From assembly GCA_964428195.1 (NCBI GenBank), contig CAYRXC010000001.1, forward strand, positions 1 through 62,754: a DNA stretch of 62,754 bases, written 5' to 3'. Source of the stretch: an uncultured Muribaculaceae bacterium (lineage in GTDB: Bacteria > Bacillota_I > Bacilli_A > RF39 > UBA660). Each line of letters starts with the position of its first letter. Positions within the stretch are counted from its first letter, which is position 1. Shown here piece by piece: positions 1-62,754 of the stretch. Both the position numbers and the translations under genes were made by a program. The notes under the pieces are model-generated. The model was not told the origin of the DNA and did no database searches. It saw nothing but the letters and a program-made list of their open reading frames with translations.

Positions 1-6
1 TCTTAA

Positions 7-83
7 TGGGGCGACATATGGGAATCGAACCCACGAATACTAGAGCCACAATCTAGCGTGTTAACCACTTCACCAACATCGCC
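7..83 (-). tRNA. tRNA-His (anticodon GTG) with G-1 and encoded CCA
   Basis: The reverse complement GGCGATGTTGGTGAAGTGGTTAACACGCTAGATTGTGGCTCTAGTATTCGTGGGTTCGATTCCCATATGTCGCCCCA folds as a cloverleaf. Anticodon stem CTAGA/TCTAG, loop TTGTGGC (GTG). T-arm GTGGG-TTCGATT-CCCAT. The extra 5' G pairs with discriminator C. Confidence 0.9.
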
Positions 84-85
84 AT

Positions 86-117
86 ATAAAAAGCAACAAT
101 GCTATTATAGCATTGTT
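86..117 (-). terminator. Rho-independent terminator after the zinc-ribbon gene
   Basis: 11-bp perfect stem AACAATGCTAT/ATAGCATTGTT (95..117), followed on the minus strand by a T-run (CTTTTTAT). Confidence 0.6.
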
Positions 118-135
118 ACTAAGAAATGACAATAA

Positions 136-309
136 TTATCTACGGCCGTTTCTGCTTGCTTTGTTTGCATCTCTACATGGTTTGCATCTAGTTGGTTCGT
201 TTTGAAAACCTTTTTCAGCATAAAACTCTTGTTCACCAGCAGTGAAAACGAATTCTTTACCACAATCTTTGCACGCCAAAGTCTTATCTTTGAATTCTTT
301 CTTATCCAT
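136..309 (-). CDS. small zinc-ribbon protein, 57 aa
   Basis: ORF 136..360 trimmed to the ATG at 309, which is preceded by GAAGGAGGA. Two CxxC pairs (CKDCG, CKPCR). Confidence 0.7.
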   Translation of the reverse strand: MDKKEFKDKTLACKDCGKEFVFTAGEQEFYAEKGFQNEPTRCKPCRDANKASRNGRR

Positions 310-432
310 TTGGAATCCTCCTTCTTTAAAAATATGGATTTTAATTATCTTACTTTCCATTTTATAAGGAGGTTCGGATCAAATTTAAAATCTACTAATG
401 ATTATAGCACTTTTTAAAAAGAAATCAAGTGA

Positions 433-1095
433 TTACCACCTAATTTCTTTTATATTGTTGTTTTTTAACAAATTATTGATCTTTGAGAATGGTTTGCTAC
501 CTTTAAATCCTTTATCATACGAAAATGGTGAAGGATGTACAGACTCGATTATACTATGTTTTTCATTTGTAATTAATGTTTTTTTTGTTCTTGCATAATT
601 TCCCCATAACACAAATACGATTGGAGAATCTCTTTCGTTTAATTTTGAAATGATGGAATCTGTAAATAATTCCCACCCAATATTTCTATGAGAAAGTGGT
701 TTATCCTTTTCTACAGTAAGTACTGAATTTAATAGAAGCACTCCTTGCTTTGCCCAATCCGATAAATCGGGATTGGTTCTTTCAACATTTATATCTTCTT
801 TTAGTTCTTTGAAAATATTCTTTAGGGATGGAGGAATCTTTACGTTTGAATTAACTGAAAAGCATAATCCATTTGCTTCCCCCTCTCCATGGTAAGGATC
901 TTGACCTAAAATCACAACTTTTACACATTTATAATCGGTATATCTTAAAGCTTTAAATAAGTCGTTTTTATTCGGGTATATAATTTTGCTTTTATTTTCA
1001 TTGTTGATGAACGATACTAGTTTTTTGAAATATTCTTTTTCAAGTTCTTCCGTTAATAATAAATCCCAACTATTTCCAAACACTTTACACCTCAT
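433..1095 (-). CDS. ung: uracil-DNA glycosylase
   Basis: GQDPYHGEGEANGLCFSV and HPSPFS motifs; about 220 aa. Confidence 0.93.
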   Translation of the reverse strand: MRCKVFGNSWDLLLTEELEKEYFKKLVSFINNENKSKIIYPNKNDLFKALRYTDYKCVKVVILGQDPYHGEGEANGLCFSVNSNVKIPPSLKNIFKELKEDINVERTNPDLSDWAKQGVLLLNSVLTVEKDKPLSHRNIGWELFTDSIISKLNERDSPIVFVLWGNYARTKKTLITNEKHSIIESVHPSPFSYDKGFKGSKPFSKINNLLKNNNIKEIRW

Positions 1096-1544
1096 TTATG
1101 ATATGACTCATTATTTATTATCTTGAAAGACCTATATATTTGCTCAAGAAGTATAAGTCTAAACAATTGATGTGGGAATGTAAATTGAGAAAATGACACA
1201 ATGTCATTGGACATTTTTTTTAACGAATTGCTAAGTCCGTGCGATCCTCCAATAACAAATAACAAATCCTTATGAATTAAATTTTTATCTATGTATTTTG
1301 AAAAATCAATCGAATTATATTGTTTCCCTTTTGAATCTAAAATTATTATATGGTCTCTTGGCTCTATATGTTTTATAATTCTTTCTGATTCTATAAGTAA
1401 ATTTTTGTCAGTGTCATCAAAGACTGATTCTCCTACTTCTATAATTTCTAGTTTTGAGTATTTTGTAATTCTCTTTTTGTAATCCTCTATTGCATCTCTT
1501 AAATATTTTTCTTTAATGTTTCCAACACATATTATCTTTATCAT
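1092..1544 (-). CDS. rlmH: 23S rRNA (pseudouridine1915-N3)-methyltransferase RlmH (SPOUT)
   Basis: 150 aa. MIKIICVGNIKEKYL N-terminus and GGSHGL motif typical of the RlmH family. Confidence 0.88.
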   Translation of the reverse strand: MIKIICVGNIKEKYLRDAIEDYKKRITKYSKLEIIEVGESVFDDTDKNLLIESERIIKHIEPRDHIIILDSKGKQYNSIDFSKYIDKNLIHKDLLFVIGGSHGLSNSLKKMSNDIVSFSQFTFPHQLFRLILLEQIYRSFKIINNESYHK

Positions 1545-2284
1545 ATTTCAAATACCTCTGTTGGCTCGTTTTGAAAAGCTGCTGTTATGTATATTTTTTT
1601 TGATTTAATTTTGGTTTTAATCTCATTTAACGCTATTTCTGGAGTATTATTTTCTTCACTAATATGAGCTAGAACAATATTTTTAGTGTTATTTCCGATT
1701 AATTGAGAAAGATAGTATGAACAAGCTTCATTTGATAAATGTCCTTTATCGCTAAGTATTCTTTGTTTTAAATAAAAAGGATATTTTCCGTTCATCAGCA
1801 TTTCTATATCGTGATTGCTTTCTATAATATACATCTCTTTATTTTCTAATAAAGGAAAATGTTTTGTATTAATATATCCGGTATCCGTAATATAAACTAC
1901 TTTTTCGTTTAATATAAAACCATATGACTCGGAGTCGTGTGAGTTTTTTATTATCTTTATTGATAAATCTTCCAAATCCATTTCTTTTTTGAAATATACT
2001 AATTTTGGTTCTTTTATTTGTTTTCTTATTTCTGATTCCATTTTAGGACTTATTATAAGTTGTGTATTATATTTGCTAATAAATTTTTTTAATCCAATTA
2101 TATGATCAGAATGAGTGTGAGTAATAATTATATAATTAATATCTTTTGGATTTACTTCAATATTATTTAATTTCTCTTCTATATAACTTAAAGATAATCC
2201 TAAATCAATTAGAATTCTAGTATTGTTTTCTTCTATATAAGTTGAATTTCCTTTTGAACCACTTGCCAGTACTACTATTTTCAT
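1541..2284 (-). CDS. MBL-fold metallo-hydrolase (YycJ/WalJ-like)
   Basis: HTHSDH metallo-beta-lactamase motif. The N-terminus MKIVVLASGSKGNSTYIE is typical of YycJ. Confidence 0.85.
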   Translation of the reverse strand: MKIVVLASGSKGNSTYIEENNTRILIDLGLSLSYIEEKLNNIEVNPKDINYIIITHTHSDHIIGLKKFISKYNTQLIISPKMESEIRKQIKEPKLVYFKKEMDLEDLSIKIIKNSHDSESYGFILNEKVVYITDTGYINTKHFPLLENKEMYIIESNHDIEMLMNGKYPFYLKQRILSDKGHLSNEACSYYLSQLIGNNTKNIVLAHISEENNTPEIALNEIKTKIKSKKIYITAAFQNEPTEVFEI

Positions 2285-3618
2285 TCTTCTTCCACATACC
2301 CAATAAATGTGCTAGTATTCTTTTTGAAAAACAATTTAACAGTATTAGTAATACCATTTCTGTTTTTTCCAACTATAAACTCAACAACACTATTATTGTT
2401 TTCCAATCTAGACTCTTTATTATAATAATCATCTCTATATAAGAACGCTACTATATCAGCATCTTGTTCGATAGAACCAGATTCTCTTAAATCACTCATC
2501 AATGGTCTTTTATCTTCCCTAGTATCAACAGCTCTAGATAGTTGAGCACAAGCAATTATTGGAACATTTAATTCCAATGATAGTTCTTTTAATGATCTAG
2601 ATATTTCTGCTACTTCTTGTTGCCTATTATCACTACGCTTTCCGCTTACATTAATTAGCTGTAAATAATCTATAATAATTATTTCTAATCCTTCTTCTGA
2701 AGCCGCTAATCTTCTGCATTTTGCTCTTATTTCTCCAACGGTTATTCCGGGAGTATCGTCGATTTTTAAATTTGTATTGGCTAGTTGACTTATAGCTTCG
2801 TTAACCCTTTTCCAATCATTATTTTCTAATTTGCCTGTTCTAATCTTATAACCATCGATTTGGCCAACAGAGCTTATCATACGCATAGCTAATTGTTCTG
2901 CATTCATTTCAAGATTGAAAACAGCTACCGCTTTCTTTGTATAAGATGCTACATTAGTAGCTATGTTTAATACAAATGCTGTTTTACCCATACCAGGTCT
3001 TGCAGCAACTATTACAAGTTCATTTTCATGGAACCCGGTTGTAAGTTTATCAATATCATGAAAACCACTTGCCACTCCTGTTATATCGCTTCCTGCTTCT
3101 GACAATTTTTCTAGATTTGCTTGTGCTCTAAACAATACATCCTGTATATTTTTAAATTCAGTTGATCTTCTGTTTTTAACTACGTTTAGTATCTTTCTTT
3201 CTGCATCATCTAACATTTCACCGATTTCTTCTGATTCAGAATATGCATTTGTAACTATATTTGTGGCAGTATCGATAAGATTTCTTAGCAAAGCTTTCTC
3301 TTTTACTATTCCAATATAGTATTCAATGTTTGCTGCAGTAGGAACAGAGTTTACTAAATCCAGTAAATATTCTGCACTTAAAGAAGATGAAAAATATTTT
3401 TTCTTCTTGAGTCTATCGGATAATGTCGTAATGTCTACAGCAACGTCTTCTAAGTACATTTCTTTTAATACTTCATATATCTTTGAATTATCAGTTGAAT
3501 AAAATGAATCTTTTTCAAGATCTTCTGTAACTTTTTGAAGAGCAGCCTTTGAAATCAGTGCCGATCCTATTACTGATTGCTCAGCATCTATATTTTGTGG
3601 TAATTTTCTGTCAGTCAT
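2281..3618 (-). CDS. dnaB: replicative DNA helicase DnaB (DnaC in B. subtilis naming)
   Basis: 445 aa. Walker A GMGKTAF, N-terminal PQNIDAEQSVIGS. Lies next to rplI as in Bacillota. Confidence 0.95.
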   Translation of the reverse strand: MTDRKLPQNIDAEQSVIGSALISKAALQKVTEDLEKDSFYSTDNSKIYEVLKEMYLEDVAVDITTLSDRLKKKKYFSSSLSAEYLLDLVNSVPTAANIEYYIGIVKEKALLRNLIDTATNIVTNAYSESEEIGEMLDDAERKILNVVKNRRSTEFKNIQDVLFRAQANLEKLSEAGSDITGVASGFHDIDKLTTGFHENELVIVAARPGMGKTAFVLNIATNVASYTKKAVAVFNLEMNAEQLAMRMISSVGQIDGYKIRTGKLENNDWKRVNEAISQLANTNLKIDDTPGITVGEIRAKCRRLAASEEGLEIIIIDYLQLINVSGKRSDNRQQEVAEISRSLKELSLELNVPIIACAQLSRAVDTREDKRPLMSDLRESGSIEQDADIVAFLYRDDYYNKESRLENNNSVVEFIVGKNRNGITNTVKLFFKKNTSTFIGYVEEE

Positions 3619-3627
3619 AATTCACCT

Positions 3628-4068
3628 CTATTCTTTAATAAGTTGAACTCTAATTGTAAAATTTACTTCTTTATGAAGGGCTATTTTCACATCATGAAAT
3701 CCAAGAGAATCTATTGATTTTGCATCAATATATTTTTTATCTATATCAAAATTAAGTTTTTTTAGTTCCTCGGATATTTGTTTTGATGTAACACTCCCAA
3801 ATACTTTTTCTTCTTTTCCTGTTTTAACAACGAATTTTATTATTTTATTTTCTAATTCATCTTTAATTTTGTTAAGTTTATTTATTTCTTCTTTTTCGTT
3901 TTCAGCTCTTTGTTTAATTTCTGTGCTAAGTTTTTCTTTGCTGTATTCAGTATACTTAACTGCATACCCTTCCTTTATTAAATAATTATTTGCATAACCG
4001 TCTTTTACTTCTCTTATTTCGTCTTTTTTTCCTTGTCCTTTTAAATCTTTAATGAATATTACTTTCAT
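3628..4068 (-). CDS. rplI: 50S ribosomal protein L9
   Basis: [30 protein letters not shown] matches the L9 N-domain; 146 aa. Confidence 0.95.
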
Positions 4069-4144
4069 ATTTTCACCTCACAGATTTCTTTGTATATTTA
4101 TTATACTACAATTAGATAAATAAAAAAGAAAAAGTAACTAAAAG

Positions 4145-5110
4145 TTACTTACTTAGTTCTTCAAATAATACTTTTTTTACTTCTTCCATATTTTTGTTTT
4201 TTATTTGGGCAGCGGCTTCAGTATAATGACCCCCACCATTAAATTTTTTCATAATTTTTTGAACATCCATTTTCCCTAAAGATCTTGCACTAATTCCAAT
4301 TTCGTTATTGGATATAAATCCTAATACAAACGAGGCTTCAACACCATTGAATGTTAGTAAAGTATCAGCTGACTTTGCCAATTCATCATTATCATAAATA
4401 ATGTTTTCGATTGCAGCTACTACAATTTTTTGATTTAAAAATGTTGCTGATTTAATTATCTCTTGTCTTTTAATATATTCGTTATAATCTTGTTTAAATA
4501 AGTACTGAATGTCCGTATGATCAGCCCCCATTTTTTTCAATATGCTTGCTGCTTCAAACGTGTTGTTTGTTGTTTTTATATAAAATCTATTTGTATCTAC
4601 CATTATTCCGCCCAACATTATAGATGCTATATAACTTGGTATATATATGTTTAAATCTATCAATATATCTGCTATTATTTCACAGCTGCTCGATTCATCT
4701 GGATTAATATAGGAATATAAATAATCTGAATCTTTTTTTATTTCTTTTATATGATGATCTATGATAATTTTTCTTTTTATTTTGTTATATACTTTCTCAT
4801 TTTGAATTCTTTCTTTTTTGTTTGTGTCTATTATAACCAATAATGAATCTTTATTTGTTGATAATTCTTCGTATTTTAATATAGGAATATTATATTCTAA
4901 TTCATTTATTTTATTAAGTGCTGTAATTACGCCTTGTTCGTTTGAGTCATCGTCTATTAAAACATATGTTTCTTTATCCATCTTTGATGAAATATAGAAA
5001 AAACCCAAGATAGATCCAAGCGCATCTAAATCTAAATCTTTGTGTGCAGTAATTATTACATTGCTCGAATCTTTTAATAATTCCTCAATTTTTAATGAAT
5101 TTATTTTCAT
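4145..5110 (-). CDS. DHH/DHHA1-family phosphoesterase (NrnA- or GdpP-catalytic-domain-like)
   Basis: DLDALGS, DHH and GGGH motifs. 321 aa. Occupies the gdpP slot upstream of rplI-dnaB. Confidence 0.8.
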   Translation of the reverse strand: MKINSLKIEELLKDSSNVIITAHKDLDLDALGSILGFFYISSKMDKETYVLIDDDSNEQGVITALNKINELEYNIPILKYEELSTNKDSLLVIIDTNKKERIQNEKVYNKIKRKIIIDHHIKEIKKDSDYLYSYINPDESSSCEIIADILIDLNIYIPSYIASIMLGGIMVDTNRFYIKTTNNTFEAASILKKMGADHTDIQYLFKQDYNEYIKRQEIIKSATFLNQKIVVAAIENIIYDNDELAKSADTLLTFNGVEASFVLGFISNNEIGISARSLGKMDVQKIMKKFNGGGHYTEAAAQIKNKNMEEVKKVLFEELSK

Positions 5111-5125
5111 AATTACTTCCTTTAA

Positions 5126-5647
5126 CTACTCTACTTCTATAATTCCATAATCCTTATCTTTTCTTAAGTATATTACTTTAATTTTGCCATCAAATCCATC
5201 CTTAAAAATATAAAAATCATGTCCAAGCATATCCATTTGCAACATTGCTTCTTCTTCGCTCATTGGTTTTGTATCAATCGTTTTTCTTTTTGTAATTTTT
5301 TGTGCTTGCTCCTCTGTTTCTTTGATTGTTTTAAATTCCATTATTTTTTCTTTATCTATTTGTTTAATTCTTTCTTTGTTCTTTCTTATTTGTCTTTCTA
5401 TTTTATCCATCACTATATCTATTGCGGCATATAAATCTTCTTGTGATTCTTCGTTTCTTATTAGAATGTTTTTTGTAGGAATTGTTACTTCAATTATTTG
5501 ATTGTGACCTCTAAGTCTCAAAATTATATTTGCAGTAATATCTTCGGGATTTTTAAAATATTTGTCGACTTTTTCAAGTTTAGATTCAATATACTCCTTA
5601 ATTGATTTTGTGATAGTTATATCCTTACTTCGTATTAAACTTTTCAT
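5126..5647 (-). CDS. hpf: ribosome hibernation promoting factor (long HPF)
   Basis: 173 aa. S30AE/YfiA N-domain plus a C-terminal dimerisation domain (KPMSEEEAMLQMDMLGHDFYIF). Confidence 0.9.
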   Translation of the reverse strand: MKSLIRSKDITITKSIKEYIESKLEKVDKYFKNPEDITANIILRLRGHNQIIEVTIPTKNILIRNEESQEDLYAAIDIVMDKIERQIRKNKERIKQIDKEKIMEFKTIKETEEQAQKITKRKTIDTKPMSEEEAMLQMDMLGHDFYIFKDGFDGKIKVIYLRKDKDYGIIEVE

Positions 5648-5683
5648 TGTATCCTCCTTAAGTAAATATTATCATAATATCAA

Positions 5684-5708
5684 TAAAAAAACCACTCTAT
5701 TAGTGGTT
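5684..5708 (-). terminator. Rho-independent terminator after the tagO-like gene
   Basis: Stem AACCACT/AGTGGTT overlaps the stop codon. A T-run follows on the minus strand. Confidence 0.6.
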
Positions 5709-6728
5709 CTTATCTGTCAACTTCTTTCGATAAACGAGTATAACACTTAGTATTATTATAAGCAAACAACAATAAATAAATATTCCGGTCTTTTGACTTG
5801 AAACAGAGTAGATTATCGATGCAAATGCAAAGAATATGTCCATAATATATATAATTATTACTGTGTTTCTATGGCTAAAACCAAAATCCAATAATCTATG
5901 ATGTAAATGTTTTTTATCTGCAACTGAAATGGATTTTCTTTCTTTTAATCTACGTAAAATTACTAAAAGAGTGTCAAATATAGGAATAGCCATAATAAAT
6001 ATTGGAACAACAAATGAGGTAATTGTAACAACTTTAAATCCAAGAATAGCTATTATAGCAATTATGTACCCCAAAAACATTGCACCACTATCTCCTAAAT
6101 ATATTTTAGCGGGATAGAAATTGTGAACTAAAAAGCCTGCCGTAGATCCAATCATTATCAATGTTAAATATATATCTAGTCCATTTGATTTTTGTTGAAT
6201 TAACGCAATTATAGTAATTGTAATGAAGAAAATTTCTGATAACCCTGCTGCAAGCCCATCTAGTCCATCAATAAAATTTAATACATTTATCATACCAACT
6301 ATAAATAATATAGTAACGATGTGGGAAAACATGCCAAAATCAATATAGATACCAAAAGCATCTACTTTTTCTATTAATAATCCTCCATATATAGTAACAA
6401 TTAAAGCACCTATTAGTTGTCCCAAAAATTTATGTTTTGGTTTAATGGGATTAATATCATCAACTATTCCAGTAAACAAAATTACAATTCCTCCCAATAT
6501 AATAGCAATCATATCTGTTATTTTATCTGAAAATAACATATATCCAAGTATAAATGTAAAAAATATTACAGCTCCTCCTAATGTAGGCATTGGAATTTTA
6601 TTTATTCTTCTCTTGTTCGGTTTATCAATTGATTTAATATGAAATGCAATTTTTTTCATTAAAGGAGTAATTAATAATGAAATAAGAAAAGTTGTTACAA
6701 TTACAATAATAATATCTTTTGTGTTCAT
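5700..6728 (-). CDS. tagO: glycosyltransferase family 4 (WecA/TagO-type undecaprenyl-phosphate GlcNAc-1-P transferase)
   Basis: Polytopic membrane protein with the NVLNFIDGLDGLAAG motif. It is not in a dcw cluster, so MraY is less likely. Confidence 0.75.
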   Translation of the reverse strand: MNTKDIIIVIVTTFLISLLITPLMKKIAFHIKSIDKPNKRRINKIPMPTLGGAVIFFTFILGYMLFSDKITDMIAIILGGIVILFTGIVDDINPIKPKHKFLGQLIGALIVTIYGGLLIEKVDAFGIYIDFGMFSHIVTILFIVGMINVLNFIDGLDGLAAGLSEIFFITITIIALIQQKSNGLDIYLTLIMIGSTAGFLVHNFYPAKIYLGDSGAMFLGYIIAIIAILGFKVVTITSFVVPIFIMAIPIFDTLLVILRRLKERKSISVADKKHLHHRLLDFGFSHRNTVIIIYIMDIFFAFASIIYSVSSQKTGIFIYCCLLIIILSVILVYRKKLTDKNH

Positions 6729-6743
6729 ATTTTGAATATCCTT

Positions 6744-6944
6744 TCATTTAATCGTGGAAGTAATTTGATAAAATTCGGAAAAGAATTGAACTATTAAATA
6801 AGTCATAGATATTGAAAGAAATATATACATTATTTTAATTTGATTTTCACTGTTTTTTTTGAATGCGCCTTCTATTCTTAAAGCACTAATTGACCACATA
6901 GAAATTGGCAATATAATCAAATATAAGATAATTTTAATGTTCAT
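6744..6944 (-). CDS. small integral membrane protein (DUF1146/YwzB-like)
   Basis: 66 aa with two predicted TM helices. The family assignment is from memory of YwzB-type proteins. Confidence 0.5.
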   Translation of the reverse strand: MNIKIILYLIILPISMWSISALRIEGAFKKNSENQIKIMYIFLSISMTYLIVQFFSEFYQITSTIK

Positions 6945-7374
6945 TTTCGATTTCCTTTATTTTGTTTATTCTTCTTATGTGTCTTTCTTCTAGTGGTTTT
7001 GTATCTGATAAAATAATATTAATTATTTTTATTGCTTTTAAGAATGACATACTTCCACTAATAGCTACTGAGTTGATTCCATTGTGTTCTTTTGAAATTT
7101 TAATTTCTTCTATACTATCTATTTTTGCACAATATATTCCTTTAATTTTGTTTAGAGAAATTGACATTCCTATTCCTGTTTTACAAATTGCAACTCCAAA
7201 GTCAACTTCTTTATTGTTTATTGCGTTTCCAAGCAAATAAGCATGGTCAGGATAATCTACAGCCTCTTCGTTTGAAGAACCATAATCAATTATTTTAATT
7301 TTATTCTCAAAATGCTTTATTATTTTTTTCTTTAAATTAAAACCACCATGATCAGAAGCAATTCCAATAATCAT
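6934..7374 (-). CDS. rpiB: ribose-5-phosphate isomerase B
   Basis: IGIASDHGGF N-terminus and CKTGIGMSI motif of the RpiB/LacAB family. Confidence 0.88.
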   Translation of the reverse strand: MIIGIASDHGGFNLKKKIIKHFENKIKIIDYGSSNEEAVDYPDHAYLLGNAINNKEVDFGVAICKTGIGMSISLNKIKGIYCAKIDSIEEIKISKEHNGINSVAISGSMSFLKAIKIINIILSDTKPLEERHIRRINKIKEIENEH

Positions 7375-7427
7375 AATATATACCTCCGTCTTTAATTATA
7401 CAACAAAAAAAGATAATATTCATTATC

Positions 7428-7628
7428 TTATTTTTCTAATCCATGTTTTTTATTAAATTTTTCAACACGACCAGTTTTAGATGTTCTTACTTGTTTTCCT
7501 GTGAAAAATGGATGACATTCCGAACATACTTCAACACGAATTTCTTGAGTAGTTGACTTTGTATCGAATGAAGCTCCACATGCACAAGTTACTTTGGTAT
7601 CTTTAAAAATACCTTCTTTTTTACTCAT
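7428..7628 (-). CDS. rpmE: 50S ribosomal protein L31
   Basis: 66 aa. CxC...[12 protein letters not shown] zinc motif. Confidence 0.95.
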
Positions 7629-7690
7629 GACAACCTCCTATATAAATAAGCAAGATATAGTATATCATTATAAAATATAATAATCAAGAA

Positions 7691-8944
7691 TTATTGTTCT
7701 TCTATTTTAATTTTTGCTCCAACTTCTGTTAATTTTTCTACAATATTTGAATAACCTCTTAAAATATGCTCGGCTTCTTCTATAATTGTTGTCCCATTCG
7801 CAATTAAACCCGCAATAACTAAACATGCTCCACCTCTTAAGTCTGTAGCTTTTACAGTTTCTCCGTTTAGAGGGGTTCTACCATTTATATATGCCTTTTT
7901 ACCATCTATTGTTATTTTTGCTCCCATTTTTTCTAGTTGTTCCAAATTTTTAAATCTATTTTCATATAAAGTTTCTTCAATAGTACTTACTCCTTCGCAT
8001 TGCGTAAGCAATGTTGACAAGGGTTGTTGAAGATCTGTAGGAAAACCCGGAAAGCCTAAAGTTTTAATTTTTATTTCTTTTAATTTATTATTTGAATTTA
8101 ATATGCAATGGTCATCCTTAACTTCAATATTTACTTTAGCTTCTTTTAGTTTCATAATCAAGGATTCAAGATGTTCTGGAATAATATTATTAATTATTAA
8201 GTCTTTTCCTGTTAATGCCGCAATTATCATATATGTACCAGCTTCTATTCTATCAGGTATTACTTCTATACTCGCCTTATTTAATTTACTTACTCCCTCA
8301 ATTTTTATTATACTTGTTCCCGCTCCCTTAATATTTGCTCCCATGTTGGACAACAAAGTTGCAATATTTACTATTTCGGGTTCTTTTGCAGCATTATTAA
8401 TTGTAGTGAGACCTTCAGCCTTGACAGCTACCAACATTGTATTTACTGTTGCTCCAACACTTGGCATATCAAGATATACGTCAGCTCCGATTAATTTATC
8501 GGCAAACACTGTATATTTATTTCCTTCTTCAATAACTGTTGCTCCTAAAGCTCTATATCCTTTAAGTGTTTGGTCAATTGGTCTAGAACCAATCGAACAT
8601 CCGCCAGGAAAATACATACAAGCTTTTTTATATTTTGAAAGCAAAGCAGACATAAAATAATAAGAAGCTCTTAATTTTTTTGAAATTTCTTCGGGAATTT
8701 CTTTTGACTCGATTTTTCTAGGATCTATTATTATTTTACCTTTATCTCCTGTAATTTTTGCTCCTAAATATTTTAATATTTCTTCCATTGCTTCAGTATC
8801 TGAAATCTCCGGAACGTTATTTATTGTAACTTGATCATCACAAAGAATTGCAGCAGGAATCAATGCTACTGTACTATTTTTTGCACCACTAATTTCTATT
8901 GTTCCTTCTAATGTTGAATTACCTTCGATAATAATCTTTGACAT
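7691..8944 (-). CDS. murA: UDP-N-acetylglucosamine 1-carboxyvinyltransferase
   Basis: EPSP-synthase fold protein with GAKNS and the active-site GGCSIGSRPID. Start moved to the ATG at 8944 after GGAGG; the track start at 8959 is TTG. Confidence 0.93.
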   Translation of the reverse strand: MSKIIIEGNSTLEGTIEISGAKNSTVALIPAAILCDDQVTINNVPEISDTEAMEEILKYLGAKITGDKGKIIIDPRKIESKEIPEEISKKLRASYYFMSALLSKYKKACMYFPGGCSIGSRPIDQTLKGYRALGATVIEEGNKYTVFADKLIGADVYLDMPSVGATVNTMLVAVKAEGLTTINNAAKEPEIVNIATLLSNMGANIKGAGTSIIKIEGVSKLNKASIEVIPDRIEAGTYMIIAALTGKDLIINNIIPEHLESLIMKLKEAKVNIEVKDDHCILNSNNKLKEIKIKTLGFPGFPTDLQQPLSTLLTQCEGVSTIEETLYENRFKNLEQLEKMGAKITIDGKKAYINGRTPLNGETVKATDLRGGACLVIAGLIANGTTIIEEAEHILRGYSNIVEKLTEVGAKIKIEEQ

Positions 8945-8955
8945 TTTTCCTCCAA

Positions 8956-9804
8956 TCAAACTCTATTATTACTTCTAAATAAATTCACTTTTCTTTCAAT
9001 AGTCTTTTTTATTGCAATTTCTCCTGAAGATATTATTTTCCTCGGATCGTACTCATCATTATTATTTTTTATATATTCTCTAACAGCTGTATTCCATGAA
9101 CTCTTTAGTTCTGTGTCTATATTAATTTTTGATATTCCGTTATCGATAGATTTTTCAATTAAATCATCTCCAACTCCAGTTCCACCATGTAATACTAAAG
9201 GAATATTAACTAACTCTTTTATCTCTTTCATTCTAAAAAAATCTATGTTTAATTCTCCTTTATAAAATCCATGAACTGTTCCTAATGCTGGCGCAAAAGA
9301 ATTAACCTTCGTTTCATATACAAATTTAATACAATCATCTACATTTGCATATTTTACATTTGCTGCAATGTTATCTTCAATACCTCCTATTGAACCGACT
9401 TCTGCCTCAACTGACACACCCTTGTTTGATGCATATTCAACAACTTCTTTTGTAATTCGAATATTCTCATTCAATTCGTTTTTTGATGCATCTATCATAA
9501 CTGAATTAAAACCAGCATCTATTGCTTTTTTGCACGAATCAATACTTGTCCCATGATCTAGATGCAGTGATACGGGAATAGTTACATTCAAATCCGTAAT
9601 TAAAGCTTTTACAAGAGCAAAAACAACATTATATCCACCCATATACTTTATTGCACCTTCACTTGCACCTAAAATAACAGGACTTCTCAACTCGTTACAT
9701 TTTTCTAAAATAAATTTTATCCATTCTAAATTAGTTATATTAAATTGAGGAATAGCATATTTATTTTCATAAGCATTTTTTAACATAATATCTGTATTAA
9801 CCAT
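8956..9804 (-). CDS. fba: class II fructose-bisphosphate aldolase
   Basis: HLDHG and LVLHGGTG motifs. Start trimmed to the ATG at 9804 (MVNTDIML), preceded by AAGGAGA. Confidence 0.92.
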   Translation of the reverse strand: MVNTDIMLKNAYENKYAIPQFNITNLEWIKFILEKCNELRSPVILGASEGAIKYMGGYNVVFALVKALITDLNVTIPVSLHLDHGTSIDSCKKAIDAGFNSVMIDASKNELNENIRITKEVVEYASNKGVSVEAEVGSIGGIEDNIAANVKYANVDDCIKFVYETKVNSFAPALGTVHGFYKGELNIDFFRMKEIKELVNIPLVLHGGTGVGDDLIEKSIDNGISKINIDTELKSSWNTAVREYIKNNNDEYDPRKIISSGEIAIKKTIERKVNLFRSNNRV

Positions 9805-9823
9805 ATATTTTCTCCTTAATCTA

Positions 9824-9852
9824 ATATTATTATTAAATATATTTAAAGTCAA
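9824..9852 (-). promoter_or_regulatory. sigma-A type promoter for fba
   Basis: Minus strand: TTGACT (9847..9852), 17 nt spacer, TAATAT (9824..9829). Confidence 0.5.
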
Positions 9853-9887
9853 ATAAAAAAGACATCACATTGTAAACGGATGTCTTT
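9851..9887 (-). terminator. Rho-independent terminator after the 447-aa hypothetical gene
   Basis: Minus strand: AAAGACATC-loop-GATGTCTTT followed by TTTTATTT. Confidence 0.7.
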
Positions 9888-9894
9888 AATTATA

Positions 9895-11238
9895 TTATCT
9901 TTGTATTGCTTTTCCTTCACATGCTTCAAATATTTTGGTTAATAAAGTAGCTTCTACTTCAGTTAGATATACAAAAGGATTGTTTTCATTAGTATGTAAC
10001 TCATTAGCAACACTACCAATTAAATTAACTATAAAATATGATTCAACAGGATTATCATAGTTTAGATTTTCAATTTCTGTTTGTAGTACTTTTTTATCTA
10101 CTCTTCCTTTTCTAACATCATTGACTAAGTTTTCTACTCTCTTCATATTTGCACTACTCACTGGATCCATTATATGATTTGATAATGCAGCGTCTTGATT
10201 ATCAGTATACAAAGAATAACTTTGTACTTGTTTTGAAATATTAGTAGAAGCAACAACTAGTCCAAATCTTTCTTCTTTATTTTCTAAATAAGCAAAATTT
10301 GAATTTAATAACTGATATGCAGCTTCCATTTCTTGATTTGTGAATGAAGCTTTAGAATCAATTGGTGTAGAACCAGAGTTTGCGCTTTTTGCAGCTTCCA
10401 TTACAACAAACGAGAACTTTTCAATCGCACTATTATCAATTTGATGTTCATCAACAATCATAGGTCTAGTTGTTGGACGCGGTGTAACAAATGGTAATTC
10501 AATATCTTCTATTGATTCTTCATATACTGGTTGTGGTGTTATTACCGGTATTTCATATACCGGTTGTGCTGTTATTGTTGGTACTTCCCTTGTTGGTTGA
10601 GCTGTATAATACAAGTCTATTGGAATAGGTTTTAATGTTGGAGTTGGTTCTGGAACAACTGAATAATCATAATTTAATTCTGTAACAGGTTTTAGCGTTG
10701 GATTTGATTCCGAAACAATTGAATATTCATGCTTTGAATCTTGACTTATATTAGTTATATTGTTTTTTCCTTTATTTCCGTTTAAAGTTATTCCAGTAAT
10801 TGCTAAAGCTGCAGCTAAACCCAATACAATAAATCTTTTGTTGTGCTTTTTTTCACCTTTTTCAACTTTTTTAACTTGTAACTCTACTCTTGGTGTAGGT
10901 TTAATGACAGTGTTTTTTATCTTATCTTGTCTATCTTTAATATCTCTTAATCTACTAAGGTTTTCCTCTGTATTTGAGTAAGCAACTATTTTTGCATTTA
11001 CTCCTTCTTGAATATAAGAAACAAATATATTGTCTCCTTCAACTTTTATGCTTTGTATTTGCATCATTTCAGAGTCAATTCTCTTTATTATGTTTTCTAC
11101 TTGTTCATATCCCTTAAATGTAGTTTGAACTAATTCTTTTTCGCTTAATTGATTTTTAGTAAAATCATTATATCGAAACAAGGTAACATACTTAAATCCG
11201 TTCCTATTATATTTTGCAACATTTTTTAAATTTTCCAT
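9895..11238 (-). CDS. hypothetical single-pass membrane protein with Pro/Thr-rich repeat linker (family not recognised)
   Basis: 447 aa. One TM helix (RFIVLGLAAALAITGITL). 19-aa and 11-aa internal repeats (..PTLKP.., ..ITAQPVYE..). RBS AAAAGGGGGAAAA. The C-terminal domain resembles the neighbouring ORF. Confidence 0.75.
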   Translation of the reverse strand: MENLKNVAKYNRNGFKYVTLFRYNDFTKNQLSEKELVQTTFKGYEQVENIIKRIDSEMMQIQSIKVEGDNIFVSYIQEGVNAKIVAYSNTEENLSRLRDIKDRQDKIKNTVIKPTPRVELQVKKVEKGEKKHNKRFIVLGLAAALAITGITLNGNKGKNNITNISQDSKHEYSIVSESNPTLKPVTELNYDYSVVPEPTPTLKPIPIDLYYTAQPTREVPTITAQPVYEIPVITPQPVYEESIEDIELPFVTPRPTTRPMIVDEHQIDNSAIEKFSFVVMEAAKSANSGSTPIDSKASFTNQEMEAAYQLLNSNFAYLENKEERFGLVVASTNISKQVQSYSLYTDNQDAALSNHIMDPVSSANMKRVENLVNDVRKGRVDKKVLQTEIENLNYDNPVESYFIVNLIGSVANELHTNENNPFVYLTEVEATLLTKIFEACEGKAIQR

Positions 11239-11268
11239 AATTTTCCCCCTTTTTTAATTACGACGTAT

Positions 11269-11296
11269 ATTATACACATTTATTTTGTTTTGTCAA
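11269..11296 (-). promoter_or_regulatory. consensus sigma-A promoter for the 447-aa hypothetical gene
   Basis: Minus strand: TTGACA (11291..11296), 16 nt spacer, TG-n-TATAAT (11269..11274). Confidence 0.7.
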
Positions 11297-11327
11297 GTTT
11301 GGTGTAAAATAAACACTATTTTACAAG

Positions 11328-11352
11328 AAAAAAACATACTTTCGTATGTTTT
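11328..11352 (-). terminator. Rho-independent terminator after the secreted hypothetical gene
   Basis: Minus strand: AAAACATAC-GAAA-GTATGTTTT followed by TTTTT. It overlaps the stop codon. Confidence 0.75.
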
Positions 11353-12310
11353 ATCTATTTTTTTGAGGAGCATCGATTTTTGCATTTAATTCGATGATTT
11401 TTTGAACTGAATCCCTCGAAGCATTATATGCTTGTTCTAGTTCAAAAACTAATCCCCCAATGTTTGCTCCCATATCAAGTAATTGCTCTTTAGTAAATAT
11501 TTTACCTTCATATTTATCTCTTCCATATTCATCTTTAATAAATAAGTGGAAAGAAAATTGAGAGTATTTATTTCCTTCTGGATCTTCAGGAACAAACATA
11601 ACTTGTTGTCTGTTTCCTCTTAGATCAGTTTCATAAAATTCTAAAGAAACTAAAGGTATTGCTTGTTGTGTATTTTCTTCAATATGTATATAGTTTTGAG
11701 GCATTGCTCTTACTAAAAAATTGCTTGCTTGTAAAATAGCTAACTCAACGCTTGGTGTATAATCATATCTATTAGTTGTTCTTACCATTTCAAATAGGTT
11801 GTCCATAGCCCCTTTTAATACTTCGGTATTATTTGGATTGTTTCTTATTGTGTCGGCAATGTCGTATATTCTTGATAAGAATTGTTTTTGTCCTTCGTCT
11901 TCGCAATAATTTGATAGTTTTGCGTCCTCTATTCCATATAATACTGAAAATCTTGTCATTGTATCATAAAAATTGATTAAATCAACAGTCATCTCAAATA
12001 GATTTTCTTCTGTCAATTTTCCATCAAATGGAAAGTTCATATTAATTAAGTTATTTGCTTGATTTGCTACCTCTATATCTGCCATTTCTTCTGAAACAGA
12101 TGGTGTTCTAAATTGGTTTTCTAGATTACACCCTTGAAGATAAGCATTATACATTCTTATTACTTCTGGAGAATAATCATTAATATCTAGTTGGTTTGTT
12201 GTAATCATTGGACTTCCAACAGTAGAAGCTTGTGCTTTAGGTAATTTTGTTGCTGCCATATTGCCTGCAACTAGTGCTGCAAATGCCATAGCTTTAAATC
12301 TATTACTCAT
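11351..12310 (-). CDS. hypothetical secreted protein (family not recognised), paralogous to the C-terminus of 9895..11238
   Basis: Start trimmed to the ATG at 12310 after AAAGGGGGAAA. Sec-type signal peptide MSNRFKAMAFAALVAGNMAATKLPKAQA/S. 319 aa. Confidence 0.75.
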   Translation of the reverse strand: MSNRFKAMAFAALVAGNMAATKLPKAQASTVGSPMITTNQLDINDYSPEVIRMYNAYLQGCNLENQFRTPSVSEEMADIEVANQANNLINMNFPFDGKLTEENLFEMTVDLINFYDTMTRFSVLYGIEDAKLSNYCEDEGQKQFLSRIYDIADTIRNNPNNTEVLKGAMDNLFEMVRTTNRYDYTPSVELAILQASNFLVRAMPQNYIHIEENTQQAIPLVSLEFYETDLRGNRQQVMFVPEDPEGNKYSQFSFHLFIKDEYGRDKYEGKIFTKEQLLDMGANIGGLVFELEQAYNASRDSVQKIIELNAKIDAPQKNR

Positions 12311-12343
12311 AAAATTTCCCCCTTTTTGAATAATTTGATTGTT

Positions 12344-12371
12344 ATTATACACACAATTAATTTTTTGTCAA
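12344..12371 (-). promoter_or_regulatory. consensus sigma-A promoter for the secreted hypothetical gene
   Basis: Minus strand: TTGACA (12366..12371), 16 nt spacer, TATAAT (12344..12349). The -35 hexamer is the Leu-Thr codons at the end of prmC. Confidence 0.7.
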
Positions 12372-13160
12372 GTTTTGTATAAACACCATTCTATCTCTTC
12401 CCTGCATATCTTTTTTTGTAATTATTTTATGATCCCTTAGATATCTATTAACAATTTTAATAACTTCTTTTTTTTGATTCATTCCTATTTCAAAAGCTAT
12501 TAAATAATCGTCTTCGAGTATATTAGATATGTTTTTCATTATCTCTTCATAGAAATATAATCCCTTTTTTTTGGCATATAGAGCCTTATGAGGTTCATTT
12601 TTTTTAACTGCCTTTTCTATTGAATCCTTATATGAAATATATGGAGGATTACAAACTATAACAGAGAACTTTTCTTTATTAAGGAAAGGGTTTAATAAGT
12701 TTCCCTTTACTATATTTACATCTGTATTTTTTGCATTAATTTTTGAAACCTCTATAGCTTTTTTACATAAATCAGAAAGGGTTAATTCCAAGTTATTATT
12801 CTCTTTCTTTAATGTTATTCCAATACAACCCGAGCCAGTACATAAATCTAATACTTTTATTTTTTTATTATTAAATCTTTTTTTAATTATTTTTAATGTT
12901 TCGTAAACTAGTTCCTCTGTTTCAAATCTAGGTATTAGAACATTTTTATTGACAAAAAAGTCATATCCATAGAAATTTGATGTTTCTAACACATACTGGA
13001 GAGGTTCTCTTTTTAATCTATTTATCTTTTTTATAATTTCTTTTTTGTTAAAATTTCTTGTTTTTTCAATAAAATATTGAGAATCTCTATCATTCAGTCC
13101 TTTTTCTTTACATAAAGAAAAAAGATCAATTGTTTTGTAGTTTTCTCTTTTGATCTTCAT
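12357..13160 (-). CDS. prmC: release factor glutamine N5-methyltransferase
   Basis: NPPY motif (CNPPYISY) and SAM-binding [11 protein letters not shown]. Overlaps the prfA 3' end as in many bacteria. Confidence 0.9.
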
Positions 13161-14181
13161 TTATTAATTCCTCTATTAATTCATCTATTTTTCCTAACAT
13201 AATTCTATCAAGATTCATTAATGTTAAATTTATTCTATGATCTGTTACTCTATTTTGAGGATAGTTATAAGTCCTAATTTTCTCTGATCTGTCTCCACTA
13301 CCAATTTTTGATTTTCGTTCTTCGCCTTCTTTTTCTTCCTTTTTTCTAATAGTATCCTCGAAAATCTTACTCTTTAATAGCTGTAATGCCTTTTCTCTGT
13401 TTTTGATTTGGCTTCTTTCGTTTTGACAAGTAACTATGATTCCTGTAGGCAAATGTGTCATTCTAACTGCACTATCAGTTGTATTTACAGATTGACCACC
13501 AGCCCCACTTGATCTATATACATCAACTTTTATATCTGCTTCTTTAACTTCGATATCAATATCTTCGTGTTCTGGTATCACAATAACTGTTGCAGTAGAT
13601 GTATGTATTCTTCCTTGAGACTCTGTATCAGGAACTCTTTGTACTCTATGGGTTCCACTTTCATATTTTAGTTTAGAATATACCCCTTTTCCACTAATTA
13701 TTGCTTCAATTTGAGAATATCCACCGGATGAGCCTTTTACTTCATTAATTATTTCTGCTTTCCATCCTTTTTCTTCAACATATCTTGTATACATTTCAAA
13801 AAGATCCCCTGCAAAAATATTTGCTTCATCTCCACCAGCGGCCCCTCTAATTTCTAAAATAACGTTTTTCTGATCGTTTGGATCTTTTGGAACAAGCATC
13901 AACTCTATTTTTCCTTCTATTTCTTCTTTATGCTTTTCAAGTTTTTCTATTTCTTCTTTTGCAAACTCTTCCATTCCTCTTTCGTTTAACATTTCTTTTG
14001 CATCATTAAGAGACCTTAAAATATTTTTATATTTTCCATATTCTTGTACTACTTCTTCTAAATCACTTTTTTCCTTAGCTATATTTTTCAATAACGAAAT
14101 GTTTGATAATACTTCTTTTTTATTAAGTTCTTCATCTAATTTATAGTATTTTTTTTCCATTTCTTCTAATCTATTTATCAT
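13126..14181 (-). CDS. prfA: peptide chain release factor 1
   Basis: GGQ motif (SGAGGQSVN). RF1-type tripeptide region. 351 aa. Confidence 0.95.
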
Positions 14182-14195
14182 AGTGAAACTCCCTT

Positions 14196-14660
14196 TTAAA
14201 TAATATCGTCTGACTCCAAATCTTCTTCGTCAACAATTGTTAAATCTTCAACTTCTGTTATTTCTTCTTCAATAATATCGTCATCATCATCTATTATTTC
14301 TTCCTCTGTTTCATCTTCACCTTCTATAAAATCATCATCGTCATCATCAATTTCGTAATCATCTATTAATTCCATACCCTCAAGATCATCATATTCATCT
14401 TCATCAAGTATAGTAGAAACAGCATGTTTTTCTTTTAAATCCCATTTAGAATTTTCTATTAAGTGAAATCTTTTATCTAAATTTAGTGAAGTATAAAATT
14501 CTCCAATAACATCCATATATTTTTCTTGATCTAAATCTAATAATACACATATTTCTTTAAACAGTTCTAACGTTGTCTTTGGTTCGTTATCTTCTTTTAT
14601 TATGTTATATGCAATATCTTGATATGTTAGCTTGTTAACTTCAATATCTCTTTTTTTCAT
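14196..14660 (-). CDS. rpoE: DNA-directed RNA polymerase delta subunit
   Basis: N-terminal HARE-HTH-like domain plus a long Asp/Glu-rich C-terminal tail. Confidence 0.85.
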
Positions 14661-14669
14661 TATTCCTCC

Positions 14670-15047
14670 TTAATCTAGAATCATTAGTTTGTATTCAAAA
14701 GTCCCTACATCTAATTCTGAATTACTTATTTTGTATTGTACATATAAGTAGTTTTCCATTATTTCTAGTTTTATAGTTTTTACATCCATTTCAATATTTA
14801 CTCCTAATGAAGTAATATTGTGCATACTTTTAAATGTTTTGTCCTTTTGAAATTCAAATTCAATTTTGTAATCGTCACTTGTTCTGCTTAACAAGAACTT
14901 GTCTTTAAAAATTGTCAATTTTACTATTATATCTTCTTCCATATATGTAATAGTATTGTTTTCTGAATCTTTTTCGGCGATTGCTTCAATACTGTAAGTT
15001 TCATTTTCTGAATTATTTATTATTGCTTTTATTTTGATTTTTTCCAT
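14670..15047 (-). CDS. DUF1934 (YwiB-like) beta-barrel protein
   Basis: 125 aa. Size and periodic pattern resemble YwiB, and it is adjacent to rpoE. The assignment is from memory. Confidence 0.55.
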   Translation of the reverse strand: MEKIKIKAIINNSENETYSIEAIAEKDSENNTITYMEEDIIVKLTIFKDKFLLSRTSDDYKIEFEFQKDKTFKSMHNITSLGVNIEMDVKTIKLEIMENYLYVQYKISNSELDVGTFEYKLMILD

Positions 15048-15112
15048 TTGCTCTCCCTTGAAAAATTACATAGGAAATTATAACATAGTTTTTTATAAAA
15101 TAAAGAGTTTTT

Positions 15113-15148
15113 TTCACAAAAAAAATCTATTTATTAATAATAGATTTT
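15113..15148. terminator. bidirectional hairpin terminator downstream of the pilin-like genes
   Basis: AAATCTATT-TATTAAT-AATAGATTT, flanked by an A-run and a T-run. Confidence 0.6.
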
Positions 15149-16005
15149 TAATTAACAATTATCGTTCTTTTTACCGTATCGGCTTTGTTTCCAAAAATAT
15201 CAGAAACATCGTAATATTTGTAATAGGTTCCTTTGATATTTGTATTCACCGATCCACTTATTGTAATCCGAGAACTTATATTTCCGTCTTCAATATCGGT
15301 TGCAGTTGCATTATATTCAACATAAGTGCTTCCTACAGTAAGATTTATTGTTGAACCTCCTATAAGTGTTATAACTGGTTTGTTATTGTCTGAAGAAGTA
15401 CTTACATCTTCAACAATTACTTTTCTAATAACTGAATCTGCTTGTGGATATGTATATGTAACGTTATAAGTATCAGGTACAGAAGTATCAATCTCATCTG
15501 CTCCAAAATAGTTTGTTTCATGCAAATCTATAATAGTGTTTTCTGCAGGGTTAATTACTATTGCTCCATACTCAAAATATTCTCCATTTGTCCTTATTTT
15601 AATTTCTAAGGGTCCTTTCAATACTATTATTGGATTATTTTTTTGTTCTATATCAAACAAGGTATAAACCTCATTGTCAATCAAATAAATAATTACACTA
15701 TCGTAATAATTTACCGTAGTTTTCCCGTTAATTCTTAAATCCTTTTCTTTAATAAATCCTTTATTAATTAAAGCTTGAACATCTATAATTACTATATTAT
15801 CTGTTTCTATTGAAGGAATTTCATTTTTATAATTTAAATAATACATTTCAGCTGATTCTTCTATTAGTCTAATTTGAGAATCTGATGCATATTGCTTTAC
15901 AAAAAACAAATCATCATCAAATAACGATACTAATATTGTTGCTAATATTCCTAAAAGAATTACTATTGTTAAGACTTCGATAAGCGTAAATCCTTTTTTG
16001 TTCAT
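15148..16005 (-). CDS. type IV pilin-like (prepilin N-terminal methylation motif) protein with two Ig-like DUF5011-type domains
   Basis: N-terminus MNKKGFTLIEVLTIVILLGILATI (G/FTLIE class III signal, Glu+5). C-terminus has two repeats of the Y.E.GA..D..DG...G.V.T...G.Y...Y...D..GN.A...R.I.V pattern. Confidence 0.75.
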   Translation of the reverse strand: MNKKGFTLIEVLTIVILLGILATILVSLFDDDLFFVKQYASDSQIRLIEESAEMYYLNYKNEIPSIETDNIVIIDVQALINKGFIKEKDLRINGKTTVNYYDSVIIYLIDNEVYTLFDIEQKNNPIIVLKGPLEIKIRTNGEYFEYGAIVINPAENTIIDLHETNYFGADEIDTSVPDTYNVTYTYPQADSVIRKVIVEDVSTSSDNNKPVITLIGGSTINLTVGSTYVEYNATATDIEDGNISSRITISGSVNTNIKGTYYKYYDVSDIFGNKADTVKRTIIVN

Positions 16006-16020
16006 TATTCCTCCTCAATA

Positions 16021-16617
16021 TTATAAATCATCAGTTACAATAACATTTCTAGTTATGATGTTCGAGTCATTATAATAATATTCTAAAACATAAACCCCTT
16101 CTGTTGTTGTATCAACAACTCCTGAAGTTGCTTTCACATCTGGATTTGTCGTGGTCCCATCGAAACCAATAGCTCCTGGATCGTTGTAAGTTGTGTTTAA
16201 TTTAACTTTCTCATTATAAAAGCCTTTTAATGTGATTTTAGATTTTGTACTTTGATTGATATCATAAGATACTTTAATTTTGTTGTTATAATCCATTGTA
16301 ACATAAACAACATCATCTAAAAATATGGTTTCATCGGTACTTGGATTTTTAATGTTTTCTTCAATATAATTTGAATCTATAAGTGTTTTAATGGTAATAT
16401 TCATAAATCCATACTTGTTAAGTTCATCCAAATTTCTTAAATTATCAGTTACGTACTTGTGTGCAGATAATTCAATGTTTTTTATTTGCGTTTCCGTTGT
16501 TTTTTCTCGAGTTTCTTTTATTCTATTACTCAATAAAGGAACCGTAATAGTGATCAATAACATTATTATAATCATTACTGCTAATAATTCAATTAAAGTA
16601 AAACCATTTTTTTTCAT
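16021..16617 (-). CDS. type IV pilin-like protein with one Ig-like DUF5011-type domain
   Basis: N-terminus MKKNGFTLIELLAVMIIIMLLITI. C-terminus YNDPGAIGFDG...SGVVDTTTEGVYVLEYYY...RNVIV. Starts 24 nt after the ParB-family gene stop, with RBS AGAGGAG. Confidence 0.75.
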   Translation of the reverse strand: MKKNGFTLIELLAVMIIIMLLITITVPLLSNRIKETREKTTETQIKNIELSAHKYVTDNLRNLDELNKYGFMNITIKTLIDSNYIEENIKNPSTDETIFLDDVVYVTMDYNNKIKVSYDINQSTKSKITLKGFYNEKVKLNTTYNDPGAIGFDGTTTNPDVKATSGVVDTTTEGVYVLEYYYNDSNIITRNVIVTDDL

Positions 16618-16641
16618 AGCACTCCTCTATTAAGAAAATAT

Positions 16642-18135
16642 TTATTTATCTATTTTTATTATTATTTGGTATAATCTTTCAAAATCAAATTCTTCAAAAT
16701 CTATTTTTATTCCGCTACTTTTTATGCCTTCAACTACTTTTTTTATCATGTTTTTTGAATTTTCAATATCTTGGTCATCTTCTCTTTTCGGCTCTTTTAA
16801 GTCCACAATAAACCTATTTTGTTGTTGTTTCTCTTCTTTTACACTTTCAATATTCTGAGATTGTGAGTTATTATTAATATTATTCGGTGTTTCTATTGAT
16901 TTATTACTTTCAACTTGATTACTGCCCCAAATTTGATCAACACTGAAACTTCTTTGGCTTAATTCGTTTTCCATTTGTAAGTTTACTTGAAGGTTTTCCT
17001 TTGGTTGAAAAGAAGTTTCTGGCACTAAATAATTGTCTTTTATGTCGGTCTTTGGAATTACATAAGGACTTGATTTTATATTATTAGTATCTCTAAAAAG
17101 TAATTCATCAAATGGAGAATTTACATTGCTAATTTTTTCAATCAAATCTTTTTGAGGATTATACTCTTTATTATTATGTGGTTCTGCTTGCATATTTTTA
17201 TTTTCCATTTCACTCCCTTTTTGAGGTTCTGAATCAACTATTATAAATGGCTTTGGTGCTATAATTTGTTGTTCTTTATTTTCAACTATATTATCTAAAC
17301 TAAAATTCATAATATCATTTTCATTATTCGATTTTTGTTCTACAAATACTTGTTCTTGCATAACGGATTCTTCTTGTTTTGATTCTTCTTCAATTTTTTC
17401 ATCTTGCTGAGTAATGTTTTCCTGAATAGTATGAATTGGAGAAATTTCCTGAAAGTTTTCATCTATTAATTCGTCTTCTTTTACTTTATTATCGTTTTTT
17501 TGTTCAATCGCTTCTTCTTCTTTGTTTTCTCCATACTTTTCTTTAATTATATCGTCAGTTTCCTTTACTGTTAATTTTTTTGATATTATTTCTTCTAATA
17601 GTTTTTTTTGCTCTTCTACATCTTTTATAACCAATAAACTTCTTGCATGTCTTTCGGAAATTTTTTCTTTAATTAGAGCTTCTTTTACTTCTTCTCCTAA
17701 AGATAATAATCTTAATTTATTTGCGATGTATGGTTGACTTTTTCCCAATCTTAATCCCAATTGTTCTTGAGTAATACCTCTTTCTAACAATTTCTTATAT
17801 GCTTGAGCTTCCTCAAACGATGTCATATCTTTTCTGTGAAGATTTTCAACTATTGCAACTTCTGCACTTTTATTATCATCAAAATCAACAATGATTGCAG
17901 GAACTTTTACTAATCCAATCAATTGTGATGCCTTATACCTTCTTTCACCCGCAATAATTTCATATTTATCACCTAATTTTCTCAAAACTAATGGTTGAAT
18001 TATTCCATGTTGTTTTATAGATTCAGCTAATTCCATCAAAGCTTTTTGATCAAAATTTAATCGAGGTTGAAACCTGTTTGGAATAATTTCGTCCAAAAAG
18101 ATATCTTTAATTTCTTTTTCAAAATTGTCACTCAT
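16642..18135 (-). CDS. noc: ParB/Spo0J/Noc-family DNA-binding protein, Noc-like, with a long low-complexity insertion
   Basis: IPNRFQPR, GERRYKA, HTH GKSQPYIANKLRLL and ISERHARSLL motifs. The C-terminal end resembles Noc. 497 aa against about 280 aa for typical family members. Confidence 0.8.
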   Translation of the reverse strand: MSDNFEKEIKDIFLDEIIPNRFQPRLNFDQKALMELAESIKQHGIIQPLVLRKLGDKYEIIAGERRYKASQLIGLVKVPAIIVDFDDNKSAEVAIVENLHRKDMTSFEEAQAYKKLLERGITQEQLGLRLGKSQPYIANKLRLLSLGEEVKEALIKEKISERHARSLLVIKDVEEQKKLLEEIISKKLTVKETDDIIKEKYGENKEEEAIEQKNDNKVKEDELIDENFQEISPIHTIQENITQQDEKIEEESKQEESVMQEQVFVEQKSNNENDIMNFSLDNIVENKEQQIIAPKPFIIVDSEPQKGSEMENKNMQAEPHNNKEYNPQKDLIEKISNVNSPFDELLFRDTNNIKSSPYVIPKTDIKDNYLVPETSFQPKENLQVNLQMENELSQRSFSVDQIWGSNQVESNKSIETPNNINNNSQSQNIESVKEEKQQQNRFIVDLKEPKREDDQDIENSKNMIKKVVEGIKSSGIKIDFEEFDFERLYQIIIKIDK

Positions 18136-18203
18136 ATTATTCCACCTTTTATTCTTATAGATATAATAATACTAAAAAAAAAGAATTTTTACAACTTTTT
18201 TTG

Positions 18204-18905
18204 TTATAAGGGCTTTTTTTTAATAATATTGTAATTTCTAGGAAATTGTGTGTTTATCTTTTTATTTTTTTTAATAACTAAAAGAGTTCTTTTCATATTA
18301 TCGATAGGTAAAACAAACCTTATTATTTTTTCTAAGGAAGAATCTAACAATTTTAAAAAATTTAGATTTAATAATTCTTCTTCAACTTCTGCTTTCATTG
18401 GAATAAAATAACCTTTTATTTTTACCAAGGGCAAACATATTTCAGAAATAATGTTTAGTTTTGCTAAAGCCCTACAAGTTACTAAATCATATTTTTCTCT
18501 ATTATTTTTACAAAATATTTCTACTCTATCATTAATTATTATTACATTAGTTAGATTTAATTCTGCTTTTACCATTTTTAAAAAATCTATTTTTTTATTA
18601 TTTGATTCTACTAATGTTACCATTAAGTTTGGAAAAAAAAGACTTAACACTATCCCCGGAAAACCAGCACCAGTTCCTACATCACAAATTGTTTTTGTTA
18701 TATTTAAATCTATTGCTTTTATTAAAGTTAAACTATCATAGAAATGTTTCAAATATACATCTTCTAAAGCGGTTATAGATGTAATATTTGTATGCTTGTT
18801 ATATTCAACAATCATTTCATAGTATTTATCTAGTTTATCAATTAATTTTTGGTCAATATTTATATTTAATTCTTCAACAAAATTAACAAATTCATCTTTA
18901 TTCAT
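18204..18905 (-). CDS. rsmG: 16S rRNA (guanine527-N7)-methyltransferase
   Basis: GidB family with DVGTGAGFPG SAM motif. Directly downstream of mnmG. Confidence 0.92.
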   Translation of the reverse strand: MNKDEFVNFVEELNINIDQKLIDKLDKYYEMIVEYNKHTNITSITALEDVYLKHFYDSLTLIKAIDLNITKTICDVGTGAGFPGIVLSLFFPNLMVTLVESNNKKIDFLKMVKAELNLTNVIIINDRVEIFCKNNREKYDLVTCRALAKLNIISEICLPLVKIKGYFIPMKAEVEEELLNLNFLKLLDSSLEKIIRFVLPIDNMKRTLLVIKKNKKINTQFPRNYNIIKKKPL

Positions 18906-20712
18906 CTTTAAAATACCTTTTCATATATACAAGTAATATCGAAATATCTGATAAATTAACCCCACTTATTCTACTTGCTTGTCCAATAGATTCTGGTCTA
19001 ATCAATTTAAGTTTTTGCTTTGCTTCTGTAGCAATATTAGTTATCTTGTCATAATCAATATCTTTTGGAATTTTTTTATATTCAAGTTTTAACATATTTT
19101 CGGCATTTTTTATTGTCTTTTTTATATATCCTTCGTATTTAATGGATATTTCTAATTGTTCTAACTCCTCTTTTGAATAGTGTTTATTAAATATATGTGA
19201 TATCTCATTTACTCTATTTTCAGGATGTTTTAAAAAATTATAAATTGTTTCTCCATTATTTACTTTTATTTCTTTTGATAAAGCTAATAATTCCTCAATA
19301 TTGTTTTTCTTTAATATAAACCTATCATATACATCATAGTTAACTAATCCAATATTTTTTCCATATTCAGTCAATCTTAAGTCAGCATTATCGTGTCTTA
19401 ATAATAATCTAAATTCTGCCCTTGAGGTAAGCAATCTATATGGTTCACTCGTTCCTTTTGTGATTAAGTCATCGATTAATACTCCAATATATGCTTCATT
19501 TCTCTTTAATATTAATGCATCTTTATTTTTTAACTTTAATGATGCATTAATTCCAGCCATTAACCCTTGACATGCTGCTTCTTCATATCCACTTGTTCCA
19601 TTTATTTGTCCGGCAGTGAATAAATTTTCGATGATTTTTGTTTCTAATGTTGCTTTTAATTGTGTAGGATTAATTGCATCATATTCTATTGCATAAGCAT
19701 ATTTTTTTATAACTGCATTTTCCAGTCCAGGAAGGCTGTGAACTAATTTATCTTGAATTTCCTTTGGCATACTAGTCGAGAATCCTTGTAAATATATATC
19801 ATCATAAAATAAACTTTCAGGTTCTAAAAATATTTGATGAGTATCTTTATCTTGAAATCGCATTATCTTATCTTCAAAAGAAGGACAATATCTTGGCCCA
19901 ACTCCTAATTTTTCTTCTATTGCTCCATACATACTTGATTTATTAATATTTTCTAATACTATTTTTTTTGTTTCTAAGGTTGTATGTACTAAATGACAAA
20001 GCATTTGATTATTTACATTGTAATAAACCTTGTTATCAAAACTAAATGTATATTCTTCCTCTGATCCTAATTCTAATTTGGTTTTGGAAAAGTCTATAGA
20101 AGATTTTTCTATTCTCTGAGGAGTACCCGTTTTTAATCTTGTAATTTCAAAACCATATTTTTTTAAATTATCACTTAGATATAATGATGGTTTTTGTTCC
20201 ATTGGTCCCATTCTTGTTCTAGAATTTCCAACCAATATATCACTCTTCATATATGTTCCTGTAGTTAATATCACTATATTTGAAAATAATTTTTTCCCAT
20301 TTTCTAAAACAATACCTTTTATTGTATTGTTTTCAATTAGCAAATCTTCAACCATATTTTCTAATAGATATAAATTTTTTTGAGATTTTAATGTTTTTAA
20401 CATTTCTTTTGGGTATGTAATTTTATCTGCTTGACATCTTAAACTTCTTACTGCAGGTCCTTTGCCAGTATTTAACATTTTCATTTGAATTAATGTTTTA
20501 TCTGCACATTTTCCCATTTCACCACCAAGTGCATCTATTTCTCTAACAACTATTCCTTTTGCACTTCCTCCGATTGAAGGATTACATGGCATTTGAGCAA
20601 CAATATTGAAATTTGATGTAATTAGCAAAGTTTTATGATTTAATCTTGCAGTAGCTAATGCAGCTTCACAACCTGCATGTCCGCCACCAACTACAATAAT
20701 TTCATAATCCAT
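18898..20712 (-). CDS. mnmG: tRNA uridine 5-carboxymethylaminomethyl modification enzyme MnmG (GidA)
   Basis: FAD motif VVGGGHAGCEAA. About 604 aa. Start placed at the ATG at 20712 after AAAGGTG; the track start at 20721 is GTG. Confidence 0.95.
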   Translation of the reverse strand: MDYEIIVVGGGHAGCEAALATARLNHKTLLITSNFNIVAQMPCNPSIGGSAKGIVVREIDALGGEMGKCADKTLIQMKMLNTGKGPAVRSLRCQADKITYPKEMLKTLKSQKNLYLLENMVEDLLIENNTIKGIVLENGKKLFSNIVILTTGTYMKSDILVGNSRTRMGPMEQKPSLYLSDNLKKYGFEITRLKTGTPQRIEKSSIDFSKTKLELGSEEEYTFSFDNKVYYNVNNQMLCHLVHTTLETKKIVLENINKSSMYGAIEEKLGVGPRYCPSFEDKIMRFQDKDTHQIFLEPESLFYDDIYLQGFSTSMPKEIQDKLVHSLPGLENAVIKKYAYAIEYDAINPTQLKATLETKIIENLFTAGQINGTSGYEEAACQGLMAGINASLKLKNKDALILKRNEAYIGVLIDDLITKGTSEPYRLLTSRAEFRLLLRHDNADLRLTEYGKNIGLVNYDVYDRFILKKNNIEELLALSKEIKVNNGETIYNFLKHPENRVNEISHIFNKHYSKEELEQLEISIKYEGYIKKTIKNAENMLKLEYKKIPKDIDYDKITNIATEAKQKLKLIRPESIGQASRISGVNLSDISILLVYMKRYFKDE

Positions 20713-20737
20713 ATTAATCACCTTTATTTCGATATTT

Positions 20738-21856
20738 TTAAAAAGTTTTTATTGGAACAATTAATTGAACTAAATTGTCCTCTTCTGTTGATTTAATAAT
20801 TATGGGTTTAATTTCTCCACTTAGTAATAGTTTTGTTTTTTCTCCTTTTATTGTTCTTAGAGCTTCCATCATATATTTTGAAGAATAAGAAATTTCTAAT
20901 TTAGAATTTTTATCAATATCTCCAAATATTCTTTCCTCTATTTTTCCAATTTCTTGAGAAATAGAACTTATAATAATTTCTTTATTATTTATATTCATCT
21001 TTATTACATTTTTATCTTTTTCAGATGTCAATAATGATGCTCTATCAATTGCATTAAAAAATTCATCAGTATTAACAGTTATAGTAAATGTAGGTTCAAT
21101 TTTTATTAGTTTTGTTGTATCAGGATAAGTTCCATTTAGTAATCTAGATTGAAATAATATATTATCGAATTTAAACAATATACTATTAGAGAATAAGTGA
21201 ATTTCTATTTTATCACTTTCATCATCTATTATTTTCGATAATTCTATTAAATTTCTTCCTGGAACAACAATATTAATTTCTTCTTCTATTTTTTCTTCTA
21301 TTCCTATTGATTTTTTCGATAATCTATATGAATCGGTTGCAACACATTCCATTACTTTGTCATTAATTTTAAAATTAATACCTGTTAGAATAGGTCTCGA
21401 TTCTTGAGAAGAAATGGCAAAAGATGTCTGAAAAATGATGTTTTTTAATAATTTTTTATCAATTTTGATTGGTTTTTCTACTAAATCTAAGTTTTTATCT
21501 GGGAAATCATCTGGGTTCATTCCATTTAAATTATACTCCCCGTTTTTCGAAATAATAGTAAAGTTTAATCCATCAGTAATAATTTCAATTATTTCATCAG
21601 GAATCTTTCTTATTATTTCTATTAAATATCTTCCAATTATTACTATATTTCCATTATCATTAATTTTATCAATATATTTTTTATCTATAAAAGATCTTAT
21701 TGTTATCTCATTATCACTGCATGTTAAATATAACCCTTCTTTATTCATTTCCAATTTAATTCCACTAAGTATTGGAATAATGTTTTTAGTTGATAAAGCT
21801 TTTGATACATTATTTAAGTTTTCTAATAATATTTCCTTTTTAATTATAAAATTCAT
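20738..21856 (-). CDS. dnaN: DNA polymerase III beta sliding clamp
   Basis: 372 aa. MNFIIKKEILLENLNNVSKAL and three-domain clamp architecture. Immediately downstream of dnaA. Confidence 0.95.
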   Translation of the reverse strand: MNFIIKKEILLENLNNVSKALSTKNIIPILSGIKLEMNKEGLYLTCSDNEITIRSFIDKKYIDKINDNGNIVIIGRYLIEIIRKIPDEIIEIITDGLNFTIISKNGEYNLNGMNPDDFPDKNLDLVEKPIKIDKKLLKNIIFQTSFAISSQESRPILTGINFKINDKVMECVATDSYRLSKKSIGIEEKIEEEINIVVPGRNLIELSKIIDDESDKIEIHLFSNSILFKFDNILFQSRLLNGTYPDTTKLIKIEPTFTITVNTDEFFNAIDRASLLTSEKDKNVIKMNINNKEIIISSISQEIGKIEERIFGDIDKNSKLEISYSSKYMMEALRTIKGEKTKLLLSGEIKPIIIKSTEEDNLVQLIVPIKTF

Positions 21857-21962
21857 TTTATATCCTTTCTTTTTTCTTATTATTTTTATTATTACGGTTG
21901 AAATTGTTAATAACTTAATATTTCTTTATTAATTAAGAAGTTTTTATTAACAATACATTAAC
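21857..21962. other. dnaA-dnaN intergenic region, likely the second oriC module (AT-rich unwinding side)
   Basis: 106 bp of almost pure A/T between dnaA and dnaN, the position of the DUE-containing module in Bacillus-type bipartite origins. Contains degenerate boxes TTATTAACA on both strands. Confidence 0.5.
21897..21913 (+). repeat. 17-nt motif GTTGAAATTGTTAATAA, copy 1
   Basis: Identical 17-mer also at 23517..23533. The reverse complement contains TTATTAACA (7/9 to a DnaA box). Confidence 0.8.
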
Positions 21963-23312
21963 TTATTTTAACTTACTTTTTAATAAATCAATAGTTTTTT
22001 TAAATTCTTTATTATTTTTTAATTCATTTTCAATTTTTGTACAAGCATGAATTATAGTAGTGTGATCTTTTCCTCCAAATTCAATTCCAATTCTTGGAAA
22101 GCTTTCATCAGTAAGGACTCTTGATAGATACATAGCTACTTGTCTAGGAAAGGTTATTTTACTATTTCTTTTTTTAGAATTCATGTCTTCAACAGATATT
22201 TGATAAAAATCTGATACAGTTTTTTGTATTTTTTGGATACTATTTTTCATAAATGCTGTTGAATTTAAATAATCACTTAATGCTTCTTTAGCTACTTCTA
22301 TTTCTATTTTTTCTTTATTAAACATTGCTGTATATGCAAATAATCTATTTAAAGCTCCTTCTAATTTTCTTACATCATTTGTGCAGTTATTTGCAATAAA
22401 TATAAGAACATCTTCAGAAATAGGTTTTGCAATCTCATGTGCACTTAATTTTTTCTTTAATATTTCAATTCTTAATTCATAATCTGGAGGTAATATACTT
22501 GTAGTTAATCCCCAATTAAATCTAGTTCTTAATCTCTCTTCTAATAATTTTAAATCATCTGGTGATCTATCTGAAGATATAATAATTTGTTTACCCTCTT
22601 GATGTAATTCATTAAATGTATGAAAAAACTCAGTTTGACTTTCTGTTGCACCAGCAAGAAATTGAATATCATCTATAATTAGAACATCAATATTTCTATA
22701 CTTATTTTTAAATGTTTCTACATTTTCTATATTGTTTTCTTCACTTTTTCTTTTATTAATTGAAACAAAATCAGATTTAAATTTATCACTAGTCACATAT
22801 AATACTTTTTTGTTCGTTGTTTCAACTACATAATTTCCAATTGCTTGCATTAAATGTGTTTTTCCTAGTCCACTACTTCCATATATAAATAAAGGATTAT
22901 AAGCTTTTCCAGGTCTTTCTGCAACAGCAAAAGCAGCTGTAAATGCAAGTCTATTAGTTTCTCCTTTTACAAAAGAATCAAATGTATAATTAGGATTTAA
23001 ATTTGCTTGAATAGGATTATTATAAGGTATACCTTCCTCATTTTTTATTATTTTACTGTCACTTGTTTCTTCTTCGAGCAAAAATTCAAAATCAAAATTA
23101 GTACCTGTTATAGAGTTCATTGTTTCTTTTATTAAATCATAATATGTCTCAGATAAGTTTTTTTTATGAAGATTCATTGGAACTATTATGAACATTTTTT
23201 TATTCTCAACTTTATGAAGTTTTGTTTCACTAAACCAGGCATCAAAAGCAATGGGAACCAATTTTTCTTTCATCATTTCTAGAAAACTTATCCACAAATT
23301 ATTTTCATCCAT
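21963..23312 (-). CDS. dnaA: chromosomal replication initiator protein DnaA
   Basis: AAA+ Walker A GSSGLGKTHL. C-terminal HTH with the DHTTIIHA signature. RBS AGAGGAGG. Confidence 0.97.
   Translation of the reverse strand: MDENNLWISFLEMMKEKLVPIAFDAWFSETKLHKVENKKMFIIVPMNLHKKNLSETYYDLIKETMNSITGTNFDFEFLLEEETSDSKIIKNEEGIPYNNPIQANLNPNYTFDSFVKGETNRLAFTAAFAVAERPGKAYNPLFIYGSSGLGKTHLMQAIGNYVVETTNKKVLYVTSDKFKSDFVSINKRKSEENNIENVETFKNKYRNIDVLIIDDIQFLAGATESQTEFFHTFNELHQEGKQIIISSDRSPDDLKLLEERLRTRFNWGLTTSILPPDYELRIEILKKKLSAHEIAKPISEDVLIFIANNCTNDVRKLEGALNRLFAYTAMFNKEKIEIEVAKEALSDYLNSTAFMKNSIQKIQKTVSDFYQISVEDMNSKKRNSKITFPRQVAMYLSRVLTDESFPRIGIEFGGKDHTTIIHACTKIENELKNNKEFKKTIDLLKSKLK
23288..23296 (+). promoter_or_regulatory. 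DnaA box (perfect TTATCCACA) inside the first codons of dnaA
   Basis: Exact 9-mer match. Confidence 0.7.
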
Positions 23313-23424
23313 AAATTGATACCTCCTCTAATATTTTGTGCTTTATTGATATTGTAAATCATTTTTCATAAAATATAAACAAGTAAATAATAAATAACAA
23401 GTTAATAACAATTAATTCACAGGT

Positions 23425-23433
23425 TTATTCACA
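23425..23433 (+). promoter_or_regulatory. DnaA box TTATTCACA (TTATNCACA class)
   Basis: 8/9 match to TTATCCACA. Confidence 0.65.
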
Positions 23434-23466
23434 AGGTAATATATTATATTTAAAGAAATAATTCAG

Positions 23467-23475
23467 TTATCCACA
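23467..23475 (+). promoter_or_regulatory. DnaA box (perfect TTATCCACA)
   Basis: Exact 9-mer match. Confidence 0.8.
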
Positions 23476-23516
23476 AAATCTATAATTTAATATTATAAAA
23501 TTAATTCGATATTATT

Positions 23517-23533
23517 GTTGAAATTGTTAATAA
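23517..23533 (+). repeat. 17-nt motif GTTGAAATTGTTAATAA, copy 2
   Basis: Identical to 21897..21913. Lies 9 nt upstream of the rpmH -35 hexamer. Confidence 0.8.
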
Positions 23534-23541
23534 GATTTTAA

Positions 23542-23570
23542 TTGACTTTTAATGGGGTAGCACTTATAAT
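23542..23570 (+). promoter_or_regulatory. sigma-A promoter of rpmH
   Basis: TTGACT, 17 nt spacer, TATAAT. Confidence 0.7.
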
Positions 23571-23599
23571 TATAGTGATTTATTTACAGGAGGAATAAT

Positions 23600-23728
23600 A
23601 TGAAAAGACCTTTTCAACCAAACAAAGCAAAAAGAAAAAAAACTCATGGTTTTTTTGCAAGAAAAGAAGCTAATACAGGAATCGTAACTGCAAGAAGAAA
23701 AAAACAAAGAAAGATATTGACAAAATAA
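23600..23728 (+). CDS. rpmH: 50S ribosomal protein L34
   Basis: Not in the ORF track (42 aa). MKRPFQPNKAKRKKTHGFFARKEANTGIVTARRKKQRKILTK, preceded by AGGAGGA. Confidence 0.93.
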   Translation: MKRPFQPNKAKRKKTHGFFARKEANTGIVTARRKKQRKILTK

Positions 23729-23769
23729 AACACCAATAGTGTTTTTTTGTTATGAAGCGGAATAATTAA

Positions 23770-24090
23770 ATGAAAAAAATAAATATAATAAAATTTAATA
23801 GAGACTTCGATAACATAATAAAAAATGGAAAATATATTAAATCTGAATTATTTAATATATATTATATTGATAGTAATAGCAAATATAATAAGTATGGAAT
23901 TTCTGTTCCAAAGAAGATTGGGAATGCAGTTATAAGAAACAAAATAAAAAGACAAATTAAAAACATTATTGATAATAGAATTGAAATTAAAAACAAAAAA
24001 GATGTAATAATAATAATTAAAAACAGAATTTTAGATTACAAATATGGAGAAATAGAAAATAAATTAGTAGAAACAATTAAGAAAATATAG
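23770..24090 (+). CDS. rnpA: ribonuclease P protein component
   Basis: 106-aa basic protein directly after rpmH, with a KKIGNAVIRNKIKRQIK (RNR-like) motif. Confidence 0.88.
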   Translation: MKKINIIKFNRDFDNIIKNGKYIKSELFNIYYIDSNSKYNKYGISVPKKIGNAVIRNKIKRQIKNIIDNRIEIKNKKDVIIIIKNRILDYKYGEIENKLVETIKKI

Positions 24091-24098
24091 AGGTAAGT

Positions 24099-25118
24099 AT
24101 GTATAAAAAACTTGTTATGATCGTATTATTTTTGTTAATATTTTCAGGATGTTCAAAAACTTTAGTTGATAAAGATAAGAAACCAGTTAAGTACGAGGCT
24201 TCTTTAATATGTGAAAATTGCGAAAAAATATGTAATAAAAATGAACAAAAAGAGAAGTGTATAGAAGATTGTGAGAATAAATGCCAATTAGCTAAGAAAA
24301 ATGAGACTGGGCAATCGTTAACAGAAAACATATTATGTAAGCCTACTAATCCAGATGTACTCGAAATATATAAAAATAACGAAGTTAATTTGGATAATCT
24401 AGTTGAATGCAAAGATTTTGAATTAAAAAACAGTAAATATGAAGGCTTATGGGATAGCTTATTTGTAAAACCGTTGGCATGGTTGATTTTGAAACTCGGT
24501 AATATAATAAATAACTATGGTCTTTCTTTGATATTTATAAGTTTAATAATTAGAATAATTTTGTTACCTGTAACAAAGAATACAGCATTACAATCCGAAA
24601 ATATGAAAAAAGCTCAACCGGAGATTAAAAAAATAGAAAAAAAATATGAGGGAAAAACTGATCAAGATTCATTAATGAAAAAAAGTCAAGAAACAATGCT
24701 ACTATATAAAAAATATAACATTAATCCTATGTCGAGTTGCTTATTTGCACTGATTCAAATTCCTTTATTATTTGCATTCATAGAAGCAATAAATAGAACT
24801 CCAGCAATTTTTGAAGGAAGTTTATTAGGATTCAAATTAGGAATGACTCCGCTGATTGCTCTTCAAAAAGGAGAAATATGGTATATAATTATTGTTATAT
24901 TGTTAGCAGTTATTACATATTTATCTTTTAAGTTAAATAAGGGAGCACCTACAGGATTAGACAATCAAAAACAAATGAATATAATGAATACAGTCTTTGT
25001 TGTAATGATTATATTTATGTCGTTCTCAATGGCTACAGCAATAAGTTTATATTGGATATCATCAAATGTATTTACCATTATTCAAAATTTAGCTGTTAAA
25101 AGGAGAGAAGAAAAATGA
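24099..25118 (+). CDS. yidC: membrane protein insertase YidC/SpoIIIJ family, lipoprotein, with Cys-rich N-terminal extension
   Basis: Lipobox LLIFSGC. Conserved YidC core (ISLIIRIILLPV..., PLLFAF..., LYWISSNVFTIIQ). About 339 aa. Confidence 0.92.
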   Translation: MYKKLVMIVLFLLIFSGCSKTLVDKDKKPVKYEASLICENCEKICNKNEQKEKCIEDCENKCQLAKKNETGQSLTENILCKPTNPDVLEIYKNNEVNLDNLVECKDFELKNSKYEGLWDSLFVKPLAWLILKLGNIINNYGLSLIFISLIIRIILLPVTKNTALQSENMKKAQPEIKKIEKKYEGKTDQDSLMKKSQETMLLYKKYNINPMSSCLFALIQIPLLFAFIEAINRTPAIFEGSLLGFKLGMTPLIALQKGEIWYIIIVILLAVITYLSFKLNKGAPTGLDNQKQMNIMNTVFVVMIIFMSFSMATAISLYWISSNVFTIIQNLAVKRREEK

Positions 25119-25729
25119 TAAAAGTTTATGATTTTATTGAAAAAAGTAGTGAAGTAGCAAAAGAAAAAATGTTATACGAACTTGGTGTATCTGAAAAAGA
25201 AATTTATTATAAAGAGACAGAAGAGACCAGCGGAGGGTTATTCAAATCAAAAAAAATTAAAATCGAAGCATTAAAAAAAGAAGAAATCATAGAATATGCA
25301 AAAGAAACTTTAAACAAAATTTTTGAAAAAATGGGAATTGAAGTTAAAATAGAAGCTAAAAAAAGAGATGAAGTTATAAAAATTAATTTATTTTCAAACA
25401 ATAACTCGATATTAATTGGAAAAAATGGAAAAACAATCGATTCCTTGCAAACAATTTTAAAAAGTTCTATTTATAATAAAACAAATTTTAAAATAAATAT
25501 TCTAATAGACGTAGAGGATTATAGAGAAAAACAACAAAGAAATATTGAGAGAACAATTAAAAATATGGCATTTGAAGTTAAGAAAACCGGAATTCCAATT
25601 TCTTTAGATCCTATGAATTCTTATGAAAGAAGAAATGTTCACAGTATATGTAGTAGTGTAGCGGGTGTTACAACTGAATCTGTTGGCGAAGAGCCTGATA
25701 GATATATTATAATAAAAAGAAAAGAATAG
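25115..25729 (+). CDS. jag: Jag/KhpB RNA-binding protein (Jag_N, KH, R3H)
   Basis: KH-like GKNGKTIDSLQ and R3H (SYERRNVHS). Downstream of yidC. Confidence 0.9.
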   Translation: MIKVYDFIEKSSEVAKEKMLYELGVSEKEIYYKETEETSGGLFKSKKIKIEALKKEEIIEYAKETLNKIFEKMGIEVKIEAKKRDEVIKINLFSNNNSILIGKNGKTIDSLQTILKSSIYNKTNFKINILIDVEDYREKQQRNIERTIKNMAFEVKKTGIPISLDPMNSYERRNVHSICSSVAGVTTESVGEEPDRYIIIKRKE

Positions 25730-25751
25730 AGTGTATATACTCTATTTTTTT
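25727..25751 (+). terminator. Rho-independent terminator after jag
   Basis: Stem TAGAGT/ACTCTA with a 6-nt loop, followed by TTTTTTT. Confidence 0.6.
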
Positions 25752-25775
25752 GTTATAATCTTATTGGGTGATATT

Positions 25776-27122
25776 ATGTATGATACAATTGTGGGAATTT
25801 CAACAGCTTTAGGTATCGGTGCTATTTCAATTATTAGAGTAAGTGGTAATGAAGCATTAAAAATAGTTAATACTATTTTTTCTAAAAATATAGATAAAGT
25901 AGAAACACATACAATTAATTATGGGTACATTCAGGAAGAAAAAGAAATAATTGATGAGGTATTAATTGGAGTTATGAAAGCTCCAAAAACATTTACAAGA
26001 GAAGATGTTGTAGAAATTTACTGTCATGGCGGAATATCAACAACGAATAAAATAGTACAATTACTAATTCAAAAAGGTGCAAGGCTCGCTGAACCCGGAG
26101 AATTTACTAAAAGAGCATATTTAAATGGAAGAATCGATTTAGTAGAAGCAGAAGCGGTGATGGATTTAATTAACTCTAAAACCGAAAGTTCAAGAAAATT
26201 AGCGTTGAATGGTATTAGTGGCAAAATATCTAATATGATTGAAGAATTAAGAATAGAAATATCAAAGATATTGGCAAATATTGAAGCAAACATCGATTAT
26301 CCCGAATACGAGGATATACTTATTATTACAAAAGATATGATAAGAAAAGAAATATCAATAATTGAAGATAAAATCAAAAAGATATTAGAAGAATCAAAAA
26401 ACTCAAATATAATTAAAAATGGAATAAATACTTTAATTTTAGGGAAACCAAACGTGGGCAAAAGCAGCATATTAAATTCTTTATTAGGTGAAGAAAAAGC
26501 AATTGTTACAAATATTCCTGGGACAACAAGGGATATTGTCGAAGGAGCAATTTCTATTGAATCTGTATTGTTTAATATTACTGATACTGCCGGAATTAGA
26601 GAAACTGATAATATCATAGAGATGATAGGTGTAGAAAAATCTTTAAAACTGATTGAAGACTCTGAATTAATAATTTTGGTTTTAAATAATAACGAGGAAT
26701 TAGGACAAGAAGATCTAAAACTTCTTGATTTAACAAAAAACAAAAAAAGAATATTAGTAATTAATAAAATTGATTTAGAAAGTAAAATTAATAAAGATAA
26801 TTTTAATGAGGATGTTGTAGAAATAAGTGCTTTAAACAATAACTTGGAGAAGTTAAAAGAAAAAATGAAGGAAATTTTCGATTTGGAAAAAATTTCCAGC
26901 AAAGATCCAAATTATTTATTTAATAATAGACAAATAAGTATTTTAAATAAGACAATGGATACAGTTACCGATTTAAAAAAAGGTTTAGAAGAAGAATTAC
27001 CAATAGACATAATTGAGATTGATTTGAAACAAATTTGGGATTTACTTGGAGAAATTATTGGCAGAAATAACTCGAATGATTTGGTCGACGAGATATTTAA
27101 GAATTTTTGTTTAGGAAAATAA
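25776..27122 (+). CDS. mnmE: tRNA modification GTPase MnmE
   Basis: Start trimmed to MYDTIVGISTA. G1 motif GKPNVGKSS. C-terminal FCLGK. Confidence 0.95.
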   Translation: MYDTIVGISTALGIGAISIIRVSGNEALKIVNTIFSKNIDKVETHTINYGYIQEEKEIIDEVLIGVMKAPKTFTREDVVEIYCHGGISTTNKIVQLLIQKGARLAEPGEFTKRAYLNGRIDLVEAEAVMDLINSKTESSRKLALNGISGKISNMIEELRIEISKILANIEANIDYPEYEDILIITKDMIRKEISIIEDKIKKILEESKNSNIIKNGINTLILGKPNVGKSSILNSLLGEEKAIVTNIPGTTRDIVEGAISIESVLFNITDTAGIRETDNIIEMIGVEKSLKLIEDSELIILVLNNNEELGQEDLKLLDLTKNKKRILVINKIDLESKINKDNFNEDVVEISALNNNLEKLKEKMKEIFDLEKISSKDPNYLFNNRQISILNKTMDTVTDLKKGLEEELPIDIIEIDLKQIWDLLGEIIGRNNSNDLVDEIFKNFCLGK

Positions 27123-27123
27123 C

Positions 27124-28221
27124 ATGAAAATTAAAGAATTAGAAATATTTAATTTTAGAAATTATGACAAGTTAATGTTGTCTTTTTCTGATCAAATTAA
27201 TATTTTATATGGAAAAAACGCTATAGGAAAAACAAATATTTTGGAAAGTATATATCTTGTTGCTATTACTAAATCACATCGAAATAATGATGACAAAACG
27301 CTGATAAAGAACGACAAAACTATTTCTAAAGTAAAGGGACTAGTGATTTCAAATAACAAAGAAAATAAAATGGAGATAGTATTAAGCAATAGAGGCAAAA
27401 GTGTAAAAATAAACAATAATGTTATTAAAAAAATTAGTGATTACATTTCTGTATTCAAGGTAATAATTTTTTTTCCTGATGATTTAGAATTAATAAAAGG
27501 GAGTCCCTTGGTTAGAAGAAGATTCATGAATATAGAAATTGGACAGATAGAAAATAAATATATTAGAGTTTTAAATGAATATAACTTATTACTAAAAAAC
27601 AGGAACGAATATATTAGAAATAAAGAGTTAAATAATATCGATGAAAAATATTTAGCAACTGTAAACGAGCAATTATCGAAACTTGGATCAACCATTATTA
27701 TTTATAGAAAAGACTTTATTGAAAAATTATCCGAAAAAACAAATAAAATATATAAAAAAATATTTGGAGTTGGAGAAATTAAAATAGAATATAAGACAAA
27801 TATTGATTTAAAATCTCCAAATTTAGAAAACGAATATTTAGAAAGAATTAATAGCAACTTAAAAAGAGACTTATATTTAAAAACCACGTGCATAGGCCCG
27901 CATAGGGATGATATTTTATTTATGTTAAATAATAATGACTCTAGAGATCAAGCTTCTCAGGGTCAACAAAGAACAATAATAATTAGCGCTAAATTAGCAG
28001 AGGCAGAACTCATTAAAGAAAGAACTAATGAATATCCCGTGTTGTTGTTGGATGATATTTTCAGTGAGCTTGATTTAGAAAAGAATAATAATCTAATTAA
28101 ATCCATCGATAGAAACATACAGACATTCATTACTACAACTGATTTGGTTCGAATTAACCAAAAGATTTTAAAAAATGCAAAACTTTTTGATATTGAAAAT
28201 CTTGAAAAAAACAAAAAATGA
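27124..28221 (+). CDS. recF: DNA replication/repair protein RecF
   Basis: Walker A GKNAIGKTN and signature SQGQQRT. Starts 1 nt after the mnmE stop. Confidence 0.93.
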   Translation: MKIKELEIFNFRNYDKLMLSFSDQINILYGKNAIGKTNILESIYLVAITKSHRNNDDKTLIKNDKTISKVKGLVISNNKENKMEIVLSNRGKSVKINNNVIKKISDYISVFKVIIFFPDDLELIKGSPLVRRRFMNIEIGQIENKYIRVLNEYNLLLKNRNEYIRNKELNNIDEKYLATVNEQLSKLGSTIIIYRKDFIEKLSEKTNKIYKKIFGVGEIKIEYKTNIDLKSPNLENEYLERINSNLKRDLYLKTTCIGPHRDDILFMLNNNDSRDQASQGQQRTIIISAKLAEAELIKERTNEYPVLLLDDIFSELDLEKNNNLIKSIDRNIQTFITTTDLVRINQKILKNAKLFDIENLEKNKK

Positions 28222-28335
28222 TTTTATTTGATAAATAACGCTTGAATTTGTGATATAATAGAATTGTATGTATTGATATACTAGCAAAATATTAAAAGGC
28301 AAAATCAAGTGTTTTTTTGCAAATAAGGAGAAAAA

Positions 28336-30261
28336 GTGGAAAAAGATATAAGTTTACACTACGATTCAAGCGATATTCAGGTTCTCGAAGGACTTGAAGC
28401 TGTTAGAAAGAGACCGGGAATGTACATAGGAACAACGGGATCAAGAGGATTGCACCATTTAGTTTGGGAGATTGTCGATAATTCTGTTGACGAAGCTTTA
28501 GCTGGATATTGTGATGATATTGAAATCACGATCGAAAAAAATAATGTAATTACAGTAAAAGATGACGGAAGAGGAATTCCAATAGATATACACCCAAAAA
28601 CAGGCGTTTCTACAGTTGAAACCGTGTATACAGTTTTACATGCTGGTGGAAAATTTGGTGGTGGAGGATATAAAGTATCTGGCGGACTTCATGGTGTTGG
28701 AGCATCAGTCGTAAATGCTTTAAGCTTGTTTCTAGAAGTTACAGTGTATAAAAATGGAAAAATATATTTTCTAAGATTTAAAAACGGGGGAAAGCCCGAA
28801 GAAAAATTAAAAGTAATAGGTGATTGTGAACTGGAAAGGACAGGAACTTCGGTTTCATTTAAACCTGATCCGAGTATTTTTGAAGAAACAACTGAATTTG
28901 ATTATGAAGTATTGAAGAGCAGAGTGAGAGAATTAGCTTTTTTAAATAAAGGTTTAAGATTTATTTTATCCGACGAAAGAGAAGATGAAAAAAAAGATGC
29001 TTTTGTTTATGAAGGAGGCATTTTAGAATATGTTAACTTGCTTAACAAAAATAGGACTCCAATAAATAGAGAGGTAATATATTTCGAAGAAACAGAAGGA
29101 GATATCAAAATTGAAATAGCATTGCAATATACAGACAATTATACCGAAAATATTTACTCTTTTGTTAATAATATAAACACATATGAGGGAGGAACACACG
29201 ACGAGGGAGTAAAAAGAGCACTAACTAGAGTAATTAATAATTATGGAAAATCTTCTGGAATTATTAAGGGAAACGAAGAACCATTGAGTGGAGAAGATGT
29301 TAGAGAAGGATTAACAATGATAATTTCTGTGAAACATCCAAATCCACAATTTGAAGGACAAACAAAAACCAAGTTAGGAAACATTGAAGTTAGAAAAATT
29401 TCCGATTCAATTTTTTCGAATGGTTTAGAAAGATATTTGTTAGAAAATCCAGATGAAGCTAGAAAAATAATGGATAAAACTCTTACGGCTGCAAGAGCAA
29501 GATTAGCGGCAAAGAAAGCAAGGGAATTGACAAGAAGAAAAGGATTATTGGATATATCCAATCAGTGGGAAAAACTTACAGATTGTTCGAGCAAAGATCC
29601 TTCAGTTTCCGAAATATTCATTGTAGAAGGAAGAAGTGCTGAAGGACCAGCAAAACAAGGAAGAGATTCAAAAATTCAGGCTGTAATTCCAATAAGAGGA
29701 AAAATATTAAATGTTGAAAAAGCAAGACTAGATAAAATACTTGGTAATGAAGAAATTAGAAATCTTATTACCGCTTTTGGAACAGGAATAGGAGAAGAGT
29801 TTGACTATTCAAAACTAAGATATTATAAGATAATAATTATGACAGATGCTGATGTTGATGGTTCACATATTAGAACATTATTGTTGACTTTCTTATATAG
29901 ATATTTTAAGCCTCTGGTTGAAAGAGGACATGTTTATGCTGCTCAGCCTCCTTTGTTTAGAATTTCACACGGAAAGACTCAAAAATACGTATTAAACGAA
30001 AAAGAAAGAGATAAATACCTTTCTACTCTTCAAGAAAATACAAAGTATGAGATAGTTAGAATGAAAGGTCTTGGAGAAATGGACGCAATTGAATTAAGAG
30101 AGACAACTATGAATATTAATACAAGAACTCTTGTAAGGCTTACGGTTGAGGATGCAATTGTTGCTGATGAAACGTTCAGATTGCTTATGGGAGAAGAAGT
30201 TGAACCACGTAGACAATTTATTGAAGAAAACGCGCTAAAAGTAAGAAATTTAGACGTGTAA
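28336..30261 (+). CDS. gyrB: DNA gyrase subunit B
   Basis: [16 protein letters not shown], the [14 protein letters not shown] stretch (a variant of the usual EGDSAGG Toprim motif) and [11 protein letters not shown]-like motifs. GTG start after AAGGAGA. Confidence 0.97.
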
Positions 30262-30271
30262 AGGAGGATTT

Positions 30272-32701
30272 GTGGAAGAAAACATAGTAGATAAAATAGA
30301 AGATATCAATTTATCTTCAGAAATAAAAAACTCTTTTCTTGATTACTCAATGAGTGTAATTGTTTCAAGAGCAATACCGGATGTTAGAGATGGTTTGAAA
30401 CCGGTACATAGAAGAATATTATATACAATGTATGAAGAAGGAATGACACCGGACAAAAAACATCAAAAAAGTGCAAATGCAGTCGGAGCAGTTATGGGGC
30501 ACTATCACCCTCATGGAGACTCTGCAATTTATGACAGTATGGCAAGAATGGCACAAGATTTTACGTACAGACACACGTTAGTAGATGGACATGGTAATTT
30601 TGGATCTGGAGATGGTGATAGTCCTGCTGCTTCAAGATATACAGAAGCTAGATTATCTAAGATTTCTATGGAATTATTAAGAGATATAAACAAAAATACA
30701 GTAGATTTTACTGATAATTATGATGGCCAAAGAAAAGAACCTTCTATATTACCGTCACGTTTTCCTAATATTCTCGTAAACGGAAATATGGGAATTGCAG
30801 TTGGAATGGCAACAAATATTCCTCCTCATAATTTAGGAGAAGTAATAGACGGTTGTATAGCGTTTATCGATAATAAAGAAATATCTGTTCTTGAGTTAAT
30901 GCAGTTTATCAAAGGACCAGATTTCCCGACATATGGATATATTTTGGGAAACAGTGGAATAAAGAAAGCATATGAAACAGGAAAAGGATCGATAGTTTTA
31001 AGAGGAAAAGCAAGGATTATTGAAGAAGAAAACAAGAAAAGTAGAATAATTATAACGGAAGTTCCTTATCAAGTAAGTAAGACAAACGATTTAACAAAAA
31101 AAATCGGAGAATTAATAAGAAATAAACAAATAGATGGAATAAGTGATCTTCAAGACGAATCTACTCTTGAAGGAATAAAACTTACAATTGAAATAAAGAA
31201 AGAAGCTAATGCTAATGTTGTTTTAAATAACTTATATAAACACACGCCGCTTCAAGTAAATTACGGAATAAATTTGCTAATGTTGGTCGATGGAAGACCA
31301 AAAACCTTGGGATTAAAGGATATATTGAATTATTACGTAGAATATCAAAAATCAATAATAATTCGAAGAACAAAGTTTGATTTAGATAAATCAAAAGCAA
31401 GGGAACACATATTAGAAGGACTCAAAATTGCATTAGACAACATTGATGAAATTGTTAAAATATTAAAGAATGCAAAAGATGACTCTAAAGCAAAAGAAGA
31501 ATTAAAAGAAAAATTCAATTTATCTGATTTACAATCAGAAGCAATTTTAGAAATGAAATTAAGAAGACTAACGGGTCTTGAAAGAGGAAAAATTGAAGAA
31601 GAGCTCGCAGCTATCCTTTTGCTAATTAAAGAATTAGAAGAAATCTTGGCAGATTCAAATAAAGTACTTGAAATAATAAAAAAGGAACTATTAGAAATTA
31701 AAGAAAAATATGCTAATGAAAGAAGAACACAAATAGATTTATCTTCTATTGAAAACATAGAAGACGAAGAACTTATACCACAAGAAGAAATTATAGTAAC
31801 ATTAACTAACAAAGGATATATAAAGAGACTTCCTTTGGACACCTATAAGACGCAAAATAGGGGCGGCGTAGGAATAAAAGGAATGACAACAAATGAAGAA
31901 GATTTCGTAGAAAACTTATTGATGCTAAACACTCATGATTATTTATTGCTGTTCTCTGACAAAGGGTTGATATATAGAATAAAAGGTTATGAGGTGCCTG
32001 AGTATAGTAGACAATCAAAAGGATTGCCAATTGTAAACTTATTGCCTCTTGAGAAAGATGAAATTATCACTTCTGTTTTAAAAATTAATCAAATTGAAGA
32101 AAACAGATGTTTGCTATTTGCAACCGAAAAAGGGTTGGTGAAAAGATGTAGCATTGATGATTTTAACAGCATAAGAAAAACGGGCAAGATAGCCATTAAA
32201 TTAAAAGAAAACGATAAATTAATTGCCGTTCTTAAGACTAACGGAGAGTCTGAAATAACAATGGCATCATCTAACGGTAAAATGGTTAGATTCAACGAAA
32301 AAGAAATAAGAATAATGGGAAGAAATGCTTCGGGAGTAAAGGGAATAAACGTTGGAAACGACTCCATTTGTATTGGGGCTAGTGTTGCTGATAATGATAA
32401 GGAAGTTCTTGTAGTAAGTGAAAAAGGATATGGAAAAAGAACTAAATTAGAAAACTATAGAGTTACTAAAAGAGGCAGCAAGGGGGTCAAAACTATTAAT
32501 TCTACAGCTAAGACAGGAAAAATGATCTCGTTTAAAATGGTTAGTGACGAAGAAGACTTAATGATTGTTACTGACTTTGGAATGTTAATTAGGATACCTA
32601 TTTCTCAAATATCATCAATGAGCAGGGTAACACAAGGGGTTAGATTGATTAATTTAAAAGACAACCAAAAAGTATCTTCAGTATTTAACGTAATGGAGTA
32701 A
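30272..32701 (+). CDS. gyrA: DNA gyrase subunit A
   Basis: [22 protein letters not shown] and active-site [13 protein letters not shown] start after AAGGAGGA. Confidence 0.97.
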
Positions 32702-32718
32702 AAAAGGATAATTAGGAT

Positions 32719-32734
32719 TATTTCCCGAGAAAAA
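32719..32734. promoter_or_regulatory. degenerate Noc-binding-site-like sequence (14/16)
   Basis: TATTTCCCGAGAAAAA compared with the NBS TATTTCCCGGGAAATA. Confidence 0.4.
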
Positions 32735-32735
32735 T

Positions 32736-32751
32736 TATTTCCCGGGAAATA
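32736..32751. promoter_or_regulatory. perfect Noc-binding site (NBS) palindrome
   Basis: TATTTCCCGGGAAATA contains the 14-bp NBS consensus ATTTCCCGGGAAAT exactly. Confidence 0.7.
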
Positions 32752-32760
32752 TATAAGCAT

Positions 32761-32945
32761 CGATGTTCCACGTGAAACATACAAGCTAGTAACAAAGAAT
32801 CGATGTTCCACGTGAAACATACAAGCTAGTAACAGAGTGTCAATGTTCCACGTGAAACATACAAGCTAGTAACAGAGTGTCAATGTTCCACGTGAAACAT
32901 ACAAACTAGTAACAAAGTATCGATGTTCCACGTGAAACATATATC
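32761..32945. repeat. 40-bp tandem repeat array carrying five identical parS sites
   Basis: TGTTCCACGTGAAACA at 32764, 32804, 32844, 32884 and 32924 (16/16 to B. subtilis parS). Four full 40-bp units plus a 25-bp partial unit. Spacers are near-identical. Confidence 0.9.
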
Positions 32946-32983
32946 ATAAAAATTTATTAAATATAGGTGAAATATATAAATGG

Positions 32984-33012
32984 TTGCATCATTATAAGAG
33001 TTGATATATAAT
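32984..33012 (+). promoter_or_regulatory. sigma-A promoter of the SRP RNA gene
   Basis: TTGCAT, 17 nt spacer, TATAAT. The RNA 5' end is predicted 7 nt downstream. Confidence 0.65.
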
Positions 33013-33018
33013 TAATAA

Positions 33019-33091
33019 GACGTAACAAGCCGTTAATAAAATAGGTCAGGATCGAAAGATAGCAGCCATATTAAGCGGGCTTGTGTACGTC
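33019..33091 (+). ncRNA. ffs: small (4.5S-type) signal recognition particle RNA
   Basis: Long hairpin GACGTAACAAGCC.../...GGGCTTGTGTACGTC. Conserved domain IV GGTCAGG-ATC-GAAA-GAT-AGCAGCC. A T-run (ATTTTTT) follows. Lies in the tadA-dnaX neighbourhood, near where scr sits in Bacillus. Confidence 0.85.
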
Positions 33092-33116
33092 ATTTTTTAA
33101 TTTTAAGGGGAGATAT

Positions 33117-33551
33117 ATGAAAAAATATATGAGGGCGGCTCTAGATGAAGCGAAAAAAGCTTTTGACAAAAACGAAATGCCAATTGGAGCAGTTGTTGTA
33201 TGCAATGGTAAGATAATATCTAGGGGACACAACACTAAAGAAATTGATAATAATCCGATTGGACATGCGGAAATTAATGCAATAGTAAAAGCCTGTAAGA
33301 AAAGAAATGATTGGAGGCTAAATGATTGTTTGCTATTTGTAAACGTAGAGCCGTGTTTAATGTGTTATGGTCTAATATATGAAACGAGAATAAGAAAAAT
33401 ATATTGTTCACTAAAAAACAATAAATTTAATGATCTAGTTAGTAAATTTGCTTCATCAGATAACTGCGTTATTGAATATGGATTGCTTGAAAACGAATCT
33501 AAGCAATTATTGAAAGATTTTTTTGAAAAACTAAGAAATTGTAAAGGATAA
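33117..33551 (+). CDS. tadA: tRNA-specific adenosine deaminase
   Basis: HAE and PCLMC zinc motifs. Start trimmed to MKKYMRAAL after AAGGGGAG. The longer track ORF would overlap ffs. Confidence 0.9.
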   Translation: MKKYMRAALDEAKKAFDKNEMPIGAVVVCNGKIISRGHNTKEIDNNPIGHAEINAIVKACKKRNDWRLNDCLLFVNVEPCLMCYGLIYETRIRKIYCSLKNNKFNDLVSKFASSDNCVIEYGLLENESKQLLKDFFEKLRNCKG

Positions 33552-33599
33552 TTTTGTTATACATGTTATAATAAGTGTACAAGTGCAGGAGGTTTAATT

Positions 33600-35255
33600 A
33601 TGCATTATAGAGCTTTGTACAGGAAGTATAGACCAACGGATTTTTCCGAAATAGTTGGACAAAATCACATTATTAAAACCCTTATTAATACTATAAAAAA
33701 TAATAGAGTAGGTCATGCTTATCTTTTTTGTGGGTCAAGAGGAACAGGAAAGACGAGTGTTGCAAAAATATTTGCTAGAACTGTTAACTGTGAAAACCTT
33801 AAGGATGGGGTTCAATGCAATAAATGTATTATATGTAATTCAAAAAATACTGATGACATAACAGACATTATTGAAATTGATGCTGCTTCTAATAACGGAG
33901 TAGACGAAATAAGAGAAATCAAAAATAAAGCAACCCTAGCTCCTGTCTTATGCAAATATAAGGTATATATAATTGACGAAGTACATATGCTTTCTACTGG
34001 AGCATTTAATGCACTATTAAAAACACTTGAAGAGCCACCACAACATGTTATTTTTATTCTTGCAACAACCGAACCTCAGAAAATTCCAATAACTATTATA
34101 TCTCGTTGTCAAAGATTTGATTTCAAAAAAATATTAGTAGATGATATTCAAAATAAACTTAAAGAAATTTCAGTTGCAGAAAAAATTAAAATTGATGACT
34201 ATTGTATTAGAGAAATTTCAAAACTAGCTGAAGGCTCGTTAAGAGACGCTATTGGTTTACTAGATCAAGTGTGTTCTTTTACAAACGGGAATGTTGATGT
34301 TGACAAATTATATGACTTGGTTGGTATGATGCAAATATCAAAAATTATTAATATTGTAGAAAATATATTTTCAAATGATATCGATAAGTTAATGGATTTT
34401 TACGAAGAAATGGTTGAAAATAGTAAAGATTTTGAGAAAACATCGGAAAAAATACTGGAAATACTTGTAAATTTGATGATATATAAAAATGCTTCAAAAT
34501 ATTTTTCTTCAAAAGATCTGTTTTATAAAGACGAAATAATTAAGCTAGATAAATTAATTAATAGAGAAAGACTGGGAATTGTCATTGAAGAAATGAACGA
34601 ATTACTTGAAAAAATTAAGAAAAGTTCTAATCCAAATATTTTATTTGAAATGTTTTTATTAAAAAACATATCTTTTCAACCAAATTTGGAAAATATTGAA
34701 CAAGAAAATACTGTTATTGTTGATCCAATAGTAAAAGATAAAAACAAAATCAAGGAAAAAACAAAAAACATCATTATTTCAAACACATTAAAAAACTCAC
34801 GTATTAACAATACTCTAGCTTTAGCTTCAAACGAAAAGAAAAAAGAAATAAAAAAAATATTTATGGACTTGAAAACACACTTAATCGATGGTGAAAACAA
34901 AAGTATTATTTCGTTGTTAATGGATTCAGAAGTGGTTGCTGCAAGCGAGAATCATATATTATTAAAATATAAGTATGAAAGTTTAGTTCAAGAAAACGAC
35001 AATAATATTAACAAAATTGAAAAAATCATTAGCGAATTGACAAATGTTAAGTATAAAGTTGTTGCGATTTGTTGTGAAGAGTGGGAAACAATTAGACCCC
35101 ATTATATAGAAATGAAAAATAAAAATGGTAAAATAGAATTGATTGAAGAAAACGAAGACGATACAATTTCATGTAGCAAAGACGAAGAATGTTTGTATGG
35201 AGATATAATAAATGATTTTGGAGATGGAATTATTGAAATGGAGGGAAAAATATGA
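33600..35255 (+). CDS. dnaX: DNA polymerase III subunit gamma/tau
   Basis: YRKYRP, Walker A GSRGTGKT, zinc module CxxC, SRC motif. Confidence 0.95.
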   Translation: MHYRALYRKYRPTDFSEIVGQNHIIKTLINTIKNNRVGHAYLFCGSRGTGKTSVAKIFARTVNCENLKDGVQCNKCIICNSKNTDDITDIIEIDAASNNGVDEIREIKNKATLAPVLCKYKVYIIDEVHMLSTGAFNALLKTLEEPPQHVIFILATTEPQKIPITIISRCQRFDFKKILVDDIQNKLKEISVAEKIKIDDYCIREISKLAEGSLRDAIGLLDQVCSFTNGNVDVDKLYDLVGMMQISKIINIVENIFSNDIDKLMDFYEEMVENSKDFEKTSEKILEILVNLMIYKNASKYFSSKDLFYKDEIIKLDKLINRERLGIVIEEMNELLEKIKKSSNPNILFEMFLLKNISFQPNLENIEQENTVIVDPIVKDKNKIKEKTKNIIISNTLKNSRINNTLALASNEKKKEIKKIFMDLKTHLIDGENKSIISLLMDSEVVAASENHILLKYKYESLVQENDNNINKIEKIISELTNVKYKVVAICCEEWETIRPHYIEMKNKNGKIELIEENEDDTISCSKDEECLYGDIINDFGDGIIEMEGKI

Positions 35256-35545
35256 ATATGCAAGCAATGATGCAACAAGCACAAAAAATACAAAAAGAAA
35301 TAACAAAAACTAAGGAAGAAATAGAAAGTAAGGAATATACTTCTACAAAATCATTTGTTGAAGTAGTTGTTAGTGGTAAGAAACAAATTAAAAAAATTTC
35401 TATTAATAAGGATTCTATTGACAAAGAAGATATTGAAATTTTAGAAGATCTTATAGCTTTATCTGTGAATGAAGCAATTAAAAAAATTGACGATGAAATG
35501 GAACAAAAATTAGGAAAATATAACCTTGGTTCTTTGGGAATTTAA
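35252..35545 (+). CDS. ybaB: nucleoid-associated protein YbaB/EbfC (YaaK)
   Basis: 97 aa. MNMQAMMQQAQKIQKE N-terminus. Conserved dnaX-ybaB-recR order. Confidence 0.9.
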   Translation: MNMQAMMQQAQKIQKEITKTKEEIESKEYTSTKSFVEVVVSGKKQIKKISINKDSIDKEDIEILEDLIALSVNEAIKKIDDEMEQKLGKYNLGSLGI

Positions 35546-35546
35546 T

Positions 35547-36146
35547 ATGAATTATCCTGATAGTTTAAAAAAACTGATTGAAAACTTTGAAAAATTGCCT
35601 GGAATTGGAGAAAAAACTGCGGAAAGGTTGGCTTTTTCGTTACTCAACTTTGATGAAGAATTTACTAGTGAGTTTTCCGAATCGATTAAAGATATTAAGA
35701 AAAAATTAAAAAAATGCAATAAGTGTTGGAATTTGACAGAAGAAGAGTATTGCAAAATTTGTTCTGATAGTAATCGAGATGCAAGTTTGGTTTGTGTTGT
35801 AGAAGATACCAAAAATCTGATATTATTTGAAAAAACAGGAAATTATAACGGATTATACCATGTTTTGGGAGGCTTGATTTCACCAATGAATGGTGTAAAT
35901 CCCGAAGATATTAATATAAAATCTTTATTTGATAGACTAGAAAAAGACAAAGTAAAAGAAGTTATTATCGCCGTTAAACCAACAATAGAAGGAGAAACTA
36001 CTTCTTTATATTTGTTGAAAATGCTAAAAAATTCCAAAGTTACTGTATCTAAGATTGCACACGGAGTACCATTGGGATCGGATATGGAATACTTAGATTC
36101 TTTAACGCTTGAAATGGCTTTAAATGATAGGAAAATAATTTCGTAG
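35547..36146 (+). CDS. recR: recombination protein RecR
   Basis: LPGIGEKTAERLAF HhH, C4 zinc finger and Toprim domain. Start trimmed to MNYPDS. Confidence 0.93.
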   Translation: MNYPDSLKKLIENFEKLPGIGEKTAERLAFSLLNFDEEFTSEFSESIKDIKKKLKKCNKCWNLTEEEYCKICSDSNRDASLVCVVEDTKNLILFEKTGNYNGLYHVLGGLISPMNGVNPEDINIKSLFDRLEKDKVKEVIIAVKPTIEGETTSLYLLKMLKNSKVTVSKIAHGVPLGSDMEYLDSLTLEMALNDRKIIS

Positions 36147-36163
36147 ATTGAGAGGTAACACAT

Positions 36164-37051
36164 ATGAATGGTGACGATCTAAAAAAAATTCTTAATTTGC
36201 TTAAACCTTTTGTCAACAATCTTTCACATGCATACTTATTTGCAACGGATGTCGATTATGATTATGAAATAATAATAAAAGAATTTGTTTCTATGATTAG
36301 AGAAAAGTACAATAAAACAGAAAAAAATGATATATCTGATTTAATTATAGTAAAACCAGAAGGAATGTGGATTAAAAAAGAACAACTGATTGAATTAAAA
36401 AGTGAATTTAGTACAAAAAGTCTAAATTCATCAAAAAGGATTTATATTATAAACAATGTGGATAAATTAAATCCATCATCTGCCAATACCTTGTTAAAGT
36501 TTTTAGAAGAACCAGAAAATGATATTGTTGCAATTTTAACAACTTCAAACATTAATAATGTATTTGAAACAATCATTTCAAGATGTCAAATAATTAATTT
36601 ACAATATATTTCAAAAAACACTGAAAAACCCAATCTGTATTCATTTTTTAAGGAGTACATTTCAAATGAAGAATACATAAAAGATGATTATGGACCAACT
36701 TTCATTAACAAAAGTATTGATTTTTTAATGAAATACGAAAATTATAAAACCAAAGCAATTTGTTTTTCTAAAAAAAATTTTCACACAATCTTTCTAAAAA
36801 GAGAAGAAATCGAAATATCTCTTCAAATAATGGTAATGTTTTACAGGGATGTTTTAAGGTATATTTATAACAAAGAGCCTATATATTTTGATAATCAAGA
36901 AGAAAATATTAAAAATATAGCAAAAACAAATAATTATGTTAATATAATAAATAAAATAAATATATTGAATCAAAAAAAAGAATTAGTAAAATATAATGTT
37001 AATATTAATATGTTAATTGATTCGTTAATATTTGATTTTGAAGGAGTTTAA
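36164..37051 (+). CDS. holB: DNA polymerase III subunit delta prime
   Basis: SHAYLF, ANTLLKFLEEP and SRCQ motifs. Confidence 0.85.
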   Translation: MNGDDLKKILNLLKPFVNNLSHAYLFATDVDYDYEIIIKEFVSMIREKYNKTEKNDISDLIIVKPEGMWIKKEQLIELKSEFSTKSLNSSKRIYIINNVDKLNPSSANTLLKFLEEPENDIVAILTTSNINNVFETIISRCQIINLQYISKNTEKPNLYSFFKEYISNEEYIKDDYGPTFINKSIDFLMKYENYKTKAICFSKKNFHTIFLKREEIEISLQIMVMFYRDVLRYIYNKEPIYFDNQEENIKNIAKTNNYVNIINKINILNQKKELVKYNVNINMLIDSLIFDFEGV

Positions 37052-37052
37052 T

Positions 37053-37835
37053 ATGATAGATGTAGTTGGAATTTCATTTGAAGAAAATAGTAAAATATAT
37101 TACTTTTCTCCAAATCAAATAGAAGTAATCAAAGGAGATAATGTTATTGTAGAAACCGAAAATGGAACACAATTTGGTAGAGCGGTAACAGAAATACAAA
37201 AAATAAATATTGAAAAAGTTAATAAGATAATAAAAAATGTGATTCGAAAGGCTAGCGAAAAGGATGTAGATATTTTTGAAAAAAATTCCGAGTTGGCAAA
37301 GAATGCTTTGAAAAAAAGTCAGGAAATAGCAAGTGAGAATAAATTAAAAATGAACATAATAAGCGCAACATACACATTTGATAGATCTCAATTATTGTTT
37401 AACTTTGTTGCTGATGAAAGAATAGACTTTAGAAAATTAGTTAAGGATTTGGCAAATATATATAAAACCAGAATAGAGCTTAGACAAATAGGTGTTAGAG
37501 ATAAAGCAAAAGAAATAGGTGGAATTGGAATATGCGGAAGATGTTTGTGCTGTAGTTCGTTTTTGAAATCATTTGATTCGCTTTCAATCAATATGGCAAA
37601 AAATCAAAATATGGCTTTAACTCCTAACAAAATAAATGGATCTTGCGGAAGGTTATTGTGTTGTTTAGGGTATGAAAATGATATATATGAAGAATATAGA
37701 AAAGGTTTGCCTAATATAGGCGAAAAACTAAAAGTAAATGATGAAATAAAAAGAGTAATATCTGTAGATATACTGAGCAGAACTTACAGAACAATCAATG
37801 ACAAAAGTGAGGTTGAAGAAACAAAAGCTGATTAG
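37053..37835 (+). CDS. ricT: PSP1-domain protein RicT/YaaT
   Basis: PSP1 C-terminal domain with Cys clusters (CGRCLCC, CGRLLCCL). Follows holB as in Bacillus. Start trimmed to MIDVVGISFE after AAGGAG. Confidence 0.85.
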   Translation: MIDVVGISFEENSKIYYFSPNQIEVIKGDNVIVETENGTQFGRAVTEIQKINIEKVNKIIKNVIRKASEKDVDIFEKNSELAKNALKKSQEIASENKLKMNIISATYTFDRSQLLFNFVADERIDFRKLVKDLANIYKTRIELRQIGVRDKAKEIGGIGICGRCLCCSSFLKSFDSLSINMAKNQNMALTPNKINGSCGRLLCCLGYENDIYEEYRKGLPNIGEKLKVNDEIKRVISVDILSRTYRTINDKSEVEETKAD

Positions 37836-37850
37836 AAAAGAGAGATATTT

Positions 37851-38414
37851 ATGAAATTAATTGTAGGATTAGGTAATCCGGGAATTGCATTTAAGAAAAC
37901 ACGTCATAACGTAGGGTTTATGGCCATTGATTTGTTTTGCCAAAAGGCAAAAATAAAATTTGATCAAAAAAAATTCGGTGGGTTATTTACTCAGACTATA
38001 ATTAATAATCAAAAAATTATGTTGCTAAAACCGCAAAAATATATGAACTTATCCGGTGAAATAATAAAACAATTTATTGATTACTATAATATTCCTATTG
38101 ATGAAATACTAGTTATTCATGATGATATGGACATTGAATTGGGCAAAATAAAACTAAAATTGTCTGGTAGCAGTGGTGGTCATAATGGGTTAAAAAACAT
38201 TGAGGAAAACATAAAAACTGCAAATTACAAAAGATTAAAAGTAGGAATTTCAAAGTCCCTAAACTATGACTCAAAGGATTATGTATTAGGAAAATTTACT
38301 AAAGAAGAAGCCACTAAGATAACAGAAATCATGGAAGTTGTAGTTTGTGCTATAAACGATTATATTAATATGGATTTTGTTAATTTAATGAATAAATATA
38401 ATAAGAAACAATAA
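37851..38414 (+). CDS. pth: peptidyl-tRNA hydrolase
   Basis: MKLIVGLGNPG...TRHNVGF and GGHNGLK motifs. Confidence 0.95.
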   Translation: MKLIVGLGNPGIAFKKTRHNVGFMAIDLFCQKAKIKFDQKKFGGLFTQTIINNQKIMLLKPQKYMNLSGEIIKQFIDYYNIPIDEILVIHDDMDIELGKIKLKLSGSSGGHNGLKNIEENIKTANYKRLKVGISKSLNYDSKDYVLGKFTKEEATKITEIMEVVVCAINDYINMDFVNLMNKYNKKQ

Positions 38415-38426
38415 GTTTGGTGTAAA

Positions 38427-41400
38427 ATGTTTGATTTTGACAATAAACTTAATAATAATTCATTTTCAAAAGCTGCCTTTATTTGCCAAAATGAAGAGTT
38501 TTTAAGTGTATACATAAATTCAATAAAAGACTCTAATATTTTATTTGTCACAAATACTCTATTTGAAGCAAACAAAATTTATGATTCGATTATTAATTAC
38601 AATAAAGATGTTCTTTTTTTTCCTGCAGATGATTTCTTTTTTGAAGAATCTTTTGCGGCAAGTCCAGAATTAGCAATAACTAGAATTGAAACAATTAATA
38701 AAATTTTAGATGGCAAAAACAATATAATTATAACTAATTTAATGGGGATATTAAGGTTTTTACCAACAAAAAGCAAATGGAAGTCATCTATACTAAAATT
38801 AAGTGTTGGAGATACAATTAGAAAAGAAAATTTTGTTGAAAAGCTATATTCGATTGGCTATGTACAGGAGTCTTTGGTAAAAAAAACTGGGGACTTTGCA
38901 AATAGGGGTTTTATTGTTGATGTTTTTCCGTGCTTAAATGATAACCCAATAAGAATAGAATTTTGGGGAGACAGTATTGAATCTATAAGATTTTTTGATA
39001 TAGATTCTCAACGATCTTATGAGAATTTAAATAATATAACAATATTTCCAACAAGTGAATTTATATCAAGTAAAAAGGTAGAAGAAAGAAAACAAAAATT
39101 TCTAAACAGGTATGAAGAAGTAAACTCAATAGCAAGTTATTTAGATGATTGTGTTTTAATATATAAAGATAAAAATCAAATTAATAATTCATATATTAAA
39201 TTAATTGAAGATATCAAGGAATATAACGTAGAAAGAAATATAATTTCAGATCAATATTTTAATGATTTATATGAGATAAAAGGATCAAAAGAAATAAATA
39301 TTATGACGTTAGATAATATTTTTGAAGAAAAGTACGATTTAGTTGTAGACTTACAAATTAAAAATGTTATAAATTACAAGGGAGATTTTGAATTACTAAA
39401 TGCTGACTTAAAAGCATATCTAAGACAAAATAAAACAATAATAATTGCTATTAGTTCAAAAAAATTGATTGAAAATCTTGCAACCTATGTAAACCATTCA
39501 ACTATCATAACAACAGAAGATAAAATTGTTAAAGGTTCAATAAACATTATTGAAAAAAAAATAAACGATGGATTTCTACTAAATGATTTAATTGTATTTT
39601 CTGAAAGAAACATTTTTAATCATAAGATTACTAATTCAACTTATAAAAGCAAATTTAAATATGGAACAAAAATTTCTGACTATTCAAAGCTTAATATCGG
39701 AGATTATGTTGTTCATGAAGCTCATGGAATTGGAATATATCAAGGAATTGTAACTCTTGAAGTCTCAGGAGCTATAAAAGATTATCTTTTAATAAAATAC
39801 AAAAACAAGGAAAGTTTATATATTCCAGTAGAAAAGATAGATTTGATTTCTAAATATTCTCAAAATGAGGGAGAAATTCCTAAAATTAGCTCCCTGGGTG
39901 GAACGGATTGGCAAAAAACAAAATTGAGTGTAAGAAATAAAATTAGAGATATTGCGGATAAACTTATTAAAACTTCTGCAGAAAGAGCATCTAAAGAAGG
40001 GTTTATTTTTAGCAAAGATGACCAAAATCAATTTGACTTTGAAAATGAGTTTATATATGAAGAAACAAAAGACCAGTTAATAGCAACAAGACAAATTAAG
40101 GATGATATGGAATCTATTACTCCTATGGATAGAATATTATGTGGTGACGTAGGTTATGGGAAAACAGAAGTTGCATTTAGGGCTATATTTAAGGCGGTTA
40201 ATAGCGGAAAACAAGTGGCATATTTATGTCCTACGACTTTATTATCAAATCAACAATATAATAATGCTTTAACTAGATTTCAAAATTTTCCTGTTAATAT
40301 TGCGTTATTAAATAGATTTACTTCAAAAAAAGAAACAAATAACATATTGAATGGACTTAATAGAGGAACAATAGATATTGTATTTGGAACTCATAGATTG
40401 TTAAGTAAAGACGTATTATTTAAATCATTAGGTCTATTGATAATCGACGAAGAACAACGATTTGGAGTAATTCATAAGGAAAAAATAAAAGAGTATAAGG
40501 CAAATATTGATATATTGACATTATCTGCAACACCCATTCCTAGGACTCTTCAAATGGCAATGGTAGGATTAAGAGGTCTTTCTTTGATCGAGACTCCGCC
40601 CTTGAATAGGTACCCTGTTCAGACATATGTATTGGAGGAGAGCAATTATATTCTTAAAGAGGCAATATATAAGGAATTATCAAGAAATGGACAAGTATAT
40701 ATTTTATACAATAGTGTAGAGAAAATAGAAAAGAAAGCTATTGAAATCCAAAATTTGGTAAAAGAGTCTAAAGTTACTTTTGCTCATGGCAAAATGAACA
40801 AAATCGAAATGGAAAACATTATGATATCTTTTATCAATAGAGATTTTGATGTATTGGTTTGTACAACCATAATTGAGACGGGAATTGATATTCCTAATGT
40901 AAACACTCTTATTATAATAGATGCTGAAAGATTTGGATTAAGTCAACTATATCAAATAAGAGGAAGAGTTGGTAGAACAAATAAAATTGCATATGCTTAC
41001 TTAATGTATAACAAAAATAAAATAATTGGTGACTTAGCATCAAAAAGATTAAATACTATTAAGGAATTTACCGAACTGGGAAGCGGTTTGTCGATTGCTT
41101 TAAGAGACTTGTCGATAAGAGGCTCCGGAGATATATTAGGAAGTGAACAGTCTGGGTTTATAGATAGTGTTGGAATTGAATTATATACAAAGATGATAAA
41201 TGAAGAAGTAGAAAAAATAAAAGGAAATTTTGTTGAAAAAGAGAGTCAAGAAGAAGAAATGCCTTTAATAAATATCGATACACATATCGATGATTCATTT
41301 ATGATCGATGAATCTTTAAAAATAGAAATACATAAAAAAATAAACGAAATTGATGGTTATGAAAAATTAATCGAGGTTAAAAGAGAGATAGAAGATAGGT

Positions 41401-41693
41401 TTGGAAAAGTATCAGATAAATTGCTGTTATATATGCATCAAGAATGGTTTGAAAAATTAGCGCGAGAAAAGGGAATAGAAAAAGTAAGACAAAATATGAA
41501 TTCTATAGATCTAATATTTTCTAAAGAAGGAACTGAGACTTTAAATATAAATGATTTATACTATAGTAGTTTATCTATTTCAAAGAATTTCAGATTTTCT
41601 TACGAATATAGGAGATTAAAAGTTACTCTTGATATATTAAAACTCAACAAACATTGGTTATATTATTTGTTAGAATTCTTCAATAATATTTGA
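38427..41693 (+). CDS. mfd: transcription-repair coupling factor
   Basis: 1088 aa. CarD-like domain (GDYVVHEAHGIG), helicase motifs (GDVGYGKTEVA, DEEQRFG), TRG motif. Confidence 0.95.
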   Translation: MFDFDNKLNNNSFSKAAFICQNEEFLSVYINSIKDSNILFVTNTLFEANKIYDSIINYNKDVLFFPADDFFFEESFAASPELAITRIETINKILDGKNNIIITNLMGILRFLPTKSKWKSSILKLSVGDTIRKENFVEKLYSIGYVQESLVKKTGDFANRGFIVDVFPCLNDNPIRIEFWGDSIESIRFFDIDSQRSYENLNNITIFPTSEFISSKKVEERKQKFLNRYEEVNSIASYLDDCVLIYKDKNQINNSYIKLIEDIKEYNVERNIISDQYFNDLYEIKGSKEINIMTLDNIFEEKYDLVVDLQIKNVINYKGDFELLNADLKAYLRQNKTIIIAISSKKLIENLATYVNHSTIITTEDKIVKGSINIIEKKINDGFLLNDLIVFSERNIFNHKITNSTYKSKFKYGTKISDYSKLNIGDYVVHEAHGIGIYQGIVTLEVSGAIKDYLLIKYKNKESLYIPVEKIDLISKYSQNEGEIPKISSLGGTDWQKTKLSVRNKIRDIADKLIKTSAERASKEGFIFSKDDQNQFDFENEFIYEETKDQLIATRQIKDDMESITPMDRILCGDVGYGKTEVAFRAIFKAVNSGKQVAYLCPTTLLSNQQYNNALTRFQNFPVNIALLNRFTSKKETNNILNGLNRGTIDIVFGTHRLLSKDVLFKSLGLLIIDEEQRFGVIHKEKIKEYKANIDILTLSATPIPRTLQMAMVGLRGLSLIETPPLNRYPVQTYVLEESNYILKEAIYKELSRNGQVYILYNSVEKIEKKAIEIQNLVKESKVTFAHGKMNKIEMENIMISFINRDFDVLVCTTIIETGIDIPNVNTLIIIDAERFGLSQLYQIRGRVGRTNKIAYAYLMYNKNKIIGDLASKRLNTIKEFTELGSGLSIALRDLSIRGSGDILGSEQSGFIDSVGIELYTKMINEEVEKIKGNFVEKESQEEEMPLINIDTHIDDSFMIDESLKIEIHKKINEIDGYEKLIEVKREIEDRFGKVSDKLLLYMHQEWFEKLAREKGIEKVRQNMNSIDLIFSKEGTETLNINDLYYSSLSISKNFRFSYEYRRLKVTLDILKLNKHWLYYLLEFFNNI

Positions 41694-41717
41694 CAAAAAA
41701 TATATCGATGATATAAT
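41690..41717 (+). promoter_or_regulatory. sigma-A promoter of the metG leader
   Basis: TTGACA (it contains the mfd TGA stop), 16 nt spacer, TG-n-TATAAT. Confidence 0.7.
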
Positions 41718-41734
41718 TTTAATCATAAATGACG

Positions 41735-41915
41735 TTGAAGAAAATGAGGTTTGAAGTAATATTTTAGAGAGCTTGGTTAGCTGAAACAAGTATATTATTT
41801 CTTACTGTATGAATTTGGAGTCAAACGTATTTCTGCGTTAAAGAATCGAGAGCATAGTAATACTATGAATTAAGGTGGTACCACGCAAGAGCGTCCTTAT
41901 ATAAGGATGCTTTTT
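41735..41915 (+). promoter_or_regulatory. T-box riboswitch leader, Met specifier (AUG)
   Basis: AGAGAG and GCTGAAA stem I elements. Specifier ATG at 41809..41811 followed by A. T-box AAGGTGGTACCACG (41872..41885). Terminator GCGTCCTTA/TAAGGATGC plus TTTTT (41891..41915). Confidence 0.85.
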
Positions 41916-41926
41916 AGGAGGATTTT

Positions 41927-43453
41927 ATGGAAAAATATTATATTTCAACTGCAATTGCATATGCTTCAAGCAAACCTCATGTAGGCAATGTTTATGAAGC
42001 GGTTTTAGCTGATTCTATTGCAAGATATAAAAGAAAAAAAGGATTTGATGTATATTTTCAAACTGGAACAGACGAGCATGGGGAAAAAGTTCATAATATG
42101 GCGTTGGAAAAAGGTATCGATGAACAAACTTTTGTTGATGAGGTTTCAAAAGAGGTAAAAAGAATTTTTGATTTATTAGATGTGTCATACGATAAGTTTG
42201 TTAGGACTTCTGATCAATTCCACAAGGAAAAAGTCGAAAGAGTTTTTAATAAGCTTTATCAAAATGGAGACATCTATAAAGACAAATATGAAGGATGGTA
42301 CTGTGTGCCTTGTGAGGCATATTTTACAGACTTACAATTGATTGATGGAAAGTGTCCAGACTGTGGGAGAGAAGTAGAAAAACATAGTGAAGAGGCATAT
42401 TTTTTTAAGTTATCAAAATATACTCCAAGGTTGATAGAATATATAAACAATAATCCAACTTTTTTGTTACCAGAATTTAGAAAAAATGAAATTATGAATA
42501 ACTTCATATTGCCTGGACTCCAGGATTTATGTGTCACAAGAACGTCTTTTGATTGGGGAGTAAAGGTTCCCTTTGATAGAGAGAAGGTCATATATGTTTG
42601 GATTGATGCACTAATTAATTATATTACTTTCATTGGATATGATGTAGAAAACAAAGAAGAAAGATTTGAATATTTATGGCCGGCTGATCTTCAAATAATA
42701 GGAAAAGATATTTTTAGATTTCATGCAATTTATTGGCCAATAATTTTGATGGCTCTTGGAGAAAAACTTCCAAAGACAATATTTGGTCATCAATGGTTAA
42801 TATCAGGAAAAGAAAAAATGAGCAAATCTAGAGGAAACGTTTTATATGCCGATGATTTAGTTGAAGAGTTTGGTCTAGATCAAATAAGATACTATATTTT
42901 AAGTTCTATGCCATTAAATAGTGATGGTTTAATATCAAGAGACCTAATAATCGAAAAAATAAATTCCGATTTATCAAATAATATAGGAAATCTTGTCAAT
43001 AGAACTATCTCAATGTCAATTAAATACTTTGAAGGAAAAGTAAACAAACCTTCTAAGGCATATCCTGAGGATGAAAAATTTATTAAAGAGGTTGAAAAAT
43101 TATCAAAGATTTCGATTAAATATTTTGAAGAGATAAATATCAGCTTAGCATTATCGACGATAATCGATATATCCAGAATGACCAACAAATACATAGATGA
43201 TAATTCACCTTGGATATTGGCAAAAGAAGAAAACAAAACCAGGTTAGAAGCGGTAATATTTAATATTTTGGAATCAATTAGAATAATTTCAGTGTTATTA
43301 GAACCATTTATTCCATCTACCTCAACAAAAATATTGGATTCTTTAAACACAAAATATAATAACTATGAATCTATAGAAGTATTTGGAGAAAAAGAAGAAC
43401 AATATATGGTTAAAAAAACAGATATATTATTTGCTAGAGTAGATAAAGAGTAG
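41927..43453 (+). CDS. metG: methionine--tRNA ligase (short form, no C-terminal tRNA-binding domain)
   Basis: HVGN (HIGH-class) motif, zinc knuckles CVPC/CPDC and KMSKS. Confidence 0.95.
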   Translation: MEKYYISTAIAYASSKPHVGNVYEAVLADSIARYKRKKGFDVYFQTGTDEHGEKVHNMALEKGIDEQTFVDEVSKEVKRIFDLLDVSYDKFVRTSDQFHKEKVERVFNKLYQNGDIYKDKYEGWYCVPCEAYFTDLQLIDGKCPDCGREVEKHSEEAYFFKLSKYTPRLIEYINNNPTFLLPEFRKNEIMNNFILPGLQDLCVTRTSFDWGVKVPFDREKVIYVWIDALINYITFIGYDVENKEERFEYLWPADLQIIGKDIFRFHAIYWPIILMALGEKLPKTIFGHQWLISGKEKMSKSRGNVLYADDLVEEFGLDQIRYYILSSMPLNSDGLISRDLIIEKINSDLSNNIGNLVNRTISMSIKYFEGKVNKPSKAYPEDEKFIKEVEKLSKISIKYFEEINISLALSTIIDISRMTNKYIDDNSPWILAKEENKTRLEAVIFNILESIRIISVLLEPFIPSTSTKILDSLNTKYNNYESIEVFGEKEEQYMVKKTDILFARVDKE

Positions 43454-43500
43454 TTTGTTTTTTGGTAGTTTTATTGTTATAATTAAATAGGAGGTTTGCT

Positions 43501-43764
43501 ATGTTTGTAAATTTTGTATTAGAGATTCTATTTCCTTTGATGATTGCTCTTGTATTAATTGTTACTTTTCTTAAAATTACATCGATGATTTTGGATTTGA
43601 TTAATTTTGATATAATACCTATAAGAGTTCTATTATTTCTAGTTATTTATTACTTTGCTGGACCTTTTATTTATGATTATGTTAGTAAACTATTTGATAA
43701 AATTCATCCGATAGCTGAATTCTTCTTTATTCCTATTCAAAAAATTATCGAATATATTGGGTAA
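43501..43764 (+). CDS. hypothetical small membrane protein
   Basis: 87 aa with 2-3 hydrophobic helices. Strong RBS TAGGAGG 7 nt upstream. Confidence 0.6.
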   Translation: MFVNFVLEILFPLMIALVLIVTFLKITSMILDLINFDIIPIRVLLFLVIYYFAGPFIYDYVSKLFDKIHPIAEFFFIPIQKIIEYIG

Positions 43765-43766
43765 TT

Positions 43767-44525
43767 ATGGTAGTAGATACTCACTGCCACATATTAAGAG
43801 ATTACTACGAAGATATCGATAGTGTAATAGAAGAATCAAAGAAAAAAAACATAATATTAATTATTAATGGAATAAGTCCAAGTTCAAATAGAGAAATATT
43901 AAAAATAGTAAAAGAACACGACAACGTTTTTGGAGTTTTGGGATTCCATCCTTCTGAAGTAGAAAATATTTCGGAAGAAGACTATTTAGTTTTAGAAGAG
44001 CAGCTTAAAGAAGACAAGATAATTGGAATTGGAGAAATCGGGTTAGATTATTATTGGACAAAAGAAAATAAAGAAGAACAAATTATTTTATTTAAAAGGC
44101 AACTTGAAATAGCGTCTAACTTTAATTATCCAGTTATTATCCATAACAGAGACGCTACACAAGATATTATTGAGATATTGAAAGACTATAAAGTAAGAGG
44201 TATAATGCATGCATTTAGTAAAAGTCTAGAAGTTGCAAAAATATTTACTAAAATGGGTTTTAAACTTGGAATTGGTGGAATTATTACTTTCAAAAATTCA
44301 TCTTTAAAGGAAGTAATTGAACAAATTGATTTAGAAAACATTGTATTAGAAACAGATTCGCCATATTTAACCCCCGAACCTTACAGAGGCAAAACTAATT
44401 ATCCAATTATGATAAAAGAAACCGTTAAAAGTATTGCTGAAATAAAAAATATTTCTGAAAATAAAGTAGAGGAAACAACGTTTAACAATACTACCTCAAT
44501 ATTTGACTTAAAACCATTAAAATGA
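43767..44525 (+). CDS. tatD: TatD-family metal-dependent hydrolase (YabD)
   Basis: DTHCH N-terminal motif, GEIGLDYYW, HNRDA. Follows metG as in Bacillus. Confidence 0.9.
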   Translation: MVVDTHCHILRDYYEDIDSVIEESKKKNIILIINGISPSSNREILKIVKEHDNVFGVLGFHPSEVENISEEDYLVLEEQLKEDKIIGIGEIGLDYYWTKENKEEQIILFKRQLEIASNFNYPVIIHNRDATQDIIEILKDYKVRGIMHAFSKSLEVAKIFTKMGFKLGIGGIITFKNSSLKEVIEQIDLENIVLETDSPYLTPEPYRGKTNYPIMIKETVKSIAEIKNISENKVEETTFNNTTSIFDLKPLK

Positions 44526-44555
44526 TACAATTATTAAAGTTTAAATAGGAGGAAT

Positions 44556-45089
44556 ATGATAAAGAAAAGCATTTATTTCTTGATAATTATTATATTGTTA
44601 ATAAATGTTTCGATTTTATCTTATAGATATAGTTTTTATTCTAATATTGTATATAGAGCAAGTATATATTCGCGCGAAAAAGATAATTTGGTAATAGTTG
44701 AAAAAGAAGTTAAGATTAATGATAATGAATCATTTACTGTCTTAGATTCATATGAGGGAGTAATGACCGCATACGGAGCAGATTGTTATGGTTGCTCAGG
44801 AGTAACTGCATATGGGTACGATATTAGAAATAACAACATATATTATGAAGATGAAAAATTTGGGAACATAAGAATAGTTGCTGCGGATAATAGTGTTCCA
44901 TTTGGAACAGTAGTAAGAGTATCCGGGGTAAAAATATATGAAGAACCTTTTTTAGCAATTGTATTAGATAGAGGATATGCAATAAAAGGCGATATTATGG
45001 ATTTGGCATTTGGCTTTCAGGATGATGAAGATGTGAAAAAAGTAGGAAGATCAAATGTATTATATGAAGTATTAAGATATGGATGGTAA
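44556..45089 (+). CDS. 3D-domain (RlpA-like double-psi beta-barrel) membrane-anchored protein, YabE-like but short
   Basis: N-terminal TM helix. C-terminal FGTVVRVSG...LDRGYAIKGDIMDLAF 3D-domain pattern. Confidence 0.7.
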   Translation: MIKKSIYFLIIIILLINVSILSYRYSFYSNIVYRASIYSREKDNLVIVEKEVKINDNESFTVLDSYEGVMTAYGADCYGCSGVTAYGYDIRNNNIYYEDEKFGNIRIVAADNSVPFGTVVRVSGVKIYEEPFLAIVLDRGYAIKGDIMDLAFGFQDDEDVKKVGRSNVLYEVLRYGW

Positions 45090-45114
45090 GAGACTTGAGG
45101 GTCTCTTATTTATT
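45088..45114 (+). terminator. Rho-independent terminator
   Basis: AAGAGAC-TTGAGG-GTCTCTT followed by ATTTATT. Confidence 0.6.
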
Positions 45115-45125
45115 GGAGAAGAGCT

Positions 45126-45929
45126 ATGAACAATAATTTTATTTTTAAAAAAAGACTTGGACAAAATTTTCTAATTAATGAAAACATTTTAGATCAGATA
45201 ATTGACAATTCAGATATAGAGGAAGAATCACTTGTCATCGAAGTCGGGTGTGGTTCGGGCAATTTGACAAGGAAATTGTCGGAAAAATTTAAATATGTAT
45301 TAGGATATGAAATAGATAAAGATCTCGAGAAAAGCTTAAACGAAATTAATAATCAAAATACAAATATTATATTCGAAGATTTTTTAAAAAGAGATATAAA
45401 AAGAGATATATCTAATTATAAATACGATAAATTATATGTTATTTCAAATCTGCCATATTACATAACAACCCCTATTATAGAAAAAATAATAGAGAGTAAA
45501 ATTGATCCTTTTCGAATAATTGTTATGGTCCAAAAAGAAGTTGGTGATCGAATAAAAGCAAAACCAAATTCAAAACAATACAGCTCGTTAAGCATTTATA
45601 TAAATTATTATTTCGAGGTAAAAAAAATATTAGAAGTAAAAAGGGGAAACTTTTATCCACAACCTAATGTCGATAGTATAGTATTAAAAATGAGTAGAAA
45701 AGATACTAAAGAAATACCAATTAATGAAGAGTTGTTCTTTAAATTGGTAAGAGATTCGTTCAAGTTTAAGAGAAAAACATTAAAAAATAATTTAATAGAT
45801 TATGATTTTGCAGTAATTGAAGAAGTCCTTAAAGAGAACGGCTATAAAGAAAATATTAGGGCAGAACAAATATCTATTGATTTGTTCATAAAGATTGCAA
45901 ATTCTATATATTTAAACAATTTACATTAA
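45126..45929 (+). CDS. rsmA: 16S rRNA (adenine1518/1519-N6)-dimethyltransferase
   Basis: LGQNFL, EVGCGSGNLT and NLPYYITTPI motifs. Confidence 0.95.
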   Translation: MNNNFIFKKRLGQNFLINENILDQIIDNSDIEEESLVIEVGCGSGNLTRKLSEKFKYVLGYEIDKDLEKSLNEINNQNTNIIFEDFLKRDIKRDISNYKYDKLYVISNLPYYITTPIIEKIIESKIDPFRIIVMVQKEVGDRIKAKPNSKQYSSLSIYINYYFEVKKILEVKRGNFYPQPNVDSIVLKMSRKDTKEIPINEELFFKLVRDSFKFKRKTLKNNLIDYDFAVIEEVLKENGYKENIRAEQISIDLFIKIANSIYLNNLH

Positions 45930-45996
45930 ACATATTGATTTTTTTCTTATAATAATGTAATATTATATTGAATTTAGTTCAAAAGGAGAGGTGCTC

Positions 45997-46287
45997 GTGA
46001 AAATAACATCAGTAAATGTTCGTAAAATCGAAAAAGAAAATTCTCGTATGAAAGGAATTGTATCTATATTAATAGACGATTGTTTCGCTATTCATGATAT
46101 TAAAATTATCGAAGGCGATAATGGTCCATTTGTTGCGATGCCAAGTAGAAGAAATGCAGTAGGTGACTATAGAGATATAGTGCACCCAATAAATCAAGAA
46201 ACTCGTGATATGTTTAATAAAGTAATAATTGCTGAATATGAAAATGCCGAAGATGTTACGAATGAAGAAGTAGAAGAAGAGGAATAA
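45997..46287 (+). CDS. spoVG: septation protein SpoVG
   Basis: KITSVNVRKIE...FVAMPSRR...RDIVHPIN. GTG at 45997 chosen for its spacing to AAAGGAGAG; the track start at 45991 is too close to the RBS. Confidence 0.9.
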   Translation: MKITSVNVRKIEKENSRMKGIVSILIDDCFAIHDIKIIEGDNGPFVAMPSRRNAVGDYRDIVHPINQETRDMFNKVIIAEYENAEDVTNEEVEEEE

Positions 46288-46382
46288 ACCTCTTTTTTTG
46301 TTAATTAATGTAAAACGTAATTATCAAATGTTGATATCCTTTTTTAATGTTGATAAAATAGCATTAAGAGAGGGTATGTATT

Positions 46383-46667
46383 ATGAAGCAAGGCTCTAGA
46401 ATTAAGAAAAAAGTATATATATTCTGTTTTTTTCTTATGTTTATTACTGTTATGATTTTTAGTGTTGCTTCAGTCTTTGCCAAAGTAGTAAACTTATATC
46501 AGGAAAAGGAAGAACTTAAAGAGGAATTAAGCCAAGCTAAAGAGAACAAAAAGTATTTAGAAAAAGAAGTAGAAAGACTAAGTGATGAGGAATACATTGC
46601 AAGATTTGCTAGAGAAAAGTACTTGTTTTCTAAAGAGGGAGAATTCATTATTAAAATACAAAAGTAA
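46383..46667 (+). CDS. septum formation initiator (FtsB/DivIC family)
   Basis: 94 aa. One TM helix followed by a coiled coil, and a C-terminal YIARFAREKY motif. Confidence 0.8.
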   Translation: MKQGSRIKKKVYIFCFFLMFITVMIFSVASVFAKVVNLYQEKEELKEELSQAKENKKYLEKEVERLSDEEYIARFAREKYLFSKEGEFIIKIQK

Positions 46668-46686
46668 GATTTATTCTTACTTTTAT
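46661..46686 (+). terminator. Rho-independent terminator overlapping the divIC-like stop
   Basis: AAAGTAAGA-TTTAT-TCTTACTTT followed by TAT. Confidence 0.55.
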
Positions 46687-46709
46687 GTTATTATTAATTT
46701 GGTGATTTT

Positions 46710-47081
46710 ATGGAATTAGCTAATTCATTAGTTTTAGCTTATATTGGTGACTCGTTTTATGAGTTAAATGTAAGAAAACATCTTGTTGAAAATAAAATCA
46801 ACAAGGTTAATTTGCTGCAAGAAAACGCAAAAAATTATGTTAGTGCAAGAAGACAAGCATATTTTTTAAAGGTAATGATTGAAAACAACTTTTTTGATGA
46901 GGAAGAACTTCAAGTAATAAAAAGAGCTCGAAATTCAAAAGTGCACTCTCATCCAAAACACACTGATATTTTATCTTATAAACATGCGACAGCATTAGAA
47001 GCAATTGTCGGATTTCATTATGTAAAAGAAGATTTTTGTAGATTAGAAGAAATAATGAATTATATATGGGGTATTAAATGA
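46710..47081 (+). CDS. mrnC: Mini-ribonuclease 3
   Basis: LAYIGDSFYELNVR RNase III-like signature. 123 aa. Upstream of rlmB as in Bacillus (yazC-yacO). Confidence 0.88.
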   Translation: MELANSLVLAYIGDSFYELNVRKHLVENKINKVNLLQENAKNYVSARRQAYFLKVMIENNFFDEEELQVIKRARNSKVHSHPKHTDILSYKHATALEAIVGFHYVKEDFCRLEEIMNYIWGIK

Positions 47082-47770
47082 TAGTAATAGGTAAAAATGT
47101 TGCAATTGAATTGCTAAATAAAGATGAAAAAATTAACAAAATATATTTATATAACAATTTTGATGACAATAAAATTATAAACATGATCAAAAAAAGAAAT
47201 ATTAGCGTTGTTTATAAAACAAAAAATGAATTATTCAAAATTGATAATGGAAATCATCAGGGTATAATTTTGGATATACCTGATTTTGATTATTGTGATT
47301 TTGATAAATTAATTAATAATAAAAAATTTATTGTAATATTGGATCATATTGAAGATCCGCATAATTTTGGAGCAATAATCAGAACTTGCGAAGGAGCGGG
47401 AGTAGATGGAATAGTAATACCAAAAGATAGAAGTGTATCAATTAATTCGACAGTAATGAAAACCAGTTCTGGAGCTTTATCAAATATGATGATATCACAA
47501 GTAGTAAACATAAATAATGCAATAGAAATAATGAAAGAAAAAGGATATTGGGTTGTGGGGTCAGTTATGGATTCGAAAGATAAGTATTTCGAAATCAAAT
47601 ATAATTATCCGATTGCATTGGTAATCGGAAGCGAAGGAAAAGGAATAAGTAAATTAACAAAAGAAAAATGCGATTATTTGATTACTATACCTATGAAGGG
47701 AAAAATAAATAGTTTAAATGCCTCTGTAGCGGCAGGAATAATAATATATGAAATATCAAAAAATATATAA
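47078..47770 (+). CDS. rlmB: 23S rRNA (guanosine-2'-O)-methyltransferase RlmB/TrmH family
   Basis: SPOUT motifs DPHNFGAIIRT, GSEGKGIS and SLNASVAAGI. Confidence 0.88.
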   Translation: MIVIGKNVAIELLNKDEKINKIYLYNNFDDNKIINMIKKRNISVVYKTKNELFKIDNGNHQGIILDIPDFDYCDFDKLINNKKFIVILDHIEDPHNFGAIIRTCEGAGVDGIVIPKDRSVSINSTVMKTSSGALSNMMISQVVNINNAIEIMKEKGYWVVGSVMDSKDKYFEIKYNYPIALVIGSEGKGISKLTKEKCDYLITIPMKGKINSLNASVAAGIIIYEISKNI

Positions 47771-47779
47771 GGAGGATAA

Positions 47780-48394
47780 ATGTATAAAGATATCGATGAT
47801 TATGAGTTAATTTATTTAATTGGTGAACAAAATGAAAAAGCTTCAGATATACTTTATGAAAGATACAAGCCTATAATTGATTTGAAATCCAAAAAATATC
47901 TAAAATACGGAAAAAAATTAGGGTTAGAATATTCCGATCTATTTCAAGAAGGAATGCTGGGGCTTTCTGAAGCTATAAAAACGTATGATGATTCTAAAAA
48001 TGCTCAATTTAAAACATTTTCAAATTTGTGCATTGAAAGGCAAATATTTTCTTTGTTGAAAAAAGCAAGCAGAAAAAAGCACTCATTATTGAACGAGTCA
48101 ATTTCGCTTGATGATAAAATTAATGATGATGATAACACGCTATTAGACTTAATAGTAGAAAAAGGGACGAATCCAAGCGATATGATGGAATATACCGAAA
48201 AGAAAAACGAATTGTACGATTTTATAGAAAAAACTCTTACTCCTTTAGAAAAAGAAGTGTTTGATTTGAAAATAAATGGTTTTGATTACAAAGAGATATC
48301 TAGATTACTAAATAAAAGTTATAAATCTATCGATAGTGCAATTCAGAGAATAAGAACAAAAATTAAGAACAACATAAATAATAATCAATCTTGA
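47780..48394 (+). CDS. sigH: sigma-70 family RNA polymerase sigma factor, SigH-like by position
   Basis: Region 2 (DLFQEGMLGLSEAIKTYD) and a region 4 HTH. Sits between rlmB and secE-nusG exactly like B. subtilis sigH. Confidence 0.75.
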   Translation: MYKDIDDYELIYLIGEQNEKASDILYERYKPIIDLKSKKYLKYGKKLGLEYSDLFQEGMLGLSEAIKTYDDSKNAQFKTFSNLCIERQIFSLLKKASRKKHSLLNESISLDDKINDDDNTLLDLIVEKGTNPSDMMEYTEKKNELYDFIEKTLTPLEKEVFDLKINGFDYKEISRLLNKSYKSIDSAIQRIRTKIKNNINNNQS

Positions 48395-48419
48395 CTTTAA
48401 TATACCTTTGTGTTAATAT
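48391..48419 (+). promoter_or_regulatory. sigma-A promoter for secE-nusG
   Basis: TTGACT (it contains the sigH TGA stop), 17 nt spacer, TG-n-TAATAT. Confidence 0.5.
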
Positions 48420-48466
48420 CGTTTCAAGAAACACAGAGGTGTTTTTATTTTGGAAAAAGGTGGGAA

Positions 48467-48646
48467 ATGAAAAAAATTAAAGAATTTTTAATCAGTGTAA
48501 AAAAAGAAACATCAAAGATAAAATGGCCAACAAAAAAAGAGATGATAAAATATTCGACTGCAACTCTATCGTTTATGTTCTTCTTTGGAATATTTTTCTT
48601 CGTATTGGACTTTGTTTTTGCTTTTTTAAAGAGTATAGTGGGGTAA
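48467..48646 (+). CDS. secE: preprotein translocase subunit SecE
   Basis: 59 aa. KIKWPTKKEM followed by a single TM helix. Start trimmed to the ATG after AAAGGTGGGAA. Confidence 0.9.
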   Translation: MKKIKEFLISVKKETSKIKWPTKKEMIKYSTATLSFMFFFGIFFFVLDFVFAFLKSIVG

Positions 48647-48649
48647 TTA

Positions 48650-49189
48650 ATGGAAAGCAAACAATGGTATGTAGTAAACACTTATTCGGGTCATGAAAAC
48701 AAAGTAAAAGAAAAATTGGAAATGCGTATTAATTCGATGAATATGCAAGACTATATTTTTAGGGTAATTTTACCTGAACAAAAAATTGAAGAAACAAAAG
48801 ATGGAGTTACTAAAGAAAAAATCAAGAAAATGTTTCCCGGATATATATTGGTAGAAATGATTATGTCTGATGAGGCTTGGTACGTTGTAAGAAATACTCC
48901 GGGAGTAACTGGATTCATAGGTTCAAGTGGAAAAGGAGCCAAACCAATCCCTTTACTTTCTACAGAGATAGATAGAATATTATCTAACATGGGAATGAGT
49001 AGATTAGAATTGGGTAATGAAATTCAAGTTGGAGAAAAAATTAAGATTACTGATGGACCATTCAAGACCATGATTGGGAAAATACAAGAAATTGATTTTG
49101 ATTCACAAGAGTTAAAAGTTGCAATCGATTTGTTTGGACAAGAAACTATTATTGAAGCAAAATTGTATCAAGTAGAAAAGATTTTTTAA
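48650..49189 (+). CDS. nusG: transcription termination/antitermination protein NusG
   Basis: WYVVNTYSGHENKV NGN domain and a C-terminal KOW domain. Confidence 0.95.
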   Translation: MESKQWYVVNTYSGHENKVKEKLEMRINSMNMQDYIFRVILPEQKIEETKDGVTKEKIKKMFPGYILVEMIMSDEAWYVVRNTPGVTGFIGSSGKGAKPIPLLSTEIDRILSNMGMSRLELGNEIQVGEKIKITDGPFKTMIGKIQEIDFDSQELKVAIDLFGQETIIEAKLYQVEKIF

Positions 49190-49196
49190 TATTTAA

Positions 49197-49225
49197 TTGC
49201 ATTTAAATAAATAAGGTGTTAAAAT
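49197..49225 (+). promoter_or_regulatory. sigma-A promoter for rplK-rplA
   Basis: TTGCAT, 17 nt spacer, TAAAAT with an upstream TG. Confidence 0.5.
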
Positions 49226-49314
49226 ATCTTTGCTATATTTATGTATAGTGATCGAGTGGGAGCGGATTAGCAATAATACCACTCCGCGAAAAAATATATT
49301 AGGAGGTGTTTTTC

Positions 49315-49740
49315 GTGGCAAAAGTAGCAGTAAAAGTAATAAAATTACAAGTTCCTGCTGGAAGAGCAACACCAGGACCGCCAGTTGGAACTGCGTTAGG
49401 ACCTGCAGGTGTAAACTCTCAAGAGTTTTGTACTAAGTTCAATGATGCAACTAAGGACAAAATGGGAGATGTTCTGCCAGTAGTAATAAGTATTTATGAA
49501 GATCGTTCTTTTGATTTTAAAGTTAAAACACCACCTGCAGCATTTTTGATTAAAAAATTTGCTAAGGTGGAAAAAGCTGGATCAAAAGGAAAAACTGAAA
49601 AAGCAGGTTCAATAACAAGAGCACAATTAAGAGAAATTGCAGAAATAAAAGCAGTTGACTTAAATGCTTACGATATTGAAAGTGCAATGAAGATTATTTC
49701 TGGCACAGCATATAACATGGGAATAGAAATAATTGATTAA
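49315..49740 (+). CDS. rplK: 50S ribosomal protein L11
   Basis: (V)[31 protein letters not shown] start 8 nt after AGGAGG. Confidence 0.95.
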
Positions 49741-49797
49741 CATATAGGTTTAACCTATGTGGGAGGAAAACCGTATTTACCACATAAGGAGGAAAAA

Positions 49798-50490
49798 ATG
49801 AAAGGTAAAAAATATACAAATTCAGCGGCTAAAGTAGATAAAACAAAAAGTTACAATTTAGAAGATGCTGTTAAATTGGCAAAAGAAACAAGCACTTCTA
49901 AATTCGACGAAACTATTGAAGTTGCTATTAGATTAAATATCGACGTAAAAAAGGCAGAACAACAGCTAAGAGGAGCACTAGTTTTGCCAAACGGAACTGG
50001 AAAAAGCAAAAAGGTATTGGTAGTTGCCAAAGGAGACAGAGCTAAAGAAGCAGAAAAAGCTGGCGCTGATTATGTTGGAGACGAAGAAATATTGCATAAG
50101 ATTGAGAATGAAAACTGGATTGATTTTGATGTAATAATTGCAACGCCGGATATGATGCCAGCATTAGGAAAACTTGGAAAGATTTTAGGACCAAAAGGCT
50201 TAATGCCAAATCCTAAGGTTGGAACGGTTACAGCAGATGTAAAAAAAGCAGTTGAAGATGTGAAAAAAGGAAAAGTTGAATATAAGACTGATTCTTTTGG
50301 AAATGTTCACTCAATAATAGGAAAATCATCTTTCGATGAAAAAAAATTACAAGAGAATTTAAAAGTTTTTGTTGAAACAATTATTAAGTCTAAACCATCA
50401 ACAGTTAAAGGTGATTATATAAAAAATATATCTATATCTTCAACAATGGGACCTGGAATTAAGATTGATTTAAATTCCTTTGACAAATAA
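49798..50490 (+). CDS. rplA: 50S ribosomal protein L1
   Basis: Start trimmed to MKGKKY after [22 protein letters not shown] and PKVGTVT motifs. Confidence 0.95.
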
Positions 50491-50508
50491 AATTAATTGA
50501 TATATAAT
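50480..50508 (+). promoter_or_regulatory. consensus sigma-A promoter for rplJ-rplL
   Basis: TTGACA, 17 nt spacer, TATAAT. The -35 hexamer lies in the last codons of rplA. Confidence 0.7.
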
Positions 50509-50514
50509 ACAAAA

Positions 50515-50629
50515 AGAAAAAAAGCAATACCCATAGACAGTAGGGGCTAAGTAAGCATAATATTCCTACCGAGGGTTAAAATAACTAAGTTATTTTAAAC
50601 TCTCATTATGGAAAGAGAGTTTTTTATTT
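50515..50629 (+). promoter_or_regulatory. ribosomal protein L10 leader (autoregulatory attenuator)
   Basis: Structured leader (GTAGG...CCTAC stem) ending in terminator AAACTCTC-loop-GAGAGTTT plus TTTT (50597..50629), immediately upstream of the rplJ RBS. This matches the Bacillota L10-leader position. Confidence 0.6.
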
Positions 50630-50641
50630 GGGAGGTGAGTT

Positions 50642-51142
50642 ATGGCAAATGAAAGAATTCTAGAACAAAAAAAGCAAGTTGTTTCTGAAATCAAAGATAA
50701 CATATCAAAATCAGCATCTACAATATTCTTTGACTATAGAGGTTTGACTGATGAGCAAATATTTCAAATTAGAAAAGAACTAAAAAACAACAATGCTGAA
50801 ATGAAAGTATACAAAAACACAATGACAAAAAGAGCGCTTGATGAACTAAAACTTAATCTTGAAGATTGCACATCAGGGCCAAGTGCTATAGCATTTGGAG
50901 AAGATTCTATTGTTCCAATCAAAATAGTAACTGAATTTTCAAAAAAGTATGAAGCGTTATCTATAAAGGGCGGAATAGTAGATGGTGAGGCAACTTCATT
51001 AAATGTGCTATCAAAGTTAGCAACTATACCATCTAGAGATGTACTTCTAACAATGTTAGCAAGTGGAATGATTGGAATTGTAAAGAACTTGAGCATATCA
51101 TTAAATGCATATGCAGAGAAATTAAATGAGGAGGGAAAATAA
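50642..51142 (+). CDS. rplJ: 50S ribosomal protein L10
   Basis: 166 aa. Conserved order rplJ-rplL. Contains the FDYRGLT motif. Confidence 0.95.
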
Positions 51143-51143
51143 T

Positions 51144-51512
51144 ATGGCAAAGTTAACTAAAGAAAGTTTTATCGAATCTTTAAACGAAATGAAATTATTA
51201 GAAATAATGGAATTGGTAGATGCAATGAAAGAAGCATATGGTATCGATCCAACAGCAGTAGCTGCAGCAGCTGCACCAGTAGCAGCAGCTCAAGAAGAAG
51301 AAAAAACTTCATTCAATGTTGTACTTACTTCTGCAGGAGCAAATAAGATAGCAGTAATTAAAGTAGTAAGAGAAGCAACTGGATTAGGATTAGTTGAAGC
51401 TAAGAATTTAACTGAAGCTGGCGGAAACATCAAAGAAAATGCTAAAAAAGAAGAAGCTGAAGAATTAAAAGCAAAACTAGAAGAAGCTGGCGCGACAGTT
51501 GAATTAAAATAA
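51144..51512 (+). CDS. rplL: 50S ribosomal protein L7/L12
   Basis: Start trimmed to [10 protein letters not shown]. Ala-rich hinge. C-terminal [15 protein letters not shown]. Confidence 0.95.
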
Positions 51513-51515
51513 TAC

Positions 51516-51539
51516 AAAACCTATTAATTAGGTTTTTTT
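51516..51539 (+). terminator. Rho-independent terminator after rplL
   Basis: AAAACCTA-TTAAT-TAGGTTTT followed by TTT. Confidence 0.75.
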
Positions 51540-51558
51540 GTATTTATTGGAGATAATT

Positions 51559-52137
51559 ATGGATCACTATTTTACAAATAATAATTTAGAATCCGAACTA
51601 TTTTTAATAAGATCGATGATTAATGGGCACGAATATGAATTTTATTCAGATAATGGTGTCTTTTCGAAAAAAAATATAGATTATGGAACAAAATTATTGT
51701 TGGAAAACATAAAAGATGTATTTGGAAATGTATTAGATTTGGGGTGTGGTTATGGGGTCATTGGAATATATATTAATATGAACTATAACACAACAGTAGA
51801 TATGGTTGACATTAATCTACGGGCAATTAAACTTTCTAAGATGAATATAAAAAAATATAAATTAACAAATATTAATGCTTACGAAAGCGATGCTTATAAA
51901 AATATAATTAACAAATACGATTTTATTATTACTAATCCACCAATTAGAGCAGGAAAAAATAAAATACTCGAAATTCTAATTGGAGCCAAAGAGTATATGA
52001 AAGAAAGTTCAAAATTGTACTTTGTGATGAGAAAAGATCAAGGCGTTGGAAGTATAATAAATATATTAAAAGATCATTATAAAATTACAATATTAAAAAA
52101 ATCAAAAGGATTTTGGGTAGTTTGTGCAGAAAATTAA
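51559..52137 (+). CDS. class I SAM-dependent methyltransferase (RsmC/YbxB-like)
   Basis: DLGCGYGVIG SAM motif and NPPIRAG. Same slot as ybxB between rplL and rpoB in Bacillus. Confidence 0.8.
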   Translation: MDHYFTNNNLESELFLIRSMINGHEYEFYSDNGVFSKKNIDYGTKLLLENIKDVFGNVLDLGCGYGVIGIYINMNYNTTVDMVDINLRAIKLSKMNIKKYKLTNINAYESDAYKNIINKYDFIITNPPIRAGKNKILEILIGAKEYMKESSKLYFVMRKDQGVGSIINILKDHYKITILKKSKGFWVVCAEN

Positions 52138-52253
52138 TAAACTTTTGTTTTTTTCGTTGACTTGTTTGATTTTTTTTGTTATTATCTTAAATTGGTGACG
52201 TGTACCTTTTTGCACGCGTTCTTTGAAATAAATAAATTTTATGGGGTGAAAAA

Positions 52254-55200
52254 ATGGCTTATAAATTCGAAAAATTCGGTTCATATCGTGAAAGAGCAAC
52301 CTTTTCAAAATGGGGAAATCTTCTCGAATTATCAAATCTACTTGAAATACAAAAAAAATCATATGATTGGTTCGTTACAGAAGGAGTAAAGGAAGTTCTA
52401 AGCGATTTGTTTCCGATAGATAGTTTTTCGGGAGTTTTATCTTTAGATTTTGGTGATTATGCTTTTGAAAACCCAAAATATTCGATAAAAGATTGCAAAG
52501 ATAGGAATCTTACATATGCTTCTCCTTTGATGGTTCAATCTAGGTTGTTTAATAAAGAAACTGGCGAAATAAAGGAGCAAGAGTTGTTTTTGGGAAATAT
52601 CCCATTGATGACTGAAAGCGGAACATTTATTGTCAATGGTGCAGAGAGAGTAATAGTATCTCAATTAGTTCGTTCTCCAAGTGTCTATTATACTAAACAA
52701 ATAGACAAAAATGGGAGAGCTGTTTTTGCATGCCAAGTAATTCCAACAAGAGGAACATGGTTAGAATATGAGATGGACTCTAGAGATGTCTTTTATGTAA
52801 GAATAGATAGAACTAGAAAAGTTCCAATTACTACTCTACTAAGAACCTTTGGTTTATCTACTGATGAAGAAATTAAAGAAGTATTTGGAGAAGATCCATA
52901 TTTATTAAACACTTTGGAAAAAGATTCTACTAAAAACATGGATGAAGCTTTAATAGAAATATATGAAAAACTAAGACCAGGAGAACCCGCAACTTTGGAT
53001 AGTGCTAAAAATCATTTGATTACAAAGTTTTTTGATGAGTTTAAATATGATCTAGCAAAAGTAGGAAGATATAAATTCAACAAAAAATTAGATGTATGTG
53101 AAAGACTATTGGGATGCAAGATAGCAGAAAAAATTAAAGTAGACGGAAAAGTAATATTAGATGTAGGAACAATTATTACAAAAGATATTTTAGATGAGAT
53201 TAAACCTATATTTAAAGCTGGATATAATGTAAAAGAAGTAAAAATTAATGAAACTTTAGATTCATTTGGCAAAATACAAACATTAAAAGTTTATTCTAAA
53301 CTTAATCCTGAAAAAGTAGTAGAAATAATAGGAAATGATCAAGATTTAACTATAAAAAGGCTAACTATCTCTGATGTTTATGCTACTGTTTCATATTATT
53401 TAAATTTATTACAAGGTATAGGAAACATTGATGAAATAGATCATTTAGCAAATAGAAGAGTAAGACAAGTTGGAGAATTATTACAAAATCAATTTAGAAT
53501 TGGACTTGCTAGAACTGAAAGAATAATTAGAGATAAAATGAGTACTGTTGATTTAGCTACAGTAACACCAAAAAATTTAGTTAACATTAGACCTTTAACT
53601 GCAGTAATAAAGGAATTGTTTGGTTCTTCTCAATTATCGCAATTCATGGATCAACAAAATCCTATTGCCGAATTAACTAATAAAAGACGTTTGTCTGCAT
53701 TGGGACCTGGTGGTTTATCTAGAGATAGAGCAGGAATGGAAGTTCGTGACGTAAATGAATCACATTATGGAAGAATTTGTCCAATTGAATCGCCAGAAGG
53801 TCAAAATATTGGATTGATTACTTCGCTAGCTAGTTATGCAAAAGTCAATGATTATGGCTTTATTATGACTCCATATGCAAAAGTCAAAGATTCAACTGTA
53901 ATAAAAGAACAAATTGATTATTTAACGGCAGACGAAGAAAATGATTATATGATTTCTCAAGCGGGTGTAAAACTTGGCAAAAATGGAGAAATACTTGAAG
54001 AAGAAGTTGTTGTTAGATATAAAGGCGACACAATAATGGCAAAAAGAGAAGAAGTTGATTATATCGATGTTTCTCCTCAACAAATAGTTTCAATTACAGC
54101 AAGTTGTATACCATTTTTGGATAACGATGATGCTACTAGAACATTGATGGGTGCAAACATGCAACGTCAAGCTTTGCCTTTGTTAAAAACTGAAGCGCCA
54201 CTTGTTGCAACAGGGGTTGAACACATAGCTGCTAAGGATAGTGGAGCAGTAGTTATTGCTAAAGCAGATGGAATAGTAGATTATGTAGATGCTACAAAAA
54301 TAGTTGTAAAAAATAAAGAAGGAAAAGATGTATATTATTTAAAGAATTACGAAAGATCAAATGTAGCAACTTGTTATCATCAAGTGCCTATTGTTAGAAT
54401 TGGTGACAAAGTAGAGTCAGGAATGGTAATTGCCGATGGGCCAAGCACTAACAAGGGAGAATTGGCGTTGGGAAAAAATGTTGTAATAGCGTTTATGACT
54501 TTCGATGGATATAATTATGAAGATGCGGTTGTTATTAATGAGAAATTAGTTAAAGATGACGCATATACATCATTAAAGATAGAAAATTACGAAATTCAAT
54601 GCAGAGATACAAAATTAGGACCAGAAGAAATTACAAGAGATATTCCTAATGTATCCGAGGAAAATAGAAAAAATCTAGACTCAAACGGAATAGTTAGAAT
54701 AGGAACCGAAGTATTTGAAGGAGACATTCTTGTTGGAAAAGTAACGCCAAAAGGAATGGTAGAATTAACTTCGGAAGAGAAACTATTACATGCTATATTT
54801 GGAGAGAAAACCAGAGAAGTAAGAGATACTTCTTTGAGAGTAGAGCATGGAGAAGGTGGAATAGTACACGATATCAAAATAACAACTAAAAAAGAATCAG
54901 ACGAATTACCTAGTGGAGTAAATATGGTTGTTCGTGTATCTATAATACAAAAGAGAAAGATATCGGTTGGAGATAAAATGGCCGGAAGACACGGAAACAA
55001 AGGTGTTGTTTCGTTAGTTTTACCTCAAGAAGATATGCCATATATGGAAGACGGAAGACCTGTTGATATTTTACTTAATTCACAAGGTGTTCCATCTCGT
55101 ATGAATATAGGACAAATACTAGAATTACATTTAGGTATGGCTGCTAAGACATTAGGAATTCATACCGCAACTCCTGTTTTTGATGGAGCTACACTAGATG

Positions 55201-55835
55201 ACATAAAAGATATAATGAAAGAAGCAAAAATAGATGAAGACGGAAAGACAGTCTTATATGATGGTAGAACCGGAGAAAAATTTGATAACAGAATAAGCGT
55301 TGGTGTAATGTATATGATTAAACTTCATCATATGGTTGATGATAAGATTCATGCAAGAAGTACGGGACCTTATTCATTAGTAACTCAACAACCTTTAGGA
55401 GGAAAAGCTCAATTCGGTGGTCAAAGATTTGGAGAAATGGAAGTTTGGGCTCTATATGCTTATGGGGCGGCAAATATTTTACAAGAAATATTAACTATTA
55501 AATCTGATGACGTTGTTGGAAGAGTAAAAACATACGAATCGTTAGTAAAGGGAAACGCTATTCAACCACCGGGATTGCCGGAGTCATTTAGAGTATTGAT
55601 TAAAGAATTTCAAGCACTAGGATTAAATATATCTTTAATTAATGAAAAAGAAGAAGAAGTTGATTTAAAACAATTAGAAGATGAAGAAACGAGAGAGAAT
55701 GTCTTACTTTCAATCGAAGAAATTAGAGATGATATAAAAGAAGAACCATTAGTACAAGAAGAGACAAAAGAAGAAATAGTTGAAGAAGATTTAGATATGG
55801 ATTTTAGTGATATTGAAGAAGGGGGAGATGAGTAA
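52254..55835 (+). CDS. rpoB: DNA-directed RNA polymerase beta subunit
   Basis: 1193 aa with conserved beta regions ([20 protein letters not shown]). Confidence 0.98.
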
Positions 55836-55836
55836 T

Positions 55837-58800
55837 ATGATGGGAACCGACAAGTTTGCAGGTTTAAAAATCTCAATAGCGTCTCCAGAGGATATCAAAA
55901 CTTGGTCACACGGAGAAGTAAAGAAGGCAGAAACAATTAACTATAGAACATTAAAACCTGAAAGAGATGGATTATTTTGTGAAAAAATATTCGGACCAAC
56001 AAAAGATTATGAGTGCTCTTGTGGTAAATACAAAAGATTAAGATATAAGAACATTATATGTGACAAGTGTGGTGTAGAAGTTACTAAAGCTAAAGTAAGA
56101 AGAGAAAGAATGGGACACATTGAGTTAGCTGCACCAGTTTCACACATATGGTTTTTCAAAGGAACTCCTTCTAGAATGGGACTTGTTTTAGATATGTCTC
56201 CGAGGGATTTGGAAGAAGTATTGTACTTTGTATCTTATGTTGTTATAGACGCAGGAATTGCTCCTTTAGAAAAGAAACAAACCTTGTCTGATAAGGAATA
56301 TCATACATTCTATGAAAAATACGGAGATGGTTTTGAAGTTGGAATGGGAGCAGAAGCAATTAAAAAGTTGCTTGAAGAAGTAAATTTAGAAGAAGAAATT
56401 AAAAAAATTAATGAAGAACTAGAAAATGCTTCAGGTCAAAGAAAAATTAGACTATCAAAGAGATTGGAAATATTAGATGCATTATTTAAATCAGGCAATA
56501 AACCTGAATGGATGGTATTATCTGTACTTCCTGTCATACCTCCTGAGCTTCGTCCAATGATTCAAATTGACGGCGGAAGATTTGCAACAAGTGATTTAAA
56601 TGATTTATATAGAAGAGTAATAAATAGAAATAATCGTTTGAAAAGATTATTAGAATTAAATGCTCCGTCTATTATTGTTAGAAATGAAAAACGTATGCTT
56701 CAAGAAGCTGTCGATGCTCTATTTGATAATGGAAGAAGAGGAAGAAATATTACTGGAGCTTCAAATAGACCATTAAAATCATTAAGTAGTGCTTTAAAAG
56801 GAAAACAAGGAAGATTTAGACAAAATTTATTAGGAAAGAGAGTTGACTATTCTGGTCGTTCTGTTATCGTTGTTGGACCTGATTTAAAGATGTACCAATG
56901 CGGATTACCTAAAGAAATGGCTTTAGAATTGTTTAGACCTCATGTTATTAAGTTATTAGTGGATCGAGAAATTGCTCATAATATAAAAAGTGCAAAAAAA
57001 CTTATAGAAGCCAAAGATGAAAGAGTATGGGATATTGTTGAAGAGATAATTAAAGAACATCCTGTATTATTAAATCGTGCACCAACTCTTCATAGACTTG
57101 GTATTCAAGCATTTGAACCTAAGTTAGTAGATGGAAGAGCAATAAGATTGCATCCCCTTGTTACTACTGGCTTTAATGCGGATTTTGATGGAGACCAAAT
57201 GGCTGTGCATATTCCATTAGGAATAGAAGCTCAAGCTGAAGCAAGATTATTGATGTTAGGTTCTAATAATATTTTATCTCCAAAGAATGGAAAACCAATT
57301 GTAACTCCAACACAAGATATGGTACTGGGCAATTATTATATTACAATGGAAAAGTCTGGTGTTAAAGGAGAAGGAAGAGTATTTAAAAATAGCAATGAAG
57401 CTTTAATGGCTTATGAAAGAGAGGAATTAACTCTTCATACAAGAATAGCATTGCCTGTAAGCTCATTTAAATACAAATTGTTTTCTGAAGAACAAAGAGA
57501 AAAGTATTTAATAACTACTGTTGGAAAGTTGAAGTTTAATGAAATTTTGCCTGATACATTCCAATATATCAATGAATCAACAAAAGAAAATATTGAAAGA
57601 TTAACTCCTACAAAATTCTTCTTGGAAAAAGGAACAAACATTAAAGAAGCAATAAAAGAAATGCCTTTAATACCTCCTTTTGCTAAGGGTGATTTAGGAA
57701 ATGTAATTGCACAAGTGTTTAAAAGATATAAAACAACAGAAACATCTATATTTCTTGATAAATTAAAAGATTTAGGTTTCAAATATTCAACAAAAGCTGG
57801 TATAACAATAGCTGCAAGTGATGTAATGTTGAGTAAGAGCAAACCGAAAATTATTGAAGAAAGCAAAAACACTGTTGATAAAATTAATAAACAATTTCAA
57901 AGAGGACTTATAACTGAAGAAGAAAGACTAAAAAAAGTTATTGACGTTTGGACGGATTCAAAAGATAAAATTCAAAAGGAATTGGAAGTATATTCAAAAC
58001 AAAACGTAGACAATCCTTTGTTCATAATGATGAGCTCTGGTGCAAGAGGAAAAATAAGCAATTTTACTCAATTGGCAGGTATGCGTGGTTTAATGGCTAA
58101 ACCAAACGGAGAATCTGTAGAAATACCAGTTATATCATCTTTCATAGAAGGGTTAAATGTGTCAGAGTTCTTTAATTCTACCCATGGTGCTAGAAAAGGA
58201 AGTGCAGATACAGCATTAAAGACTGCCGAATCTGGATATTTGACAAGAAGATTAGTCGATGTTGTTCAAGATGTAATCGTAAGAGAAGAAGATTGTGGAA
58301 CAATATCTGGAGTTGTTGTAAAGACAATTTATGATGAAAAAGAAGGCTCTGTTATTGAAGGTTTAAAAGATAGAATAGTAGGAAGAACCGCAAACAAAAA
58401 TATTATTCATCCGGAAACAAAAGAAATAATTTTGCCGAGAAACGAACTTATTACTGAGAATATTGCTGATAAGATTATAAAAGCAAATATTGATGCTGTC
58501 GAAATAAGAACATTATTAACATGCAAAACTCAAAAAGGTGTTTGTGTGAAATGTTATGGAAGAAATCTTGCAACATTTAATATGGTAGAGGTTGGAGAAG
58601 CAGTTGGTATTATGGCTGCACAATCTATAGGAGAACCAGGAACTCAATTAACAATGAGAACATTCCATACCGGAGGAGTAGCAGGAGGAGACGATATAAC
58701 TCAAGGATTACCTCGTGTTCAAGAAGTATTTGAAGCGAGAAATCCTAAAGGTAAAGCAACTATATGTGAAATTCCAGGAAAAGTTACATCAATTGAAAAT

Positions 58801-59469
58801 GTCAATGGTAAATACAAAGTTGTAGTAACAAGTGAAGCAGAATCTAAGGAACATGTATCTTTATATGGTGCAAAACTTGTTGTAGAAGTGGGATCAATTG
58901 TAAAAGCCGGAGATAAGTTAACAGAAGGAAACATAAATCCAAAAGAATTGTTAGCGGTTACTGATCCAATTACAGTACAAGAGTATATATTAAAAGAAAT
59001 ACAAAAAGTATATCGTACTCAAGGAGAAGATATTGCTGATAAACACGTTGAAATTATGGCAAGAAGAATGATTTCTAAAATAAAAATAGTTGATTCTGGA
59101 GATTCAGAATTAATAATGGGCAAATTAGTATCTTTAAATGAGTTTACTCAAATTAATAAAGATCTAATTTTGGAAGGAAAAGTTCCAGCTGTTGGAAGAC
59201 CTATTTTATTGGGAATTACAAAAGCATCATTAGAAACCGATTCATTCTTATCTGCTGCATCTTTCCAAGAGACGACAAGAATCCTTACAGATGCTGCAAT
59301 TAAAGGTAAGATTGATAAATTAGAAGGATTAAAAGAAAATGTAATAATTGGTAAATTAATTCCTGCTGGTACAGGTTCTAAAAAATATAGAAACGTTGAA
59401 ATAGATTTAGAATCAAGTTTTAGAGATGAAGAGCCATTCGATGTGCTAGAAGAAAAATTATCTGAATAA
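55837..59469 (+). CDS. rpoC: DNA-directed RNA polymerase beta prime subunit
   Basis: Zinc finger CSCGKYK...CDKCG and catalytic NADFDGD. Start set to the ATG 1 nt after the rpoB stop. Confidence 0.98.
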
Positions 59470-59490
59470 ACCACGAAAGTGGTTTTTTTT
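59468..59490 (+). terminator. Rho-independent terminator after rpoC
   Basis: AAACCAC-GAAA-GTGGTTT followed by TTTTT. Confidence 0.8.
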
Positions 59491-59544
59491 AGTCTTGAAA
59501 TAGATTACTTTGAGTGTTATATTTATATAAGAATAGAGGGAAAA

Positions 59545-60870
59545 ATGACTGAAGTATTATATTATTTATTAAATAAATTAAATTTAAGGGACCAGGATTT
59601 TGTAATTGTTGGTGTTTCTGGAGGCCCGGATTCAATGGCTTTATTGGATTTATTAATCAAAGTAAGAGAAGAAATAAAAATAAATATCGTATGTGCGCAT
59701 ATTAATCACAATAAAAGAAAAGAAAGCAAGGAAGAAGAAGCATACGTAAGAAATTTCTGCAACTCAAATAGTATTGTATTTGAATTATTAAATATAGACA
59801 TCTATGGAGATGACAATTTTCATAACGAAGCTAGATTAAAAAGATATAATTTTTTTATAGAATTAGCTAATAGATATAACGCAAAGCACATCTTAACTGC
59901 ACACCACGCCGACGACCTTATTGAAACAATATTAATGAGAATCGTCAGGGGTTCTTCTATTAAAGGTTATTCTGGATTTCAAAAAAAATCTGATTACGAA
60001 GGATATTCAATAGTAAGACCCTTATATTCAATTACAAAAGATGAAATATTAGATTACAACAAAAAAAATAAAATAAAGTATTTCATAGATTTATCAAACG
60101 ACAAAGATACATATACTAGAAATAGATACAGAAAAAATGTATTACCGTTCTTGAAAACCGAGGATATAAATGTCCATGAAAAATTTGAGAAATTTGCTCA
60201 AACTTTATTGGAATATAATTCATATGTAGAAAAACAAGCTTTAAAGGAAATGAAATCGGTATATATTCAAAAAAATATAAACATATTAAAATTTCTAGAA
60301 TTAGAAGAGATTATTCAAAAAAAGATTATAAATATAATATTAGAAAAAATATATAATGATGATCTAATATTGATAAGCGATGTACATGTTGAAATAATAG
60401 ATAAACTGATAAAAAGTGATAAACCGAATGGTTATCTTCATTTACCTAATGACGTTATCGTAACAAAAAGTTACAATAATTTAATGTTTAATAAAGATAC
60501 TATTGGTTTATGTGACTACGAAATAGAATTATCTAGATACGTGAATTTGCCAAATGGAAAGAATTTAGAAATAATTGATAAATCAAATGTTAAATCTAAT
60601 TACGTATGCAGATTAAATAGCCAAGAGATTAAATTGCCACTTTATGTAAGAAACAGAAGGAATGGTGATAAGATCAAAATTAAAGGTATGCTAGGAAGCA
60701 AAAAGATCAAAGACATATTTATAGATGAAAAAATAGATATAGAGGATAGATTAAATTGGCCGATATTATTAGATTCATCTGACACAATTTTATGGATACC
60801 TGGGTTAAAAAAGTCTATTTTTGATAAAGAAAAAAACGAAATATATGATATAATTATCAAGTACTATTAA
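59545..60870 (+). CDS. tilS: tRNA(Ile)-lysidine synthase
   Basis: PP-loop VGVSGGPDSMAL. Start trimmed to MTEVLYY, since the track start would read through the rpoC terminator. Confidence 0.9.
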   Translation: MTEVLYYLLNKLNLRDQDFVIVGVSGGPDSMALLDLLIKVREEIKINIVCAHINHNKRKESKEEEAYVRNFCNSNSIVFELLNIDIYGDDNFHNEARLKRYNFFIELANRYNAKHILTAHHADDLIETILMRIVRGSSIKGYSGFQKKSDYEGYSIVRPLYSITKDEILDYNKKNKIKYFIDLSNDKDTYTRNRYRKNVLPFLKTEDINVHEKFEKFAQTLLEYNSYVEKQALKEMKSVYIQKNINILKFLELEEIIQKKIINIILEKIYNDDLILISDVHVEIIDKLIKSDKPNGYLHLPNDVIVTKSYNNLMFNKDTIGLCDYEIELSRYVNLPNGKNLEIIDKSNVKSNYVCRLNSQEIKLPLYVRNRRNGDKIKIKGMLGSKKIKDIFIDEKIDIEDRLNWPILLDSSDTILWIPGLKKSIFDKEKNEIYDIIIKYY

Positions 60871-60887
60871 GTACAAGAGGAGGAATA

Positions 60888-62750
60888 ATGAAATACAGCA
60901 AAGAAAAACGAAAGGCACTGACACCATATTTAATATTAAGTGTATTTATAGTTTTATTATTATTATTTTCTAATTTTTTTAATAATAAGATAAACGTATT
61001 AACTTATGATGAGTTTGATAAAAGTTTTAGTAAAGGTCTAGTTGAAGAAATAACTATAATACCTAGAGATTCTGCTAAAATTTATGAAATTACTGGAAGA
61101 CTAAAGGACTACAAAGAAAATGAAACATTTACTACTAAAGCTCCTTTATCAGATGCGGTAATCAATAAAATATTTGAAAGTGAAAAAGAACTTGAAATCG
61201 TAACAAAAGCCGATCCGGAATCTGGAACGTTTTGGCTATTAATAGTGAATATATTGCCAATATTAATGTTATTGGGAGTAACTTTCTACTTTTTTTCAAA
61301 ACAAATGGGAGGGGCAGCAGGAAGCAAATCTTTTGATTTTGGAAAGAGTAAAGCAAAGTTAAACCAAGATAGTTCAAAAGTTACTTTTAAAGAAGTAGCT
61401 GGGTTAGATGAAGAAAAAGAAGAAGTAGCCGAATTAATAGATTTTTTAAAGAATCCCAAAAAATTTCAAAAAATGGGTGCTAGAATACCAAAAGGAGTTC
61501 TATTGGTTGGGCCTCCTGGGACTGGAAAAACTTTATTAGCAAAAGCTATTGCTGGCGAAGCGGCAGTACCATTTTATTTTATTAGTGGTTCTGATTTTGT
61601 AGAACTATTTGTAGGAATTGGGGCATCTAGAGTAAGAGATATGTTTAAAGAAGCAAAGCAAACTGCTCCTTGTTTGATATTTATAGATGAAATCGATGCA
61701 GTTGGTCGACAAAGAGGAACCGGTTTAGGCGGTGGACACGATGAGAGAGAACAAACTTTAAACCAATTATTAACTGAAATGGATGGCTTTGGTGCAAACG
61801 AGGGAATAATAATTATAGCTGCAACAAATAGACCAGATGTTTTGGATCCTGCATTATTAAGACCGGGAAGATTTGATAGACAAATTGTTGTGAATTTTCC
61901 TGATGCTAAAGGTAGAGAAGAAATACTTGAAGTTCATGCTAAAAACAAAATATTGGCGCCTTCAGTTAAGTTGAAAAATATTGCTAAAAGAACTGTTGGA
62001 TTTAGTGGAGCAGATTTAGAAAACTTATTAAACGAAGCAGCGTTACTTACAGTTAGAAGAAATAAACAAGCAATTACAATGTCTGAAATAGACGAAGCTA
62101 CTGATAGAGTATTAATGGGACCAGCGAAAAAAAGTAGAAAGTATAACGATAACGACAAAAAATTGACGGCATATCACGAAGCGGGTCATGTTGTTTTGGG
62201 CCTAAAATTAAGCGATGCTAATGATGTTCAAAAAGTAACAATAATACCAAGAGGATATGCGGGCGGATATACTATGATGGGTCCAAAGGAAGAAAGATTC
62301 ACTATGACTAAAAACGAGTTATTAGAAAAGATATCTGGTTTGTTGGGCGGAAGAGTAGCGGAAGAAATTGAATTTGGAGAAATAACAACTGGAGCTCAAG
62401 ATGATCTATCTAAGGCAACAAAAATTGCTAGAGCAATGGTTACGGAATATGGAATGAGTGAATTAGGATTACTTCATTTAGAACAATCCGATGAGGGGGT
62501 CTTCTTGGGAAGGGATTATACAAAGTCAAGACATATTTCTAATGAAGTTGCTCATGAAATAGATAAAGAAATGAGAAGGATAATCGATAGTTGTCATGAA
62601 AAAGCAACAAAAATTATGAAGGAAAATAAGAAATTATTGGATTTAATTGCAAACACATTGTTAGAAAAAGAAACCTTAACAATGGAAGAAATAGATTATT
62701 TAGTTGAACATAATTCATTAGAAGGTTATGAAGAAAAAGAAAACAAGTAG
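60888..62750 (+). CDS. ftsH: ATP-dependent zinc metalloprotease FtsH
   Basis: Two TM helices, AAA+ [11 protein letters not shown] motif and HEAGH zinc site. Confidence 0.97.
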
Positions 62751-62754
62751 AAAT

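Follow-up and report, generated by a model that had tools for sequence, protein, structure and literature searches.

A Noc orthologue with a short N-terminus and a long acidic linker in uncultured gut Bacilli

Introduction

Among the paralogues of ParB, Noc is the textbook example of one that acquired a new DNA site as well as a membrane helix gated by CTP. The 62.7-kb stretch of DNA analysed here (the window) encodes a ParB-family protein of 497 amino acids, with a short N-terminus and a long insertion ahead of its C-terminal domain, and carries elsewhere a mixed array of NBS and parS sites. The question raised by this locus is whether the protein is a genuine Noc, a form of intermediate specificity or a decaying gene copy, and which of the sites it would read. 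The features of the locus are collected in Table 1.

Table 1. Features of the noc gene, its product and the NBS/parS array (positions in the window)
Feature	Position	Strand	Basis or remark
rsmG	18204..18905	(-)	Pfam GidB; conserved upstream neighbour, 68 bp from noc
Shine-Dalgarno site AAAGGTGG	18142..18149	(-)	6 nt 5' of ATG; sets short N-terminus
noc orthologue, 497 aa	16642..18135	(-)	ORF; Pfam ParB_N and HTH_ParB; stop codon 16642-16644
ParB-type CTP-binding domain, residues 8-100	17836..18114	(-)	Pfam PF02195, 2.5e-31; AlphaFold2 pLDDT 75-91
HTH domain, residues 102-199	17539..17832	(-)	Pfam PF17762, 1.4e-31; holds Q134, K140, S145, R162
Acidic linker, 250 aa, residues 204-453	16777..17526	(-)	predicted disordered; net charge -26
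Linker island IMNFSLDNI, residues 275-283	17287..17313	(-)	homologue alignment
Linker island PKPFIIVD, residues 294-301	17233..17256	(-)	homologue alignment; P296 invariant
Linker island EPHNNKEYNPQKDLIEKISNV, residues 318-338	17122..17184	(-)	homologue alignment
Linker island SSPYVIPKTDIKDNYL, residues 355-370	17026..17073	(-)	homologue alignment; P361 in at least 90% of rows
Linker island SFSVDQIW, residues 396-403	16927..16950	(-)	wider-clade consensus D-I-N-x-L-L
Linker island QNRFIVDL, residues 439-446	16798..16821	(-)	wider-clade consensus [KR]-F-I then acidic residues
Noc-type C-terminal dimerisation domain, residues 454-497	16645..16776	(-)	AlphaFold2 pLDDT 80-87
Degenerate NBS ATTTCCCGAGAAAA, 2 mismatches	32720..32733	.	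17-bp direct repeat with perfect NBS
Perfect 16-bp NBS TATTTCCCGGGAAATA	32736..32751	.	predicted loading site for this Noc
Five perfect parS sites TGTTCCACGTGAAACA	32764..32939	.	40-bp period

Family placement

The ParB-family hallmark motifs claimed in an initial examination of the letters (the sequence-only reading) are all present in the open reading frame, namely IPNRFQPR (residues 18-25), GERRYKA (63-69), GKSQPYIANKLRLL (131-144) and ISERHARSLL (159-168); the protein, which ends in SGIKIDFEEFDFERLYQIIIKIDK, matches Pfam ParB_N over residues 8-100 and HTH_ParB over residues 102-199. The best matches in the PDB are the Noc structures 7NG0 and 7NFU (E=4e-58 and 6e-58, respectively), with Spo0J at 2e-47. 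In a neighbour-joining tree (194 columns) built with a small reference set that included the Noc proteins of Bacillus and Geobacillus, Noc and the clade of the query are monophyletic in 197 of 200 bootstraps, and the Spo0J proteins encoded in genomes of relatives cluster with B. subtilis Spo0J, apart from the Noc clade.

On the curated NCBIfam Noc model TIGR04285 the query scores 273 bits and, unlike Noc of B. subtilis and Geobacillus, falls below the cut-off of 315, because its N-terminus is missing and the linker splits the match; relatives score 289-303 bits, B. subtilis Noc 373 and Spo0J proteins 231-257. The absolute score discriminates poorly (B. subtilis Spo0J obtains 257 bits), and the difference from the generic ParB model of NCBIfam was therefore used, which amounts to +110 bits for the query, +95 to +116 for clade relatives, +154 for B. 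subtilis Noc and about +30 for Spo0J proteins. The phylogeny, the C-terminal domain, the synteny with rsmG and the cognate NBS sites all support the original view of the protein as derived from Noc; the sequence marks it as the Noc orthologue of an uncultured lineage of low-GC gut Bacilli, probably RF39-like, and not as an intermediate.

The closest characterized proteins are Noc (YyaA) of B. subtilis and Geobacillus thermoleovorans (PDB 7OL9, 6Y93, 7NFU, 7NG0), with which the query shares 51-52% identity over residues 6-202, a CTP-binding N-terminal domain, the equivalents of Q173, K179 and R201, the Noc-type C-terminal domain, the location of the gene directly after rsmG and an identical 16-bp NBS in the genome. 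Unlike them, it lacks about 26 N-terminal residues (amphipathic alpha1 together with alpha2), has Ser at position 184 and GERRYKA in place of GERRWRA, and carries 250 acidic residues between the DNA-binding and C-terminal domains; its visible NBS lie beside parS near oriC, in contrast to the scattered NBS of those species. Chromosomal ParB/Spo0J (PDB 6SDK, 1VZ0) has the same three-domain CTP-clamp architecture and is 43-44% identical to the query in the N-terminal 200 residues. However, ParB/Spo0J binds parS and has R173 and G, S or T at position 201, unlike the query with Q134 and R162, and its C-terminal domain differs from the Noc-type one found here.

A scan of reference genomes yielded a best match of 54% identity to the query, and more than 570 relatives with the same architecture are found in gut metagenome-assembled genomes. 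Among the 80 species-level relatives that form the comparison set, protein length ranges from 310 to 717 amino acids; the short N-terminus and the long linker are features of the whole clade. The identical protein recurs on 12 contigs; six of its locations trace to six different sequencing runs, which excludes an assembly artefact.

The CTP-binding domain and the missing membrane helix

The boxes PNRFQPR, GERRYKA and ENLHR are found in the CTP-binding domain; the family alignment shows no variation at G63-E-R-R66 or at E97-N98, and GERR, ENxxR and PNRFQPR are conserved. R66 and N98 align with R89 and N121 of Noc, both of which are required for CTP binding (PMC8429893).

The Shine-Dalgarno site and an in-frame TAG 12 codons upstream of the ATG fix the start of the gene, so that an N-terminal extension is impossible and just 17 residues, acidic and with a net charge of -2, precede IPNRFQPR. 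The N-terminal amphipathic membrane-targeting helix, whose lack had been pointed out at the outset, is thus absent from the query, and likewise across the clade, with only 16 residues before PNRFQPR in 41 of the 80 relatives. Longer N-termini in nine relatives were discounted, as they look like artefacts that arise when the earliest available start codon is called in an AT-rich upstream region. In Noc, the region of alpha1 and alpha2 gives CTP-gated membrane binding, and with no amphipathic helix this known route is closed to the query protein. The ParA-binding motif [LFI]G[KR]G[LFI], which ParB/Spo0J carries at its N-terminus as LG-R/K-GL, was searched for in the query protein and rejected as absent.

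Specificity of DNA binding

Alignment to the Noc and Spo0J structures confirmed the four specificity residues picked out initially, Q134, K140, S145 and R162, as the counterparts of Noc positions 173, 179, 184 and 201. Three of the four match Noc literally, and the alignment shows Q, K and R rather than the ParB-type residues that had been named as possible grounds against a Noc assignment. The quartets of the 80 relatives are QKNR (54), QKSR (13), QKTR (9), QKAR (3) and QTER (1), that is, Q/K/x/R in 79, and Lys occupies position 184 in none.

In Noc, Q173 reads A1 of NBS, R201 reads C6 and K184 contacts phosphate only, and one Lys at either 179 or 184 suffices for NBS binding; R173 is found in every parS-specific variant, and most variants of dual specificity carry T or S at position 201 (Jalal et al., 2020; PMC7383237). 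Under this rule, which was derived on a Caulobacter ParB scaffold (PMC7383237), the combination Q-K-S-R falls in the NBS-specific class, since a single Lys is enough and parS binders need R173; functionally, the protein would qualify as Noc-type in specificity despite Ser at 184. The suggestion of an intermediate specificity is not supported, because Q134, K140 and R162 fit the published rule and the non-Lys fourth position is clade-wide. In agreement with the prediction of the deep mutational scan, natural proteins of the NBS type in this clade do without a basic residue at position 184.

Arrays of NBS and parS near the origin

The two NBS of the window, one of them degenerate, are followed by five parS whose 16-mers are identical and whose spacers vary. 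At least 120 metagenome contigs carry interleaved arrays of this kind in the gap from gyrA to dnaX, with NBS and parS usually 25-36 bp apart, and in 46 loci this gap holds 172 of 172 parS and 109 of 122 NBS. Related loci totalling 1.3 Mb contain the perfect NBS 16-mer 20 times; the array loci, over 735 kb, have 293 perfect NBS, against about 0.001 expected from base composition, and the flanks are T...A at 291 of 292 NBS. In the origin-proximal DNA examined, NBS are concentrated within about 10 kb of oriC, adjoining parS. We found no description of a helix-less Noc or of mixed NBS/parS arrays within the incomplete coverage of the literature searched.

Given its specificity residues, the protein should read the two NBS sites and not the parS sites. 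Five perfect parS sites need a reader of the R173 type, and a separate ParB is therefore implied. Of the proposal that this protein is the candidate reader of the NBS+parS locus as a whole, the NBS part would hold and the parS part would not.

Gene neighbourhood and the search for ParB and Soj

Of those among the 80 related loci that extend far enough to include these genes, the large majority show the order mnmG-rsmG-noc. The two genes after noc have N_methyl pilin motifs, and with the GidB match of rsmG the order rsmG, noc and two pilin-like genes stands as originally described. A tblastn search with B. subtilis Soj gave no match in the window, and with Spo0J and Noc as queries the sole match in the window is the noc gene itself. 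Other assemblies of the same organism extend the locus by about 5 kb of flanks; the flank at one end encodes rpsL-rpsG-fusA, that at the other end a zinc-finger protein, and neither Soj nor Spo0J is found in them.

Within 10 kb of noc, 76 of the 80 relatives have no soj-spo0J. The canonical pair lies directly downstream of noc in three relatives (L036, L077 and L083) and about 8 kb upstream of it, on the opposite strand, in a fourth (L035). The Spo0J proteins of these four have the residues R-x-x-S/G/T and the ParA-binding motif LGRGLEELF, and an NBS/parS array is present in a close relative of one soj-spo0J carrier (82% nucleotide identity, 3.6 kb). Searches for a Spo0J of the source lineage found none, either with a profile of the four Spo0J (the matches listed are all at least 69% identical to the queries) or with L035 Spo0J (all listed at least 83% identical). 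The earlier statement that this is the only ParB, with no partner, thus holds for the window and a few kb beyond; its genome-wide part is not established, because four of 80 relatives have soj-spo0J and five parS sites are present here.

These patterns bear on the possibility that the protein is the sole ParB-family member of its genome and, after loss of soj-spo0J, reads both NBS and parS with a relaxed or intermediate specificity. The lack of Soj and Spo0J in the window and just beyond, their absence near noc in nearly all relatives, the consistent lack of Lys at position 184 and the close spacing of NBS and parS would all fit such a reader. However, Q173 cannot contact G1 of parS, the query has R where most dual-specificity variants have T or S, and Lys at 184 touches phosphate only (PMC7383237). 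Furthermore, two distinct perfect palindromes side by side in so many contigs argue for two readers, and both proteins are encoded in the relatives where both genes are visible. Staphylococcus aureus has Noc and an unlinked ParB but no ParA, a normal arrangement in Firmicutes (PMC5540599). A single dual reader is accordingly very unlikely.

The linker and the C-terminal domain

The middle of the protein had been described as low-complexity sequence rich in E, Q, N and K. The compositional bias is real (E 15%, N 13%, Q 10%, K 9%), but the low complexity is not: Shannon entropy is 3.76 bits in the linker vs 3.87 in the folded part, and no tandem repeats were found in the 250 residues. AlphaFold2 gives pLDDT <50 throughout the linker with the exception of residues 327-336, and Pfam gives no match at E<=1 for residues 200-497, which supports the view of the insertion as a linker that is predicted to be disordered and not a known domain.

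Six islands are conserved in the linker among homologues of 44-69% identity (Table 1). None of them is known to match a named motif or to bind a partner. The only predicted helix, residues 327-336 (pLDDT 63-71), lies within the island EPHNNKEYNPQKDLIEKISNV and has a hydrophobic moment of 0.54, a net charge of 0 and a mean hydrophobicity of -0.13. Relocation of the membrane helix into the linker was considered and rejected, as there is no cationic amphipathic segment in it and no transmembrane segment was found in the protein.

The conserved islands also weigh against the reading of the gene as a surplus noc or parB in decay, whose middle part would be junk left by a frameshift or gene fusion. 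A score below the curated Noc cut-off and the hypervariable length of the linker might be expected of such a copy. However, the reading frame is intact and has a strong ribosome-binding site, the identical protein recurs across contigs and sequencing runs, its architecture is common to the more than 570 relatives, all catalytic and DNA-binding residues are invariant, and the linker is followed by a conserved C-terminal domain. These conservation data effectively refute decay, which can be dismissed for practical purposes.

The whole-family profile aligned with the N-terminal 200 residues of B. subtilis Noc only, and the C-terminal domain, predicted by AlphaFold2 to consist of one helix and two strands, was tested separately. 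A family profile of this domain matches the last 43 residues of B. subtilis Noc (241-283) with 19.9 bits, and in pairwise Smith-Waterman alignment the query attains z = 12.5 against the Noc C-terminus, with 0 of 500 shuffles as good; the C-termini of Spo0J were matched by neither method. The resemblance of the C-terminus to Noc, first noticed in the sequence-only reading, is substantiated by these scores.

A possible mechanism and role

Taken as a whole, the protein is probably an NBS-reading, helix-less Noc clamp with an adaptor linker that acts beside a separate ParB. The homology of the C-terminal domain indicates dimerisation through it. The HTH, with Q134, K140 and R162, would recognise NBS, here at 32.72-32.75 kb, and not parS, a step that follows from the published specificity rule and is supported by the conservation of NBS in the clade. 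By analogy with B. subtilis Noc, CTP bound in the pocket would close the N-terminal gate and the dimer would slide off NBS as a clamp. At the sequence level the protein is a natural equivalent of N-terminally truncated Noc, with no direct membrane binding predicted by the known route. The polyanionic linker would project from the clamp, where it most likely recruits a partner and widens the clamp lumen, and Noc probably takes its place next to ParB, the product of a separate gene, in a single nucleoprotein complex near the origin.

Alternatively, the protein could be an ordinary nucleoid-occlusion Noc that brings DNA to the membrane, via the helix at 327-336 or a membrane protein bound by the linker, and blocks division over the origin-proximal chromosome. 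Its orthology to Noc is in line with this role, as are the hydrophobic moment of the linker helix, similar to that of the B. subtilis Noc helix (0.43-0.56), and the conserved linker motifs, which could bind a membrane protein. However, a helix without net charge and of slightly negative hydrophobicity, in a linker of charge -26, is unfavourable for anionic lipid, a transmembrane segment is absent, the NPQxxLIxKL motif is not kept clade-wide, and in the DNA examined the visible NBS are packed beside oriC and parS rather than scattered. Ordinary nucleoid occlusion is, on balance, unlikely.

Tentatively, the helix-less clamp proposed above can be taken one step further: Noc of this clade may bind the centromere as a second clamp, in cooperation with ParB, and may no longer be a membrane-tethering nucleoid-occlusion factor, although this more specific reading is less likely than not. 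The acidic linker may then decorate the ParB partition complex, its motifs tethering or regulating the origin; possible roles include ParA-free segregation, control of replication initiation and division timing. Hundreds of gut species appear to have kept NBS recognition and the CTP clamp, while the helix was lost and a disordered linker with motifs was gained. If this is confirmed, the Noc family could dispense with the membrane tether, and the arrays would constitute a natural two-clamp centromere, a system in which to study how two sliding CTP clamps share DNA. Noc of S. aureus is of ordinary length and has the N-terminal helix, and to our knowledge it has no long disordered linker. Beyond division-site selection, S. 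aureus Noc has an origin-linked role in the control of replication initiation (PMC5540599).

Genomic context and relatives of the window Noc

The window is a low-GC (~28%) replication-origin region in which the GC skew changes sign near 23.5 kb. The start codon of the ParB-family protein studied here (window Noc) is secure, being preceded by a Shine-Dalgarno site (AAAGGTGG) at a distance of 6 nt and by an in-frame stop at 12 codons; the identical protein is encoded on 12 contigs, the six places shown representing six different sequencing runs.

Features of the origin region around noc and the NBS/parS locus
Feature	Position	Strand	Remark
Three conserved ORFs	9895-12352, 14670-15047	-	447, 333, and 125 aa; close to noc; no Pfam match
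Two pilin-like genes	15148-16617	-	After noc; type IV pilin N-methylation motif and bacterial Ig-like surface domain
prfA, prmC		-	Beyond the pilin-like genes and a 154-aa acidic gene
Window noc	16642-18135	-	497 aa
rsmG	18204-18905	-	Just before noc
dnaA	21963-23312	-	Then dnaN and mnmG on the same strand
rnpA, yidC, jag, mnmE, recF, gyrB		+	
gyrA	30272-32701	+	
NBS/parS locus	32720-32939		
Perfect NBS (16 bp)	32736-32751		Two-mismatch copy 17 bp upstream
Five parS	32764-32939		Identical and perfect; 24-bp spacers differ
Small SRP RNA	33010-33105	+	Directly after the parS array
dnaX		+	After the SRP RNA

The acidic gene that follows the pilin-like genes has no Pfam match and, judged from its sequence, is presumably rpoE. 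The pilin-like genes fill the slot of soj-spo0J in basal relatives; among the relatives, only the closest (loci L007 and L008) share them. The source lineage (window 18204-28221; also L007, L008, and L118) has undergone inversion around oriC, with dnaA-dnaN co-directional with mnmG-rsmG-noc and recF adjoining mnmE; the order in most relatives is recF-dnaN-dnaA / yidC-jag-mnmE-mnmG-rsmG-noc. Within 33010-33551, the longest ORF of a tRNA-adenosine-deaminase-like gene that comes next to the SRP RNA begins at a TTG at 33081 and overlaps the RNA, so that translation probably initiates at a codon 3′ of this TTG.

A scan of reference genomes yielded more than 570 relatives of window Noc, of which 80 were retrieved. 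All 80 come from uncultured gut metagenome-assembled genomes with labels including Bacilli, Tenericutes, Mollicutes, Firmicutes CAG:460, Candidatus Coprovivens, and Candidatus Ventrenecus, a set that we take to resemble the order RF39. The record titles "uncultured Muribaculaceae bacterium" and "Methanobacteriaceae archaeon" also occur on several contigs whose low-GC origin region is clearly of this Bacilli type (L007, L008, L023, L025, and L048), which suggests mislabelled or mis-binned genomes.

Orthology with Noc

Window Noc contains the Pfam domains ParB_N (residues 8-100) and HTH_ParB (102-199), with no Pfam domain in the other 300 residues, and all motifs quoted in the sequence-only reading are present where it placed them. 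Among solved structures, those of G. thermoleovorans Noc (4e-58 and 6e-58) and B. subtilis Noc (1e-53) match best, with Spo0J behind (2e-47). The curated NCBIfam Noc model scores window Noc at 273 bits, below the cut-off of 315, a value that says little because B. subtilis Spo0J also reaches 257 bits. More informative is the difference between the Noc and generic ParB model scores, which is +110 for window Noc and lies between +95 and +116 in its relatives. B. subtilis Noc reaches +154, against about +30 for Spo0J proteins. In a neighbor-joining tree (194 aligned columns), 197 of 200 bootstraps unite window Noc and 18 relatives as the sister group of Bacillus/Geobacillus Noc, and Spo0J proteins from the genomes of four of these relatives join B. 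subtilis Spo0J. A profile built from the C-terminal 46 residues of the family aligns end to end with the B. subtilis Noc C-terminus (profile score 19.9 bits; pairwise z = 12.5, with 0 of 500 shuffles as good) and matches none of the Spo0J C-termini, so that the likeness noted in the sequence-only reading is confirmed. Taken together, the structure matches, model-score difference, tree, and C-terminal domain sustain the proposed derivation from Noc and, at the sequence level, identify the protein as a Noc orthologue, not an intermediate.

DNA-site specificity

Alignment confirms the four specificity residues named previously, Q134, K140, S145, and R162 (173, 179, 184, and 201 in the literature numbering). 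Q173 touches adenine 1 of NBS and R201 the C6:G-6 pair; for binding to be licensed, a single lysine at 179 or 184 suffices, and only a phosphate is contacted by K184 (Noc residue K169); R173 is present in all parS-specific variants, and T or S at 201 in most dual-specificity variants (Jalal et al., 2020; PMC7383237). By these published rules, Q-K-S-R is an NBS-specific combination, and the intermediate specificity that had been proposed is not supported. At these positions the 80 species-level relatives read QKNR in 54 cases, QKSR in 13, QKTR in 9, QKAR in 3, and QTER in one; a non-basic residue at 184 therefore characterizes the entire clade.

The related loci (24-31% GC, 1.3 Mb) contain 20 perfect NBS, with essentially none expected by chance; 18 of these solitary sites are upstream of noc, towards oriC. 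Such sites (loci L013-L085) recur at fixed intergenic spots near oriC, namely jag-mnmE, mnmE-mnmG, rsmG-noc, and recF-dnaN (for example, L015:5612 and 5894, L018:5068 and 5125, L050:9898, and L074:283).

N-terminus, linker and CTP pocket

The 10-residue N-terminal helix of B. subtilis Noc is required for membrane binding and nucleoid occlusion (PMC8429893). Its absence from window Noc, already noted from the sequence, is genuine given the secure start codon and extends across the clade: PNRFQPR is preceded by 16 residues in 41 of the 80 relatives, and nine seemingly longer leads look like start-codon artefacts. In this respect the clade is a naturally occurring analogue of the NΔ26 Noc truncation used in crystallography.

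The relatives' proteins measure 310-717 aa (median 411), the variation being confined to the stretch between the DNA-binding and C-terminal domains. At the extreme, the 717-aa Noc of L077 (9992-12145) has a linker of ~470 aa that is very rich in N/Q/G/S/M, a prion-like composition. The window Noc linker (residues 204-453; net charge -26) contains neither a transmembrane segment nor a cationic amphipathic helix. As anticipated, this insertion is predicted to be disordered and lacks Pfam matches: AlphaFold2 pLDDT is below 50 throughout, save for a short helix at 327-336 (63-71), and 75-93 in the flanking domains. Homologues of 44-69% identity share six conserved islands (IMNFSLDNI, PKPFIIVD, EPHNN..NPQ.DLI.KISNV, SSPYVIPKTDIKDNYL, SF..DQIW, and QNRFIVDL), which rules out junk sequence, and two (D-I-N-x-L-L, and [KR]-F-I preceding acidic residues) are also found in far more distant members. 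The linker may act as an adaptor. The main rival account of function is that window Noc retains nucleoid occlusion via an indirect tether.

The CTP pocket is made up of invariant residues, among them the counterparts of Noc R89 and N121. Across the clade, the CTP box GERR[YF]KA (window 17929-17949) has Lys in place of the usual ParB/Noc Arg; the Lys variant GERRVKA also occurs in Spo0J of L036, L077, and L083, with Arg retained in that of L035 (GERRLRA). In the source subclade, ENLHR replaces ENLQR (window 17833-17847).

Partner proteins and mixed NBS/parS arrays

A B. subtilis Soj query has no match in the window and a Spo0J query matches only window Noc, in agreement with the reported lack of ParA and a second ParB; neither Soj nor Spo0J is found within a few kb past either window end. 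Of the 80 related loci, four were seen to encode canonical Soj and Spo0J: in L036, L077, and L083 the pair directly follows noc, and in L035 it is on the opposite strand, about 8 kb upstream of noc. These Spo0J proteins carry the ParA-binding motif LGRGLEELF/LGKGLEELF and specificity residues R-x-x-S/G/T. Because the four carriers branch at the base of the clade, the noc-soj-spo0J block is ancestral and was lost or moved in the source lineage. Indirect evidence, namely the five identical perfect parS sites with their differing spacers and the precedent of S. aureus, which has Noc and ParB without ParA (PMC5540599), favours a ParB encoded elsewhere in the source genome. The earlier model of window Noc as a single dual reader of NBS and parS is at odds with the NBS-specific residues and is unlikely.

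Public metagenome contigs were scanned for a perfect NBS 5-35 bp from a perfect parS, yielding at least 120 contigs (735 kb; 19-38% GC) with 293 perfect NBS and 395 perfect parS among the matches listed, against ~0.001 of each expected from composition. Among the listed contigs, 87 have two or more NBS and 99 two or more parS, and neighboring sites form 318 mixed, 82 parS-parS, and 18 NBS-NBS pairs, one or more mixed pairs per contig being imposed by the search pattern and the remainder not. The centre-to-centre NBS-parS spacing in the listed arrays peaks at 24-29 bp and 34-38 bp (28 bp in the window). Of 120 contigs listed, gyrA is visible on 79, dnaX on 80, and both on 46; in these 46, the gyrA-dnaX gap, which also houses the window locus, holds all 172 parS and 109 of 122 NBS. 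The array flanks in the listed contigs encode no ParB-family protein. Two array contigs tie the arrays to noc loci: at 98.6% nucleotide identity over 5.5 kb, one is conspecific with a relative that has no soj-spo0J within 10 kb of noc, and another is 82% identical to L083, which carries noc, soj, and spo0J together.

Window Noc is best read as an NBS-specific CTP clamp of the Noc family that has gained a polyanionic, motif-bearing linker, would have lost direct membrane binding, in vivo as well, and would load at origin-proximal NBS adjoining ParB loading sites, where it might slide in a CTP-dependent manner and co-assemble with ParB. Of most interest are the paired NBS/parS sites and the loss, throughout the clade, of the membrane helix that defines Noc. 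In a recent survey of the ParB-CTPase fold, Noc is described as retaining the canonical architecture (PMC12704722), and our search of the searchable literature library returned no account of a helix-less, long-linker Noc or of mixed NBS/parS arrays. Some arrays are periodic, with 9 NBS and 7 parS at a period of about 106 bp in contig L175, and 4 NBS and 6 parS (5 in the array) at a period of 72 bp in L137.

Follow-up and report, generated by a model that had tools for sequence, protein, structure and literature searches.

Tandem parS sites clustered with Noc-binding sites near the replication origin of uncultured low-GC gut Bacilli: a probable loading platform for two ParB-family paralogues

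The pairs ParB/parS and Noc/NBS are the textbook case of a duplicated DNA-binding protein that has taken on a changed target and a changed job, and the two sets of sites are usually described as spatially and functionally separate. The locus studied here, where five parS sites in tandem stand directly beside a Noc-binding site (NBS), raises the question of what the two kinds of site do together close to a replication origin. The window, by which we mean the whole stretch of DNA analysed, is a complete contig of a metagenome-assembled genome (MAG) of 62,754 bp with a GC content of 28%, and includes the replication origin. The gene order on the minus strand is noc-like, rsmG, mnmG, dnaN and dnaA, followed by oriC, and the order on the plus strand past oriC is rnpA, yidC, jag, mnmE, recF, gyrB, gyrA, the sites, ffs, tadA, dnaX, ybaB, recR and holB. 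A switch in GC skew at about 23.4 kb is accompanied by three DnaA boxes at 23288–23475. The distance of about 9.4 kb between the site cluster and dnaA given in the earlier note was borne out; the cluster is origin-proximal. The genes and elements that frame it are as follows.

16642–18135, minus strand: Noc-type ParB-family protein of 497 aa (Pfam, NCBIfam and structure hits), the presumed NBS reader
21963–23312, minus strand: dnaA (Pfam)
23313–23769, no strand: probable oriC, between dnaA and rpmH/rnpA, with a GC-skew sign change and nearby DnaA boxes
30272–32701, plus strand: gyrA (Pfam), the upstream edge of the conserved site-bearing interval
33010–33105, plus strand: ffs, the small SRP RNA (Rfam RF00169, 50.1 bits)
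33117–33551, plus strand: tadA (Pfam), whose exact protein occurs in 14 contigs

The sites begin 17 bp after the gyrA stop (32701) with a pair of NBS-like sequences, which is followed by the parS array, upstream of ffs and tadA. The coordinates and sequences reported earlier for the NBS-like, NBS and parS sites proved correct to the base.

32719–32734, no strand: degenerate NBS-like site TATTTCCCGAGAAAAA, one half-site intact, 14-bp core with two mismatches
32736–32751, no strand: perfect 16-bp palindromic NBS TATTTCCCGGGAAATA, by sequence match (0 of 100 shuffles)
32755–32941, no strand: 40-bp head-to-tail array, 4.7 copies with 93% matches, one parS per unit
32764–32779, no strand: parS 1, TGTTCCACGTGAAACA, starting 28 bp past the start of the NBS
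32804–32819, no strand: parS 2, TGTTCCACGTGAAACA, by motif search
32844–32859, no strand: parS 3, TGTTCCACGTGAAACA, by motif search and also in the independent contigs L010–L016 and L018
32884–32899, no strand: parS 4, TGTTCCACGTGAAACA, by motif search and in independent contigs
32924–32939, no strand: parS 5, TGTTCCACGTGAAACA, by motif search and in independent contigs

The five parS 16-mers are mutually identical and match exactly TGTTNCACGTGAAACA, the Bacillus subtilis parS consensus; the window 16-mer TATTTCCCGGGAAATA likewise matches exactly ATTTCCCGGGAAAT, the NBS palindrome. Tandem Repeats Finder reported the array at 32755–32941 with a period of 40 and a score of 311, and a 17-bp duplication of 1.9 copies at 32717–32749 over the two NBS-like sites, of which TATTTCCCGAGAAAAA is the first copy. 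Chance does not explain the sites: parS allowing up to two mismatches gave 10 strand-matches (five sites) against 0.07 expected per window, and the 16-bp NBS allowing one mismatch occurred in none of 100 shuffles. CCCGGG occurs once in the 62.7 kb, inside the NBS, and no further parS (up to one mismatch) or NBS (up to two mismatches) was found elsewhere in the window. The spacer of the 40-bp unit is present at a single locus in the window and, among the fetched loci, in same-species contigs only; the unit is thus not a member of a dispersed repeat family, whereas membership in one would, according to the earlier note, have been fatal to its claim. A dispersed REP-type element was rejected on the same ground, the spacer being unique to the locus. 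A CRISPR-like array was rejected because the spacers are near-identical, a gyrA intrinsic terminator because none was detected, and a plasmid or phage origin because the housekeeping synteny is conserved.

Independent support comes from nine short-read assemblies, each of a different sample, that start within the array, at 32805/32845 or at 32875, with a sequence identical to that of the window. Such starts are expected where a real tandem repeat breaks the de Bruijn graph, and the array is therefore real. The short-read contigs cover only the right-hand two or three units, the copy number of five coming from one contig. No protein record with the exact GyrA of the window was found, and the left junction between gyrA and the NBS comes from one contig as well. 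The ffs promoter proposed in the earlier note (TTGCAT-17-TATAAT, 32984–33012) is visible by eye; however, it is absent from the list given by a consensus scan, as its -35 element matches at only three of six positions. The Rfam match of ffs begins within the proposed -10 element.

Is a tandem parS array in itself unusual? A scan for three parS sites separated by 10–40 bp, with one genome per species, gave at least 120 loci. The earlier view that tandem centromeres are typical of plasmids was thus corrected, as tight parS arrays occur on chromosomes in at least 120 species of many phyla. The taxa among the matches listed included Collinsella, Lachnospiraceae, Streptococcus, Acidobacteriota, Flavobacterium, Streptomyces, Parcubacteria and others. 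Among these matches the array periods were mostly 35–55 bp, with up to 8–10 regular sites (L042 and L056), and the majority of the listed arrays adjoin rsmG, mnmG or parB near the origin. Taken alone, the tandem parS array is thus an ordinary chromosomal centromere, although one of a type that has received little discussion. Six of the matches (L030, L033, L054, L056, L115 and L118) are low-GC Bacilli with GyrA 60–64% identical to that of the window, and their arrays lie between gyrA, tadA and dnaX as in the window, with unrelated periods and spacers. Within these six members of the clade, which were retrieved on parS only, L054 carries a perfect NBS right after gyrA and L118 a degenerate one, and no NBS (up to two mismatches) was found within 8 kb in the other four, of which two are loci that end inside the array. 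The NBS–parS composite is thus frequent but not universal in the clade.

The nearest relatives, L273 and L275, were retrieved by TadA homology alone, without reference to the motifs. The locus of L273 (GyrA 88% identical) consists of gyrA, a perfect NBS with an extra half-site, four parS in 47-bp units, ffs and tadA, the extra half-site after the NBS being comparable to the degenerate NBS-like copy of the window; the cluster shares a 78,306-bp contig with a Noc-like homologue, P0002. L275 (GCA_964543375.1; GyrA 83% identical) carries parS-28-NBS-34-parS before ffs and parS-28-NBS-35-parS after it. The 16-mer TATTTCCCGGGAAATA directly after gyrA is present in L273, L275 and L054, and no other parS or NBS sites were found in about 20 kb of the L273 or L275 loci. 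The spacers of L273 and L275 are unrelated to those of the window, and spacers, periods and copy numbers differ over the three closest lineages, so that the variation in repeat copy number for which the earlier note had suggested looking is present. The same note had held that a recent neutral duplication would be the likelier reading if relatives lacked both motifs here; on the contrary, L273, L275 and 117 syntenic loci carry both. Conservation of the exact sites in the face of such differences indicates that selection acts on the sites while the arrays turn over rapidly.

How general the pairing is was addressed by a scan of metagenomes for a perfect 14-bp NBS at 0–30 bp from a parS, which gave at least 120 loci. 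Of the 120 loci listed, in which GyrA is 50–68% identical to that of the window, 117 are syntenic with the window (the gyrA-ffs-tadA-dnaX interval), with GC contents of 0.21–0.31. The listed loci form about 100–109 clusters, or species-level lineages, at 90–95% nucleotide identity, and have a median of three parS and two NBS per locus, with a maximum of nine and 11. In the relatives, additional parS and NBS sites flank tadA on either side; ffs lies inside the site cluster in every relative checked, and its position was unchanged in all 10 of the relatives scanned for it. The full 16-mer was present in 285 of about 330 NBS sites, although the search had specified 14 bases only. Hybrid parS/NBS sites were essentially absent, implying two discrete readers.

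Three features of these loci bear on whether the two kinds of site belong together. First, in a total of 766 kb, NBS (up to one mismatch) numbered 322 in 100 kb of cluster zones versus five in the other 665 kb, and parS numbered 426 versus none. The NBS density is about 430-fold higher in the cluster zones than in the flanks, in loci that were selected on NBS beside parS; this selection inflates the inside counts by one site per type per locus, and about 200 extra NBS remain. Second, parS and NBS have been amplified together as single repeat units, as in L240, with eight units of about 60 bp each bearing one parS and one NBS, and in L260, where 5.5 copies of a 106-bp composite unit occur together with 2.5 copies of a 104-bp unit. 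The two site types often alternate strictly through the array (L240, L260, L155 and L215). Third, the start-to-start distances between parS and NBS, sampled uniformly over 15–45 bp and counted once per lineage, the lineages being related and the events thus not independent, fall into two groups that peak at 26 and 36 bp, with a trough at 29–31 bp and almost none below 22 bp; the distance in the window is 28 bp. The peaks correspond to half-integer helical turns, which suggests that neighbouring sites are built for simultaneous occupancy and that an adjacent parS and NBS may be occupied together.

The candidate reader of the NBS is the 497-aa protein, the sole ParB-family protein of the window, whose gene lies 14.6 kb from the site cluster and directly downstream of rsmG (gidB), 68 bp from the rsmG stop. 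It contains the domains PF02195 (1e-31) and PF17762 (1e-31), and its GERR box is present as GERRYKA. Its best NCBIfam family is nucleoid_noc TIGR04285 with 273.2 bits, below the cut-off of 315, and among solved structures it scores best against Noc (7NG0, 7NFU and 7OL9, about 200 bits), with B. subtilis ParB behind at 165 bits. Alignment to Noc and ParB structures gave Q173, K179, S184 and R201 as its specificity residues. At these four positions ParB has RTAG and Noc has QKKR, and in deep mutational scanning the parS-specific variants invariably had R173, position 201 was T or S in most of the dual-specificity variants, and Q173 with R201 recognized NBS if K was present at position 179 or 184 (PMC7383237). 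On the basis of these residues and data, the 497-aa protein is predicted to read NBS and not parS. The earlier note had also named as fatal the lack of any ParB-family protein that binds these sequences; the presence of this gene, whose product has NBS-type specificity residues, speaks against such a lack. Q173, K179 and R201 were present in 123 of 123 homologues examined, and position 184 was variable and never Lys; the specificity of the family could thus differ subtly from that of the tested Noc proteins. The homologues were retrieved from gut metagenomes and from MAGs labelled 'Bacilli bacterium', and their genes sit after rsmG.

The N-terminal amphipathic helix of Noc is needed for nucleoid occlusion and pulls DNA to the membrane (PMC4331003, PMC8429893). 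Residue 3 of the 497-aa protein aligns to residue 24 of B. subtilis Noc, the protein starting about 21 residues later, and its first 10-mers have a net charge of -1 to -3. The late start, together with a distance of only 68 bp to rsmG, argues that the amphipathic membrane-targeting helix is absent. All 123 homologues likewise lack about 22 N-terminal residues including the membrane helix, their PNRFQPR box starting at residue 14–22. The layout of the 497-aa protein is ParB_N and HTH at 7–203, a disordered linker at 204–454 and a C-terminal dimerization-like domain at 455–497; AlphaFold2 modelled residues 7–203 and 455–497 confidently and 204–454 mostly with pLDDT below 50, with a short helical island at 320–352. 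In the homologues the disordered linker (about 250 aa in the window protein) varies in length, and the C-terminal motif is EEFDFE..YQIIIK. Lacking the membrane-targeting helix, the 497-aa protein is not a canonical nucleoid-occlusion factor, and a membrane-tethering role in nucleoid occlusion appears unlikely. Absence of membrane binding of the known type, together with the concentration of the sites, makes a role at the centromere or origin likelier than nucleoid occlusion. The dispersal of NBS seen with canonical Noc was not found, with one locus in 62.7 kb; the related loci are partial genomes, and NBS might also be dispersed elsewhere in them.

From the observed sites, their conservation, co-clustering and spacing pattern, and the features of the protein sequence, we infer binding, clamp loading, co-occupancy and a biological role in the following scenario. 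The locus is probably an origin-proximal centromere that serves as a loading platform for two paralogues, one a canonical ParB and the other a Noc put to a new use. The five parS sites would nucleate the canonical ParB, presumed to be encoded outside the 62.7-kb contig, which would close into CTP-dependent sliding clamps and spread over the gyrA-ffs-tadA-dnaX region, and the iteration of parS would multiply its loading rate. The adjacent NBS would nucleate the 497-aa Noc-type paralogue encoded beside rsmG, which in this lineage would have dispensed with the membrane-targeting helix and acquired a long disordered linker; it would be a second component of the origin or centromere, bringing its linker and C-terminal domain there. 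Both ParB and Noc close into CTP-dependent clamps at their own sites and slide away (PMC7053999, PMC8429893), and clamps of both types may thus be loaded from interleaved sites onto one stretch of a few kilobases. The core reading of the earlier note, an origin-proximal platform in which sites for two ParB-family paralogues are juxtaposed and would load both, is supported by these observations.

The alternative that survives best, though we consider it unlikely, is that a parS centromere and ordinary NBS are merely located in the same origin-proximal intergenic regions, which are few in a gene-dense, AT-rich genome, with no functional interplay. Such uncoupled sites would agree with the parS arrays that some clade members carry here without NBS, and with the single full NBS of the window. 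However, they would leave unexplained the 430-fold contrast in NBS density between cluster zones and flanks, the amplification of parS and NBS as single repeat units, and the bimodal, helically phased spacing with its trough at integral turns. Furthermore, the membrane helix has been lost in every homologue, removing the canonical reason for having NBS.

A second alternative, which we regard as decidedly improbable, would make the NBS-bound Noc-type protein a boundary or roadblock that confines the sliding of ParB, for example protecting the transcription of gyrA, ffs and tadA, and thus an insulator instead of a co-equal partner. In both the window and L273 the NBS does lie on the side of the parS array that faces gyrA, and sliding clamps of the ParB family are blocked by DNA-bound proteins (PMC7053999). 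In L240, L260, L155 and L215, however, the site types alternate through the whole array, and such alternation would obstruct the spreading of ParB, not bound it.

The third alternative concerns the number of readers. In the window, a Pfam search covering nearly every ORF of 100 aa or more found no canonical ParB, ParA/Soj or SMC, and look-ups via FtsH and UDG found no ParA, second ParB or SMC in about 13 kb beyond the window ends, where the right flank consists of rpsL-rpsG-fusA only and the left flank is short. No tblastn matches to a ParB-family domain or to B. subtilis Soj were obtained in the 120 metagenome loci listed, the other related loci fetched likewise yielded no canonical ParB, ParA/Soj or SMC, and soj-spo0J was absent after the noc-like gene in the window and in the three homologue neighbourhoods examined. 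We assume the parS reader to be a canonical ParB from the perfect conservation of parS. If the 497-aa protein were instead the only ParB-family protein of the organism, binding both parS and NBS, this would accord with the absence of any other ParB-family gene from the roughly 75 kb surrounding the origin, with the lack of soj-spo0J after it here and in the three relatives, and with its variable, non-canonical position 184. Nevertheless, we hold this to be very unlikely, as the family invariably has Q173 and R201, in contrast to the R173 of parS-specific variants and the T or S at 201 of most dual-specificity variants (PMC7383237), and as the parS and NBS classes are sharply distinct with no intermediates. 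Among the three options of the earlier note, namely one protein reading both sites, competition between two clamps, and a hand-off, the first is accordingly the least likely, the 497-aa protein being Noc-type.

Finally, a neutral or artefactual repeat, produced by recent slippage duplication or assembly error and having no function, is scarcely credible, because, although units 2 and 3 of the array are identical and short-read assemblies do not resolve the copy number, the array recurs in nine independent samples and the same locus in relatives with 50–88% GyrA identity carries different units and periods with exact sites.

A locus that loads two paralogues would share features with several known systems and depart from each of them. 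The parS/Spo0J system of B. subtilis has the same 16-bp consensus, TGTTNCACGTGAAACA, in an origin-proximal position, with presumed ParB-CTP clamps and SMC loading. The window differs in having five parS in a 40-bp array within one intergenic region, an NBS beside them and no parAB nearby, whereas the B. subtilis parS are roughly ten single sites spread over hundreds of kilobases (PMC4536313, PMC7614844). The Noc/NBS system of B. subtilis and Staphylococcus aureus has the same 16-bp palindrome, and the reader in the window is Noc-like in its hits, its rsmG synteny, its C-terminal domain and Q173/K179/R201. Unlike canonical Noc, however, the window protein has no helix and carries an inserted disordered linker, and its sites are clustered with parS. 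Canonical NBS, 41 to about 70 in number, are scattered across the half to two-thirds of the chromosome that is nearer to the origin (PMC5540599, PMC7383237). In S. aureus, ParB and Noc are present without ParA, and Noc controls the initiation of replication (PMC5540599); the likeness to the window lies in the Bacilli host, a noc gene without a following soj-spo0J and an origin-linked role of Noc beyond occlusion, and the difference in that S. aureus Noc keeps its membrane helix and has dispersed sites.

In its repeat architecture the array resembles sopC of the F plasmid, which consists of twelve 43-bp repeats: both have head-to-tail units of about 40 bp with one 16-bp palindromic ParB-family site each. 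In contrast to sopC, the locus in the window is chromosomal and lies among housekeeping genes (recF-gyrB-gyrA ... ffs-tadA-dnaX). Its parS sites follow the chromosomal consensus and are joined by sites of a second type, that of a paralogue, and no partition operon lies next to them. Several parS near oriC are found in Myxococcus xanthus, Corynebacterium glutamicum, Pseudomonas aeruginosa and Caulobacter (PMC3899335, PMC7083940, PMC4368675, PMC5815017). Those clusters are kilobases long and contain parS only, unlike the window, where the spacing is at most 50 bp and an NBS is added. In the literature searched, no discussion was found of parS spacing of at most 50 bp, which is common in unannotated genomes, and a full-text search of incomplete coverage found no description of interleaved parS and NBS or of a helix-less Noc. 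The tandem parS array is ordinary; what sets the locus apart from the known systems is the clade-wide pairing of parS with NBS and a re-modelled Noc.

In about 100 lineages among the matches listed, two sets of sites that are usually described as separate are interleaved at one origin-proximal locus, and the Noc partner is without the membrane helix by which Noc is known to work. We tentatively propose, as a possibility that falls short of an even chance, that in a sizeable group of low-GC, uncultured Bacilli from the gut a helix-less Noc may be a second centromere clamp instead of a nucleoid-occlusion factor, whose sites are interleaved in helical phase with parS at a single locus near the origin and whose linker could recruit partners. 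Such a state could be derived, Noc having been put to a new use, or it could be a surviving intermediate in the passage from ParB to Noc, in which specificity had switched before membrane binding and dispersal of the sites arose. For MAGs of this gut clade, about which little is known, the NBS–parS cluster is a practical means of recognizing the region around the origin. If both proteins load, the locus would offer a system for studying how two kinds of CTP-gated clamp share one DNA track, how Noc may function without a membrane anchor, and in which order the properties of Noc evolved.

In the gap between gyrA and ffs that holds the predicted Noc-binding site (NBS) and the array of five identical predicted ParB sites (parS), no intrinsic terminator was detectable between the gyrA stop codon and ffs (window 32702-33009), and gyrA transcription may therefore continue across the NBS and the parS array. 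Because array units 2 and 3 carry the spacer variant AGAGTGTCAA, the minus strand at window 32816-32883 contains two sigma-70-like matches (TTGACA-16-TATGTT; 10/12 bases) directed back at gyrA, which are consensus matches only. The Rfam match to ffs begins at 33010, within the -10 hexamer (33007-33012) of the ffs promoter proposed in the earlier note, and thus either the promoter or the ffs boundary is wrong by several bases.

Among the matches listed, many relatives have an extra NBS downstream of dnaX, beyond tadA-dnaX as seen from the main cluster and approximately 1.7-1.9 kb away from it (metagenome loci L145, L147, L152, L172, L184, L190, L212, L225, L244, L245, and L247), and sites thus occur in every intergenic gap of the gyrA-ffs-tadA-dnaX-ybaB stretch. 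At the low-GC Bacilli locus L030, three parS lie within the dnaX open reading frame (7874-7979), in its variable C-terminal part, and translate to the repeated peptides NVSRGT, DVPRET, and NVPRET, so that predicted centromere sites there form part of a coding sequence.

The gene order of the origin region (window 18204-28221) departs from the usual Bacilli arrangement, comprising the following two blocks.

Window 18204-28221 region, minus strand: dnaA-dnaN joined to mnmG-rsmG-noc
Window 18204-28221 region, plus strand: rnpA-yidC-jag-mnmE joined to recF-gyrB-gyrA

Judged from gene order, it is as if the two oriC-flanking blocks had been exchanged. The rearranged order is common to L139, L191, and the nearest relatives L273 and L275, and in the more distant relatives L155, L182, L202, and L218 the order is the canonical one, yidC / dnaA-dnaN-recF-gyrB-gyrA. 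The Noc-type gene is followed immediately downstream by two genes (window 15148-16617) for pseudopilin-like proteins that are N-terminally methylated and carry a bacterial Ig-like surface domain, an arrangement also found in the close relatives L139 and L140; in L141, a related gene is located between dnaN and mnmG. In the otherwise disordered linker of the 497-aa Noc-type protein, residues 320-352 (window 17082-17177) form a short island (pLDDT 67-75) of two predicted helices, NPQKDLIEKISNV...DELLFRD. The linker motifs PKPF, EPHxN..NPQ..LI.K(L/I)SN, and SPYV.P..DI are also kept in the close homologues P0002-P0016, and the island and motifs may be docking motifs for some partner.

All short-read (Logan) contigs of the window's species (L009-L018) terminate within the array (window 32805-32875); short-read MAGs therefore probably under-represent or collapse composite centromere arrays like this one, and array copy numbers in databases require caution. 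Among the matches listed from the tandem-parS scan (L021-L138), dozens of Collinsella species carry a parS triplet at exactly 39-bp spacing between rsmG and a parB-family gene (e.g., L021, L025, and L116), and comparable triplets lie beside mnmG (Flavobacterium, Mucilaginibacter, and Massilia) or rsmG (Acidobacteriota). On these sequence matches, tight parS triplets repeating every 35-55 bp seem to be a widespread form of centromere.
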